Positions 1 through 32,000 of a stretch of DNA of 32,000 bases are shown here, in pieces; the first letter of the stretch is position 1, and every line of letters starts with the position of its first letter. Position numbers and translations under genes: made by a program. The notes under the pieces are model-generated. The model ran no database searches and was not told the origin of the DNA. It worked only from the letters and a program-made list of their open reading frames with translations. Source of the stretch: Tissierellales bacterium (GTDB lineage Bacteria; Bacillota; Clostridia; Tissierellales; Proteiniboraceae); contig JBBAFY010000006.1 in the NCBI GenBank assembly GCA_041655135.1, positions 12,242 to 44,241 on the forward strand, read 5' to 3'.

Positions 1-124
1 TTTTTGCAAGATTATGTTTAGAATAAATAAATCTCTGATTAGTTAGTATCCCATGACCATTCTGAACATTAAATGTACCCTTAATTCTGTTGGCAAGACC
101 TTGCATAATAATTTTTTCTTCCAT
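1..124 (-). CDS. N-terminal fragment (41 codons) of a small bacterial PH-domain (YokE-like) protein; the gene runs off the left edge
   Basis: Hand translation from ATG 124..122 gives MEEKIIMQGLANRIKGTFNVQNGHGILTNQRFIYSKHNLAK. A GGAGGT RBS (complement of 131-136) lies 6 nt upstream. The G-x-G-x-LTNxR-hhY pattern is typical of bacterial PH/GRAM-like domains. It is missing from the ORF track because the window truncates it. Confidence 0.4.
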   Translation of the reverse strand, partial: MEEKIIMQGLANRIKGTFNVQNGHGILTNQRFIYSKHNLAK

Positions 125-149
125 ATGAAAACCTCCTTCATATTTGCTT

Positions 150-185
150 CATGTTAGGTGCCTCATGTTAGGTGCCTGGCACCAG
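150..185. repeat. Dyad repeat family A, copy 1: catgttaggtgcct twice in tandem, then ggcacc
   Basis: The 14-nt units at 150-163 and 164-177 are identical. The full dyad GGTGCC-T-GGCACC is at 171-183. Confidence 0.85.
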
Positions 186-266
186 CTTTCTATTACATAA
201 TACATTCTATATAATACAATCTTTTCCTTCTATTTTTCTATCTTAAATACAAATAAAATTTCTCAG

Positions 267-300
267 CACTTTGGTGCCTCACTTTGGTGCCTGGCACCAC
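267..300. repeat. Dyad repeat family A, copy 2: cactttggtgcct twice in tandem, then ggcacc
   Basis: The 13-nt units at 267-279 and 280-292 are identical. The full dyad GGTGCC-T-GGCACC is at 286-298. Confidence 0.85.
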
Positions 301-324
301 AGCACTTCCTGCTGTATTTTTCTA

Positions 325-353
325 TGGAGCTCAAGGAAGAAATATGTTATAAT
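325..353 (+). promoter_or_regulatory. Candidate sigma-A promoter with extended -10 for the deacetylase gene
   Basis: TGtTATAAT at 345-353 is an extended -10. A weak -35, TGGAGC, sits at 325-330 with a 17-nt spacer. The start codon is at 385, preceded by AAGGAGAGG. Confidence 0.35.
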
Positions 354-384
354 TTGTAGTATTATGATATAAGGAGAGGATTGC

Positions 385-1278
385 ATGAAGAAACTAACTT
401 TTTTATTAATTATTTTACTAGTTTTATCTTTTAGTCTTACTAGCTATGGACATGAAGGCTTTAGTAGTGAGCTTACGAAGATAAATGAAAAGTTTTCCCT
501 TCAAAATGAAGAGAACCAAAGACAAAGAAATGAAATATTGAGACTCTTTAATATACTAAGCCCTGAAAAAGCAGAGAGGATTCCTGTTCTTTTATATCAT
601 CACATTCTTAAGGAAGAAGAGATAAAGGAATTTGGATGGGAAAATAACGGAAGTGTCATATCTGAAGAAAGCTTTAAAGAGCAAATGGATTATCTTTATG
701 AAAATGACTACTTCACAGCTACCCTTGACGAGCTACAAGGTTTCTTAGACGGGACTATAGAACTCCCTAAAAAAACAGTGGTCATCACATTCGATGATGG
801 ATATCTAAGTAATGCAGTCTATGCTTATCCGATAATGAAAGAGTACGGATTTAAAGGTGCAATATTTATGAGAGCAGGAATGTCTATACATCCACAAAAA
901 CCATTTAGCCCTGAAAACACACAAGTCATATCCTTAAGTGAAGATCATAAATATAAGGATGTCTTTGAATATGGATGTCATACCTATAACTTACACAACA
1001 AAGATGAAAATAACATGCCACTATTACTTGCACTTTCAAAGGATGAAGTAATAGCAGATTTAAAGAAGAATAAAGAAATTTATAATACTAATTACATAGC
1101 TTTTCCTTATGGCCGATATAACAATAAAACCCTGGAGTATATTAAGGATTTGGGATACGAAATGGGTTTTACTGTGAAGAGTGGGTATGTAAGTAAAGAT
1201 TCAAGTAAGCTAGAGCTTCAAAGAATGGCTATCAGCCCGAATACTACTATTGAAAAGTTTAAAAATATAGTCAAATAG
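385..1278 (+). CDS. Secreted polysaccharide deacetylase family protein (NodB homology domain)
   Basis: N-terminal signal peptide MKKLTFLLIILLVLSFSLTSYG. NodB-type motifs are PVLLYHHI, VVITFDDGY and a later HTYNLH. The RBS AAGGAGAGG lies upstream. Confidence 0.85.
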   Translation: MKKLTFLLIILLVLSFSLTSYGHEGFSSELTKINEKFSLQNEENQRQRNEILRLFNILSPEKAERIPVLLYHHILKEEEIKEFGWENNGSVISEESFKEQMDYLYENDYFTATLDELQGFLDGTIELPKKTVVITFDDGYLSNAVYAYPIMKEYGFKGAIFMRAGMSIHPQKPFSPENTQVISLSEDHKYKDVFEYGCHTYNLHNKDENNMPLLLALSKDEVIADLKKNKEIYNTNYIAFPYGRYNNKTLEYIKDLGYEMGFTVKSGYVSKDSSKLELQRMAISPNTTIEKFKNIVK

Positions 1279-1350
1279 TCGCACTGAGCATCACGTAGAG
1301 CCTCCTGTATTTTGGCTCGCTATAAATAATACAAGGAGACGACATCATTC

Positions 1351-1414
1351 GAAGTTAGGTGCCTGGCACCAATCCATGCCAATCCACAGAAGTTAGGTGC
1401 CTGGCACCAATCCA
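1351..1414. repeat. Dyad repeat family A, copies 3a/3b: a 26-nt unit gaagttaggtgcctggcaccaatcca repeated with a 38-nt period
   Basis: Units 1351-1376 and 1389-1414 are identical. The dyads are at 1358-1370 and 1396-1408. Confidence 0.85.
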
Positions 1415-1424
1415 TATGAACAAA

Positions 1425-1478
1425 AGAGACTATGGTTAGGTTCAAGACTTCTTTCCCTAAACACCATAGCCTCTTTTA
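1425..1478 (+). terminator. Long hairpin plus T-run, probably a bidirectional terminator between the deacetylase gene and the SLH remnant
   Basis: agagactatggt (1425-1436) pairs with accatagcctct (1463-1474) with one mismatch. An inner pairing joins ttagg and cctaa. TTT follows at 1475-1477 and an A-run precedes the stem. Confidence 0.45.
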
Positions 1479-1546
1479 TCTTATTTGTTTTATTCCATTA
1501 GCATCCTTTATCATTTGAATACCCTGTGATGTCATAGTCTGATTTA

Positions 1547-1858
1547 CTAAACCCATCCATTCTTGGTTGTTTTCAGACCATAACAGTTATTATCTTTGGA
1601 TAATTGATAATTGAAAGTACCATCCGCTTTTACTACTATATCACCAGCTTTTGCTAATCTTCTCTCTGATTTTTGATACTCAGTGATTGTGATTGCACCT
1701 TGGGTTTGGTCTATTACTGGTGCTGGTGTTGAGAAGTATACACTTGCTCTTGCAGAAGGCTCTATCATTCTTCTTACTACGGCTGCAGCTTCTCCCCTCT
1801 TTGCAGTAACTTTTGGTGCAAAAGTACCCTTATCATCTGTTCCTGACAATAAACCCAT
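1547..1858 (-). pseudogene. Truncated remnant of an S-layer-homology (SLH) domain protein
   Basis: The ORF begins inside an SLH-like motif (GLLSGTDDKGTFAPKVTAKRGEAAAVVRRMI). An in-frame stop lies 4 codons upstream of the Met, and there is no signal peptide or N-terminal part. Family A repeats flank it at 1351-1414 and 1901-1925. Confidence 0.45.
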
Positions 1859-1900
1859 ACTAAATGCCTATCTGATATAGGCTTGATAGTAAGTTCCCAA

Positions 1901-1925
1901 AAGATTGGTGCCTGGCACCATGCTT
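1901..1925. repeat. Dyad repeat family A, copy 4
   Basis: Sequence aagattGGTGCCTGGCACCatgctt, with the dyad at 1907-1919. It shares the right flank ggcaccatgctt with the degenerate copy at 3151-3175. Confidence 0.8.
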
Positions 1926-1975
1926 TAAAATCAAAAGACTCCTGCTCCATGAAATAATTCCATGTAACAGAAGTC
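1925..1975 (-). terminator. Possible terminator downstream of the lipoprotein gene
   Basis: An imperfect stem pairs gactcctgctccatg (1937-1951) with catgtaacagaagtc (1961-1975). On the minus strand it is followed by cttttgatttt. The stem has three mismatches. Confidence 0.3.
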
Positions 1976-2040
1976 CTAAAACCATATCAAAATTCAGTTC
2001 TTCCCAATATCCAATAACTCAAGTGTCCGGTACTAATCCT

Positions 2041-2946
2041 CTACTTATATCTTTCGAATTTTACACTCCCTAATTGTAAAACAGAACCGTAGACTGATAT
2101 TGTTACATTTGTTTGACCCTTATTGTCTATGAACAGCCTATTGTTATCTTCAGATAGCTTTCCACTCCACGTTATTCCCTCATCACTCCACACTATAGCA
2201 TGTCTGTTTTGAACCATTTCTAGGTATAATTCTTTAGTTTCTTCATTAAATCTGGCTTTCATATATGTAGTTACACCGTTATCGTTTGTATATTTGAAAT
2301 TTTTATTTTTAACTAACCCACTATAGTCTGCATCCCACTTACCAACTATTTCTTTATCTGTCTCAAACCAGTGTGGTCGTCCTCCATTAAACTCAAAGTG
2401 ATATCTTATCTTACCAGATTCTTTAATTAGTATGTCGTTTAATACAACATCATACTCTATATAACCTGTGTTTTCTCCTGTGGATACGAACTCTCCGTTG
2501 TTATATTGAGCATTTAAATAATCTTCCTCAAGTATAAATGACATTTCATATGCTGATGGTGTTTCTAATGGTGTTATTCTGTCAGAAGAACTTCCAAGCA
2601 CCCCATTATATACCCATTTCCCATCTTTTTTAACAAATGCTGTCCACATAATCTTTACTTCTTCGTACCTTGATTTTGATGTATTTATTTCTTGATGTGC
2701 TTTTCTAGCTGTAGGGTATCCTGGCATCTCTGTTGTTACTTTAAAATGGTGCCTATCATAATCTTTACCAGTATCCCTTGAATCCTCTAAATATTCAAAC
2801 TCATATCCTAAAATATCTCCATTGTCTACCTGTTTGTCTAACTCCTGTATCATTTTTTCAGTAGCCTGCTCTTCTGTTATTGGCGAACCACCACAACCTG
2901 TTAATAATAGCACTAACATTAAACTTAATAGTATTACTCTTTTCAT
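2041..2946 (-). CDS. Lipoprotein of unknown function
   Basis: Signal peptide with lipobox MKRVILLSLMLVLLLTGC. No family was recognisable by eye. It is co-directional with the STAND gene and 199 nt downstream of it, with no convincing terminator in between. Confidence 0.7.
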   Translation of the reverse strand: MKRVILLSLMLVLLLTGCGGSPITEEQATEKMIQELDKQVDNGDILGYEFEYLEDSRDTGKDYDRHHFKVTTEMPGYPTARKAHQEINTSKSRYEEVKIMWTAFVKKDGKWVYNGVLGSSSDRITPLETPSAYEMSFILEEDYLNAQYNNGEFVSTGENTGYIEYDVVLNDILIKESGKIRYHFEFNGGRPHWFETDKEIVGKWDADYSGLVKNKNFKYTNDNGVTTYMKARFNEETKELYLEMVQNRHAIVWSDEGITWSGKLSEDNNRLFIDNKGQTNVTISVYGSVLQLGSVKFERYK

Positions 2947-3145
2947 TCTGTCTTACCTACCTTTCATTTTATAGCTGTCTTATTTAATCTTATCTTAGTA
3001 TCAACTATTTCTTCATCAATCTACAAAAATCCTCTTATTTTTCTAATTATTGCTCAGATTTTCTTCTTGCAGCCACTCATTAAACCACGGGTACCGTCCC
3101 CATAGTTTGAATTTCTTGGTAGTACTTGACACCATCGCCTTAGAC

Positions 3146-6100
3146 TTAAAAAGTTAGGTTTTCGGCACCATGCTTCAGTTCCATTTCATAGATATTGCCA
3201 TCGCTCATTATGAGCAGGTTTCCATTGTCTAATACATTATGAAAACTTACTGGAATAGAAAGTATAAGGTTTTCTAGTGTCTTTATATCAATATATATAA
3301 TCCCATCCTGAGTGATTTCAGATATTTTATCGGCTGTAAACTTTTCTTTTAATTCTACTTTCATTTGAGTAATAGTCTGGTGTCCAAGCCTTTGTTCTAG
3401 AACTTCCTTTAGATACTTTGGTTTTATATAGGAAATAGATTTTCTAATGGAACTAGACACTCTGTTATATACGATGATTCCTCCATAGGTTAATATCCAA
3501 ATCTCATTTAAAAGCGCTAGAATTTCCATATCTTCTGCTACTAATTCATCAAGATTTAACCCATGCTCTCCTTCAAACAAACACTCTTTGCTCATCTCAT
3601 CTCTGATATGAAGTACATCCTCAAAAACCCATATTTTAAATGAATAATTAGTATCAAATATTTTAACAGGAGTCCTAGTTTTCAATAGATGTTCAGGATA
3701 ATATTTCTTCACAGTTATAGATTTTGTCAGAATATCTAACGTAAATTCTGACTCTGAAAACTTGTAGGTAATAAACTCCTGATTTTCTTCGATGGCTCTA
3801 CATTCATCTCTTAAAATACCTTCAATATTTACTTCATCAAAAATAGGACAATTCTGCTGGAAGTCCCAGGCATATAAATCGTCTTCTAATAGCCAGATAT
3901 ACACATATTTATAGCATCTTAGATAAGTTATGCGTTCCTTTTTCCTCTCTATGTGTTCGGGCATTTCAATTTTCATACAGTTTAACTTGCCATCAGATAA
4001 ATCCAGAACACAAATGCTCTTAGTGTTCATAAACCATATCTTTCCATCTCCATAACCTCTAATTGCTATGCCTTTGCTTCCATTATCCAACATGTTGTGA
4101 TTAGTCTCATAAATACATCTGTTTTTTTCATAATCCCACACGTGTATCTTATCCCTTAACACCCATATCTTATAATTTTTATATGTATACTCACCTATGA
4201 TGCCATTCTTACCTGCAGGTATAAAATCAGGATGTTCTTTGAACTCAATTTTAAAATTATCAATATGTAGCCTAATATCTCCCTCTGGTGTAAAAATACA
4301 AACTTCATTATCTAATATTTGATATATACGATTATGTCTGCTATGAAATCTTGTTAATCTAAAAGCCTGACCATTTGGTGGCAGAGTAATTTCCCTGCCT
4401 AAGTCTTCTTCAAACAAAGCTGTGGGGTTAAGAGTCATAGGTTGCTGCAATACCTTTATCCTGTTCTTATATACCTCGACAATTATATTATCTAAATATA
4501 TCGAAAATCTTTCCTCAAACTCGAATGTACTGCCTTTAGACGTATTTCTCAATGGCCATCCGAAAAAACCAACATTTTCTTCAGCACTATAAGGTTGAAA
4601 AATATCATTTTCTATGCATTCATGTTTTTGATAATTTTCATTTTTTGTGCGTATACCTTCCTCCCAGCTTCTCATTCCATATTTATCATATGATTCTGTT
4701 AAGCAAATAAATTTATTTCGGTCTTTCTCAAGGTTAGCTATTATCAATAAGTCATCATCAACTTTAAAATAATCTGAAGAATCTCTGCCACCAGTAGTAT
4801 AGCTACATGGAATAGGAAAGCTACATGAAAACTCTTCTCCCTTAAGATACTTTCCCCAAACTCTCATATTATGAAGATCATCATCTATATATATGATATT
4901 TTCATCAACTTCTACTCTTGACACTGCATAAAATCCCTTGGCCTGTGTATGAGAAAGAAGGGAAATCTCCAGTTTACTGCTTTCATTTTCCGTAATAACA
5001 ATATCCTTTGATATAGCTATTTTAGGAATAAAGTCATTGTAATTCAGCTTCCTATATATTTTCTCTTTTATGATTCCTTCTTCTTTGTCAATAATACTCC
5101 AGGAATTTTCAAATTCAAAAACCTGAACCATACCCATATCCTTGCAAGTGCTGTAATAAATCTCACAATCTAGACCATCAAACTCTATAGAGTTGACACA
5201 TTCCTCTGTAAGCATATTCCACATGTCAACACGAGGATACTTACTAGCCCCATCCCTATCCTCTAATTCAACATAAAGATAATTTCCACATATTTTTCTA
5301 CTGTTAAAGGATTCTTCTCTTCCTTTGTAATACTCTTTTATTATTCTGTAAGGCTTTGTCATTTTATGTGTAAGCTTATTATATACTAACAATAATCCTG
5401 CTCTATCACTGATGACCAGAAGCTCTTTAGTGCCTTCCATATGTAATCTTTTTAAGCCATGGGTGTTTTTAATAGTGCAGCCAGACTCATGGATAAGCTC
5501 CATAGTGTTTAAATCCCAAATTTTTAAAGCAGATGGAGCCATTGTAAGTAAATAGCCATCCTTATATGAGTAATAGTTAACACCATTCAACTCTTCTAGC
5601 TTTTTCCCAGACTTCTTATCCCAAAAAATTAGCTGTATATCAACATGCACTTCTTTCTTGGTTTTACCAATAAAGCTCCATTGGTCTTGTCTTTCTTCTT
5701 CACTAATATCCACCTCTTGGCTTAGTGCACTAACTGAAATAATGACATCCTTGTAGCATTCCATATAGAGAATATGATTCCTATGTCCTTTCAATATACA
5801 AAGAAGCTCACCATTGGTCATGTCGTATACTGTAATGTCGTTTTTATCATCTTTTTCTAAATAATAATCCCATCCTAGTGCAATTTTTTTATCTTCTTTT
5901 ACAGTAGTAAACTCCATTCCCCATTTTAGATCTTTTGCTTGCTTATTGACAGATTTGTTTTTCCTATGCATAATTTTATGGGATTCTATTTCTCCGAGTT
6001 CCATATCTATACGATACTTAATAAAGTCGTAATGGCTACCCACACTATAATTTAAGTAATTCCCTTCAAGTGAAAATCGCCCATCATAGTCATGATAATT

Positions 6101-8722
6101 ATTTTTAAACAATATTCTCTCTGACAGCCAAATCCTTTCCTTTAGGTGTATAGAAGGTTTCAAATCCCATATTTCTAAAATTGATACTTCTTCAGATCTG
6201 TTGATAAGTATATATAAGCTATCTTCTATTACCTGCCAATCATGGCAGATATCATATTCCATATATTCATCCTCAGGCTCATCAATAAGGATATTGCTAA
6301 CCTTATTTATATTTTCAGGTTTATGACAATACTCAGATAAAGGCTTTAGCCAAGGAAAGTTCGTTTGTCCCTCTAGGTCCTTTAACAAAGAACTGATTTG
6401 CTGGTTAGTAATCTTTCCTAGCCATAGATATAAAAAGGTGGGTAGCTCCAATACAGATATATCAATGGCATGCTTAGATCTTTCCAATGCATTCTGAAGT
6501 TGAACAATGGCTTCATTCTGCTCACTTATATAATTAAAATCCAGTAGTAGCTCATCAATTCCACAGATTCTAATTTTGTTATATAAAAAACTGTAATTTA
6601 AAAGAATCCTCTCTATTTCGTCGTCTTGACCACTTGCATGAAGATGATAAGTCAGCTCCCTATAGGCAGCTACAGTTTCGGCATTTATCCTATCCTCTTC
6701 ATTGAATTTTAGCTTGTTCCTGTATACCTTTGCTAGACAACTATGGAACTCTTTTTTCTGAGATTGGTATCTTTCCTGTGTTGCCAGCTTAAAACTTTCA
6801 TAAAAATAACTCAATTTCTTGCCATGGTATACAAGATAATCCCTCATCTGTCTGATATATTCGTACATCTTCTCTTTAATTGCTTCATTTTCTGGATCTA
6901 GACCTTTACTAAATCCAATCCCTGCTATGAGCTCCTTAGACTCTAATCCGTTCCTAGAATAAGCCATTAGTCCAAATAGACCCTTAACTATATCTGCATT
7001 ATAAACACCCTTCTCAATATAGTCTGCATCTTCCTCCATCCGTCTAAGTACTTTATTAAATGCACTCTTGCTTGTATCCCCAAAATCATATATCTCCTGT
7101 CTCAAATTATCAAATGATCCATAAATCCTAAGCTCAGATAATAAAATTTTAAGATATAAGGGGTTCTCTGTTGCATCAATTTTCAACAATTCATTTTTAT
7201 CCGTATCACTAAGCTTTTTCAAATAAGTAGCTAAGAACTCGTCAATCAATTGCTCTCTTATATCCAATGAAGAAAAACTATTGAGTTCCATTAGATTGTT
7301 GAATCTGTTTTGAAAACGTAGGAATCCTTTTTCATTATCTAGGGCTTTGCAGCTTATGACCATTTTACTGTCTGCACTAAGTTCATTAGGAATCCAAGCC
7401 ATACTGTCTAGGGTTTCCTCTAGCTCATTTACAGAATCAATCACAATAGTAATCTTGCTTTTTAGACACTTCATTATCTTTTTCCAGAATCTAATTAATT
7501 GCTTTGGCTGATTAATGAGACCAGTTATTGACATATCCATTTCATTTTCTATTTTGTCAGTATCAAAGCAATTACCAGCATGTAATTCTTCTGCAATACT
7601 TGATAACAAATCCTGAGTGCGAATGCTTTTATCCCCAACTCCACAAAAACGGTAGCAGATTCTTTCTCCACGCTCACTCAACAATTTTATAATATTAGCC
7701 ATTAGGACTGTCTTTCCAACACCTGCATTAGCATATACTAAAAGTGGTTGTTTAGATTCCCCACCCACATATTCTAATAACTGTCCTACCTCTTCATTAC
7801 GCCCAACAAACTGATGGAGATTTCTGTGAAGGAATTCTTCCTGCTGGACTAATTCATCATCTCCGCTCATATCCATTTTTTCGCTACAATTCTCAGGAAA
7901 CTCCTTTTCAATTGCCTTAGTCAAACCTTCAAATATATAATCCTTAAGGTCTGTGAAGGCATCATCTTTAATTCTGAAATTAGTTAGCCTTCCCTGACAC
8001 AGGGAGTCTCCAAGCTTGTCCGATTTTAGTTCTGGAGTCCTCTGATTCTTATCAAAATCACAGCAATACTCATTCCATTCATACATTGATTTATGAACTT
8101 GCTCCATTGTACCTAGCTTTAATTGGTTCTTAAATGACTCCAATATCTGATCTTCTTTTTCTGGAGACTGAGCTAAAGCATTAGTATAAATATTTAATAA
8201 TGGACCATAGGAATTAGTCATATCATCCAAATAACTAGAGTTTCTAAATAGAAAAAGAGCATTTCTCACTCTTTTGTGTTTTGTTACTTTACCTGTTTTG
8301 CTATCTTTTATTTCAAATGGGTTTATCAGTGCATGCATTATTTCAAGCTCTGTTACAGAACTTTTTCCTATGGATCCGTCTATATCTACAATCTTCTCAT
8401 AGGTAGAAAGAGCAACGTCCTCCTTTTCTGGCACCCAACCCCTTCTCTGGCCTAGGAAGCAAAGAAAGAAAGGTCTACATTTATCAATATTATCTAGACA
8501 TATTTCAACTACCTTATTGTTTAAGCTGTCCGATTCTTCACTTGTGATTCCCCATCTTAAATCAATATCAACGAGCCGTAGCTTTCTTTCCATGCACCAT
8601 TCTGAAAGTTTAGGAAAAACGCTTTTTATCAAATAATCACGTTCTGCATGCATATCATTAAATGTACTGCTTATAAAAACATAAACATTTTGCCATTTAA
8701 GTGTATTTTTGTGCTCTGCCAT
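3146..8722 (-). CDS. Giant STAND NTPase with DUF4062-like N-terminal domain, NACHT-type P-loop NTPase, helical region and a long degenerate WD40/beta-propeller region
   Basis: GGAGG RBS at 8732-8736, 9 nt before ATG 8722. DUF4062-type N-terminus at aa 13-95: VYVFISSTFNDMHAERDYL...VDIDLRWGI...CRPFFLCFLGQRRGW. Walker A is LLVYANAGVGKTVL (aa 327-340, nt about 7703-7744). The NACHT-like Walker B is ITIVIDSVNELEE (aa 423-435). The helical part contains NPLYLKILLSELRIYGS. From about aa 800 to 1858 there are repeated blade-like units, for example ITVYDMTNGELLCILKGHRNHILYMECYKDVIISVS, KIWDLN, IHVWDYE and LYAWDF. Confidence 0.85.
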   Translation of the reverse strand: MAEHKNTLKWQNVYVFISSTFNDMHAERDYLIKSVFPKLSEWCMERKLRLVDIDLRWGITSEESDSLNNKVVEICLDNIDKCRPFFLCFLGQRRGWVPEKEDVALSTYEKIVDIDGSIGKSSVTELEIMHALINPFEIKDSKTGKVTKHKRVRNALFLFRNSSYLDDMTNSYGPLLNIYTNALAQSPEKEDQILESFKNQLKLGTMEQVHKSMYEWNEYCCDFDKNQRTPELKSDKLGDSLCQGRLTNFRIKDDAFTDLKDYIFEGLTKAIEKEFPENCSEKMDMSGDDELVQQEEFLHRNLHQFVGRNEEVGQLLEYVGGESKQPLLVYANAGVGKTVLMANIIKLLSERGERICYRFCGVGDKSIRTQDLLSSIAEELHAGNCFDTDKIENEMDMSITGLINQPKQLIRFWKKIMKCLKSKITIVIDSVNELEETLDSMAWIPNELSADSKMVISCKALDNEKGFLRFQNRFNNLMELNSFSSLDIREQLIDEFLATYLKKLSDTDKNELLKIDATENPLYLKILLSELRIYGSFDNLRQEIYDFGDTSKSAFNKVLRRMEEDADYIEKGVYNADIVKGLFGLMAYSRNGLESKELIAGIGFSKGLDPENEAIKEKMYEYIRQMRDYLVYHGKKLSYFYESFKLATQERYQSQKKEFHSCLAKVYRNKLKFNEEDRINAETVAAYRELTYHLHASGQDDEIERILLNYSFLYNKIRICGIDELLLDFNYISEQNEAIVQLQNALERSKHAIDISVLELPTFLYLWLGKITNQQISSLLKDLEGQTNFPWLKPLSEYCHKPENINKVSNILIDEPEDEYMEYDICHDWQVIEDSLYILINRSEEVSILEIWDLKPSIHLKERIWLSERILFKNNYHDYDGRFSLEGNYLNYSVGSHYDFIKYRIDMELGEIESHKIMHRKNKSVNKQAKDLKWGMEFTTVKEDKKIALGWDYYLEKDDKNDITVYDMTNGELLCILKGHRNHILYMECYKDVIISVSALSQEVDISEEERQDQWSFIGKTKKEVHVDIQLIFWDKKSGKKLEELNGVNYYSYKDGYLLTMAPSALKIWDLNTMELIHESGCTIKNTHGLKRLHMEGTKELLVISDRAGLLLVYNKLTHKMTKPYRIIKEYYKGREESFNSRKICGNYLYVELEDRDGASKYPRVDMWNMLTEECVNSIEFDGLDCEIYYSTCKDMGMVQVFEFENSWSIIDKEEGIIKEKIYRKLNYNDFIPKIAISKDIVITENESSKLEISLLSHTQAKGFYAVSRVEVDENIIYIDDDLHNMRVWGKYLKGEEFSCSFPIPCSYTTGGRDSSDYFKVDDDLLIIANLEKDRNKFICLTESYDKYGMRSWEEGIRTKNENYQKHECIENDIFQPYSAEENVGFFGWPLRNTSKGSTFEFEERFSIYLDNIIVEVYKNRIKVLQQPMTLNPTALFEEDLGREITLPPNGQAFRLTRFHSRHNRIYQILDNEVCIFTPEGDIRLHIDNFKIEFKEHPDFIPAGKNGIIGEYTYKNYKIWVLRDKIHVWDYEKNRCIYETNHNMLDNGSKGIAIRGYGDGKIWFMNTKSICVLDLSDGKLNCMKIEMPEHIERKKERITYLRCYKYVYIWLLEDDLYAWDFQQNCPIFDEVNIEGILRDECRAIEENQEFITYKFSESEFTLDILTKSITVKKYYPEHLLKTRTPVKIFDTNYSFKIWVFEDVLHIRDEMSKECLFEGEHGLNLDELVAEDMEILALLNEIWILTYGGIIVYNRVSSSIRKSISYIKPKYLKEVLEQRLGHQTITQMKVELKEKFTADKISEITQDGIIYIDIKTLENLILSIPVSFHNVLDNGNLLIMSDGNIYEMELKHGAENLTF
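3151..3175. repeat. Degenerate copy of dyad repeat family A overlapping the 3' end of the STAND gene
   Basis: aagttaggttttcggcaccatgctt compares with aagattggtgcctggcaccatgctt at 1901-1925. It encodes the last residues (HGAENLTF) of the 1858-aa ORF. Confidence 0.6.
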
Positions 8723-8742
8723 TAGAAGCTGCCTCCTTTGAA

Positions 8743-10449
8743 CTATTTGTACACCTTTAATCCAATGGTATTTAATAATGAAATAATGTTCCTCACTGTA
8801 TCCCTATCAAGTTCCTTAACATCCTCTGTAAGCTCCTCATATGGTATAAGGTGCGGACTAATCTTATTATCTATATCCTTTGCCTCACCATAGGTCCATC
8901 CATTTTTGCTCCTTTCATCTACCCATGAATCATGCTCAATCTTGGATAAATACTCTATCTGAGAAGGTTCCAATTCCTTAATCTCAGTTCCTCCCTCATT
9001 CTCCTCAGATGCACTATATCCTAGATACCTCAGTTTATCAGTTATAGTTCTTGCCTGACGTATATTAGAATACTTCAAGTCTTCAGGTAGGCTTTCCCAA
9101 GTAGGGTGCTTTAGTTCAATATCTGGATTTCTTTCAATTTGGTTTTTGTTATAATCAGCATGAATTGACTTAGCAATTTTTTCAATATTTATAAGTAATG
9201 GTCTTGGAGCTATCTTGACATCTTGTTCTTGGATTGTTTCTATATATAAATCAGAACCTGCCAAGCATTCCACCTTAATACCATCTTTAAATAGAGCCTT
9301 AATATCGATAACACTGTTAAATAGAGCTTCCTTCTTTTCAGCAAAACCTCTTTCCATGGCTCCCTTTGGTGCTAAATATGTAATTGCCATCTGAGTCTCT
9401 GTCATATTAAGTCTAGACCCATCAGCAAGAACCCTCTTTTTGTCTTCAATTCCATAGGCTTCACGATTCCATTCCTGTAATTCATCACATAATATCAATA
9501 GATAAGCATAGGGGTGCTTCTCTGGAGTTAAGGCTCCTAGTGAAAATGGCTCCTTCATCAATACATTTTTATAATAATTATGCAGCAAAATCGCTCCTGC
9601 AGCATCTACTATCTCGTTATATAAAACATCGGAACTAATCCCACTCATTTGAAGCATATGACCATACCATTTCAATAATATAATTGAACTATAGAATCCA
9701 TGGTCTACAAAACCAAACTTTTGCATATTGCTTAAGAAGTCACTTAAGTACTTCTTAGTAGTCTCTAAATCTGTCCCAAGCCTGCTTTGTATATTATAGC
9801 TCAATAAGTCTAATGCTTTATTAGGGTCAATATGATTTAAATCTGCTATTGAATTATCATCTATAGAAATAGTAGGCACCCTATTTAACACCTCAAAGTC
9901 TTTAAATGCTAAATAAGGATCTGCACTCTTATTTTCACCATCAACATCACTTACTAACTTGATAAATTTTTTGATTTGATTGTTGGTAATTTCCACAGGA
10001 TATCCTACATCATGACAAAGAGAGGCAATTCCCCATTTAAATAGAAACTCCTTCCTAGATGATTCATATTTTTCTCTACTTTTACTATTCTTCTCATGAT
10101 CCTCTTCTATAATAGTCCTAAGGTTTTTATTTTGGGCATAGATAGCTAAACCTAAAACAAATACATTAACTGAGTGGACATAATGATCTCTCTGCTTGTC
10201 AATTAGAGTAGCAGCGTTTTCTTCATAGCTTTTCAAGACATCTAATAGGTCAATAAAGTTCTTTTTCCCCTGCAACAAAATTTTATAACTATCAAAAAAA
10301 GTTACATACACATCAAATGCAGTCTCTTTATTCTCATCCTTAAGAAAATTAGCTATTGCCTCTTTCAAATAAATCTCATAATCATTGGCTTTTCTTGTTT
10401 CCTTCCTTAACTTAAAGAAATCAATTACATATTCTTTTTTTAAACCCAT
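8743..10449 (-). CDS. HD-domain phosphohydrolase fused to a C-terminal RyR (ryanodine-receptor repeat, PF02026-type) module
   Basis: GGAGG RBS at 10456-10460, directly abutting the upstream stop codon. HD signature residues are RDHYVHSVNV (H89, H92), CHDVGYP (H146-D147, nt 10009-10014), DHGFYS, LLHN and LCDELQ. The C-terminus, LSKIEHDSWVDERSKNGWTYGEAKDIDNKISPHLIPYEELTEDVKELDRDTVRNI, is a strong match to my recollection of the RyR-domain consensus. Confidence 0.8.
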   Translation of the reverse strand: MGLKKEYVIDFFKLRKETRKANDYEIYLKEAIANFLKDENKETAFDVYVTFFDSYKILLQGKKNFIDLLDVLKSYEENAATLIDKQRDHYVHSVNVFVLGLAIYAQNKNLRTIIEEDHEKNSKSREKYESSRKEFLFKWGIASLCHDVGYPVEITNNQIKKFIKLVSDVDGENKSADPYLAFKDFEVLNRVPTISIDDNSIADLNHIDPNKALDLLSYNIQSRLGTDLETTKKYLSDFLSNMQKFGFVDHGFYSSIILLKWYGHMLQMSGISSDVLYNEIVDAAGAILLHNYYKNVLMKEPFSLGALTPEKHPYAYLLILCDELQEWNREAYGIEDKKRVLADGSRLNMTETQMAITYLAPKGAMERGFAEKKEALFNSVIDIKALFKDGIKVECLAGSDLYIETIQEQDVKIAPRPLLINIEKIAKSIHADYNKNQIERNPDIELKHPTWESLPEDLKYSNIRQARTITDKLRYLGYSASEENEGGTEIKELEPSQIEYLSKIEHDSWVDERSKNGWTYGEAKDIDNKISPHLIPYEELTEDVKELDRDTVRNIISLLNTIGLKVYK

Positions 10450-10460
10450 TTTTATCCTCC

Positions 10461-12305
10461 TTAATTAATGTTTTTAAGTAACTGAGCTACCACTTCATAA
10501 TCATATTCTTGAAATGCAGTCTTGCTTTTTTGACAAGGTAGTTCAGCTAATTCATCCCAGCTAACTAGACATAAATGCTTCTTTTCATTCTCTCGTTTTG
10601 CTATATTGTTGCTTTTCTCTTGGTCTGTAAGCTCCTCTGCCAATAAAGGAGTCCATCCACGTGCATAATGAAATCCACACCATCTATAGTGCTCATACAT
10701 AGCTAGTTTCCAATATATATCCTCACCAGTGTTATTATTGTTAATTAAGCCTAGTTTGTTTACAGTATCTCTAGCAGATGCACGATTAGAGTCCTTAGTA
10801 AAAACGCTTAATTCTCTCCACTGATTCACTTTTTTGTCCTTTACATTCTTCTTGTAGTTTTCATGAACTTGTTTACCTAGCTCATCAGCCTTTCTTAAAA
10901 TCAAGTTATCATATGTATATATATCCTTAAACATATTTATGGCATAGAGCATATGACTTTGTGAAGTCAGTACCTCTTGGTCATATTCTTTATCTCTAAC
11001 GAAGAATATAATTTCAGGCTTGTCCTTTTTTAATTCTCTATTCTGTATGAAACGGTCTAGCTTAAGTGCAGTTTTGACATTTTGATTGCTATCACCTGTT
11101 ACTATGAAAAATTGATGAATCTGAGCTAGCTTGTCTCCAATTACTTGGTAAAACTCCTCGGTTCCAATAGCAGTATCACAAAACTCTATGGAGTTTTTAT
11201 GGGCAAAATAAGGAACATCCGTTAGGAAATCCTGCTTTAGCCTTTTCATGTTTTCGTCTATAACTAATGCTCTATAAGGTGCCTCTGAAAAATCTTCCCT
11301 TAAAAATCTTGAGTTTTCATAGGTCGCTAAGAGTAGCTCTTGACCTAAGTCACCAAAGCCAATTATACAAGCTGAATATGGTTCCTTTACTAGATTAAAT
11401 GAATCCTTGTCATAGAACTCATTGTTTTTCTCTAAAACTACAAGAGGTGAGTGTTTTTCTCTTAACTTATCTACTACTAATTGTTCTTCTGATACTAAAT
11501 ATGTATCTAACTTTATATCCTTCAAGTTTTGAAAGCGAAGCTGTTCATTGTCGCAAAAAACAGTAATGTTAATATTGCTAAATTCCGTGCCATGTGAATT
11601 GTCTTCAATATTTTTTGCAATACTATTCAGTTTTCCTAAATATTCAATATTCTCGTTTTTGTCCTCTAGTAATAAAACAATATGGTATTGGTGAGATGGT
11701 TTCCCATTGTTAATGGGATTATCAGCTAGAAAATCATCCAATTTTTTTACTCTTACATTCCCAAAATTCTTAGCTTTATGGTCCACTTCTTCCCTTGTAT
11801 AATATGTTATTACTTTATCCTTAAAATCAGCCTTACTGGATATATCGTCAATCAATGCATGGGCACTGACAATGTCCCCAACAATCAATATCTTGTTAGG
11901 CTGTTTATTATATATGTACCAAAGCTTAAATTTGTGTATCTTGTCAGAAAGAAGAAAAACACTAAGAGTACCAGCGGTATTTAATGATGAAATAAGCAGG
12001 ATTGTCCATATTTGTATTTCAATCAGTTGCTCATCGCCAAGAATATGATATACTTCTCTAAACCTTTGAAAGCTTAAATCAAAAGCAACTCCCTTAAGTG
12101 CTAAATATAGAGCATTAAATATGATCAAAACCATTGCTTTTAAGTCCATATTTGTCTGCATTAGATACCCTAGCACTAAAAAAATACCAAAAACAAATAT
12201 GTAATTGTAGGACCAAAGAACAAGCCTTTCAATATTTTTATCCCTTGCTTTTCTAGAGGACCATATAACAATACACAAGATAGAAAAATAAATAGCTAAT
12301 ATCAT
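10461..12305 (-). CDS. Membrane protein with 4 N-terminal TM helices, two Rossmann-like (TrkA-N-like) domains and a C-terminal RyR-type module
   Basis: Hydrophobic helices lie within aa 1-120. The Rossmann-like segments are KILIVGDIVSAHALIDD (glycine motif degenerate) and ACIIGFGDLGQELL (GxGxxG). The C-terminus has QVHENYKK...WRELSVFTKDSNRASARDTVNKLG followed by YEHYRWCGFHYARGWTP...HLCLVSWDELAE, parallel to the C-terminus of the adjacent HD protein. An AAGGTGA RBS precedes ATG 12305. Confidence 0.75.
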   Translation of the reverse strand: MILAIYFSILCIVIWSSRKARDKNIERLVLWSYNYIFVFGIFLVLGYLMQTNMDLKAMVLIIFNALYLALKGVAFDLSFQRFREVYHILGDEQLIEIQIWTILLISSLNTAGTLSVFLLSDKIHKFKLWYIYNKQPNKILIVGDIVSAHALIDDISSKADFKDKVITYYTREEVDHKAKNFGNVRVKKLDDFLADNPINNGKPSHQYHIVLLLEDKNENIEYLGKLNSIAKNIEDNSHGTEFSNINITVFCDNEQLRFQNLKDIKLDTYLVSEEQLVVDKLREKHSPLVVLEKNNEFYDKDSFNLVKEPYSACIIGFGDLGQELLLATYENSRFLREDFSEAPYRALVIDENMKRLKQDFLTDVPYFAHKNSIEFCDTAIGTEEFYQVIGDKLAQIHQFFIVTGDSNQNVKTALKLDRFIQNRELKKDKPEIIFFVRDKEYDQEVLTSQSHMLYAINMFKDIYTYDNLILRKADELGKQVHENYKKNVKDKKVNQWRELSVFTKDSNRASARDTVNKLGLINNNNTGEDIYWKLAMYEHYRWCGFHYARGWTPLLAEELTDQEKSNNIAKRENEKKHLCLVSWDELAELPCQKSKTAFQEYDYEVVAQLLKNIN

Positions 12306-12367
12306 GTAGTAATCACCTTAAGTAGTATATTCAGGTTTTAGGATACCTGTAAACCTATAATATACTA

Positions 12368-12396
12368 ATTATATCATAGACAAGTATTTCTCAATA
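12368..12396 (-). promoter_or_regulatory. Candidate sigma-A promoter (extended -10) of the three-gene operon
   Basis: The minus strand reads TATTGA - 17 nt - TGaTATAAT. The -10 is at 12368-12373, the TG at 12375-12376 and the -35 at 12391-12396, about 60 nt upstream of ATG 12305. Confidence 0.45.
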
Positions 12397-12400
12397 TAGA

Positions 12401-12493
12401 AAATTTGGTGCCAGAAAGTTTGGTGCCAGGCACCAGGGAAAAGGAAAGTTTGGTGGAAAATTTGGTGCCGAAAATTTGGTGCCTGGCACCAAA
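12401..12493. repeat. Dyad repeat family A cluster: five TTTGGTGCC-type half-sites, two of which are the left arms of full dyads (a 19-bp perfect palindrome at 12475-12493)
   Basis: Half-sites are at 12404-12412, 12419-12427, 12449-12456 (degenerate), 12461-12469 and 12475-12483. The 12419 half-site is part of the full dyad GGTGCC-A-GGCACC at 12422-12434. The 12475 half-site is part of TTTGGTGCC-T-GGCACCAAA at 12475-12493. Confidence 0.85.
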
Positions 12494-12520
12494 CAAAAAA
12501 AGAGGGGCTTTTAGCCTCTC
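12494..12520 (-). terminator. Rho-independent terminator of the CapD-like gene
   Basis: The minus strand reads gagaggc-taaa-agcccctc followed by tttttttgttt, 11 nt after the stop at 12531. Confidence 0.65.
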
Positions 12521-12530
12521 CTTCATGGAA

Positions 12531-14423
12531 TCACTCTATATCCAAGCCTGCGCCAACCTGGCAGGCTCCATTAAAACCCTCTAGTGTACTTTCTGTACTG
12601 TTTATATGATATGTAGGTACTATTTGTTGAACATAGTCCCTAAGACTGCTGCAATCGCTAGTATCTATTAATTCCTTTAATGTCTCTAAAGATTTTATCA
12701 TCAGCTTATAGTCTGTAAATACTGGCTTCCCAATAAATATCTTATCGTGTCCAGTAGAGCTCATACCCTCTTCATCAAGTAATAACTCTTCATAGAGCTT
12801 TTCGCCCTGTCTCAGCCCAGTAAATTCAATATGAACATCTACATCAGGCTCAAAGCCCGAAAGTCTAATTAGATCCCTTGCTAAATCTATTATCTTCACT
12901 GGTTCTCCCATATCAAGAACGAATATTTCTCCACCCTTTGCCATTGCCCCTGCCTGTATCACTAGCTGAGCAGCTTCAGGTATAGTCATGAAATATCTAA
13001 TAATATCTGGATGAGTGACTGTAACAGGTCCACCCTCCATTATTTGCTTTTTAAATAGTGGGATAACACTTCCATTGCTGCCTAGTACATTGCCGAATCT
13101 CACAGCTACATACTCAGTTTCGCTTTTTTTATCTATTGACTGAATAATCATCTCGCAAATCCTCTTAGAAGCACCCATAATATTTGTTGGATTTACGGCC
13201 TTGTCCGTAGATATCATAACAAATCGCTTTACCCCATATGTATCAGCAGCTTGTGCTAGATTTAAAGTACCAAACACATTATTCTTGATAGCCTCCTTAG
13301 GGTTATCCTCCATCAAAGGCACATGTTTATGAGCTGCAGCATGAAATATAACATCAGGTCTATTGTCTTCCATTATTTCATCAATTCTTTTTTTATCTCT
13401 TATAGAGGCAATAAAAACTTTTAGATTTAAATCCTTATATTTTCTCTTTAATTCAATCTGCAAATCGTAAACATTGTTCTCATATATGTCAAGAATACAG
13501 AGTTTATTAGGCTCAAACTTGGCAATTTGTCTGCAAAGCTCCGAACCAATAGAGCCTCCACCACCAGTAACTAAAACTCGTTTCCCCTTTAGATATTCGC
13601 TTATATCTTCAAGATAAAGATGTACCTCATCCCTTCCTAAAAGGTCCTCTATCTCCACATCTCTTATTTCTTTTATACTAACATTGCCATCTATAAGCTC
13701 ATACATTCCTGGTAATATTTTTAGTTTACACTTTGTTTTCTTGCATTCGCTTACAATATCTCTTATCTCACTTTTACTAGCAGAAGGTATGGCAATTATT
13801 ATTTCATCAATATCCATTTTATTTGCTATGGTTACTATATCTACTCTTTGTCCCATAATAGGCACTCCGTTTATTCTTTGACCTTTCTTTAATGAATCAT
13901 CATCTATTATGGCTACAGGTCTACTGTTAAGCTGTGTATGGTTTTTAAGCTCCCTAATAACCATGGCCCCTGCATCTCCAGCCCCTATTATCATTATATG
14001 CTTAAAGCTATCTCCTTTACTAAAGCCGTTTCCCTTAACTCTTCTAAGAGTCCTATAGCTAAACCTGACCCCACCTATTAATAGCATGTCCAATATAGTA
14101 GTGATAGCATATACACCTCTAGGAAGAAAAGTCTGTCTTACAAGTAAAAAGCTAATGACTCCTGCATTTGCTACAATAGAGGCTACTACAACATTTAACA
14201 GTTCATCAACACTAGCATATCTCCATAGACTTCTATATAATTTAAAGTAATAAAATACTACTATCTTTAAAAAAGTAATTATTAGTGCATTGTCTAGATA
14301 TACTTTCAAATAGTTTAAATCTATCTTTCCATCAAACCTCAAATATAACGCTAAGTAATATGCTAGGTTAATTAAAACAATATCTAAAATAACCAAGAAG
14401 AATACTCTAGCTTTTTTTTGCAT
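12531..14423 (-). CDS. capD: Membrane-anchored polysaccharide biosynthesis protein CapD/PglF/WbpM family (UDP-sugar 4,6-dehydratase)
   Basis: N-terminal TM helices are followed by two Rossmann segments (IMIIGAGDAGA and VLVTGGGGSIGSEL) and the catalytic region MISTDKAVNPTNIMGASKR. I moved the start to ATG 14423 (MQKKARVFF) because GGGAG sits 8 nt upstream of it. The track start at 14447 lacks an RBS. Confidence 0.85.
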   Translation of the reverse strand: MQKKARVFFLVILDIVLINLAYYLALYLRFDGKIDLNYLKVYLDNALIITFLKIVVFYYFKLYRSLWRYASVDELLNVVVASIVANAGVISFLLVRQTFLPRGVYAITTILDMLLIGGVRFSYRTLRRVKGNGFSKGDSFKHIMIIGAGDAGAMVIRELKNHTQLNSRPVAIIDDDSLKKGQRINGVPIMGQRVDIVTIANKMDIDEIIIAIPSASKSEIRDIVSECKKTKCKLKILPGMYELIDGNVSIKEIRDVEIEDLLGRDEVHLYLEDISEYLKGKRVLVTGGGGSIGSELCRQIAKFEPNKLCILDIYENNVYDLQIELKRKYKDLNLKVFIASIRDKKRIDEIMEDNRPDVIFHAAAHKHVPLMEDNPKEAIKNNVFGTLNLAQAADTYGVKRFVMISTDKAVNPTNIMGASKRICEMIIQSIDKKSETEYVAVRFGNVLGSNGSVIPLFKKQIMEGGPVTVTHPDIIRYFMTIPEAAQLVIQAGAMAKGGEIFVLDMGEPVKIIDLARDLIRLSGFEPDVDVHIEFTGLRQGEKLYEELLLDEEGMSSTGHDKIFIGKPVFTDYKLMIKSLETLKELIDTSDCSSLRDYVQQIVPTYHINSTESTLEGFNGACQVGAGLDIE

Positions 14424-14496
14424 AACAAAAACTCCCTTCAAAAGCACCTTCTAGTCATATGGCTAGAAGGTCAATAGTTAACAAGCAAGATATATA

Positions 14497-17481
14497 TTAA
14501 TGTATCTTAAATATAATAACTTCTTCTACATCAATAAATCCTTCGTCATTTCCATTATGCTGAAACCTTAGCTGTTGAGTTCCTGGCTCAATGTCAGGAT
14601 CTGTTGTAAAGTTAAGTTCATAAATATTCCAATCATGGCTAAGGCCTATGTTTCTTAAATCAGCCTGTGTTTTCTTTTCAGCATTACCATCATATACATA
14701 GAATCTAAAGGTGTCTTCCTTTACATTTCCTCTCGCTTTAAACACAACCTTATACTCAGTCTCTGGTTCTAATTTTAATCCAGATGTATATACTATTCCA
14801 TATTTGCTTTCATCGTTAGTTATTCTATTATAGGTATTATCAAACTCTTCTAATGTCTCGCACTTTATATTTCCACCCTCAGCGCTCCTAGTTGCTAATT
14901 TATCTATCCTGCCATCATTATTTATATCTAAGTCAAAGTAATATGCAAAGTCAAGGGAATAGTTTTCGCCTATAGCATATTCCATACTGCTAAGGTTTTC
15001 ATGATTGAATTGCATATATCCTATTTTATATAATAAGTCTTCATTATATTTTAAAGGTCTTAGGGCTGTAGAATTGATATCTATGATCTGTTGTTTTACA
15101 CCATAGCCCTTTTCTACGATTTCTTTAGCCCTGTCCATATCCCCTTGATCTATATAATGATAAAATGCAGTTAAATAAGCATCACTTTTTTGAACATACA
15201 TCTCAGTTCTCATGGGTTGAGTATCTACTGATCTCTCTATTAATTCAAGTGACTTATCTACCTGGCCTATGCTCATAAAAAATGAGCTTCCTATTGCATT
15301 TAGATTTGAGTTGTAACTTGCTAGATTTAGTCCTTTATCCACAGATTCAATTGCTTTATCTAGATAATCCCGGGTGCCGGTCACCTGATACATTGCTTTG
15401 TAAAACGACCCTACATCCATTTTGTATTCTGGCATAAATGGGTCTAGCTTTGATGCTTTTTCAAAATTTCTAAGTGCTTCAGTAATATCCTGTCTACTAT
15501 TGGCTTCTAAACCTTTTTCTTTATAGGATTCGCTCAGTATAAGTGAAGATGAGCCTATAATTACTAAAACTAATAAAACAGAAAATCCAATATTCATATA
15601 AGTGTACTTAGGCCTATGATTTTTGATTTTTGTTTTATTAGGTATTACATCCTTAGCAGACACTGCTACTGTACTAGCTGATAATAGACCGATAAACACC
15701 CATAATATATTTGTAAGAGAAACTAATGATAAATCAAAGTCCATGAATGCATGTCCAAGTATCCCCACTACTGCTATAAATATTGTTGAAATTAATAGCC
15801 TTTTATTCTCTGATTCTGTAGCTCTGTATGATTTCAAAAGTTTATAAACTAGAACTAGCATTGAAGCAACAAAGAGTCCTAATCCTACAATTCCTACTTC
15901 TATCCACATCTGTAAGAAGTAGTTGTGAGCTTGAGTAGTCGAATATGAGTATGATTGGTACATTTGATACAGTGTTACCCACCCACCACCACCAGCACCT
16001 AATATAGGATAGTCCTTTATTACTTTAAAGGCATCCTTATAAAAGGCTATTCTGGCTTGGGAACTATTTTCGCTTAAGCTAATATTTTGAAATCTGCTAT
16101 ATATATTCTCTGGTATATACTTATATCTTAATGGGACTTCCTTTATTAAATTACCTACTTGGTCATAAAGTATGGCCTCTTCATAGGTAATATCTGTGCC
16201 TACATAGAAGTTGTCAAAGTAAATCCTAAGACTTTCTGTATTATCTAGCGTAGAAAAGAAGATATTCAATTCTCCTTGCAGTTCGTCTATTTGAGTAGCG
16301 CTTAAGCTTGTTGCTTTTTCTTGATTATCCTCTAAGCCAACTGCATTTACCCTTACTCTTCCTATGTAGGACTTGTCCTCAATATTTGTTCCCCTATATT
16401 TAACCTTTAACTCATATTCATGGTTTGGAAGTATACCATCTATGCTTCTTGTAACAACAGTCCATTTATCTTTATCTGTATTATTACTTAACGTAAGTTC
16501 TGTAGTTGTATTGAGTGCAGCAAAGACTCCTGCCCCTAACAATACTAATATAGCGATTACAAAGGCAAAGAGTAACTTGATAGATATCTGCTGAAGCTTA
16601 TGAGATATTAATGATACTAAGTATGTAAGTAAAGCTGAAGCTACTATAAGTCCAAGGACTATCATCCATAGCACTGTACTAACTCCCTTTGCTAATATAG
16701 AAGTGAATATAAAAGCTAAAGGAATAGAAACTATCATACTAGTGGCTGTATAGACAATAAGCTCTAGTTTTCTTCTGTTGGGTATGATAAAAAATAATAA
16801 TATAAGTAATAAAGGCAAAATCAGCCACATACCTCTCGAATAAGTAAGTATAAAAGTAAAAAGCATTAAAGACGAGCATGCACCATATAATGCTTTAAGT
16901 TTCTTATTATCTGACATAATAGTTAAACCTAATATCAAAATGAATACTGCTGCTAAATATGAAGCCAATGTGTTAGGATATTGAAAGGTTGAGCTTATTC
17001 TGTTACCCATAACTGCTCCATTATATTCCCAGGTTCCAATAGCAGAGCCTATACCTACAAAAGCTATGCCTACAGCGCTCAGAACTATAGTATTGAGCAA
17101 ATACTTCTGGTGTTTTTCTTCTCCTATTAAGTCCCTAGCTAGTATATATAGTGCAAAATAATTGCCATATTTTAATGCCTCTATAATCGCAAGTCGTGTA
17201 TTTACACCGTATGCGATAGAGATAAAATACATTAGCATCAGACCTAGAACCAAAATATCTATACTAGATTTAATAAGTTTATAGTCTTTATCCCTATACT
17301 TATATATGATCCAAACCAAGGCTAATGAAAAGGAAAATATCTGGGCTGGTAATAGCTCTCCTTCAAAAAACAATCCTCTAAAATATGGACCTATGAAAAG
17401 TAACATACACAGTCCCCAAAATATAATATATTCAATTGCAGAATCTTTCCCCTTATTTATAGACGCAGATTTTGCTGCCAT
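14497..17481 (-). CDS. O-antigen ligase/polymerase-like (Wzy_C) polytopic membrane protein with an internal jelly-roll-like domain, TPR-like repeats and a C-terminal carbohydrate-binding-like domain
   Basis: About 10 or more TM helices. The Wzy_C-type motif is QAHNYFLQMWIEVGIVGLGLF. TPR-like helices follow (ALRNFEKASKLDP..., LDKAIESVDKGL...). There are two similar beta-rich segments (EYELKVKYRGTN... and EYKVVFKARGNV...). I chose the start at ATG 17481 because GGAGG sits 7 nt upstream; the track start at 17520 overlaps the wzz-like gene. Confidence 0.75.
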   Translation of the reverse strand: MAAKSASINKGKDSAIEYIIFWGLCMLLFIGPYFRGLFFEGELLPAQIFSFSLALVWIIYKYRDKDYKLIKSSIDILVLGLMLMYFISIAYGVNTRLAIIEALKYGNYFALYILARDLIGEEKHQKYLLNTIVLSAVGIAFVGIGSAIGTWEYNGAVMGNRISSTFQYPNTLASYLAAVFILILGLTIMSDNKKLKALYGACSSLMLFTFILTYSRGMWLILPLLLILLFFIIPNRRKLELIVYTATSMIVSIPLAFIFTSILAKGVSTVLWMIVLGLIVASALLTYLVSLISHKLQQISIKLLFAFVIAILVLLGAGVFAALNTTTELTLSNNTDKDKWTVVTRSIDGILPNHEYELKVKYRGTNIEDKSYIGRVRVNAVGLEDNQEKATSLSATQIDELQGELNIFFSTLDNTESLRIYFDNFYVGTDITYEEAILYDQVGNLIKEVPLRYKYIPENIYSRFQNISLSENSSQARIAFYKDAFKVIKDYPILGAGGGGWVTLYQMYQSYSYSTTQAHNYFLQMWIEVGIVGLGLFVASMLVLVYKLLKSYRATESENKRLLISTIFIAVVGILGHAFMDFDLSLVSLTNILWVFIGLLSASTVAVSAKDVIPNKTKIKNHRPKYTYMNIGFSVLLVLVIIGSSSLILSESYKEKGLEANSRQDITEALRNFEKASKLDPFMPEYKMDVGSFYKAMYQVTGTRDYLDKAIESVDKGLNLASYNSNLNAIGSSFFMSIGQVDKSLELIERSVDTQPMRTEMYVQKSDAYLTAFYHYIDQGDMDRAKEIVEKGYGVKQQIIDINSTALRPLKYNEDLLYKIGYMQFNHENLSSMEYAIGENYSLDFAYYFDLDINNDGRIDKLATRSAEGGNIKCETLEEFDNTYNRITNDESKYGIVYTSGLKLEPETEYKVVFKARGNVKEDTFRFYVYDGNAEKKTQADLRNIGLSHDWNIYELNFTTDPDIEPGTQQLRFQHNGNDEGFIDVEEVIIFKIH

Positions 17482-17492
17482 TAAGCTACCTC

Positions 17493-18803
17493 CTATGATT
17501 GAACTGCCGATTTTTCCCAATATTCTCTAAAGAACACAATAAATATTCCCGCCATCAAACCTAATACTCCAGCAATAGCTACATTGAGCATTTTCCTTGG
17601 AGCTACTGGTTTAATCGGTACTATGGCTTGAGATATTATGTTAATAGTAGACTCTCCCATTTCTGTGGTTTCTGCTACTCTAGTCTCTTCGTATTTCTTC
17701 AGAAAAGAATCATAGGTTGCCTGTGCTATATCTACATTTCTTTGTACTAAATTAAGCTGGTACTTCTTTTCTGCAAGTTCTGATTGGATGAGCTCTATTT
17801 CTTCCTGAGTTTCATCTATCTTATTTTTCATCATTTCTAGCTCTTTTGTTGCTTCTGATATTGTCATCTTATAATCTGCAACTCTTGCTGAAAGCTCTAA
17901 ATAGTTAGTGTTTATCTCTTCATTTTGCATTGTAATGCCAGCCGTTTCAGTAGCTGGAATATTGTTATTTTCTGATATTATGGTTGCTAGTATCTGGTCT
18001 TCAGATACGGATTTGTTTGTAACAAGTATCTGAGGAGTATTATTTAGCTCATCTTGTGCTGTTGCTAGCCCTGCATTTAGTTTGCTTAACGCAACTTCAT
18101 TTTCTACTATCTCGACCTTATATTTGCTTAGTAGATTTAGTTTTGCATCCTGCTCACTTGATAACTCTATTACTCCTCTTGGCTGAGCCATTAACTTCTT
18201 AAGCTCTAAAGAGGCCTCATCCAGCTTTTGCTTCTCTAAATCAATCTGAGTTTTAAGAAATTTAGATGATTTAGAGGCCTGATCTTTTGTTATATCTGTA
18301 ACGAATTCAGTAAACCTACTAGCTACTGCATTAGCTATATCTGATGCCAATATTGGATCACTATTGGCCACCTTTATTTCGATTAAATTTGTGTCTTTTA
18401 TAGATTCGAGACTTATCATATCTCTTAGTCTTGACCTTGATATTCCCTTTTCAGTAAGGTTTAACTCATCTATTACTTGTTGTAATACCTTTGGAGTCTT
18501 GATCTGCTCTTTATATGTCTGTATAGTCAGTACCGGATATGTGGATATAGTACTGAGAATTGCCTCTACACTATCTCCACTTCTATTTACATTAGTTAGC
18601 TTGTCAGTTGCTAAGGATGCCATAAGCACTGATTTTGCTTCATATGTAGGTTCTATTATATAAAAGCTATATACACCAGCTACTAAAACACATATAGCTG
18701 TTATGATAGCAATTAACTTCCAGCCTTTTAGTAAAGCCTCTATAAGCTCTCTCAAGGATATTTCGTCGTAGTCATTCTGTTGTATTATCTCTTGTTGCTG
18801 CAT
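17493..18803 (-). CDS. Wzz/chain-length-determinant (polysaccharide co-polymerase) family protein
   Basis: The N-terminal motif and TM segment are ISLRELIEALLKGWKLIAIITAICVLVAGVY...EPTYEA. A long coiled-coil extracytoplasmic region follows. The C-terminal TM segment is MLNVAIAGVLGLMAGIFIVFF. No adjacent tyrosine-kinase partner is present. Confidence 0.8.
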   Translation of the reverse strand: MQQQEIIQQNDYDEISLRELIEALLKGWKLIAIITAICVLVAGVYSFYIIEPTYEAKSVLMASLATDKLTNVNRSGDSVEAILSTISTYPVLTIQTYKEQIKTPKVLQQVIDELNLTEKGISRSRLRDMISLESIKDTNLIEIKVANSDPILASDIANAVASRFTEFVTDITKDQASKSSKFLKTQIDLEKQKLDEASLELKKLMAQPRGVIELSSEQDAKLNLLSKYKVEIVENEVALSKLNAGLATAQDELNNTPQILVTNKSVSEDQILATIISENNNIPATETAGITMQNEEINTNYLELSARVADYKMTISEATKELEMMKNKIDETQEEIELIQSELAEKKYQLNLVQRNVDIAQATYDSFLKKYEETRVAETTEMGESTINIISQAIVPIKPVAPRKMLNVAIAGVLGLMAGIFIVFFREYWEKSAVQS

Positions 18804-18855
18804 CTTTTGCCAACTCCCTCTTTTCTATTTGAGTTATAGAATACTCACATTCTTT

Positions 18856-18906
18856 ATTATAGCATAATTTTAAGTTTTTTTATATTCTTATGTCATATTT
18901 TTTCAA
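18856..18906 (-). promoter_or_regulatory. Promoter region of the polysaccharide operon (two overlapping candidates)
   Basis: On the minus strand, TTGAAA (18901-18906) - 16 nt - TATAAA (18879-18884). An extended -10, TGcTATAAT, lies at 18856-18864. Confidence 0.35.
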
Positions 18907-18926
18907 GTATATTTGTGAGAATTTAC

Positions 18927-18956
18927 ACAAAAAAGACTTCACCACATGAAATCTTT
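18927..18956 (-). terminator. Rho-independent terminator closing the mini-ORF unit
   Basis: The minus strand reads aaagatttca-tgtgg-tgaagtcttt followed by tttgtg. The stem is 10 bp with one G-U pair. Confidence 0.55.
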
Positions 18957-18996
18957 CATATAACAGAACTCTTTCAATCATTTCATAATTCAATTT

Positions 18997-19224
18997 TCAT
19001 AACACCCAATATGTAACTTGAACAAACTCATTTCTATTATCTGCCCATATTAAATACTTATTATCTAACGCTTCTGCAAATAATTCTGTTAATTCCTGGT
19101 TATCAATGTTATAACAAACGGCAGGATATGAATTTACCGTTACTGTATGTTTAAGATCATTTGCTCTCCCCAGCTAATAATAAAGCATCAACTGTTCAAA
19201 CCATTCTTCTTTTGTTTTAGGCAT
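18997..19224 (-). pseudogene. 75-codon reading frame interrupted by one in-frame TAG (hypothetical)
   Basis: Hand translation gives MPKTKEEWFEQLMLYY*LGRANDLKHTVTVNSYPAVCYNIDNQELTELFAEALDNKYLIWADNRNEFVQVTYWVL*. The frame is preserved across the stop at 19174-19176. Confidence 0.35.
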
Positions 19225-19255
19225 ATAATGATTTTTTTAAATTTCCTGATAACCA

Positions 19256-19480
19256 TTAAGAGTAATTGCATTTTTTCATCCCACCATATTTTGATTGTTT
19301 AAATGCAAAACCAGATAATAAGTTTAATAGTATATCACTTTTATCATATTCTTTAAAAGCTCTAACTACGTAAAAAGTTCCACAATTTGAGCAATCATAA
19401 CAGAAATACTTATCAATTGGATTAATTGATTCAACTTCTGCTTTATAGGCACATAGAATGAAGCTTGTTTTCTTCTTCAT
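19256..19480 (-). CDS. Small Cys-rich hypothetical protein (74 aa)
   Basis: ORF with an AAGAGGTG RBS upstream of ATG 19480. It contains a CxxCxxC cluster (FCYDCSNCG). No family was recognised. Confidence 0.4.
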   Translation of the reverse strand: MKKKTSFILCAYKAEVESINPIDKYFCYDCSNCGTFYVVRAFKEYDKSDILLNLLSGFAFKQSKYGGMKKCNYS

Positions 19481-19491
19481 TTTTACACCTC

Positions 19492-19641
19492 TTATTCATC
19501 TTTCCCCATGCAGCATTTCTTGTATTTCATGCCGCTCCCACAAGGACATGGATCACTTCTGCCGATTTTTATTGGTGTCTTAGTAGGCTTGTATGGAATG
19601 ATTAGCGTATGACCCTGATTCATCAAATGAATCGCTCTCAT
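19492..19641 (-). CDS. 49-aa mini-protein ending in a SEC-C zinc-binding motif
   Basis: Hand translation gives [49 protein letters not shown]. [18 protein letters not shown] is the classic SEC-C motif found at the SecA C-terminus. An in-frame TGA lies 7 codons upstream of the ATG, so this is either an intact mini-gene or a remnant. It is below the ORF-track cutoff. Confidence 0.5.
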
Positions 19642-19708
19642 GATTTCAAGTTCATTTCTTCATGCCAGTATATTTTCAGGAAAGACCTTTGTTGAATGAA
19701 GGATTATA

Positions 19709-19737
19709 ATTATACTATGTAATACTACTTTTTTCAA
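19709..19737 (-). promoter_or_regulatory. Near-consensus sigma-A promoter for the mini-ORF unit
   Basis: On the minus strand, TTGAAA (19732-19737) - 17 nt - TATAAT (19709-19714). Confidence 0.55.
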
Positions 19738-19754
19738 CAACATTTATAGTAATT

Positions 19755-19813
19755 AAGGTAGGGGGACACACCCCTTGCAAGACGGTCTATCTATTAGTGG
19801 AATGTCCCCAAAC
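19755..19813. repeat. 58-nt element, copy A (partner at 21041-21099)
   Basis: aaggtagggggacacaccccttgcaagacggtctatctattagtggaatgtccccaaac aligns with aaggtatggggacacaccccttgcaagagggtctatctccctggggaatatccccgaac at about 85 percent identity. Both contain the GGGG-ACACA-CCCC mini-hairpin. Confidence 0.8.
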
Positions 19814-19839
19814 ATCCTTTGTTTTGCTTAGGATGACAT
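19813..19839. repeat. Repeat family B (GCTCAGGATGACA type), diverged copy
   Basis: catcctttgttttgcttaggatgacat compares with the approximate consensus gatccttcgctwcgctcaggatgaca. Confidence 0.55.
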
Positions 19840-19870
19840 AAAAAAATAGACCCTGGGCTTGCGCTCAGGG
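19839..19870 (-). terminator. Rho-independent terminator after the rod operon
   Basis: The minus strand reads ccctgagc-gcaa-gcccaggg followed by tctattttttt, 7 nt after the stop at 19877. Confidence 0.65.
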
Positions 19871-19876
19871 TGTCAA

Positions 19877-20206
19877 TTACAGATTTTTTTTCATTTGGTT
19901 GTATAGCAACTGTGCTATGCCTAGGCTGTTTCTACCTTTACTCATGGTTGTTGCCAGTTCTTGGTCGTACATGTCTTCGAATATTTCTGTGGCTGTGGTT
20001 TTTTCTATTAGTCCACTTTCTGGGATTGTTGATCGCATTGATTTTAGGAGGATATTTGTAAATATAGCCTCAAAGTCTTGACATGCTTTTAATAGCTCTT
20101 TATCATCTTTTTTAATATTTGCATTTTCTGCTATTTGCTTTAGCTTGCTTTCGCTGTATTGATTTGTGTTTATTAACATATTTGCACTTGTATCTATTAT
20201 AGACAT
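19877..20206 (-). CDS. Rod-binding protein (FlgJ N-terminal-like, no muramidase domain)
   Basis: ACQDFEAIFTNILLKSMRST...EIFEDMYDQELATTMSK...GIAQLLYNQM matches the flagellar Rod_binding domain pattern. It lies immediately downstream of the rod genes. Confidence 0.75.
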   Translation of the reverse strand: MSIIDTSANMLINTNQYSESKLKQIAENANIKKDDKELLKACQDFEAIFTNILLKSMRSTIPESGLIEKTTATEIFEDMYDQELATTMSKGRNSLGIAQLLYNQMKKNL

Positions 20207-20220
20207 AGTATCACCTTATT

Positions 20221-21018
20221 CTATCTTTTTAGATTATTTGCCATTTGAAGCATTTCGTCTGATACTTGGATTGTTTTTGAGCTTATTTCATAGGCTCTTT
20301 GTGCTGTTATCATCTTTACCATTTCTTCTACTACTTGAACATTTGAAGCTTCTAGATAGCCTTGTACTATTTTGCTATCCATTTCCTCTGCTTCTAATAA
20401 TAATTCTTCTCCTGATGAAACTGTTGTACTGTATAGGTTTTGGCCTTCGCTTAGTAGTCCTGCTGGGTTCATAAAGTTAACTATTTTAAGTCTTCCTATG
20501 TCAATGATTTCACCGTCTTCATCTGTTGCTGTTATGTATCCCATATTATCTACAGTTAAGTCTCTCATGCCGTTTTCTATTAATATTACATCGTCATCTT
20601 CGCTTAGTACCATATATCCCTCTGAGGTTACTAGCATGGCCTCTTCACCGTCTATGCTAAGTTTAAAGCTTCCATCTCTTGTGTATCTCACTTGGTCATT
20701 AGGTAGTACTACTGAGAAAAAGCCTTCCCCATCTATGGCAAAGTCAAAGTCATTTTGTGTTTCTGTTAGGCTTCCATTTCTAAAGTCCCTGGTTGAAGCA
20801 GTAGGCATGACTCCATGACCTACTTCTAGGTTAACTGGTGAACCTAGGTCGTCTCTTAAGTTTGTTCTTTTTATTGTTGCATATAGTAAATCTTTGAATT
20901 CTGCTCTTTGAGTTTTATAGCCGTTTGTGTTTACGTTGGCTAAGTTGTTTGAGATTGTATCCATGTTAAGTTGTTGGGATTTCATGCCTGTTGCTGCAGT
21001 GTGTAATGAACGAATCAT
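20221..21018 (-). CDS. flgG: Flagellar basal-body rod protein FlgG (FlhP-like)
   Basis: The N-terminus is MIRSLHTAATGMKSQQLNMDTISNNLANVNTNGYK. The C-terminus is GYLEASNVQVVEEMVKMITAQRAYEISSK. Both are canonical flg_bb_rod and flg_bbr_C motifs. Confidence 0.9.
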   Translation of the reverse strand: MIRSLHTAATGMKSQQLNMDTISNNLANVNTNGYKTQRAEFKDLLYATIKRTNLRDDLGSPVNLEVGHGVMPTASTRDFRNGSLTETQNDFDFAIDGEGFFSVVLPNDQVRYTRDGSFKLSIDGEEAMLVTSEGYMVLSEDDDVILIENGMRDLTVDNMGYITATDEDGEIIDIGRLKIVNFMNPAGLLSEGQNLYSTTVSSGEELLLEAEEMDSKIVQGYLEASNVQVVEEMVKMITAQRAYEISSKTIQVSDEMLQMANNLKR

Positions 21019-21040
21019 ATTTTAACTCCTTTCTACTCTA

Positions 21041-21099
21041 AAGGTATGGGGACACACCCCTTGCAAGAGGGTCTATCTCCCTGGGGAATATCCCCGAAC
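21041..21099. repeat. 58-nt element, copy B, inside the flhO-flhP intergenic spacer
   Basis: See the copy at 19755-19813. It carries the hairpins GGGGA-ATA-TCCCC and GGGG-ACACA-CCCC. Confidence 0.8.
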
Positions 21100-21105
21100 T
21101 CTATT

Positions 21106-22179
21106 TTACATTCTTCCTAGTTCGTTTACTACTTTGTCTAGTAGTTGGTCTTGGGCTTGGATTATTTTTTGGCTGGATTCGTAGCTTCTTTGGGCTGTTA
21201 TCAGGTTTACCATTTCTTTTATTGTGTTTACGTTTGAGCTTTCCAAGTAGCCATGTAGTAGATGTCCTGTAAAGATGCTTTCCTCTGGCTCTATGTTTTC
21301 TAATATAGTGTAAAGGTTATTGCCTTGTTTTCTTAGATATTCTTTGTTGCCAATATTCACTATATCTAGAGTGTTTTCGACTTGTCCTTCTACTATTATA
21401 TCACCAGTTTCACTAACTGCGAAACTACTTTGCCCTAGTACTATGGGACCATTTTGTCCTAATACCTGATATCCTTCTTTGGTTAATAGTTGTCCATTTT
21501 CATCTGTTGTAAAGGAACCATCTCTGGTGTAGGCTAGACCATTTGCTGTCTGGATTTTGAAAAAGCCATCTCCCTGTATTGCAAAGTCATACTTGCCTCC
21601 TGTATCTGTTGTGATGCCTGATGTATAGTCTATGGCTATTTTATCAAATCTAACTCCGCCACTTGTAGTGCCTATTACATTTAGTGGCGGAAATGTGATT
21701 AGATTGTCTATTATTTGTCCGCCTGACATGACATTGCCTCTGTTGTCTATTTCTATATTTCTATCTTCTACTCTTATGGGCCCATTGTTGCCTAAAACAT
21801 AGTTTTCTCCGTCTGTTTTAAGCTCATTGTCTATATTCCTGTAGTATGTTTTTAGGTATCCATTTTCATCTACTATAAATCTTAGACTTCTACTGTTGCT
21901 GATACCTGCAGGAGTACTTACCTTAAAGTATCCTGAGTTTATGTTTAATGTGAACACTTCACCGTTTCTTTCTACATTTACTCCTGTAAATGGCTTATGA
22001 TTGTCCATATCAAATCTATCGTTAATCTTGCTTAAGAGCACCTCTGGGAAGGATTCGGTTATGGCTATATCCTTTTTAAAGCCACTTGTATTTATGTTAG
22101 CTATATTGTTTGATATTACATCTATGTTTTTTTGATTTGCTATTAGGGCAGATGCTGCTATATACATGGAGTTATTCAT
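21106..22179 (-). CDS. Flagellar basal-body rod protein (FlgF/FlhO-like), with an enlarged central region
   Basis: The N-terminus is MYIAASALIANQKNIDVISNNIANINTSGFKK. The C-terminus is GYLESSNVNTIKEMVNLITAQRSYESSQK. Confidence 0.85.
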   Translation of the reverse strand: MNNSMYIAASALIANQKNIDVISNNIANINTSGFKKDIAITESFPEVLLSKINDRFDMDNHKPFTGVNVERNGEVFTLNINSGYFKVSTPAGISNSRSLRFIVDENGYLKTYYRNIDNELKTDGENYVLGNNGPIRVEDRNIEIDNRGNVMSGGQIIDNLITFPPLNVIGTTSGGVRFDKIAIDYTSGITTDTGGKYDFAIQGDGFFKIQTANGLAYTRDGSFTTDENGQLLTKEGYQVLGQNGPIVLGQSSFAVSETGDIIVEGQVENTLDIVNIGNKEYLRKQGNNLYTILENIEPEESIFTGHLLHGYLESSNVNTIKEMVNLITAQRSYESSQKIIQAQDQLLDKVVNELGRM

Positions 22180-22190
22180 CTAATCATCTC

Positions 22191-23225
22191 CTAATCATAA
22201 TTTCTTTTTCTTTGATCATCGGTCAGTACGCTATTTTCTAGGACATCTATCCATTCTAGTGCTTTTCCTGTGCCTGCTGCTACACATGATACTGGGTCTT
22301 CTGCCATATGTACTGGTATGCCTGTTCTTTTACTGATTAGTTTATCCATTCCCCAAAGTAGGGATCCTCCACCTGTCATTACTAGTCCATTGTTTCCTAC
22401 GTCTGCTGCTAATTCTGGTGGTGTTTTTTCTAGAACTGAATGAACAGTGTCTGCTATTGCTGTTACTGTTTCTTCTAATGCTTCTAGCATCTCATCTGAT
22501 GTGACCAATATAGTTTTGGGCAATCCTGTAACTAGGTTTCTACCCCTTATTTCCATAGATACTTCTTTGCTTCTTGGGTAGGCAGTTCCTACGTTTATCT
22601 TTAGGTCCTCTGCACTTCTTTCCCCTACCATTACATTGTGCTTCTTTCTTATGTATCTGACTATGGCTTCGTCAAATTTATCTCCAGCTACCTTTATGGA
22701 TTTGCTGACTACTATTCCACCAAGGGAAATTAATGCCACGTCTGTAGTTCCTCCGCCAATATCTACTATCATATGTCCTGTTGGCTCTGTTATATCAAGT
22801 CCTGCTCCTATGGCTGCTGCTATAGGCTCTTCTATTAAATAGGTTTTTCTTGCTCCTGCTTGATTGCTCGCCTCTAGTACTGCTCTTTTTTCTACTTCTG
22901 TGACTCCACTTGGCACACATACTATAATTCTAGGCTTGAAGAGCATTCTTCCAGCGGCTTTTTCTATAAAATATTTAAGCATACGCTCTGTAACTTCATA
23001 GTCTGATATTACACCATCTCTAAGCGGTCTAATGGCTACTATATTTCCAGGAGTCCTACCAAGCATTCTCCTTGCTTCTTCTCCTACGGCTAATAGCTTA
23101 TTTGTGTTTTTATCTATGGCTACTACTGATGGTTCTTGAAGCACTATTCCTTTTCCTTTTACGAATACTAGTATACTTGCTGTCCCCAAGTCTATCCCCA
23201 TGTCAGATCTAAGTGAAAAACCCAT
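22191..23225 (-). CDS. mbl: Rod-shape-determining actin homologue MreB/Mbl
   Basis: Motifs [32 protein letters not shown] and [10 protein letters not shown]. Its position between spoIIID and the rod genes matches B. subtilis mbl. I prefer the start at ATG 23225 (MGFSLRS) over the track GTG at 23237. Confidence 0.9.
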
Positions 23226-23258
23226 TTTATATAACACCCTTTCCCTTTATAATCAAAT

Positions 23259-23289
23259 ACGAGATCCTTCGCTACGCTCAGGATGACAT
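23259..23289. repeat. Repeat family B copy
   Basis: acgagatccttcgctacgctcaggatgacat. Confidence 0.75.
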
Positions 23290-23373
23290 TGTTTAATTGT
23301 CTTTATAAGCACAGCTATCCTAATAGAGTTTATTTCTAGATGTTTTCCAAAATTCCTCTTTTTTTGTTTAAAT

Positions 23374-23409
23374 AAAACAAAAAATATTACTTCCAATTGG
23401 AAATAATAT
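23374..23409 (-). terminator. Rho-independent terminator of spoIIID
   Basis: The minus strand reads atattatttcca-at-tggaagtaatat (one mismatch) followed by tttttgtttt. Confidence 0.6.
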
Positions 23410-23451
23410 TTTCTGTCTGATTATTATATATAAAATAGCATATAATCATCA

Positions 23452-23706
23452 TTAGTTGTTAATTGCTTTATACTTCATCTTTGTTGCTTTGCCGCCCCTG
23501 ATATGTCTTTCGGCTTTGTTCATGTCTAGTACTTTTTTTACATCAGTTGCTACAAGAGGGTTTATCTTAGGTAGACGCTCGGTAACGTCCTTGTGTACTG
23601 TGCTTTTACTCACACCAAATATCATAGCAGTTTGCCTAACAGTAGCATTTTCGCTTATTATATATTTTGCAATTTCTAACGCTCGTTCTTCTATATAATC
23701 TTTCAA
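23452..23706 (-). CDS. spoIIID: Sporulation transcriptional regulator SpoIIID
   Basis: KDYIEERALEIAKYII...VRQTAMIFGVSKSTVHKDVTERLPKINP...HIRGGKATKMKYK is nearly collinear with B. subtilis SpoIIID as I recall it. The start is TTG, preceded by GGGGGG. Confidence 0.9.
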   Translation of the reverse strand: MKDYIEERALEIAKYIISENATVRQTAMIFGVSKSTVHKDVTERLPKINPLVATDVKKVLDMNKAERHIRGGKATKMKYKAINN

Positions 23707-23825
23707 ATTTTGTTAACCCCCCTTGACGGTATTCTTGAATATATGAGTCTTTTTAAGTAATACTTATGCAGGTTTGCAAACTATTAGAACTATTGATACT
23801 GTGATGACTGCTTATTTTTCAAAGA

Positions 23826-24665
23826 TTATTTAAACTTTGGCAAATAATCTTTTGGGTTTACATTTTTTCCGTTTTTTATTACTTCAAAATGTAAATGTGA
23901 TCCTTCTACTAATTCAATTCCTGCTCCTTTACCTATTCCACTAATTGCATCGCCCTTTTTGAGCTTTTGACCAAGAGTTACCATTTCATCTGTGGATAAG
24001 CAGCCGTATTTAGTTTCCAGACCATTTCCATGGTCTATAGTAATGACTATGCCTAGATCTGTGTCTTTTTCTATTGCCTTGACTGTTCCATCTAATACTA
24101 CCTTTACTGCTGTACCTTCTTTTGCTTTGATGTCTATTCCATAATGTGTAGTCCACTGGTCAAGTGTCTTTGAATATACAAGTGTGCTATCTGCGTAATC
24201 CATTCCTAGATTTCCTAGTGTTGGTTGACTCATAGTGGCCACTGCTACTACTTCTTTTGCAGAGGTGTCTTGTGATCTAGTATCCTTTGTCTTTTGTTCT
24301 TCTGGAGCTGCTACTCCTTTATCTTTTGTATCTTGGGATATATCTTTGTTTACTTCTGTTGTTACTCCATCTATTTCTATTAATGTGACATCCTTATTTT
24401 CTTCACCGAGGTTTTCAATGTCATCATAATAGCCCTTTGCTAATTTAAGATAGTCAGTATCCTGTATACCATTTGCTTTATCAAAATTATTTTTTGATAC
24501 CCATACTGCTGTGGTCGTCACTATGCATATGCATATAAAAAGGATTACATAAAATCCATCCTTATCTGTAATAGATTTTGTTCTACGGGTTACTTTATTT
24601 ATTATTGGATTTTTAATTTTATTTTTGCCCTCGTTTTTTTTAGGCCCCTTATTAAACTCGTCCAT
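23826..24665 (-). CDS. spoIIQ: Membrane-anchored M23/LytM peptidase-domain protein, SpoIIQ-like
   Basis: One TM helix (FYVILFICICIVTTTAVWV), a low-complexity linker and a LytM domain with HYGIDI and GSHLHFEV. Its position between spoIID and spoIIID matches Clostridia. I chose the start at ATG 24665 because GGAGGTGA sits 5 nt upstream. Confidence 0.7.
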   Translation of the reverse strand: MDEFNKGPKKNEGKNKIKNPIINKVTRRTKSITDKDGFYVILFICICIVTTTAVWVSKNNFDKANGIQDTDYLKLAKGYYDDIENLGEENKDVTLIEIDGVTTEVNKDISQDTKDKGVAAPEEQKTKDTRSQDTSAKEVVAVATMSQPTLGNLGMDYADSTLVYSKTLDQWTTHYGIDIKAKEGTAVKVVLDGTVKAIEKDTDLGIVITIDHGNGLETKYGCLSTDEMVTLGQKLKKGDAISGIGKGAGIELVEGSHLHFEVIKNGKNVNPKDYLPKFK

Positions 24666-24684
24666 ACGCCTCACCTCCATTACA

Positions 24685-24713
24685 TATTGTGACCAATAAT
24701 AGAAAATTAATAC
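24685..24713 (-). promoter_or_regulatory. Forespore-type (sigma-F/G-like) promoter candidate for the spoIIQ-like gene
   Basis: On the minus strand, GTATT (24709-24713) - 14 nt - GGTCACAATA (24685-24694). This fits the -10 pattern GGnnAnAhTR. Confidence 0.35.
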
Positions 24714-24721
24714 ATGTATTG

Positions 24722-24810
24722 GAAAAATTTTTTATAAAAAAAATAGAGATACTTCACTTTGCTCAGGATGACAATCATAGCTGTCATTCTGAAAGTATGT
24801 GAAGAATCTC
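24722..24810 (-). terminator. Complete palindromic copy of repeat family B plus T-run, the likely spoIID terminator
   Basis: The arms gagatacttcactttgctcaggatgaca (24746-24773) and tgtcattctgaaagtatgtgaagaatctc (24782-24810) form an imperfect 28-bp hairpin. On the minus strand it is followed by ctattttttttataaaaaattttt. Confidence 0.55.
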
Positions 24811-24836
24811 CCTTTATAATTTTTAATTCTTAATTC

Positions 24837-25826
24837 TTAATTGAATTCTCTTATTTCCACTCCTAGATAATAGTGCTTGAGTATCTCTTGGTAGGTGCTG
24901 CCTTTTTTGGCCATTGAGTTGGCTCCCCATTGGCTCATACCTACTCCGTGACCATTTCCTAAGGTTTCTATTTCTATATTATCTCCTATTAGATTTATTT
25001 TAAAGTTAGTTGAATTTAGGTTGAAGGATGCTCTAAAATCTCTACCTTCTATTATCTTATCTTCTATCATCAGCTTCATTATTCTGCCTGTTTCACTTTT
25101 ATCTGCTACTTTTATGATTTGGCTTATGTTTTTCTTTGTGATTTTTGTATTGGGAACCAATTCTTGAATCTTCTTGACAAACTCATTAAATGACATGGTA
25201 ATGGTGGATTTAAATTTTGGCGCTTCCTCTTCATTTGGACTGGTGACGGATCTTAAGTAGGGCTTGGCTGAGGCAAATACATTTTCAGAGTCCTCTGTTA
25301 TTCCTCCACTAGTTGAATGGTAGAGGGCATCTATTAGGTCTCCTTCAAATGTGGCTACCATACCCTTAGTTTCACTTACTGCTTTATTAATTTTTGGCCA
25401 ATACTCCTTTGTCCACCCTTTACCATGTGCTTGCTCAAGCTCTTCTAATGTTAGGTATGCTTGGCAATGGATTCCTGTGCATAATGGTGCTGTAATATGG
25501 TCTGGATTTCCATCTTTAAATCTGTCTATTCTAGACAATGCGTATGTCCTAGCTGCTATAGCCTGTGCCTTTAGCGCTTCTATGTGAAAGGCCGCTGGCA
25601 TTTCAGCAGCTACTACTCCCTTAAGGTATTCTTCTAGATCTATTTCTTCTGTACTACCTGATTTTGTGTTATATACCTTTACTAGCTCCTTTCCCTCTAT
25701 TATCTTATGTTGAGAGTCTTTTGATGGCTCTCCTCCTTTACCCGGACTACAGCCCTTTACTACCACCAATGGCAGTAGTATGGTCATAAAGAGAATGAAT
25801 ATTATGTATGCTCCAATGTTTTTCAT
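24837..25826 (-). CDS. spoIID: Stage II sporulation protein D (SpoIID, lytic transglycosylase)
   Basis: One N-terminal TM helix. SpoIID-domain motifs are VVAAEMPAAFHIEALKAQAIAARTYAL, YHSTSGGITE and GHGVGMSQWGA. Confidence 0.9.
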   Translation of the reverse strand: MKNIGAYIIFILFMTILLPLVVVKGCSPGKGGEPSKDSQHKIIEGKELVKVYNTKSGSTEEIDLEEYLKGVVAAEMPAAFHIEALKAQAIAARTYALSRIDRFKDGNPDHITAPLCTGIHCQAYLTLEELEQAHGKGWTKEYWPKINKAVSETKGMVATFEGDLIDALYHSTSGGITEDSENVFASAKPYLRSVTSPNEEEAPKFKSTITMSFNEFVKKIQELVPNTKITKKNISQIIKVADKSETGRIMKLMIEDKIIEGRDFRASFNLNSTNFKINLIGDNIEIETLGNGHGVGMSQWGANSMAKKGSTYQEILKHYYLGVEIREFN

Positions 25827-25865
25827 ATAGCTTATCCCCCTGTTTACAAAAATTATTCTAATTAA

Positions 25866-25894
25866 ATTGTATGCAGGGTGGATAAGCTATATGA
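25866..25894 (-). promoter_or_regulatory. Sigma-E-type promoter of spoIID
   Basis: On the minus strand, TCATATA (25888-25894) - 14 nt - CATACAAT (25866-25873). This is close to the mother-cell sigma-E consensus, approximately kmATATT - 13-15 nt - CATACAnT. Confidence 0.55.
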
Positions 25895-25935
25895 AAGAAA
25901 AACGAGTTCCTTCCATAGTAATATAATACTGCTAG

Positions 25936-25950
25936 TCTCAGGATGACAAT
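25936..25950. repeat. Repeat family B, short core copy
   Basis: tctcaggatgacaat. Confidence 0.5.
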
Positions 25951-25956
25951 ATATTA

Positions 25957-25977
25957 GGGGCGACCAATAGTCGCCCC
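25957..25977 (-). terminator. Perfect 8-bp GC-rich hairpin after the nucleotidase gene
   Basis: ggggcgac-caata-gtcgcccc lies 8 nt after the stop at 25985. The T-run is weak. Confidence 0.45.
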
Positions 25978-25984
25978 TACAGAA

Positions 25985-28015
25985 TTAATTTGCTGGTATT
26001 AGGATTTCTTGTCCTGGGAATATTAGATGTGGGTTCTTTAGGTTATTGAACTCAGAAACTTTTTCCCATGCAAATCCAAATTGTTTTGCTATTTTCCAAA
26101 GTACGTCTCCAGCTTTTACTACATATTTTTGTGTTGTAGATACTACTGGTTCTTCTACTATTGGAGTTTCTACTACTGGCTCTTCTATGATTGGTTCTTC
26201 TGTGCCTGGCACTTCTATTCCATGTTCTTTCAATAATTCTGCCGGTATCTTACCTTCTGCTGCTAGGTCAAATACGTTTATTGGTTTAACGTTTGGTGTT
26301 CTACCATCAGCTGAAGGCTCTATACTGATATTGCCTGCTTTTATTTCTTCTATTATATAATCTCTCAATGGATGATCTAAATCTGCACCTATAACGCTCC
26401 AGTTGTTGTCCACTTCTGGAGTTATGGTTCCTTGTGCTGATATATATTCTGCGATAAATGTTCTCACTGATTTTGGATCAGAATTAAAGTAAGGTTCATT
26501 ACTAATGATTCCCATACCTTTTAATCCATCATTTCTATAGTTGTTTATTGCAAGTTTGATTACATCATCATCTTTTACTTCGTTTCCATTTAACTTAAGG
26601 TTTACTATTCTCTCTCCTGCTGGTTTGGATATATCTATGTTGAACTCTACACCGGCAAACAAGTCATAGTTATATGCTCTTACATTTGGACTAAAGCTTA
26701 TGGTCACATCTCCAGGTCTATATGTGTTATAGTATGCTGCTGACCATTCCATATATGCTTTAAGCTCTGTTCCAGATACCTCTACTCCTATTAGAGTGTT
26801 TGGGTACTTGTAGATATCAAATATATTTGCATAGTTCAAGTCACCTTTTCTAAGGTTTGAATCTGTTTTAAATAATGCTGCTGCTGCTACATCTGCTCCC
26901 GTAGCTTCTAGCTGTATTTTGTTGATTATGTCCATTACTGCTGTATCTCTTATTTGACCTTCTGGAATTCCAGGAACCTCTGGTGCTGGATGAAAATCTT
27001 CTGCTGCTATTCCTATTATATCTCCTAAAAATTCTAGTGTTGCTTGGTGGAATTCTTTTGTATGTTCTTTAAGTTCTTCTGAAGATGGATAGTCTGCTAC
27101 TGCTATTAGTGAAGGTGTTCTTTCTATTACCTTCCAAGCATCTCCTTCTTTTTGAAGTGTTATATCTATTCTAATTACATTTAGTCCCGTGTCTTTAGAT
27201 GCTCCAACTGCTGTAGTTCCTATTAGCTCTTGTAAGTCAACATGATCGTGTCCTATTATTAGTGCATCTATTTCTGGGTTCTTTTCGATCAATACTCTTG
27301 CAGAGTCTCCTCCATCTGGATAGTCTCCTTCAAGACCTGCGTGGGCTGTACCTACGACTATATCAACCTTTTCTTCTTCTTTTAATATCTTGATGTATTT
27401 TTGCGCTTCATCTGCCATACTATTTAATTCTAATTCTGTTACTTTTGCTTTATCCCAAACTTTTACGTTTGGATGTGTAACTCCAAGTATACCTACTTTT
27501 ACTCCTGCTACTTCTTTTACTGTATATGGTTTTACAAAGCTTGTTCCATCCTTATTGTAAATGTTTGCTGATAATATTGGAAAATCTGCTTCTTTTACTG
27601 CTTTTTCTATTAAATCTAAACCAAAGTTGAATTCATGATTTCCTAGTGTCATTGAATCATAGCCCATGAAATTCATTGCTGCTATTATTGGATTAGGATC
27701 TTCTTTTTTTATGCTATTGTATACATCATCTGTAAGTAGTGTGCCTTGCAAGATGTCTCCATTATCCAAAAGCAAAGTGTTTGGGTTTTCCTCTCTAACT
27801 TTTTGTACTACTGAATATACTCTTGCCAATCCTAAAGGTTTTTCTACTCCATCTTCATAGGACCAGTCGTAAATATTACCATGAATATCTGTTGTGCCTA
27901 AGATGGTAATCTTTACTGTATCAGCTTCAGTTGCCATTGCTGGTGCTACAAATATGCCTAGTAGCATCGAGAACATTACTATCAAAGATAATAGTTTTTT
28001 TGTTCTGAAGTTCAT
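25985..28015 (-). CDS. Secreted bifunctional metallophosphatase/5'-nucleotidase (CpdB/YfkN-like) with a C-terminal LysM domain
   Basis: A signal peptide is followed by the metallophosphoesterase motifs GTTDIHG, DNGDILQG, GNHEFN and GHDH. A 5'-nucleotidase C-terminal domain follows, then a P/E/V-rich linker, then LysM (YVVKAGDVLWKIAKQFGFAWEKVSEFNNLKNPHLIFPGQEILIP). Confidence 0.85.
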   Translation of the reverse strand: MNFRTKKLLSLIVMFSMLLGIFVAPAMATEADTVKITILGTTDIHGNIYDWSYEDGVEKPLGLARVYSVVQKVREENPNTLLLDNGDILQGTLLTDDVYNSIKKEDPNPIIAAMNFMGYDSMTLGNHEFNFGLDLIEKAVKEADFPILSANIYNKDGTSFVKPYTVKEVAGVKVGILGVTHPNVKVWDKAKVTELELNSMADEAQKYIKILKEEEKVDIVVGTAHAGLEGDYPDGGDSARVLIEKNPEIDALIIGHDHVDLQELIGTTAVGASKDTGLNVIRIDITLQKEGDAWKVIERTPSLIAVADYPSSEELKEHTKEFHQATLEFLGDIIGIAAEDFHPAPEVPGIPEGQIRDTAVMDIINKIQLEATGADVAAAALFKTDSNLRKGDLNYANIFDIYKYPNTLIGVEVSGTELKAYMEWSAAYYNTYRPGDVTISFSPNVRAYNYDLFAGVEFNIDISKPAGERIVNLKLNGNEVKDDDVIKLAINNYRNDGLKGMGIISNEPYFNSDPKSVRTFIAEYISAQGTITPEVDNNWSVIGADLDHPLRDYIIEEIKAGNISIEPSADGRTPNVKPINVFDLAAEGKIPAELLKEHGIEVPGTEEPIIEEPVVETPIVEEPVVSTTQKYVVKAGDVLWKIAKQFGFAWEKVSEFNNLKNPHLIFPGQEILIPAN

Positions 28016-28098
28016 TTTTTTATCCTCCCTTTAATTAATAAGATTTTTAACACATATGTTATTATATTCTATATAAGTTCAAAAAATCCTTCTAGGCT

Positions 28099-28123
28099 AA
28101 AAGGGCGACCAAATTGGCCGCCC
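28099..28123 (-). terminator. Rho-independent terminator of the second nucleotidase gene
   Basis: The minus strand reads gggcggcca-att-tggtcgccc followed by tttt. Confidence 0.55.
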
Positions 28124-28131
28124 CTACAGTA

Positions 28132-29844
28132 TTAGTTTGCTGGAATTAGGATTTCTTGTCCTGGGAATATTAGATGTGGGTTCTTTAGGTTATTGAACTC
28201 AGAAACTTTTTCCCATGCAAATCCAAATTGTTTTGCTATTTTCCAAAGTACATCTCCTGCTTTTACTACATATTTTTGTGTTGTAGCTACTGGTTCTTCT
28301 ACTACTTCTTTAGCTATAACTGTCATTCTTGGGCTTACTTCTGCTGGTATTGAATCTAAGCCTTTAACATATTCTATAAGTACTTCATCTAGACCTGGTA
28401 GTTCAACTACTAGAGTGCCTTCTTCAAACATAGTATATCCGTCTCCACCAACTGCCATGAAGTCGTTTGTCGCTACTTTGTATGATTTAGCTAAGTCTAA
28501 GTCTGCTCCACCTATTTTTACATCCTTAATTCTTGCTCCTGCTTCTGCATTTAAATCAATAGTAAATGTTGCTCCTGAAACTTGTGCAAATGAACCTGCT
28601 ACTGCTGGATAGCTAGCTGTTCCATGTTCTAAAGCTGCTAATATTTGTGCCCCTGTGTACTCATTAACTATTACATAGTTTCCAAATGGAAGAACTGTAA
28701 TGATTTCTCCCATAGTGATTTCACCAACATCTATTGATGCTCTTATTCCACCGCCATTTGTAATAGCCATATCAGCACCTGAAGCTGATAGCATTGCATT
28801 TGTTATAAGATTTGAAAGATTAGTTTCTCCACCTCTTACGTTCTCTCTAACACCATCAAGCTCTACATCTGTTTTTCCTACTATCTGTGATGTAATTTCA
28901 CTGTTTGCTGCTTCAACTTCAACAATTATTGCAGCTACATCAGCGTCTTCTGCTAATTCTGCTGCATCATCTTTACTAAATACTGTAGGTTCTACAGTTG
29001 TTAATTTACCATCTACAAATGTTAAGTTAACTATACCTAAATTATCATTATAGTTACCTGTTGATACTATTTTAACTGCTTTGTCAGCATTGTCTATAGT
29101 ATCTAAAGCTGAGTGGCTGTGTCCGTCTATGATTAAATCTATACCTTCTACATTATCTCTTACTTTATAAGATGTATCTACGCTTTCTGAATCGATTCCT
29201 AAGTGTACTAATGCTACTATAGCATCTACATTTTCTTCTTGTAGCTTAGCAACCATTTCTTTAGCTTTTTCAACTGGATCAGCAAATGTTAAGCCTTCAA
29301 CATTTTTAGGATTAGTCTTAACTGAAGTTTCTGGAGTTGAAAGTCCAAAGAAACCTACTTTAAATCCACCAACTTCTTTTATTACATATGCATCAAGAAG
29401 TGTAGTGCCATCTTCTTTAACAAGGTTTGCTGATAATAAATCAAAGTTCATTAATTCTTTAAGCTCTAATAATCTTTCTTGGCCATAGTTAAAGTCATGG
29501 TTTCCTGGAGTCATTATATCATACCCTACAGTATTCATAATCTTAACTATACTTTCGCCCTTAGAGATTGTAGCGATAGTCTGTCCGTGTAGTGTATCAC
29601 CTGCATCAACTACTAAAACGTTAGGATTAGCCTCTTTAAGAGCCTTAACTTTTGTTGCTATCTTAGCAAATCCTACTCCATCGCTTACTCTTGAATGTGT
29701 ATCGTTTGTATGCACTATTGTAACTGTTACTGCGTTATCTGCTGCTTCCTCTGCATACACTCCTGTCATAGGAGCAAATACTAGCCCTAGTACCATTGTA
29801 AGCATAACTAGTAAGCTAAGAATTCTTGTTTTCTTAAAATTCAT
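28132..29844 (-). CDS. Secreted 5'-nucleotidase/UshA-like metallophosphatase with a C-terminal LysM domain
   Basis: A signal peptide is followed by the motifs HTNDTHS, DAGDTLHG, GNHDFN and GHSH and a 5'-nucleotidase C domain. The LysM tail is identical to that of the upstream paralog. Confidence 0.85.
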   Translation of the reverse strand: MNFKKTRILSLLVMLTMVLGLVFAPMTGVYAEEAADNAVTVTIVHTNDTHSRVSDGVGFAKIATKVKALKEANPNVLVVDAGDTLHGQTIATISKGESIVKIMNTVGYDIMTPGNHDFNYGQERLLELKELMNFDLLSANLVKEDGTTLLDAYVIKEVGGFKVGFFGLSTPETSVKTNPKNVEGLTFADPVEKAKEMVAKLQEENVDAIVALVHLGIDSESVDTSYKVRDNVEGIDLIIDGHSHSALDTIDNADKAVKIVSTGNYNDNLGIVNLTFVDGKLTTVEPTVFSKDDAAELAEDADVAAIIVEVEAANSEITSQIVGKTDVELDGVRENVRGGETNLSNLITNAMLSASGADMAITNGGGIRASIDVGEITMGEIITVLPFGNYVIVNEYTGAQILAALEHGTASYPAVAGSFAQVSGATFTIDLNAEAGARIKDVKIGGADLDLAKSYKVATNDFMAVGGDGYTMFEEGTLVVELPGLDEVLIEYVKGLDSIPAEVSPRMTVIAKEVVEEPVATTQKYVVKAGDVLWKIAKQFGFAWEKVSEFNNLKNPHLIFPGQEILIPAN

Positions 29845-29967
29845 TTAAAATCCTCCCTTTAAAATAATTATGTTTGCATATCACATATTAATTGTTATTC
29901 TACAAAACAAAGAAAATTCCTGCTAAAATATAGAAAACTTGTAGAAGATTATCTAAAACTATGAAGA

Positions 29968-29994
29968 AAGATCCTTCGCTTCGCTCAGGATGAA
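29968..29994. repeat. Repeat family B copy
   Basis: aagatccttcgcttcgctcaggatgaa. Confidence 0.7.
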
Positions 29995-30023
29995 AATTAA
30001 CTATTTCTCAACTCTGAAGACTC

Positions 30024-30050
30024 AATAAAAAAAGGACGATTTCTCGTCCT
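30024..30050 (-). terminator. Rho-independent terminator of murA
   Basis: The minus strand reads aggacga-gaaa-tcgtcct followed by ttttttatt, directly after the stop at 30051-30053. Confidence 0.7.
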
Positions 30051-31307
30051 TTAGTCTACTGCTCTATATATTTTAGCTCCTAACTTTACAAGCTTTTCTT
30101 CTATATCTGTGTACCCTCTATCTACGTGGTATATGTCGCTGATTTCTGTGGCTCCTTCTGATACTAGTCCTGCTAATATAAGTGCTGCACCTGCCCTAAG
30201 GTCTGTGGCCTTCACTGGTGCTCCCATCATTTTATTAGTACCTTGTATGATTGCGCTTCTGCCATCTATTTTTATATCTGCACCCATTCTTTTTAATTCA
30301 TCTACATGCATATATCTGTTTTCAAATACTGTTTCTATCATTATACTCGTACCTTCTGCTATACTCATAAGTGCCATAAACTGTGACTGCATATCTGTGG
30401 GGAATCCTGGATATGGTAGAGTCTTGATGTCTACTGCCTTAATTCCATTCTTAGCAATTACTCTAAGGCTATCTTCACCTTCTTCTATCTTTACCCCTGC
30501 TTCTATTAGCTTTGCTATTACTGGCTTAACATGACTTGGTATTACATTTTCTATTAAGACATCTCCTCCTGTGATTGCAGCTGCTACCATGTATGTTCCA
30601 GCTTCTATTCTATCTGGAATCACTGAGTGTCTCACCTTACCTAGCTCAGTCACACCTTTAATTCTAATATTGTTGGTGCCAGCTCCCTTGATATCTGCTC
30701 CCATTTTATTAAGCAGATTTGCTAGGTCTACAATCTCTGGTTCCATTGCCGCATTTTCTATGATGGTCTCTCCCTTTGCCATAGTGGCTGCCATCATTAT
30801 ATTTTCTGTGGCTCCTACGCTAGGAAAGTCAAGATATATCTTGTCTCCTATAAGTCGATCTGCTTTAGCCTCTACATATCCATGTCCTACTTCTATGTTT
30901 GCTCCTAATGCCTTGAAGCCCTTTAAATGCAAATCAATGGGTCTGGTTCCTATGGCGCAGCCCCCTGGAAGAGATACTCTTGCTTTACCCATCCTGGCCA
31001 ATAAAGGTCCCATCACTAAAAAAGATGCCCTCATTTTTCTCATTAGCTCGTAGGGTGCTTCAACATTTATAATTTTTGAAGAATTAATTTCTAATATATT
31101 TTTATTAGGTCTATTTATGTCAACACCTAAGGATGCAAGTACTTCACTTATAACATCTACATCGTCTAATGCAGGTATATCTTCAAGGGTGCATACCTCT
31201 GAAGAAAGAAGCGAGGCTGCAATAATTGGCAATGTAGAATTTTTTGCTCCACTTATTTTTATGGAGCCTTTTAAGGCTGGACTCTTTTCAACTATTATCT
31301 TTGGCAC
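30051..31307 (-). CDS. murA: UDP-N-acetylglucosamine 1-carboxyvinyltransferase MurA
   Basis: [29 protein letters not shown]..., the catalytic-loop Cys in [15 protein letters not shown], and the end [21 protein letters not shown] moved the start to GTG 31307 because GGGAGGA (31317-31323) lies 9 nt upstream, which gives a typical 418-aa MurA. The track start at 31355 is an unsupported GTG extension. Confidence 0.92.
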
Positions 31308-31369
31308 CTTGTCGTTTCCTCCCTTTATGATTTTGTCTAGGCGATTTTTTGTCACGCCACTATCTAAGT

Positions 31370-31398
31370 ACGAGATCTTTCACTTTGCTCAGGATGAC
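31370..31398. repeat. Repeat family B copy
   Basis: acgagatctttcactttgctcaggatgac. Confidence 0.7.
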
Positions 31399-31413
31399 GT
31401 TTCTTAACTTTCT

Positions 31414-32000
31414 TTAATATCCTATTGTAATAATGGGGTAACCCATAGTTATGTATGTTTTCCCCTCATATTCATTATAGCTCAGTGCAATGTTTAAATT
31501 CATCTTTTTATTTCCTGTGTATATAGTTTTGTCTAAATTTGGTGAATAAGCGGAAATGCTTACAATATCATCCTCAATCAAGCCTTCCACTTTTTTGCCC
31601 TTTGCTAGAGAAAGGGCTTTTGTTATTTTTTTGGTCATCTGACCCTTATTCAATTCTGCATCAAATGAGCCAATAATGCAATAGGTAATTTCTGCTTTCA
31701 TCTTGTAACTTTTATACAAATCGTCAACTTTCTCTATTATTTTACCTATTTCATCATAGTTTTTGTCCATGGTTAGGTCAACTACTATGCTTGTTTCTCC
31801 ACTATTTATTTCCTTATCGAAATAGGAATAGAGTATTATTGTTAGCTGAGCATTATTTTTATCTCTCCCATGAGCAAATATATGGGAGCTCTTAAATTTC
31901 TCTGTATTTGTGCTCATATACTCTTCTTCGTTATATGGGTTTGTTTCTAGTTCTTCTACTCCTAGTTCTTCTATTATATGAGCCCTCATATTTTTGAGTT
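31414..32000 (-). CDS. ywmB: YwmB-family (DUF1779, so-called TATA-box-binding-like) protein; the 5' end is probably outside the window
   Basis: The C-terminus SISAYSPNLDKTIYTGNKKMNLNIALSYNEYEGKTYITMGYPIITIGY parallels B. subtilis YwmB as I recall it (...VSISAF...KHKMNLQIALRS...VTVGTPIVTTEY). It lies immediately upstream of murA, as in Bacillus. The frame stays open to the window edge. Confidence 0.8.
   Translation of the reverse strand, partial: LKNMRAHIIEELGVEELETNPYNEEEYMSTNTEKFKSSHIFAHGRDKNNAQLTIILYSYFDKEINSGETSIVVDLTMDKNYDEIGKIIEKVDDLYKSYKMKAEITYCIIGSFDAELNKGQMTKKITKALSLAKGKKVEGLIEDDIVSISAYSPNLDKTIYTGNKKMNLNIALSYNEYEGKTYITMGYPIITIGY

Follow-up and report, generated by a model that had tools for sequence, protein, structure and literature searches.

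Gene content and layout of the locus

The window analyzed here is a stretch of 32,000 nucleotides from a Tissierellales bacterium, and on its minus strand lie three consecutive ORFs, g1, g2, and g3, which encode proteins of 614, 568, and 1858 amino acids, respectively. The features of this block, numbered from the first nucleotide of the window, are given below.

12368-12394, minus strand: promoter-like site 5' of g1, read from the sequence (TTGAGA, 15-nt spacer, extended -10 TGaTATAAT)
10461-12305, minus strand: g1, 614-aa membrane protein with a TM region, tandem RCK, and RyR module (ORF)
11946-12305, minus strand: g1 aa 1-120, about four hydrophobic helices (Kyte-Doolittle; aa 1-20, 27-53, 52-79, and 101-120)
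10896-11903, minus strand: g1 aa 135-470, pair of Rossmann-like domains folded as a tandem RCK/TrkA "gating ring" (Foldseek, AF2)
10464-10892, minus strand: g1 aa 472-614, RyR-type module with H539, W542, K576-H577, and D602 (hhalign, BLASTP)
10450-10460, minus strand: g1-g2 junction of 11 nt, TAA-GGAGGATAAAA-ATG, with GGAGG inside
8743-10449, minus strand: g2, cytoplasmic protein of 568 aa that comprises an HD-motif domain, a small beta domain, and tandem RyR Repeat12 (ORF)
9445-10449, minus strand: g2 aa 1-335, all-alpha domain with an H..HD..H..H..D pattern (invariant columns)
8746-9204, minus strand: g2 aa 416-568, tandem RyR Repeat12-like domain with H506, W509, and D548 (Pfam, phmmer, Foldseek)
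8723-8742, minus strand: g2-g3 junction of 20 nt, TAG-TTCAAAGGAGGCAGCTTCTA-ATG, with AGGAGG inside
3146-8722, minus strand: g3, 1858-aa STAND protein, proposed sensor and signal generator (ORF, Pfam)
8318-8695, minus strand: g3 aa 10-135, DUF4062 TIR-like NADase domain (Pfam E 1.4e-11, PDB 11gz, alignment)
7043-7825, minus strand: g3 aa 300-560, NACHT/NPHP3_N-type P-loop NTPase (NPHP3_N E 1.1e-11)
6524-6754, minus strand: g3 aa 657-733, APAF1_C-like helical domain (Pfam E 7.5e-6, 26.4 bits vs cut-off 22.8)
3149-6325, minus strand: g3 aa 800-1858, highly divergent and partly WD40-like tail, proposed ligand sensor

As claimed in the original prediction, the three ORFs are co-directional and lie 11 and 20 nt apart, with a GGAGG in either gap; furthermore, no terminator-like site was found on the minus strand within the three-gene block. 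Because of the short gaps, the GGAGG in each, and the lack of an internal terminator, g1, g2, and g3 can be read as one operon, and on balance we favor the view that this operon encodes a signaling-type anti-phage (abortive infection) system similar to Thoeris. The extended -10 promoter predicted upstream of g1 is readable in the sequence (TTGAGA at 12394-12389 and TGaTATAAT at 12376-12368), but its 15-nt spacer is short and promoter-like hexamers are not enriched (42 observed vs 51.8 expected from shuffles), and for these reasons the promoter is plausible, yet within chance expectation. The promoter scan, which allows spacers of 16-18 nt, did not list this site; it returned a second candidate at 12353-12324.

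The terminator attributed to capD (12531-14447; Polysacc_synt_2, E 5e-127) is present as a hairpin and U7 run after that gene. The neighbors of the triad in the window are housekeeping genes (capsule, flagellar rod, MreB, SpoIID, and MurA genes), and the defense-island setting that had been supposed was not seen in the gene content of the window. No PADLOC-DB v2 model matched g1, g2, or g3 (the sole hit was mad8, E 0.002), and a literature search for the three-gene combination found no paper describing it, consistent with the earlier statement that no named system has this composition.

Domain architecture of the three proteins

The DUF4062 N-terminus predicted for g3 was recovered as a Pfam match spanning aa 15-101 (44.9 bits vs cut-off 24.7), and the domain also matched that of human TEP1 in PDB 11gz (E 1e-19). 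No canonical TIR domain (PF13676 or PF08937) was matched in g3 by Pfam, DUF4062 being a distinct TIR-like family, and g3 is the only gene in the window with a TIR or DUF4062 domain. Alignment of 14 bacterial homologs and TEP1 revealed the invariant motifs FISSTF..DM..ER, DLRWG, and SVTxxE; the glutamate of SVTxxE, which is E127 in g3, is invariant across all of these proteins and by alignment would be the equivalent of KpSwz E97 and TEP1 E1008. In 2026 preprints, DUF4062 is described as a TIR-like NADase that hydrolyzes NAD+ to ADPR in both the Swarozyc defense protein and TEP1, with catalysis requiring E97 in Swarozyc and E1008 in TEP1 (bioRxiv 10.64898/2026.05.01.722283). Characterized DUF4062 enzymes yield plain ADPR and act through NAD+ depletion, an observation that counts against signaling.

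The NACHT-like NTPase of g3 was likewise found, with an NPHP3_N match at aa 323-450 (45.7 bits vs cut-off 24.8) and intact Walker A (GVGKT, K337) and Walker B (IVIDSVNE, D429 and E433) motifs. Weaker Pfam matches were obtained to ATPase_2, AAA_16, NB-ARC, and NACHT, the last of these at 18.9 bits and thus under its cut-off of 26.7. The remainder of the protein had been described as about 1,000 aa of WD40 blades, and here the extent proved smaller than claimed, although blades do occur: a blade HMM detected two significant blades in g3 and six to nine in the homologs of L015, L027, L052, L053, and L056, the designed WD40 propeller Tako8 matches g3 at aa ~957-1075 (E 6e-5), and about eight WD-type strand motifs are found in the tail. 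Pfam WD40 gave no match on g3. The tail is unalignable between homologs, and between the window and L091 the identity is 81% for g2, 72% for g1, and 42% for g3, with the g3 tail again unalignable. This far faster divergence of g3 compared to g1 and g2 is a pattern that we read as an immune-receptor signature.

The original prediction portrayed g1 as a four-TM protein with a Rossmann region; about four TM helices are indeed present, but the region called Rossmann has a tandem RCK/TrkA-like fold. Among the top Foldseek matches of aa 135-470 is 4j9v, the gating ring of TrkA (E 9e-10), together with the GsuK channel, CASTOR, and BK/Slo rings, and the second of the two Rossmann-like domains contains GFGDLG. 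The AF2 model of g1 has a mean pLDDT of 66, which is mostly 80-93 over the RCK region and below 50 across the TM region, and the RyR region is also modeled at low confidence. Pfam TrkA_N did not match g1 itself; a distant member of the g1 family in L020 scores 3e-18 (66.5 bits). Invariant residues of the N-terminal part are G72, A74, F75, D76, G90, E96, Q98, and W100. No TVGYG-type selectivity filter was found in g1, and a conserved LG(D/N)E loop between helices is no more than suggestive. Ten close homologs of g1 were identified, and the wider family comprises 1744 representative clusters at E<=1e-3. From the modeled fold, we propose that g1 may be a signal-gated, channel-like effector.

For g2, more than 1100 homologs were found, with relatives in at least 244 GTDB species, and the AF2 model has a mean pLDDT of 79. 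Its aa 1-332 are all-alpha in this model and carry an H...HD...D metal-binding motif. The invariant residues are H89, H92 (in HSVNV), H146-D147 (in CHDVGYP), D249-H250, H290, and D322 (in LCDELQEW); of these, H92, H146-D147, and D322 correspond to the motif of the HD phosphohydrolase consensus. The HD signature noted earlier thus stands in so far as H146 and D147 are invariant, but the profile evidence is sub-threshold: Pfam HD (PF01966) gave no match on g2 itself at E<=10 and sub-threshold matches in 5 of 27 relatives (best E 0.015), and a profile search of this domain against PDB sequences found no relative. The motifs and these matches in relatives weakly suggest an HD assignment, and g2 is proposed to be a signal-activated hydrolase effector. 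Members of the g2 family are all but missing from 2.9 M viral contigs, which argues for a cellular origin of the family.

A RyR module had been predicted to be common to g1 and g2. In g2 the match to Pfam RyR (PF02026) is clear (E 9.8e-16, 58.2 bits vs cut-off 27.4), phmmer against PDB RyR chains reaches E values down to 3e-25, and Foldseek aligns about 190 columns of g2 to the human RyR3 Repeat12 tandem (E 4e-6), whose matched structures carry ATP, ADP, or AMP-PCP. The module of g1 alone falls below the Pfam cut-off (E 0.72, 10.6 bits), but it was detected against the g2 family by hhalign (94%, E 1.2e-7) and against a Bacteroides thetaiotaomicron RyR domain by BLASTP (E 1e-5, with HxxW, GW, and KKHxCLVx[WY]DEL aligned), and the L020 relative of g1 matches Pfam RyR directly (E 1.3e-15, 57.9 bits).

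The signals 2'cADPR, 3'cADPR, and cADPR are either bound with nM affinity or cleaved by RyR-domain proteins of phages, through His, Trp, His, and Asp residues (PMC13232231; 10.64898/2026.06.04.730250). H506, W509, and D548 of g2 match H75, W78, and D117 of the phage protein RyDEP with equal H-x2-W and H-to-D (42-residue) spacing, and the corresponding residues kept in g1 are H539, W542, H577, and D602. The catalytic His/Asp dyad of RyDEP is conserved in both g1 and g2, and their RyR domains could thus degrade a signal instead of sensing it. Each of the two proteins couples a RyR domain to an output domain, with signal binding proposed solely from the phage RyR proteins. Given the TIR-like NADase nature of DUF4062 and the binding of ADPR-type signals by RyR domains, g1 and g2 are probably signal-activated effectors rather than generic adaptors. 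The earlier picture of a sensor with two effectors or adaptors is supported, but it had missed this likely link between the NADase of one protein and the RyR ligands of the other two.

Genomic linkage and the proposed pathway

Co-occurrence of the three genes in other genomes had been set beforehand as a refutation test, and the triad recurs in at least four further metagenomic loci, for a total of five independent loci with the window. The gene order is g1-g2-g3 at L091 and g3-g2-g1 at L001, L010, and L095/L096, indicating that the linkage survives rearrangement. The family is patchily distributed over phyla and is not core, as anticipated.

A wider survey of g2 relatives showed that 52 of 80 GTDB species loci (65%) encode TIR or DUF4062 no more than 3 kb away (TIR in 41, DUF4062 in 10, and both in 1), and in 32 of the 80 this gene is at most 200 nt distant in the same orientation or is fused to the g2 relative. 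The density of TIR/DUF4062 genes is 5.4 per 10 kb at less than 500 bp from g2 relatives vs 0.10 at 6-10 kb, a difference of about 50-fold. TIR domains are fused to the g2 relatives P0018, P0020, and P0035, L002 and L006 are two-gene operons of TIR and a g2-like gene, and the TIR/DUF4062 partners of the family carry LRR, TPR, NHL, or WD40 sensor repeats. In an NJ tree, DUF4062-partnered g2 relatives occur in at least six separate places among TIR-partnered ones; given these repeated swaps, the two generator types appear interchangeable. In about a fifth of the g2 relatives (17 of 80, all of them with flanks of adequate length), no TIR/DUF4062 gene lies within 3 kb, although at least one of them (L065) has a TIR gene just past that distance, and a few (L007, L008, and L018) are found in a conserved housekeeping context. 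Proteins similar to g1 are encoded with TIR on a Butyrivibrio plasmid and with DUF4062 on an Arcobacter plasmid, the latter next to genes for a type I R-M system, integrase, and transposase. SLATT/DUF4231-like membrane proteins fill the same operon slot in 16 loci, and at L009 a g1 homolog is present without g2 or g3.

Under the favored reading, the divergent, propeller-like tail of g3 would recognize an invader-derived ligand and, as in other members of its family, free the NACHT-type ATPase to oligomerize. The N-terminal DUF4062 domains, in which the catalytic glutamate is present, would then meet and cleave NAD+, with ADP-ribose or a cyclized or otherwise modified ADPR derivative as the predicted product. 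This product would bind the C-terminal Repeat12-type domains of g1 and g2, as suggested by the linkage and by the ligands of phage RyR proteins. Upon binding, g1, with its four TM helices and tandem-RCK gating ring, may open or assemble and depolarize the membrane, the HD-type domain of g2 may be activated as a metal-dependent phosphohydrolase or nuclease, and the two could jointly halt the infected cell ahead of phage release.

Alternatively, g3 could be a self-sufficient, NLR-like abortive-infection killer that depletes NAD+ in the manner of Swarozyc and TIR-Avs/bNACHT proteins, with g1 and g2 as accessory modulators that bind or hydrolyze the ADPR-type product and serve to end the signal, to detoxify, to set a threshold, or to protect against phage sponges. 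The NAD+ depletion and ADPR production of characterized DUF4062 proteins, the retention of the RyDEP glycosidase dyad in g1 and g2, and the plausible ability of an HD phosphohydrolase to cut the pyrophosphate of ADPR-like molecules all fit this explanation; however, the TIR and g2-like operons of L002 and L006 hold no other candidate effector and their short TIR proteins resemble ThsB-type signal makers, g1 is built like a gated membrane effector, and the SLATT/DUF4231-like proteins in the same slot are typical of effector exchange. We consider this alternative unlikely.

A non-immune physiological sensor, in which RyR reads NAD metabolites or, like Repeat12 of animal RyR, adenine nucleotides (ATP/ADP) and tunes ion flux by g1 and nucleotide turnover by g2, while g3 regulates stress, development, or programmed death as a STAND protein, appears more doubtful still. 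It is consistent with the nucleotide-bound human RyR3 Repeat12 structures matched by g2, the housekeeping genes around the triad in the window, the solitary g2 relatives in a conserved NifU/CarD neighborhood, and the lack of PADLOC hits for the triad, but it accounts poorly for the tight and repeated coupling of the g2 family to repeat-bearing TIR/DUF4062 genes, the patchy phyletic distribution, the fast-evolving sensor tail of g3, and the Arcobacter plasmid instance among R-M and mobile-element genes. That g3, as a bNACHT-type system of one gene, adjoins an independent RyR pair (g1 and g2) by chance, which the original prediction had named as its alternative, is very improbable: single-gene bNACHT and Avs systems are common and L009 has a g1 homolog by itself, but the triad persists in five loci despite changed gene order, the intergenic gaps are just 11 and 20 nt, and g1 with g2 alone would lack the TIR/DUF4062 partner found beside 65% of g2 relatives.

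If the operon is a signaling-type defense system as favored here, RyR would join SLOG, Macro, CARF, SAVED, and other domains as a reader of bacterial nucleotide second messengers; two new effector types would be added, one a membrane protein with tandem RCK and the other an enzyme with an HD motif; DUF4062, which is shared with human TEP1, NWD1, and NPHP3, could act as a signal generator under an NLR-type switch, beyond its role as a NAD+ drain; and there would be a host-side counterpart for the RyR sponges and glycosidases that were described from phages in 2026. With the g2 family alone found in at least 244 species genomes, a large group of TIR-linked systems that lack annotation would become functionally interpretable. 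More tentatively, it is possible, though short of probable, that RyR Repeat12 is an ancient cellular receptor for NAD+-derived messengers of TIR-fold enzymes and that the operon is a complete pathway from NLR through messenger to channel and hydrolase. In that case, DUF4062, so far known only as a NAD+-depleting executioner, would be a signal synthase under STAND control, the pathway would be a bacterial counterpart of plant TNL signaling to Ca2+ channels and could plausibly be where the Repeat12 module and cADPR sensitivity of animal ryanodine receptors originated, and phage RyR sponges would be explained as copies of a host receptor. The proposed link between cADPR-type signals and the Repeat12 domain of the ryanodine receptor has long been debated, and a small, soluble bacterial RyR domain would make it directly testable.

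Comparison with known systems

Plant TNL receptors signal via EDS1 to helper-NLR Ca2+ channels, and animals have cADPR and the ryanodine receptor. The proposed pathway resembles these in its NLR-type receptor, its messenger derived from NAD by a TIR-fold enzyme, and its ion-channel opening, and Repeat12 likewise sits on a ligand-gated channel in animals; this likeness is one of analogy only. The order of DUF4062, NACHT, APAF1-like helical domain, and partly WD40-like tail in g3 is that of TEP1, NWD1, NWD2, NPHP3, and bacterial "TEP1-like" proteins; unlike this group, g3 has no TROVE domain, is prokaryotic, and is operon-linked to RyR-domain proteins. With bNACHT and Avs proteins, g3 has in common a three-part layout in which an enzymatic domain at the N-terminus precedes the STAND NTPase and a fast-diverging C-terminal tail, in g3 a putative repeat sensor; however, those systems are usually single-gene and kill by the N-terminal domain, whereas g3 has conserved downstream partner genes, and the PADLOC bNACHT and Avs models gave no hit on g3.

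Swarozyc and Evangelion share with g3 the catalytic domain and conserved glutamate and are activated by assembly on a phage cue. They differ in being single proteins with other auxiliary domains that act by NAD+ depletion, with Swarozyc binding the phage portal, whereas g3 combines DUF4062 with NACHT and a repeat tail in one polypeptide, and two RyR-domain genes are linked to it. The phage proteins RyDEP and RyR Tad have the Repeat12-type fold and the pocket His, Trp, and Asp of g1 and g2, and they bind cyclic ADPR isomers; however, they are small sponges or glycosidases that turn immunity off, whereas g1 and g2 are encoded by cells, are large, and carry output domains.

Thoeris (types I-XI) differs from the triad in several respects. 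The generator of the triad would be a DUF4062 domain inside an 1858-aa STAND protein instead of a Pfam TIR in a short ThsB, its putative receptor is RyR Repeat12 instead of SLOG, Macro, and the others described, and an HD-motif domain and a TM/tandem-RCK protein are outside the validated effector types. RyR, PF02026, and DUF4062 are not mentioned in the systematic Thoeris survey, as far as its text and available supplements go and with the exception of Figure 1C and part of Table S1. Plasmid matches to the TIR cluster of type X Thoeris, which has the ion channel effector ThsK, were all Macro-domain type II systems. Multi-effector, multi-TIR Thoeris islands are known (10.64898/2025.12.03.692087). 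As in Thoeris, the triad is a small operon in which a predicted NAD+-cleaving TIR-fold domain adjoins putative effectors with a domain that would bind a small molecule, these effectors would be membrane-disrupting or hydrolytic, as predicted here from the domains of g1 and g2, and relatives of both g2 and g1 directly adjoin canonical TIR genes.

Layout and surroundings of the three genes

The window has a G+C content of 33% and encodes proteins identical to P0001 and P0121 of a Tissierellales metagenome-assembled genome. Three of its genes lie in tandem on the minus strand:

10461-12305, minus strand: g1, ORF of 614 aa
8743-10449, minus strand: g2, ORF of 568 aa
3146-8722, minus strand: g3, ORF of 1858 aa

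The spacing between g1 and g2 is 11 nt (TAA GGAGGATAAAA ATG), that between g2 and g3 is 20 nt (TAG TTCAAAGGAGGCAGCTTCTA ATG), and no terminator-like site was found on the minus strand inside the three-gene block. Upstream of g1, the sequence TTGAGA is followed after 15 nt by TGaTATAAT (12394-12368), plausibly an extended -10 promoter as judged by its consensus match; promoter-like hexamers showed no excess in the window (42 found versus 51.8 in shuffled sequence). The gene preceding g1 encodes a CapD-type Polysacc_synt_2 enzyme by Pfam and has a hairpin and U7 run at its end. A statistically supported promoter or terminator was rejected, because the consensus sites were not above shuffles and the hairpin z-scores were weak. 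The coordinates and junctions of the original prediction, with its gaps of 11 and 20 nt, are therefore correct. The defence-island setting that it had also proposed was not borne out, as the neighbours in the window are housekeeping genes, and the window was dropped as a defence island.

Downstream of g3, two small ORFs lie on the minus strand (2041-2946 and 1547-1858), one encoding a 301-aa predicted lipoprotein and one a 103-aa protein without a family match; neither is conserved beside the triad of g1, g2 and g3 in other loci, and they are thus probably not part of the system. Separately, the 13-nt palindrome GGTGCCWGGCACC occurs in seven copies versus 0 expected, all intergenic, with copies to either side of the 1.9-12.5 kb block:

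171-183, 286-298, 1358-1370, 1396-1408 and 1907-1919: palindrome copies on one side
12422-12434 and 12478-12490: palindrome copies on the other side

In addition, GGCACCAAAYTTTC is repeated four times in tandem (12399-12483) just 5' of the g1 promoter region. These repeats may represent REP-like elements, or scars left by recombination or insertion.

Domain architecture of the encoded proteins

Pfam assigned three regions of g3:

aa 15-101: DUF4062 (E 1.4e-11)
aa 323-450: NPHP3_N (E 1.1e-11)
aa 657-733: APAF1_C

Weaker matches were to ATPase_2, AAA_16, NACHT and NB-ARC, and the TIR-like domain of human TEP1 (PDB 11gz) matched the N-terminal 135 residues (E 1e-19); both the DUF4062-like N-terminus and the NACHT-type NTPase predicted from sequence are upheld by these matches. 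When g3 was aligned with TEP1 and 14 bacterial homologs, three motifs proved invariant: F(I/V)SSTFxDMxxER, DLRWG and SVTxxE, whose glutamate is E127 in g3. Two preprints of 2026 (including bioRxiv 10.64898/2026.05.01.722283) show DUF4062 to be a TIR-like NADase, and the DUF4062 domains of TEP1 (E1008) and of the bacterial defence protein Swarozyc (catalytic E97) convert NAD+ to ADPR and nicotinamide (10.64898/2026.05.01.722283); Swarozyc is a single-protein defence system whose DUF4062 becomes active when it assembles on a phage portal (2026 DUF4062 preprints). Human NWD1, NWD2, TEP1 and NPHP3 share with g3 the succession DUF4062, NACHT, helical domain, WD40. The tail of g3 (aa ~800-1858), predicted to carry about 1,000 aa of WD40-like blades, is recognisable only in part: a designed WD40 propeller matched aa ~957-1075 (E 6e-5), but a WD40-type blade HMM found just 2 blades, versus 6-9 in the homologs of L015, L027, L052, L053 and L056. 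Homologs of g3 are alignable over the first ~795 residues only, at 37-42% identity.

The N-terminus of g1 has ~4 transmembrane helices by hydropathy and model, as had been predicted, and residues 135-470 form two confidently modelled Rossmann-like domains. In structure this region comes closest to the gating ring of TrkA (E 9e-10), the GsuK channel, CASTOR and the BK/Slo gating rings, and the modelled pair is a tandem-RCK arrangement rather than the generic Rossmann fold originally proposed. The RyR module ascribed to the C-terminus of g1 fails by its own Pfam score (E 0.72); however, it is supported by hhalign against the RyR region of g2 (94%, E 1.2e-7) and by BLASTP against a Bacteroides RyR domain (E 1e-5), with HxxW, GW and KKHxCLVx[WY]DEL matched. 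A distant family member scores for both TrkA_N (3e-18) and RyR (1.3e-15) in Pfam. The immediate g1 family comprises 10 sequences, the same 10 being returned by a word-indexed alignment search, and an exhaustive HMM search placed 1744 representative clusters in the wider TM-RCK-RyR family.

For g2, the RyR-type C-terminus anticipated from sequence is confirmed by Pfam (58 bits, cut-off 27), by sequence similarity to RyR chains of solved structure (E as low as 3e-25) and by fold, since the AF2 model (mean pLDDT 79) can be superposed over ~190 columns on the human RyR3 tandem Repeat12 (E 4e-6). The N-terminal 335 residues are all-alpha and contain the invariant residues H89/H92 (DHYVHSVNVF), H146-D147 (CHDVGYP), D249-H250, H290 and D322 (LCDELQEW), an H..HD..H..H..D series, which is the pattern of HD metal-dependent phosphohydrolases. 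The motif residues of the predicted HD domain are thus invariant, but Pfam HD matched only weakly in 5 of 27 g2 relatives (best E 0.015) and a profile of the N-terminal domain found no match among PDB sequences; an HD fold is therefore likely, at the level of motifs. Foldseek on the full g2 model returned a list filled by RyR matches.

Recurrence and linkage of the triad

The triad recurs in the order g1-g2-g3 in L091 and in the order g3-g2-g1 in L001, L010 and L095/L096, so that its linkage survives rearrangement, which supports the predicted three-gene unit. Between the window and L091 (2987-7519), the closest pair of loci, identity is 81% for g2 and 72% for g1, in contrast to g3, whose first 795 residues are 42% identical and whose tail is unalignable; the candidate sensor gene has either been replaced by exchange or is evolving much faster than its partners.

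Relatives of g2 were sought in one genome per GTDB species and were found in at least 244 species of Clostridia, Chloroflexota, Actinomycetota and others. Neighbours were counted in 80 loci with iterated TIR, DUF4062 and NACHT HMMs on all stop-to-stop ORFs. At a distance of up to 3 kb from the g2 relative, a TIR gene was present in 41/80 loci, a DUF4062(+NACHT) gene in 10/80 and both in 1/80, and 11 of the loci lacking either neighbour lie on contigs too short to judge. The density of TIR/DUF4062 genes was 5.4 per 10 kb within 500 bp versus 0.10 at 6-10 kb. Pfam confirmed TIR_2 in sampled neighbours, and TIR is fused to three g2 relatives. Among 90 g2 relatives placed in a neighbour-joining tree, those partnered with DUF4062 occupy at least six separate positions among those partnered with TIR (L037, for example, lies at distance 0.14 from L059 and L062), indicating that the partners were exchanged repeatedly. 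L092 (1404-13119) carries a g2 relative, 59% identical, with two TIR proteins, one bearing NHL, fn3 and TSP3 repeats, and a TPR protein, not a DUF4062-NACHT protein; exchange thus extends to the clade closest to the window.

The third operon position holds g1-like proteins in 10/80 loci and DUF4231/SLATT-like proteins of ~550 aa in 16 loci. The latter lie 3' of the g2 relative (L065, 11634-13286; L022, 11786-13513; L023, 11844-13436; and 13 other loci), with a GVTGHRDL-type N-terminus, C-terminal transmembrane helices and a weak DUF4231 match, and look like SLOG/SLATT-type membrane effectors in the slot held by g1 in the window. On Butyrivibrio pNP243, a TIR protein adjoins a g1-like protein. 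Arcobacter (Campylobacterota) plasmid CP146529.1 encodes consecutive 324-aa NAD-binding, 166-aa RyR and 728-aa DUF4062 proteins (4946-8669), a split version of the RyR/DUF4062 theme, flanked by a type I R-M subunit, an integrase, a recombinase and a transposase. Descent from a phage or prophage was dropped: 2.9 M viral contigs gave one weak partial match to the g2 family, which is essentially absent there, and plasmids rarely carry g1 or g2.

Several loci depart from the triad. In L007 (10001-11866), L008 and L018, a lone 621-aa g2 relative, extended at its N-terminus, is flanked by NifU and CarD in housekeeping surroundings that are conserved. No TIR/DUF4062 gene lies within 10 kb, and these solitary relatives do not fit a defence reading. 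L058 (586-3129) has an 847-aa ORF in which a g2-like body and RyR are fused to a TIM barrel of xylose-isomerase type (AP_endonuc_2, E 7e-28), and the barrel may be another output domain on the g2-type scaffold. A cluster in divergent orientation, made up of a 578-580-aa AAA+ ATPase, proteins of 518-520 aa and 204-215 aa, a second AAA ATPase and DUF2201, adjoins the triad in L001 (1-4642) and L010 (1-2948) and a solitary g1 homolog in L009 (9612-16318); it may be a further linked system.

Proposed pathway and relation to known systems

Phage RyR proteins bind 2'cADPR, 3'cADPR and cADPR (nM) or cleave them, and thereby block Thoeris; their pocket of His, Trp, His and Asp is conserved across PF02026 (PMC13232231; 10.64898/2026.06.04.730250). 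In g2, H506, W509 and D548 have spacing equal to that of H75, W78 and D117 of the phage anti-Thoeris protein RyDEP, and g1 keeps H539, W542, H577 and D602. All the data are most simply accommodated by a Thoeris-like pathway, which adds a specific mechanism to the three-gene interpretation supported by recurrence and linkage. On this proposal, g3 would sense an invader and oligomerise via its NACHT module, and its DUF4062 domains would then convert NAD+ to ADPR or a derivative serving as messenger. The RyR domains of g1 and g2 would bind the ADPR-type product, presumably sensing the signal rather than degrading it, and binding would turn on a channel-like membrane effector (g1) and an HD-type hydrolase (g2), with defence as the probable role of the operon. 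The domains, the catalytic and pocket residues and the linkage statistics are established by the analysis, whereas the messenger, its sensing by RyR, the outputs of g1 and g2 and the defence role are inferred. Confidence in the full mechanism is moderate, at slightly better than even odds.

That g3 alone kills by NAD+ depletion, with g1 and g2 modulating or degrading the product, is unlikely: characterised DUF4062 enzymes and the His/Asp dyad conserved in g1 and g2 favour it, but two-gene operons of TIR and a g2-like protein without another effector speak against it. A non-immune nucleotide-sensing module, to which the housekeeping surroundings of the window and the solitary g2 relatives would point, is quite improbable. 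Two unrelated systems side by side, the alternative raised in the original prediction, would be very surprising given the recurrence of the triad.

The Thoeris-like reading was compared with described systems. No PADLOC model matched g1, g2 or g3, in keeping with the prediction that no named system applies, and when g1 and g2 were searched for a named system with PADLOC, NCBIfam and Pfam, RyR was the only match. A systematic Thoeris survey describes 29 putative effector classes, validates types V-XI, gives type X an 'ion channel' effector with an unknown messenger, and makes no mention of RyR, PF02026 or DUF4062 in the portions of text and supplements that were compared (10.64898/2025.12.03.692087); g1 and g2 may overlap with one of its unvalidated effector classes. 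Plasmid relatives of the type X Thoeris TIR cluster are all type II (Macro) systems. Operons with 'diverse enzymes' are noted in the DUF4062 papers, which leave RyR unmentioned (2026 preprints, including 10.64898/2026.05.01.722283), and host RyR effectors go undiscussed in the papers on phage RyR proteins (PMC13232231; 10.64898/2026.06.04.730250). Because PADLOC gave no match and the RyR/DUF4062 combination is absent from the compared portions of this literature, the operon is classed within TIR-fold nucleotide-signalling immunity, outside every named type. Such a system would join three very recent findings, namely that DUF4062 is an NADase, that RyR domains bind cADPR and that Thoeris is diverse, and would give a tractable model for cADPR-type signals versus the RyR Repeat12 domain.

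Follow-up and report, generated by a model that had tools for sequence, protein, structure and literature searches.

Results

The window analysed here, the whole stretch of 32,000 nucleotides from a Tissierellales bacterium (GCA_041655135.1 JBBAFY010000006.1:12242-44241), carries a string of three genes on the minus strand. The gene at positions 3146..8722 is a single open reading frame for a STAND/NLR-like sensor of 1858 aa, in which Pfam models and structure prediction mark a DUF4062 domain, a NACHT-clade NTPase, a helical domain and a beta-rich C-terminus. An identical protein is entered at NCBI as 'MAG: DUF4062 domain-containing protein [Tissierellales bacterium]', and the strings quoted in the preliminary description of this DNA (FISSTFNDMHAERDYL, DIDLRWGI, CRPFFLCFLGQRRGW and NPLYLKILLSELRIYGS) all occur in the frame. 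Placed 20 nt upstream is a gene of 568 aa (8743..10449, minus strand) that combines an HD-motif alpha-helical domain, a small alpha/beta domain and a tandem RyR (Repeat12-like) domain (HD-RyR). A further gene of 614 aa (10461..12305, minus strand) lies 11 nt upstream of this first partner and joins N-terminal hydrophobic segments to a TrkA/RCK-like Rossmann region and a divergent tandem RyR domain (TM-RyR). The preliminary description overlooked the two adjoining RyR-domain genes, which tell more about the locus than any other part of it.

Directly upstream of the three-gene string is a promoter-like site (12324..12353, minus strand; TTTACA-18-TATACT) with 10 of 12 consensus matches, although such sites are overall no more numerous than expected from shuffled sequence. 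Between the three genes the scan gave no terminator-like site. A 301-aa lipoprotein gene (2041-2946) and a 103-aa open reading frame were rejected as members of the unit because they are not conserved in related loci. The locus is surrounded by capsule, flagellar, cell-wall, MreB and sporulation genes, and no recognisable defence island or known defence gene was seen near it. None of the three proteins matched a PADLOC model beyond weak P-loop ones; for the STAND protein these were mad8 (E 0.002) and RtcR (E 0.011), both on the P-loop, and the Avs and bNACHT models of PADLOC gave no match to it. PADLOC and NCBIfam scans of the STAND protein and four neighbours returned nothing useful.

The N-terminus of the STAND protein had been taken for DUF4062 at first sight, and this was borne out by Pfam (PF13271, aa 15-101, E 1.4e-11, 44.9 bits against a cut-off of 24.7). 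As a single sequence it matched the TIR-like domain of human TEP1 (PDB 11gz_A) over aa 10-134 (E 1.8e-18), and the family profile matched the same solved domain with E 2.7e-35 at profile positions 4-206. The domain (aa ~10-206) is encoded at 8105..8695 (minus strand). Its putative catalytic motif, S122-V-T124-E125-L-E127 (SxTExE; 8342..8359, minus strand), aligns to 'SVTEME' of TEP1, and S122, T124, E125, E127 and H130 do not vary among 26 relatives; in a set of 120 relatives their conservation is at least 90%. In the alignment of SVTELE to SVTEME, the counterpart of TEP1 E1008 is E125 or E127; both Glu residues are invariant in the family. The catalytic Glu of DUF4062 enzymes sits, according to the literature, in an 'acidic-SYT / E-Y' region. 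The role of DUF4062, effector or oligomerisation domain, was an open question in the preliminary description and has since been answered: the domain is a TIR-like NADase (Osinski et al. 2026). The characterised enzymes, KpSwz and TEP1, are reported to yield linear ADPR and to act by NAD+ depletion, not by signalling, and abortive infection is mediated by DUF4062 proteins (Osinski et al. 2026). With its SxTExE motif intact, the DUF4062 domain of the STAND protein is a predicted TIR-like NADase.

The P-loop NTPase of the STAND class (aa ~304-492; 7247..7813, minus strand) carries a Walker A motif, G334-V-G336-K337-T, and a Walker B region, ...VID429S. G334, G336, K337 and D429 are invariant in relatives, and both Walker motifs are intact. 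The region passed the Pfam cut-off with the NACHT-type P-loop model NPHP3_N (aa 323-450, E 1.1e-11, 45.7 bits against 24.8) and was also matched by ATPase_2 (E 9.7e-9), whereas it stayed below the cut-offs of NACHT itself (PF05729, E 1.4e-3, 18.9 bits against 26.7) and NB-ARC (17.9 against 23.5). Close STAND relatives in two other loci, L149 and L152, passed the NACHT cut-off. Among the PDB profile matches to the NTPase there was no NLR chain, and the top match was an NB-ARC protein (E 0.004). A helical/winged-helix region follows (aa ~500-790; 6353..7225, minus strand), which holds NPLYLKILLSELR and an APAF1_C-like domain. The APAF1_C helical domain passed the Pfam cut-off at aa 657-733 (E 7.5e-6), and APAF-1 chains were matched by the family profile at positions 584-751 (E ~1e-9). 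Residues N520, P521, L522, L528, E530 and G535 are invariant in relatives. These results agree with the earlier assignment of the NTPase to the NACHT/STAND class, more exactly as a NACHT/NPHP3-type STAND followed by an APAF-1-like helical domain. The NPLYLKILLSELR helix, proposed as a hallmark of the group, is likewise invariant or near-invariant across the prokaryotic family.

The C-terminal sensor region (aa 791-1858, 1068 aa; 3149..6352, minus strand) is divergent. Among 1.84 billion representatives its relatives were just the STAND protein itself and two fragments, and a word-indexed search with it matched the STAND protein alone. The AF2 model of aa 791-1858 is poor (pLDDT 41.9, pTM 0.27) because the alignment of this near-orphan sequence is just 5 rows deep. 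It is near all-beta, with about 70 short strands in groups of four, equivalent to about 17 predicted four-strand units. The top Foldseek matches of this model were all tandem WD40 propellers at TM 0.1-0.2, low values that give a hint only. The best-predicted part (aa ~1467-1762; 3437..4324, minus strand; segment residues 677-972 by DSSP of the AF2 model, pLDDT 50-72) is modelled as seven successive four-strand groups, as in a 7-bladed propeller, and is common to P0002, P0121 and P0122.

Demonstrable similarity to WD40 is confined to about 3 blades at aa ~940-1080 (5483..5905, minus strand), where an HMM of the C-terminus and 4 relatives matched the WD40 repeats of canonical homologues. No WD40 model of Pfam reached its threshold. 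The sole hint was Beta-prop_WDR3_1st (E 0.0066, 16.6 bits against a cut-off of 154) at aa 961-998, that is nt 5729-5842, which coincides with the one clear blade noted earlier at nt 5740-5840. The degenerate repeats with 'hhhWD' strand-ends described there were also recovered, as weak ends, by a WD-repeat HMM made from the canonical repeats of the family (aa 849-855, 959-978, 1031-1044, 1065-1078, 1524-1538 and 1568-1579). The description of the region as WD40 propellers is supported only in part: aa ~940-1080 have profile similarity to WD40 and the rest of the C-terminus has none, and the all-beta model is of low confidence. With 1068 aa the C-terminus is long, as had been stated, but not exceptionally so, the full lengths of homologues spanning 1116 to 2658 aa. 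A multi-propeller C-terminus is likely, not proven, because about 17 four-strand units are predicted and yet only aa ~940-1080 are WD40-like.

In the HD-RyR protein, Pfam recognised RyR (PF02026) with E 9.8e-16 (58.2 bits against a cut-off of 27.4). The AF2 model (pLDDT 85.7) matched in Foldseek the whole Repeat12 domain of human RyR3, with both repeats, over ~190 columns at TM 0.6, and phage RyR proteins of BFVD were matched as well. The tandem RyR domain (aa 416-568; 8746..9204, minus strand) was delimited by alignment to RyR chains and by invariant columns. Compared with RyDEP and RyR-Tad it retains the ligand-type residues H506, W509 and D548, and S531 replaces the phosphate-binding His. 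H506 and D548 are the counterparts of the H75/D117 catalytic dyad of the phage glycosidase RyDEP. The N-terminal HD-motif domain (aa ~65-330; 9460..10257, minus strand) is all-alpha in the AF2 model, and its residues H89, H92, H146-D147, D249-H250, H290 and D322 are invariant in 93 sequences. Pfam HD was the only recurring family, sub-threshold in 4 of 10 members (best E 0.014). A profile search of this domain alone against PDB gave no match at E<=10, and Foldseek of the whole model against PDB and BFVD gave RyR-domain matches only, none for the N-terminal fold. From its motifs and the sub-threshold Pfam matches, the domain is a candidate HD phosphohydrolase or nuclease. The HD-RyR family comprises at least 1124 clusters.

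The TM-RyR protein has hydrophobic segments at aa 28-46, 57-75 and 101-119 and the motifs EHYRW...KHLCLVSWDEL...YDYE. It was aligned by hhalign to a TrkA_N+RyR family over aa 308-594 (probability 98.2%, E 3e-14), and its RyR assignment comes only through this alignment, as Pfam RyR gave E 0.72. Against PDB sequences it had no match at E<=5. The second partner in related loci is of three types: TrkA_N+RyR, SLOG+4TM and the type found in the window. SLOG+4TM is a predicted Thoeris effector class.

A search with the STAND protein gave 1225 cluster representatives in Bacillota, Chloroflexota, Actinomycetota and methanogens. Nearly all of the best 120 of these carry DUF4062 together with a P-loop/NACHT model, and most also have WD40 models. 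The domain order had been called metazoan (NWD1-type) in the preliminary description, which implied that it is rare in bacteria. This is not supported in view of the 1225 prokaryotic representatives, and bacterial 'TEP1-like' proteins are already mentioned in 2026 preprints, including the Evangelion preprint. The DUF4062-NACHT-WD40 architecture in bacteria is already known, and the STAND protein alone is a further member of a large prokaryotic family. A phage-borne unit was also considered, and the idea was dropped because scans of IMG/VR viral contigs for HD-RyR and for the STAND N-terminus gave no relative.

Linkage of a STAND gene to an HD-RyR gene was observed in the window and in loci L149, L001, L002, L003-5, L070/71 and L152. 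Gene order in L149 is as in the window, and in L001 the contig stops within the HD-RyR gene. Some loci have the STAND gene upstream of HD-RyR, others have it downstream. The linked neighbours were seen again in no fewer than six independent loci, which come from different samples, in altered order and with 11-20 nt between genes. Between the window and L149, identity is 81% for HD-RyR, 72% for TM-RyR and 42% for the STAND N-terminus, and the STAND C-terminus is not alignable. Evolution of the sensor is much faster than that of the two partners.

A scan of GTDB genomes centred on HD-RyR gave 64 loci, in which neighbours were counted within four genes. A DUF4062 gene was found in 16 and a TIR gene in 31 of the 64. 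The TIR genes mostly encode ThsB-type TIR with LRR and lie directly downstream on the same strand, and three residual loci carry divergent ThsB_TIR genes, so that about 50 of the 64 have a DUF4062 or classical TIR gene nearby. Where 5 kb or more is present on each side of HD-RyR, the proportion is 22 of 30 loci. HD-RyR is fused to TIR in P0140, P0142, P0157 and L007, and at least a dozen loci are two-gene units of TIR-LRR and HD-RyR, lacking any other conserved gene. DUF4062-STAND and classical TIR-LRR are interchangeable beside HD-RyR. Conversely, about 50 of 80 DUF4062-STAND loci from metagenomes have no RyR or SLOG partner; the STAND protein can evidently work alone because of this. A literature search found no description of this pairing, and no searchable paper contains both 'DUF4062' and 'RyR'.

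Discussion

On balance we lean towards the view that the locus is a three-gene, Thoeris-like unit of a conflict or anti-phage system, in which a STAND-controlled TIR-like generator would act together with RyR-domain effectors. A trigger would be recognised by the divergent beta-rich C-terminus, the NACHT-type NTPase would then oligomerise, and this would bring together the N-terminal DUF4062 (TIR-like NAD+ glycohydrolase) domains. Their ADP-ribose-type product (ADPR or a cyclic isomer) would be sensed, through RyR domains, by the two proteins encoded upstream. Both partners probably read such a product of the STAND protein. One effector would be soluble and carry an HD-motif domain of phosphohydrolase or nuclease type; the other would sit in the membrane, with a 2TM/pore-like segment and TrkA/RCK-like domains, and may change the flow of ions. 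Several points count against this view: the DUF4062 enzymes KpSwz and TEP1 are reported to deplete NAD+ and not to signal, the phosphate-binding His is Ser in HD-RyR, about 50 of 80 DUF4062-STAND loci have no RyR or SLOG partner, the HD assignment comes from motifs and sub-threshold Pfam matches, PADLOC models gave no match, and the surroundings are not a recognisable defence island.

Thoeris systems (types I-XI) combine a ThsB TIR generator with an effector that carries a ligand-binding domain. The present locus is similar in that an NAD+-consuming TIR-type domain is encoded beside proteins that carry a domain with known binding of cADPR isomers. The likeness extends to the family, as HD-RyR occurs far more often beside ThsB-type TIR(-LRR) genes (31 of 64 loci), several effectors per operon are also found in Thoeris, and SLOG+4TM is among the alternative partners. 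However, the generator in the window is a DUF4062 domain within a STAND protein, an Avs-like layout that was deliberately excluded from the Thoeris survey. The window proteins are not members of the described types (the effector families ThsA and ThsC-ThsL) and have no PADLOC match. In the available passages of the text and supplement of the Thoeris I-XI paper, RyR, PF02026 and TrkA are absent. Two of its types were considered as homes for the partners and discarded: type XI ('hydrolase') is a HIT hydrolase, and for type X ('ion channel'), compared by description only, RyR and TrkA are absent from the tables in the part available. It is possible, although we propose this tentatively, that host RyR (Repeat12-type) domains are the native receptors of ADP-ribose nucleotides made by TIR or DUF4062 domains and that the locus represents a new Thoeris-like class. 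At the same tentative level, the components of this class would be a TEP1-type NADase in an NLR-like sensor, an HD-RyR enzyme and a channel-like 2TM/TrkA-RCK-RyR protein.

The STAND protein shares with TEP1, NWD1, NWD2, NPHP3 and the bacterial TEP1-like proteins the order of DUF4062, NACHT-type NTPase, APAF-1-like helices and, probably, a beta-propeller-type C-terminus. It differs from them in that it has no TROVE or vWA module, its C-terminus is barely recognisable as WD40, and its gene forms an operon-like unit with those of two RyR-domain proteins. With the Avs/bNACHT STANDs (SIR2- or TIR-Avs) it shares a build of three parts, namely an effector, a STAND NTPase and a repeat sensor, and the expected logic is the same, namely activation driven by oligomerisation with NAD+ as the target. 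In contrast to these, its effector is DUF4062, it has dedicated partner genes and it matches no Avs or bNACHT model of PADLOC. Swarozyc (KpSwz) and Evangelion (Eva01) belong to the same catalytic family, and NAD+ depletion and aborted infection have been shown for them; KpSwz is activated through direct binding of the phage portal. Unlike the present protein, both are single-gene systems with a short helical auxiliary region, and they have neither NTPase or propeller nor partner genes.

According to two 2026 preprints, in which no host counterpart is named, phage proteins with RyR domains can bind cADPR isomers and related immune signals of the cADPR type, or cleave them. RyDEP, RyR-Tad and the animal RyR Repeat12 have the same fold as the partners (TM ~0.6 to RyR3), and the H-x2-W and D residues are kept. 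The RyR domains of the window differ in being host-encoded, arranged as an intramolecular tandem and fused to an HD-motif or membrane/TrkA-like module. HD-RyR also has Ser for the phosphate-binding His, and its role would be the reception of a signal, not evasion.

The alternative that survives best, which we nevertheless regard as unlikely, is that the STAND protein is a self-contained abortive-infection NAD+ depleter like Swarozyc or SIR2/TIR-Avs and that the RyR proteins play an accessory part instead of being effectors. Their task could be to remove ADPR and cADPR, by breakdown or sequestration, and so limit autoimmunity, or to block the rebuilding of NAD+ from ADPR by phages (NARP1-type counter-defence). 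Such rebuilding is known in phages, the known DUF4062 enzymes turn NAD+ into ADPR and nicotinamide, and breakdown of ADPR by an HD phosphohydrolase is plausible. The H506/D548 pair, as the counterpart of the RyDEP dyad, and the lack of RyR or SLOG partners in most DUF4062-STAND loci also fit this alternative. However, the two-gene units of TIR-LRR and HD-RyR, found in at least a dozen loci, have a generator-plus-effector layout, and the alternative partners are membrane proteins of SLOG+4TM/SLATT-like and channel-like kinds, which typically kill cells and do not serve as housekeeping enzymes for clean-up. In addition, phage RyR proteins that have these residues mostly bind their ligand without cleaving it (RyR phage preprint).

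TrkA/RCK domains normally regulate K+ transport, and this usual target would suit a non-immune housekeeping or stress module, in which an NLR-like NTPase would couple a cellular cue to NAD+/ADPR-dependent ion flux and nucleotide metabolism. The setting among capsule, flagellar, MreB and sporulation genes, where no known defence gene was found nearby, and the lack of relatives in IMG/VR viral contigs are in keeping with such a module. We consider it improbable because the patchy distribution across phyla, the shuffling of partner modules and gene order, a sensor that has diverged extremely compared with its partners, the association with ThsB-type TIR-LRR proteins and the experimentally shown defence roles of DUF4062 and TIR signalling are marks of conflict systems. 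That the RyR adjacency is incidental and the STAND protein merely another bacterial DUF4062-NACHT-WD40 protein would agree with the many relatives that have no RyR neighbour, but it is very improbable given the co-occurrence counts, with neighbours recurring in at least six independent loci at altered order and gaps of 11-20 nt and a DUF4062 gene in 16 of 64 HD-RyR loci.

The enzyme family at the N-terminus of the STAND protein (DUF4062) was characterised in 2026, and what is new here is the context of RyR partners. The Thoeris census, in its available portions, has no RyR effector, and the DUF4062 papers treat the domain as an NAD+ depleter. About 60 related loci and the window now link the observations on phage RyR, Thoeris and DUF4062. 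They predict that effectors of this kind form a widespread family, with no fewer than 1,100 clusters from anaerobic Bacillota, Chloroflexota, Actinomycetota and Bacteroidota, whose RyR domains would sense what is made by TIR-LRR or DUF4062-STAND generators, the two being interchangeable. If this is true, the origin of the phage RyR sponges and glycosidases would be explained, and DUF4062, and by extension TEP1/NWD-type proteins, could signal besides depleting NAD+. Gating of a channel with RyR domains by a nucleotide (cADPR) would also have a forerunner in bacteria. The proposal bears on the downstream role of the NADase domains of TEP1/NWD-type proteins and on the ligand of the RyR repeat domain of ryanodine receptors.

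Results

The gene for the STAND protein, which combines DUF4062, an NTPase and a helical domain with a long C-terminus, is a single uninterrupted ORF of 1858 codons on the minus strand (3146..8722). All peptides quoted in the preliminary description were located in it, and public databases contain the identical sequence, annotated 'DUF4062 domain-containing protein' and derived from a Tissierellales MAG. In Pfam, the protein matches DUF4062 (aa 15-101, E 1.4e-11, over the curated cut-off), NPHP3_N, a P-loop model of NACHT type (aa 323-450, E 1.1e-11), and the helical domain of APAF-1 (aa 657-733, E 7.5e-6). For the NACHT model itself the score stays below threshold on this protein; the close relatives at loci L149 and L152 pass this Pfam threshold. 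Residues 1 to ~200 are similar to the solved TIR-like domain of human TEP1 (PDB 11gz_A) at E 1.8e-18 as a single sequence and at E 2.7e-35 when a profile of 26 relatives is used, and S122-V-T-E125-L-E127 aligns with SVTEME of TEP1. S122, T124, E125, E127 and H130 are invariant across the family, as are the Walker A residues of G334xG336K337T and D429. The helical region matches APAF-1 structures at E ~1e-9, and the post-NTPase helix NPLYLKILLSELR, which had been called characteristic of the group, proved to be a family signature. Because of the TEP1 match, the invariant motifs, the APAF-1 matches and the NACHT scores of the relatives, the original interpretation of aa 1-790 as DUF4062, NACHT-type NTPase and helices is right.

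The preliminary description implied that the metazoan NWD1-type domain order is rare in bacteria. This is not supported: 1225 cluster representatives were recovered in the search for homologues, and the architecture is no rarity in prokaryotes. The named sources among the matches listed are Clostridia, Chloroflexota, Actinomycetota, Eggerthellaceae, Methanobrevibacter and Methanoregula, and most homologues among these matches carry canonical WD40 repeats. The protein is a new member of a known family, and a highly divergent one.

The C-terminus (aa 791-1858) had previously been read as a long degenerate WD40 propeller region. Among the matches listed, the aligned span of most homologues is confined to the first 43% of the protein, and only the related proteins P0002 and P0003 reach further. 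With aa 791-1858 as the query, a word-indexed search found nothing beyond the protein itself, and scanning all 1.84 billion representatives with HMMER added only P0121 and P0122, both of which have aa ~1500-1780 in common with it. P0121 (653 aa) and P0122 (368 aa) have no Pfam match and overlap the STAND protein only in its last predicted propeller; they may be either fragments of that sensor module or copies of it that stand alone. No Pfam WD40 model is over threshold, and the only WD40 hint, Beta-prop_WDR3_1st at aa 961-998, coincides with the 'one clear blade' noted earlier at nt ~5740-5840. A repeat HMM trained on WD40 repeats of the family detected only weak 'hhhWD' strand-ends, and an HMM of this C-terminus with four relatives matched the WD40 regions of canonical homologues exclusively via aa ~940-1080. 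At the sequence level, demonstrable WD40 likeness is thus limited to about three blades; the earlier reading of this region as WD40 propellers is only partly supported, and the fold of the whole region is not established. The AlphaFold2 model from a 5-row alignment is of low confidence (pLDDT 41.9, pTM 0.27) and consists of nearly all short beta-strands, grouped by four into ~17 units, of which seven are consecutive at aa ~1467-1762 with pLDDT up to 50-72. Foldseek with this model returned tandem WD40 propellers only (Utp21, WDR36-type, IFT-A and APAF-1) at E 1e-13 to 1e-10, but with TM scores of 0.1-0.2. The region is likely to form two or three highly degenerate propellers.

Directly upstream of the STAND gene on the minus strand lies the gene for HD-RyR (8743..10449, 568 aa), a protein with a C-terminal RyR domain, and upstream of this the minus-strand gene for TM-RyR (10461..12305, 614 aa). 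The intergenic gaps are 20 and 11 nt, a promoter-like site precedes the three-gene string, and no terminator-like site was found within it. The remaining window is of housekeeping character (capsule genes, flagellar rod, MreB, SpoIID, 5'-nucleotidases and MurA). There is no compositional sign of a recent insertion of the unit, the G+C content of the window being uniform at 0.32-0.40. All ORFs of more than 100 aa in the window are on the minus strand, save a deacetylase gene (385-1278) and short ORFs within longer minus-strand ORFs, and GC skew is negative in each 1-kb bin of 1-32000. Elsewhere in the window, the tandem paralogues at 25985-28015 and 28132-29844, with metallophosphatase, 5'-nucleotidase C-terminal and LysM domains, look like secreted or wall-bound nucleotidases. 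In an unusually large protein of 1007 aa (14497-17520), a Wzy_C domain of O-antigen-ligase type is joined to a carbohydrate-binding module, CBM_4_9, at the C-terminus; the ORF shares 28 nt with the end of the Wzz-like gene upstream.

The neighbours of the STAND gene recur at related loci. L149 has the gene order of the window; the order is STAND, HD-RyR and a 649-aa homologue of TM-RyR at L003-5, L070/71 and L152, and a 579-aa SLOG-like 4TM protein, HD-RyR and STAND at L002. At L001, the start of HD-RyR is 62% identical to that of the window before the contig end cuts the gene. The linkage has persisted through reordering of the genes, which points to a functional unit. Between L149, the closest related locus, and the window, HD-RyR is 81% and TM-RyR 72% identical, whereas the STAND N-terminus (aa 1-796) is only 42% identical and the C-termini fail to align, so the STAND gene diverges, or is swapped, far faster than the two partner genes. 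This arms-race signature supports a sensor role for the STAND protein. Among 80 metagenomic STAND loci, 28 have a RyR- or SLOG-type neighbour and seven have HD-RyR itself. No relatives of HD-RyR or the STAND N-terminus were found on IMG/VR viral contigs.

One genome per GTDB species was scanned for HD-RyR relatives and 63 loci were fetched; the census set, analyzed by ORF calling and phmmer tagging, comprised 64 loci, including the window, L002 and L003. Within four genes of HD-RyR, a DUF4062 gene is found at 16 of the 64 loci and a TIR-domain gene at 31; the 17 loci with neither are in many cases truncated by contig ends. Of the 30 loci with 5 kb or more of sequence on each side, 22 have a TIR or DUF4062 gene. 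The adjacent TIR genes mostly encode Pfam TIR_2/ThsB_TIR with LRR and lie directly downstream on the same strand; ThsB_TIR and TIR_2 are also the commonest Pfam neighbour families in the residual loci (three further loci). These counts indicate that HD-RyR is a constant module and that its neighbour is a TIR sensor of the classical type or else a DUF4062-STAND. Modularity extends to the second partner, which can be TrkA_N+RyR, SLOG+4TM or the window type. A C-terminal TIR_2/ThsB_TIR domain is fused to HD-RyR in P0140, P0142, P0157 and L007 (a 751-aa ORF, L007:496-2232 and downstream), and these fusions unite components elsewhere encoded as neighbours. At L150, HD-RyR is paired with TIR proteins bearing NHL propellers: a 432-aa TIR_2 protein and a 1388-aa NHL/fn3/TSP3/TIR_2 protein lie a few kb upstream (L150:903-6775), and the NHL-TIR_2 proteins are another sensor type joined to the module. 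In the Bacteroidales MAG loci L050 and L051, TrkA_N-RyR, HD-RyR, a 97-aa RyR-only protein and a DUF4062-STAND form one gene string, with a 642-aa TIR protein in addition at L050 and a second DUF4062 gene at L051.

The HD-RyR family comprises at least 1124 clusters, annotated merely as 'RyR domain-containing' or hypothetical. In the AlphaFold model of HD-RyR (pLDDT 85.7, 93-row alignment), an all-alpha domain (aa ~1-335) is followed by a small alpha/beta domain. By Foldseek, the C-terminal ~190 residues superpose on the entire Repeat12 domain of human RyR3, with a TM score of ~0.6, and also on phage RyR proteins. The helical domain shows an HD-type pattern of invariant residues (RDH89xxH92, CH146D147xGYP, D249H250, H290 and D322), and Pfam HD, sub-threshold in 4 of 10 members, is the sole recurring family. 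Since neither PDB sequences nor Foldseek gave a match to this domain, 'HD' stays a motif-level call. In the tandem RyR part (aa 416-568; 8746-9204), H506, W509 and D548 are the counterparts of the ligand or catalytic residues H75, W78 and D117 of RyDEP and H129, W132 and D171 of RyR-Tad. The phosphate-binding His (RyDEP H100, RyR-Tad H154) is replaced by an invariant Ser (S531), with H or Y two residues on, and the ligand of HD-RyR may differ from 2'/3'cADPR.

TM-RyR has three hydrophobic segments at its N-terminus. Profile-profile comparison (probability 98.2%, E 3e-14) shows homology to the TrkA_N+RyR family (L016:2484-4250, L029:6937-8778, L050:8552-10201 and relatives), extending over the second Rossmann-like domain and the two RyR repeats of TM-RyR; the genes of this family adjoin HD-RyR in at least 10 loci. 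The family's proteins of ~550-610 aa have two TM helices either side of an 'LYLTLGLISLN' segment, with TrkA_N next and RyR at the C-terminus. The topology is K-channel-like (2TM/P) without the TVGYG filter, and suggests that they may be channels.

Discussion

The role of DUF4062, left open in the preliminary description, is now answered in print: the domain is a TIR-like NADase whose catalytic Glu is E97 in the Swarozyc protein KpSwz and E1008 in TEP1, and NAD+ depletion by bacterial members (Swarozyc) leads to aborted infection (Osinski et al., bioRxiv 10.64898/2026.05.01.722283). The same study describes the order DUF4062, NACHT, APAF-1-like helices and WD40 as common to NWD1, NWD2, TEP1 and NPHP3. 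According to the Evangelion preprint (10.64898/2026.06.25.731849), the catalytic Glu lies in an 'acidic-SYT / E-Y' motif; 'bacterial TEP1-like' proteins that have NACHT and WD40 are also mentioned there. Thoeris is defeated by phage proteins with RyR domains, through cleavage or sequestration of 2'cADPR, 3'cADPR and cADPR (PMC13232231; 10.64898/2026.06.04.730250).

The best-supported reading of the three-gene unit is a Thoeris-like system. Its functions are inferred throughout from the sequences, the predicted structures, the neighbouring genes and what has been published on related domains. The divergent beta-rich C-terminus of the STAND protein would sense a trigger, and the NACHT-type NTPase would oligomerise as in APAF-1 and NLRs. 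The clustered DUF4062 domains, in which the motif is intact, would then cleave NAD+, as reported for the family. The product would be bound by the RyR domains of the HD-motif enzyme and the membrane TrkA/RCK-like protein, as phage RyR biochemistry and the gene association suggest, and these two proteins would execute the response. In the main rival explanation, depleting NAD+ is enough for the STAND protein to kill, and the RyR proteins are accessories that scavenge ADPR/cADPR or serve as off-switches. This explanation is favored by the report that KpSwz and TEP1 yield ADPR only (Osinski et al., 10.64898/2026.05.01.722283) and by the many STANDs without partners, including many full-flank loci among the 80 metagenomic ones that have no RyR- or SLOG-type neighbour. 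However, minimal pairs of TIR-LRR and HD-RyR exist, and the alternative partners are of killer type, both of which argue against it.

On the Thoeris-like reading, the unit would belong to TIR/NAD+-based signalling immunity, a kind of system already known. The Thoeris census (10.64898/2025.12.03.692087) covers types I-XI, type XI being a HIT hydrolase, and 29 predicted effector classes, SLOG+4TM among them; it excludes TIRs within Avs-type STANDs, and RyR, PF02026 and TrkA are absent from its text and accessible supplements. No paper naming both 'DUF4062' and 'RyR' was found in the searchable literature, and as far as could be found the unit of STAND and RyR proteins is undescribed. Parallel pairs of TIR-LRR and HD-RyR occur elsewhere; in this unit, a TIR-like NADase embedded in a STAND is combined with RyR-domain proteins of the host.

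Follow-up and report, generated by a model that had tools for sequence, protein, structure and literature searches.

Thoeris systems (types I to XI) pair a TIR protein, ThsB, with a signal-activated effector. Two 2026 preprints report that the RyR domains of phages bind or cleave TIR-made cADPR isomers, and that these phage proteins block Thoeris and have nanomolar affinity for 2'cADPR, 3'cADPR, and cADPR (PMC13232231; 10.64898/2026.06.04.730250). An earlier sequence-only reading of the locus studied here held the function of bacterial RyR domains to be essentially unknown, a view that these preprints make out of date. The DUF4062 family has been established experimentally as a NADase acting in defense (10.64898/2026.05.01.722283; 10.64898/2026.06.25.731849). 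The text of a systematic Thoeris survey states that TIRs in Avs proteins were set aside on purpose; that text contains no RyR-domain effector, its sole mention of "ryanodine" concerns animal cADPR signaling, and RyR, PF02026, and TrkA are absent from those of its supplements that were examined (10.64898/2025.12.03.692087). We found no description of an RyR-module Thoeris-like system in the literature searched.

Like Thoeris, the locus described here places a TIR-family NAD+-processing gene beside effector-like genes bearing a presumed small-molecule sensor domain, and its candidate effectors, one a putative hydrolase and the other a membrane protein, fall into classes similar to those already known. 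It departs from Thoeris in that a tandem RyR repeat takes the place of SLOG, Macro, or another domain as the candidate sensor, its candidate generator is a DUF4062 domain fused to a NACHT STAND protein, of a class left out of that survey, and two putative effectors bear one common sensor. One sensor domain carried on different chassis, sometimes with several effectors per signal, also characterizes CBASS and type III CRISPR systems with SAVED/CARF effectors, but the sensor folds there are different, as the signal chemistry would be.

Gene layout and domain composition

The window, a 32,000-nucleotide stretch of a Tissierellales contig, contains three closely spaced genes on the minus strand (Table 1), with gaps of 11 nt between the TM- and HD-type genes and 20 nt between the HD-type and DUF4062-STAND genes. 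No terminator-like sites were found within the three-gene set. The promoter-like TTTACA-18-TATACT precedes the TM start codon by 19 nt and is a consensus match only, such sites being no commoner than in shuffles. Cell-surface polysaccharide genes surround the set in the window, where no recognizable defense island was seen, and PADLOC holds no models for either effector. A protein identical to the TM protein is present in a Tissierellales MAG.

Table 1. Features of the three genes and their domains, in window coordinates
Feature	Position	Strand	Basis
DUF4062-NACHT-repeat STAND protein gene	3146..8722	-	ORF and Pfam hits; 1858 aa; MFA5523143.1
DUF4062 (TIR-like NADase) domain, aa 9-136	8315..8698	-	PF13271, 44.9 bits vs cut-off 24.7
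NACHT-type P-loop NTPase, aa 304-492, Walker A NAGVGKT	7247..7813	-	NPHP3_N 45.7, ATPase_2 35.8 bits
APAF-1-like helical domain, aa 657-733	6524..6754	-	PF17908, 26.4 bits vs cut-off 22.8
Long C-terminal repeat region, aa ~800-1858	3149..6325	-	Faint Pfam beta-propeller match, E 0.0066
HD-like + tandem RyR protein gene (HD-RyR)	8743..10449	-	ORF; 568 aa; MFA5523144.1, "RyR domain-containing protein"
All-alpha N-terminal domain, HD-like metal-binding signature, aa 1-340	9430..10449	-	Invariant residues
Small alpha/beta linker subdomain, aa 341-415	9205..9429	-	Strands and helices in AF2 model
Tandem RyR module, HD-like protein, aa 418-568	8746..9198	-	Pfam RyR, phmmer, Foldseek
RyR repeat 1, HD-like protein, aa 421-481	9007..9189	-	
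RyR repeat 2, HD-like protein, aa 494-568	8746..8970	-	
TM + tandem RCK + tandem RyR protein gene (TM-RCK-RyR)	10461..12305	-	ORF; 614 aa; MFA5523145.1, annotated hypothetical
N-terminal membrane region, aa 1-120, 3-4 hydrophobic helices	11946..12305	-	Hydropathy
Tandem Rossmann/RCK (TrkA-like gating ring), aa 135-470	10896..11903	-	AF2 and Foldseek
Tandem RyR module, TM protein, aa 472-614	10464..10892	-	HHalign
RyR repeat 1, TM protein, about aa 474-522	10740..10886	-	
RyR repeat 2, TM protein, about aa 530-612	10470..10718	-	
Promoter-like site, 5' of first gene	12324..12353	-	TTTACA-18-TATACT, 10/12 matches

The adjoining DUF4062-NACHT STAND gene bears out the NTP-dependent conflict-system context proposed from the sequence, and its product shares the DUF4062-NACHT-helical-repeat layout of TEP1/NWD1-type proteins (10.64898/2026.05.01.722283). 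In its NTPase region, NPHP3_N and ATPase_2 both exceed their Pfam cut-offs, while NACHT and NB-ARC match weakly. An S-V-T-E-x-E motif is kept in 12/12 full-length DUF4062 domains adjoining HD-RyR and may correspond to the catalytic E97 of KpSwz. The C-terminal repeats are probably beta-propellers and the presumed trigger sensor; faint propeller matches recur in the homologs of two census loci, L002 and L003. Such STAND homologs adjoin HD-RyR in these two and in L022, L023, L034, L047, L048, and L049.

The N-terminal domain of the HD-like protein has a series of invariant residues (R87, D88, H89, H92, H146, D147, D249, H250, H290, and D322), and searches of it against Pfam, NCBIfam, PDB sequences, and Foldseek returned nothing above threshold. 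The best HD-model match, PF01966 at 16.1 bits (cut-off 22), came from a homolog over the HD dipeptide region. The name "HD hydrolase" is thus confirmed by no database model, and the HD assignment is putative, at the level of a motif. The linker subdomain has no database match.

The TM protein had been described as four TM helices plus Rossmann folds. Hydropathy windows at aa 28-46, 57-75, and 101-119 point to three or four helices, which AF2 also predicts with a pLDDT of only ~45, and what had been read as Rossmann folds makes up a tandem RCK/TrkA-like ring (pLDDT 80-92). Foldseek matched the protein to the TrkA gating ring 4j9v (E 9.2e-10, 419 columns), co-linearly to the GsuK channel 4gx0 (E 3.2e-7, 542 columns), and further to BK/Slo and CASTOR rings; homologs pass Pfam TrkA_N. 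On this model, the protein is putatively built like an RCK-gated ion channel, with membrane helices followed by two RCK/Rossmann lobes as in TrkA/TrkH, GsuK, MthK, and BK/Slo. Unlike those channels, it lacks the K+ filter motif T[VI]G[YF]G or any other visible ion-selectivity motif, carries an extra tandem RyR module, and belongs to a family associated with TIR genes. Type X Thoeris likewise combines a TIR with ThsK, a membrane effector that carries an ion-channel annotation. Next to a Bacillus cereus TIR that shares 89% identity with the published type X TIR, the sole adjacent gene in the same direction encodes a 223-246 aa multi-TM protein, which we take from its adjacency to be ThsK; it has no RyR or RCK match, and type X and TM-RCK-RyR therefore appear to differ.

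A shared tandem RyR module and its pocket

The sequence-only reading had proposed that one bipartite RyR-type module ends two otherwise unrelated neighbors, and profile comparison robustly supports this. BLASTP between the two C-termini gives only a hint of similarity (E 0.065; 97 aa aligned at 26% identity), but HHalign of a TM-family profile (10 sequences) against an HD-family profile (120 sequences) gave a probability of 97.4 and an E of 1.5e-11 over 119 columns spanning both proposed sub-motifs, which also aligned separately (E 2e-9 and 2.4e-5). Controls with one reversed and five column-shuffled profiles gave E values of 0.27-0.6, and the N-terminal parts showed no similarity (E 0.17). 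The C-terminal ~150 aa of the adjacent proteins are homologous. Both sub-motifs stand as homologous segments, but the first is not a separate motif: the module is a tandem RyR repeat, with a degenerate repeat 1 and a canonical repeat 2.

Membership of the RyR family is direct for the HD-like protein, whose residues 498-566 (repeat 2) match Pfam RyR at 58.2 bits against a cut-off of 27.4 and whose module matches the Bt/human RyR chimera 6uhi by phmmer (E 1.4e-27). Its AF2 model (pLDDT 86, pTM 0.83) matches the whole of the human RyR3 Repeat12 domain by Foldseek (E 1.6e-5, 172-199 of ~205 columns; TM-score 0.46-0.67, normalized to target length), whereas alignments to bacterial RyR proteins with a single repeat cover only 77 columns. 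Its only confident viral structural matches are the phage RyR proteins. The TM protein's module is modeled at low confidence and is known from sequence comparison: its C-terminus alone falls under the Pfam RyR cut-off (18.2 bits, E 0.003), but all 9/9 matches of the family profile to PDB sequences are RyR repeats (best E 0.0012), and the protein aligns to Pfam-positive TrkA_N+RyR proteins (E 1e-16, 453 columns; module against module by HHalign, E 6.4e-13).

The best structural match, animal Repeat12, also pairs RyR repeats into one pseudo-symmetric nucleotide- and drug-binding domain on an ion channel. The bacterial repeat 1, however, lacks the GW..G loop, the linker between repeats is short, and the channel part in bacteria, a small protein of RCK type, has no relation to the RyR pore. 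RyDEP and RyR Tad of phages share PF02026, fold, and pocket residues with our module, but they are small homodimers with one repeat per subunit, which defeat defense by sequestering or cleaving the signal, whereas here a fused tandem repeat ends host effector-like proteins.

Residues of the phage pocket (H75/W78/H100/D117 in RyDEP, H129/W132/H154/D171 in RyR Tad) are spaced +3, +22, +17 in both proteins (PMC13232231; 10.64898/2026.06.04.730250), and H506, W509, S531, and D548 of the HD family have the identical spacing. The His, Trp, and Asp of this pocket are invariant in 117/117 HD-family sequences (as are H430, S461, Q465, and R549), and position 531 is Ser or Thr where the phage proteins carry a phosphate-contacting His. 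In the TM family, the pocket is H539, W542, H577, and D602; conservation is 10/10 for its His and Asp residues and for H481, Y484, W496, N507, and R508, and 9/10 for W542 and S506. The ligand could also be an ordinary adenine nucleotide, since PDB entries of human RyR3 Repeat12 were crystallized with ADP, AMP-PCP, and ATP.

These residues bear on the idea that the module clears rather than reads a signal, as a RyDEP-like cADPR glycosidase or sponge, with the HD-like domain processing ADP-ribose so that the proteins, instead of carrying out defense, damp or reset TIR signaling or salvage NAD. Both families keep the RyDEP catalytic dyad (the His of EH..W and the Asp of DR) without variation, phosphohydrolase activity is typical of HD domains, and a Macro-domain gene neighbors a TM-RCK-RyR gene at L111. 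We nevertheless think this unlikely: of eight phage homologs assayed, six bound signals and none cleaved them, DyoEdafos RyDEP itself being the only one that cleaves (PMC13232231); two-gene operons of a TIR with either HD-RyR or TM-RCK-RyR hold no other candidate effector; and an enzyme that degrades a signal would be oddly placed on a membrane RCK-ring protein.

Association with TIR and DUF4062 genes

HD-RyR is a large family (>1124 protein clusters), with relatives encoded in at least 563 species genomes in a patchy, multi-phylum distribution typical of mobile defense genes. TIR or DUF4062 genes lie within three genes of HD-RyR at 57/83 loci (69%) and are adjacent or fused to it at 46 of those 57; where flanks are complete, they are nearby in 41/54 and in none of the other 13, about a quarter. 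These TIR calls come from a local iterated HMM with naive ORF calling, cross-checked by Pfam in aggregate and for five individual proteins. Pfam assigned TIR_2 (34), LRR_4 (30), ThsB_TIR (19), DUF4062 (10), and NACHT (8) among 65 clustered neighbors. Canonical ThsB-like TIR genes are present at many loci, in some of them as a run of several like that of type III Thoeris, and one complete genome has a two-gene TIR and HD-RyR arrangement. Known DUF4062 enzymes yield linear ADP-ribose and defend alone via NAD+ depletion, and the STAND protein may therefore act without a downstream effector. Swarozyc and Evangelion are single-gene NAD+-depleting DUF4062 systems. In the HD-RyR census, by contrast, a link between DUF4062 proteins and RyR-module effectors recurs (10 loci), which suggests a signaling rather than a purely depleting role.

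At 90% identity, the close family of the TM protein forms only 10 clusters, against 1205 representatives (E <= 1e-3) for the wider TM-RCK-RyR family. Pfam-verified TIR genes adjoin TM-RCK-RyR without HD-RyR at L092, L099, L100, L101, L107, and on the Butyrivibrio plasmid pNP243; at many other loci, no TIR-type gene was seen nearby. A second RyR-module protein sits beside HD-RyR at 11 loci and in five (L015, L019, L035, L045, and L086) matches both TrkA_N and RyR in Pfam.

The sequence-only reading offered two options, docking first and ligand sensing second. In the former, RyR modules would heterodimerize the effectors or recruit both to an activated STAND oligomer, like effector-associated domains. 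Single-repeat RyR proteins are indeed obligate dimers via helices alpha1/alpha4 (PMC13232231; 10.64898/2026.06.04.730250), and the two module-bearing genes adjoin in the window, L002, L003, and eight further loci. The module, however, is already a tandem pseudo-dimer, self-contained like Repeat12, so a partner repeat is not needed; no segment of the STAND protein resembles the module, even at E <= 10 with filtering disabled; either effector can also be found without the other, beside TIR partners that are unrelated in architecture (LRR, TPR, WD40, NB-ARC, or Sel1); and conservation peaks at ligand-pocket residues rather than on a surface patch. We therefore favor sensing and regard docking as quite improbable.

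A housekeeping role, in which the module, like Repeat12, senses ATP, ADP, or NAD+ to put a K+-type channel and a hydrolase under physiological control, would make the adjacent DUF4062-STAND gene incidental or a matter of sensing NAD+ loss. It draws on the nucleotides in the Repeat12 structures, on the binding of NAD(H)/ATP by RCK domains (the TrkA ring), on transporters beside several TM-RCK-RyR genes where a TIR gene is absent (L093, L094, and L098), and on the window's lack of defense-island context. Yet TIR/DUF4062 enrichment is sharpest at the adjacent gene (31.6% per gene at distance 1 from HD-RyR against 0.4% at distance >= 7), HD-RyR-TIR fusion proteins exist, the three-gene set recurs in L002 and L003 despite a shuffled order, and the distribution is that of mobile genes; we hold this explanation to be a poor prospect.

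A candidate NAD-derived signaling pathway

We consider it reasonably probable, though well short of certain, that the three genes form one operon-like cassette and that this cassette is a Thoeris-like (TIR-type) signaling defense, with the RyR module as the signal receptor through which two effectors are turned on. The DUF4062-NACHT-repeat protein would be the sensor, its C-terminal repeats binding a phage-derived trigger, and NTP-dependent oligomerization would then activate the N-terminal DUF4062 domain as a TIR-like NAD+ glycohydrolase. The signal, linear ADP-ribose or an ADP-ribose isomer or adduct, would diffuse to the two effectors and bind the Repeat12-like module common to both, in whose second repeat the His/Trp/(His or Ser)/Asp of the phage cADPR-binding pocket is preserved. 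Binding would switch on the HD-like putative metal-dependent hydrolase and open the putative RCK-gated channel-like protein, depolarizing or permeabilizing the membrane, and the infected cell would stop growing or die. We infer the ligand's identity, the activation of the effectors, and the anti-phage role from the homology, fold, pocket, and neighborhoods given above. The binding of cADPR isomers by phage RyR proteins fits phages having copied a host receptor fold, and the locus suggests that a bacterial immune system reads an NAD-derived alarm signal via a shared RyR module.

The shared C-terminal module and its RyR fold

The sequence-only reading proposed that two adjacent proteins, an HD protein and a membrane protein with otherwise unrelated N-termini, carry the same C-terminal module, and this shared module is real and lies where it was placed by eye (nt 8764-9189 and nt 10470-10892). 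BLASTP of the two C-termini is borderline (E 0.065, 26% identity over 97 residues) and, as it is not significant alone, family profiles were needed. We built these from all 10 known membrane-protein relatives and from the best 120 of more than 1124 HD-protein relatives. HHalign aligns the whole C-termini with a probability of 97.4 and E 1.5e-11 over 119 columns across both sub-motifs, and it aligns the first (E 2e-9) and the second (E 2.4e-5) separately. Since reversed and column-shuffled control profiles reach only E 0.27-0.6, the by-eye observation stands. The N-terminal 420-470 residues of the two families have no similarity (HHalign E 0.17).

Assignment to the Pfam RyR family (PF02026) holds directly for one of the two proteins: residues 498-566 of the HD protein score 58.2 bits, well over the cut-off of 27.4, whereas the membrane protein falls below it, with 10.6 bits at full length and 18.2 bits (E 0.003) when its C-terminus is searched by itself. 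The RyR nature of the membrane protein is instead supported by three indirect profile lines. All nine matches of its family profile to PDB sequences are RyR repeats (best E 0.0012); it aligns over 453 columns (E 1e-16) with proteins encoded beside HD-RyR genes (HD-like domain plus tandem RyR) that pass Pfam TrkA_N and RyR; and its module aligns with that of the Pfam-positive TrkA_N-RyR proteins at E 6.4e-13, while the latter aligns with the HD-family module at E 2.4e-29. A profile of the membrane-family module recovers 1205 cluster representatives at E <= 1e-3, most of them 570-700 aa long with the module at the C-terminus. Among 79 module-bearing relatives aligned from this TM-RCK-RyR clade (transmembrane helices, RCK core, RyR module), 25 match TrkA_N and 12 pass Pfam RyR at E < 1e-3, and the PF02026 model thus misses most of the clade and all first repeats.

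The module had been read as bipartite, a first sub-motif followed by a classical RyR core, but Foldseek and motif correspondence point instead to a fused pair of RyR repeats. We searched the PDB with an AlphaFold2 (AF2) model of the HD protein, built on an alignment of 117 sequences (mean pLDDT 86, pTM 0.83). All 21 matches with E <= 0.001 (best 1.6e-5) are tandem domains of the type of Repeat12, the tandem-repeat domain of animal ryanodine receptors, namely human RyR3 Repeat12 crystal structures and two Bacteroides/human chimeras. These alignments span 172-199 columns of ~205, with a target-normalised TM-score of up to 0.67; a single-repeat Bacteroides RyR protein aligns over only 77 columns. 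A helix-helix-strand pattern occurs twice in the model, at residues 422-481 and 495-567. Sub-motif 1 comprises the helix-1 motif (LA..H..Y/W) and the 'P(Y/W)..L....K.SNR' portion of a RyR repeat, with the central GW.YG loop deleted. When the membrane-family profile is compared with PDB sequences, 'W.eL..f.KdSNRa' pairs with 'LVPYALLDERTKKSNRD' of RyR3 repeat 2, and a protein from another locus (L019), with a less degenerate first repeat, shows the same correspondence to a RyR repeat. Self-similarity between the two halves is weak (HHalign E 0.021-0.18) and insufficient alone for duplication; the tandem assignment draws on the structure match and the motif correspondence. On this modelled fold, the module is almost certainly a fused RyR repeat pair, a bacterial counterpart of Repeat12. 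The AF2 model of the membrane protein was built from 10 sequences and has a pLDDT of only 30-50 in its RyR module and membrane part.

Phage RyR-domain proteins bind 2'cADPR, 3'cADPR and cADPR at nanomolar affinity or cleave them and thereby defeat Thoeris; their fold and pocket match RyR Repeat12, and the ligand is contacted by the His and Trp residues of helix 1 together with another His and an Asp (PMC13232231; 10.64898/2026.06.04.730250). We mapped this pocket by ungapped alignment to the Bt/human RyR chimera and by the residue numbers in the preprints on the phage anti-Thoeris proteins RyDEP and RyR Tad. In the HD family, all 117 sequences keep H506, W509 and D548, with spacing (+3, +22, +17) exactly as in the phage proteins; Ser/Thr replaces the second His at position 531, leaving three of the four pocket residues. 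All four are kept in the membrane family (H539 10/10, W542 9/10, H577 10/10, D602 10/10), with insertions between them.

Architecture of the three-gene cassette

The genes for the two module-bearing proteins and for a DUF4062-NACHT-repeat STAND protein form a co-directional cassette with intergenic gaps of 11 and 20 nt. Immediately before the first gene there is a promoter-like site, and no terminator-like sites were found within the cassette. The products are identical in sequence to proteins of a Tissierellales MAG: the membrane protein to MFA5523145.1 ('hypothetical'), the HD protein to MFA5523144.1 ('RyR domain-containing') and the STAND protein to MFA5523143.1 ('DUF4062 domain-containing').

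Genes of the cassette, with positions in the window
Feature	Position	Strand	Length	Basis
Membrane protein gene	12305..10461	-	614 aa	ORF call
'HD' protein gene	10449..8743	-	568 aa	ORF call
STAND protein gene	8722..3146	-	1858 aa	ORF call

The N-terminal 330 residues of the HD protein are all-helical in the AF2 model, and the residues invariant in its family (H89/H92, H146-D147, D249-H250, H290 and D322) fit the H..HD..H..H..D pattern of HD phosphohydrolases. The domain has no match in Pfam, NCBIfam or PADLOC. The family profile finds nothing at E <= 10 among PDB sequences, and the family consensus has no passing HD match in Pfam. PF01966 is reached by 3 of 39 members, all at E >= 0.014, and the best match (16.1 bits against a cut-off of 22) covers the HD dipeptide region. 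Foldseek of the model against the PDB and BFVD gave no passing HD match among those listed, the 50 PDB matches listed all being RyR. The original HD assignment agrees with the motif residues in an all-alpha domain, and none of the curated models or solved structures searched confirms it; at the level of motifs, we regard the domain as a putative 'HD-like hydrolase'.

The membrane protein has 3-4 hydrophobic helices within its first 120 residues, followed by a core (residues 130-470, AF2 pLDDT 80-92) that matches the tandem-RCK gating ring of TrkA (4j9v; Foldseek E 9.2e-10, 419 columns) and, in a co-linear alignment of 542 columns, the GsuK channel (E 3.2e-7), as well as BK/Slo and CASTOR rings. 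Pfam TrkA_N does not match the window protein at E <= 10, and homologs that align with it at E 1e-16 do match, at 45-73 bits. The K+ filter T[VI]G[YF]G is absent from the first 125 residues of the window protein, and TrkA_N-RyR homologs also lack it in their N-termini. Given the hydrophobic helices and the RCK matches, the modelled protein is built like an RCK-gated channel with a terminal RyR module, and we describe it as a putative channel.

In the STAND protein, DUF4062 (44.9 bits), a NACHT-type P-loop (NPHP3_N 45.7 bits, ATPase_2 35.8 bits; Walker A GVGKT) and an APAF-1-type helical domain (APAF1_C 26.4 bits) all score above their Pfam cut-offs, and about 1000 C-terminal residues hold probable propeller repeats, for which the Pfam evidence is faint. 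This is a DUF4062-NACHT-repeat domain set of the TEP1/NWD-like kind. The TIR-like DUF4062 is present in the window, and a canonical Pfam TIR was not found there. DUF4062 has been shown to be an NADase of the TIR-like kind that produces ADP-ribose and protects against phage, and the DUF4062-NACHT-WD40 layout also occurs in human TEP1 and NWD1 (10.64898/2026.05.01.722283; 10.64898/2026.06.25.731849). No RyR-like segment was detected in the STAND protein, and we therefore rejected a homotypic adaptor role for the module with that protein.

The cassette is flanked by genes with cell-surface polysaccharide functions (Polysacc_synt_2, Wzy_C, Wzz and a deacetylase), and no known defence genes were found in these flanks. 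Two ORFs just downstream of it (window:2041-2946, 301 aa; window:1547-1858, 103 aa) have no Pfam match, and their counterparts are absent from L002 and L003, two loci with the same three genes. Farther away, window:25985-28015 and window:28132-29844 are adjacent paralogues of a secreted-type 5'-nucleotidase/metallophosphatase with C-terminal LysM domains. In all three contigs with close homologs of the window's membrane protein (L001:10913-16318, L002:1-2948, L003:1-2642), the homolog adjoins, on the opposite strand, a gene pair for an AAA+ ATPase (577-580 aa, AAA + AAA_lid_6) and a protein of ~518-520 aa; L001 also has a DUF2201 protein and a second AAA protein. This pair is absent from the window and may be a separate neighbouring defence system.

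TIR and DUF4062 genes beside RyR-module genes

A scan of one genome per species found HD-RyR relatives in at least 563 genomes, most of them from Clostridia and Anaerolineae; the others include some Coriobacteriia, one Bacteroidales and one Terriglobales. We examined 83 HD-RyR loci, mostly MAG contigs and some of them incomplete, by naive ORF calling, and marked TIR and DUF4062 genes with local iterated profiles seeded from Pfam-verified examples. Such a gene lies within three genes of HD-RyR, on either strand, in 57 of the 83 loci, and in 41 of the 54 where three or more genes flank HD-RyR on both sides; in 46 loci it is immediately adjacent or fused. When only closely spaced genes in the same direction and TIR fusions are counted, 48 of 83 loci have one. 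The share of genes with TIR or DUF4062 is 31.6% at the first position from HD-RyR, 11.9% at the second and 10.4% at the third, then 1.9% at distances 4-6 and 0.4% beyond. An independent Pfam scan of 65 clustered neighbours gave TIR_2 (34), LRR_4 (30), ThsB_TIR (19), TIR (13), DUF4062 (10) and NACHT (8). One complete genome (L004) has a TIR_2 gene directly upstream of its HD-RyR gene, and at L005 an HD-RyR-TIR fusion is followed by a TIR-LRR gene.

It is distinctly improbable that the module serves a housekeeping role as a sensor of ordinary adenine nucleotides. Loci without TIR genes and the non-defence flanks in the window would fit such a role, but the sharp enrichment of TIR and DUF4062 at adjacent positions, the TIR fusions to HD-RyR and the conservation of the three-gene cassette argue against it.

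HD-like domain, tandem RyR and C-terminal TIR occur in one protein in P0028, P0030, P0045, L005:1059-3281 and L008, with the TIR at about residues 603-728 of 746. Five loci (L057, L059, L067, L074, L084) share an array of a small (225-404 aa), a mid (360-1082 aa) and a large (913-1261 aa) TIR protein followed by HD-RyR, with a SLATT-like gene next in four of the five, and at L083 HD-RyR is preceded by three TIR paralogs in tandem, of 466-487 aa. These multi-TIR loci recall type III Thoeris, which has multiple TIRs per system.

The sequence-only reading had made much of two RyR-bearing proteins being neighbours, and HD-RyR does co-localise with RyR-bearing membrane-type proteins elsewhere: L002 and L003 hold the window's three genes in the order STAND, HD-RyR, TM, and of the 11 loci with a second RyR-module protein beside HD-RyR, five (L015, L019, L035, L045, L086) encode one that is TrkA_N + RyR by Pfam. 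A further family of HD-RyR neighbours, cluster C2 (13 members, 158-575 aa), is co-directional with HD-RyR, which it follows in 12 other loci and precedes in one more. Weak DUF4231/SLATT matches occur in two members and no RyR module is detectable in the cluster, which may represent a further, third type of membrane partner with another domain for sensing the signal. A C2-type gene, for a protein of 455-575 aa, lies immediately downstream of HD-RyR at L010, L017, L018, L038, L057, L058, L059, L063, L074 and L084.

For TM-RCK-RyR genes, we collected 23 metagenome loci; for two further representatives the context is limited to contigs of 3-4 kb. Pfam-verified TIR proteins adjoin TM-RCK-RyR at L092/L095, L099, L100, L101 and L107, where HD-RyR is absent, and these partners are TIR-propeller, TIR-NB-ARC-TPR, TIR-TPR and TIR-Sel1 proteins. 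On plasmid pNP243 of Butyrivibrio fibrisolvens D1 (L116; NZ_CP146964.1:87800-92379), the RefSeq TIR protein WP_167562754.1 is encoded directly upstream of the TM-RCK-RyR homolog WP_073389489.1, and this two-gene pair in a cultured strain would be a practical experimental starting point.

Two other roles for the module were considered. One, that the modules mediate protein-protein contacts as docking surfaces, is unlikely: no module was found in the STAND protein, the module by itself already forms a pseudo-dimer, and the TIR partners of each effector are unrelated in architecture. The other, that they remove TIR signals in the manner of RyDEP, agrees with the conserved RyDEP catalytic dyad, but we consider it improbable, as the phage homologs bound signals in six of eight cases tested and cleaved them in none (PMC13232231), and as two-gene operons occur with no other effector.

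At L111, a Macro-domain protein gene (L111:9774-10625) immediately follows a TM-RCK-RyR gene without a TIR neighbour; the Macro domain is an ADP-ribose-binding or -hydrolysing fold. On plasmid pA of Methylobacterium sp. FF17 (L115; NZ_CP107533.1:1567-4299), there is an RyR-domain protein of 910 aa with matches to both sub-motifs at its C-terminus; a SIR2-family protein of 2082 aa is encoded nearby, with a transposase between the two. L115 is another module architecture with another NAD-linked neighbour.

A probable Thoeris-like signalling system and its implications

From the homology, fold, residue conservation and gene association observed here, we infer a ligand for the RyR module, activation of the effectors and an anti-phage role. 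It is reasonably probable that the cassette is a Thoeris-like signalling system in which the module senses a NAD-derived signal and switches two effectors. In this scheme the STAND protein would detect infection, oligomerise and cleave NAD+ through its DUF4062 domain; the product, linear ADP-ribose or a derivative, would bind the tandem RyR modules, and the ligand-bound modules would switch on the HD-like hydrolase and the RCK-type membrane channel. In other signalling systems SLOG, Macro, SAVED and CARF are shared, swappable sensors on different effector chassis, and by analogy the RyR module may follow the same logic.

A systematic survey of TIR proteins, from which TIRs in Avs (STAND) proteins were removed, lists 29 putative Thoeris types; in the parts of it covered here, its text has no RyR-domain effector and mentions 'ryanodine' only for animal cADPR signalling, and its supplements do not contain RyR, PF02026 or TrkA (10.64898/2025.12.03.692087). 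We rejected the 'hydrolase' of type XI as a candidate for the HD protein, the type XI effector being a HIT hydrolase (10.64898/2025.12.03.692087). The 'ion channel' of type X was considered as TM-RCK-RyR at a Bacillus cereus locus whose TIR is 89% identical to the published type X TIR; the neighbour there is a small TM protein with no RyR or RCK match, and the identity was therefore rejected. The type X effector appears to be a membrane protein of 223-246 aa, judged by this B. cereus homolog and a presumed identity of that neighbour with ThsK. A plasmid search with the published type X TIR domain found only type II (Macro) neighbours. In the full-text literature, at incomplete coverage, we came across no paper that connects RyR-domain proteins of the host with TIR systems, and RyR effectors encoded by hosts are not discussed in the RyDEP preprint (PMC13232231). 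Within the literature searchable here, the cassette type is an undescribed variant of TIR-based signalling.

If this reading is true, a widespread sensor domain, the tandem RyR, and two new effector classes would join bacterial TIR-based immunity, and the recently found phage RyR anti-Thoeris proteins would gain a host-side origin. DUF4062 NADases would then seem able to act upstream of effectors, a result that would bear on the unexplained function of their human relatives TEP1, NWD1 and NPHP3. We advance only tentatively the wider scenario, in which RyR repeats originally served bacterial immune effectors as receptors for ADP-ribose signals made by TIR proteins, and an RCK-type channel gated via a Repeat12-like module was among these effectors. 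The animal ryanodine receptor might then have inherited a domain that sensed cADPR/ADPR and was by that time coupled to ion flux, RyR sponges of phages might be captured copies of host receptors, and DUF4062-STAND proteins, the relatives of TEP1 and NWD1, might be signal generators and not only NAD+ depleters. Whether cyclic ADP-ribose acts directly on RyR Repeat12 is a long-running question in animal physiology, and a small soluble bacterial module like Repeat12 (R12), together with a small channel that carries it, would offer a testable system for this question.
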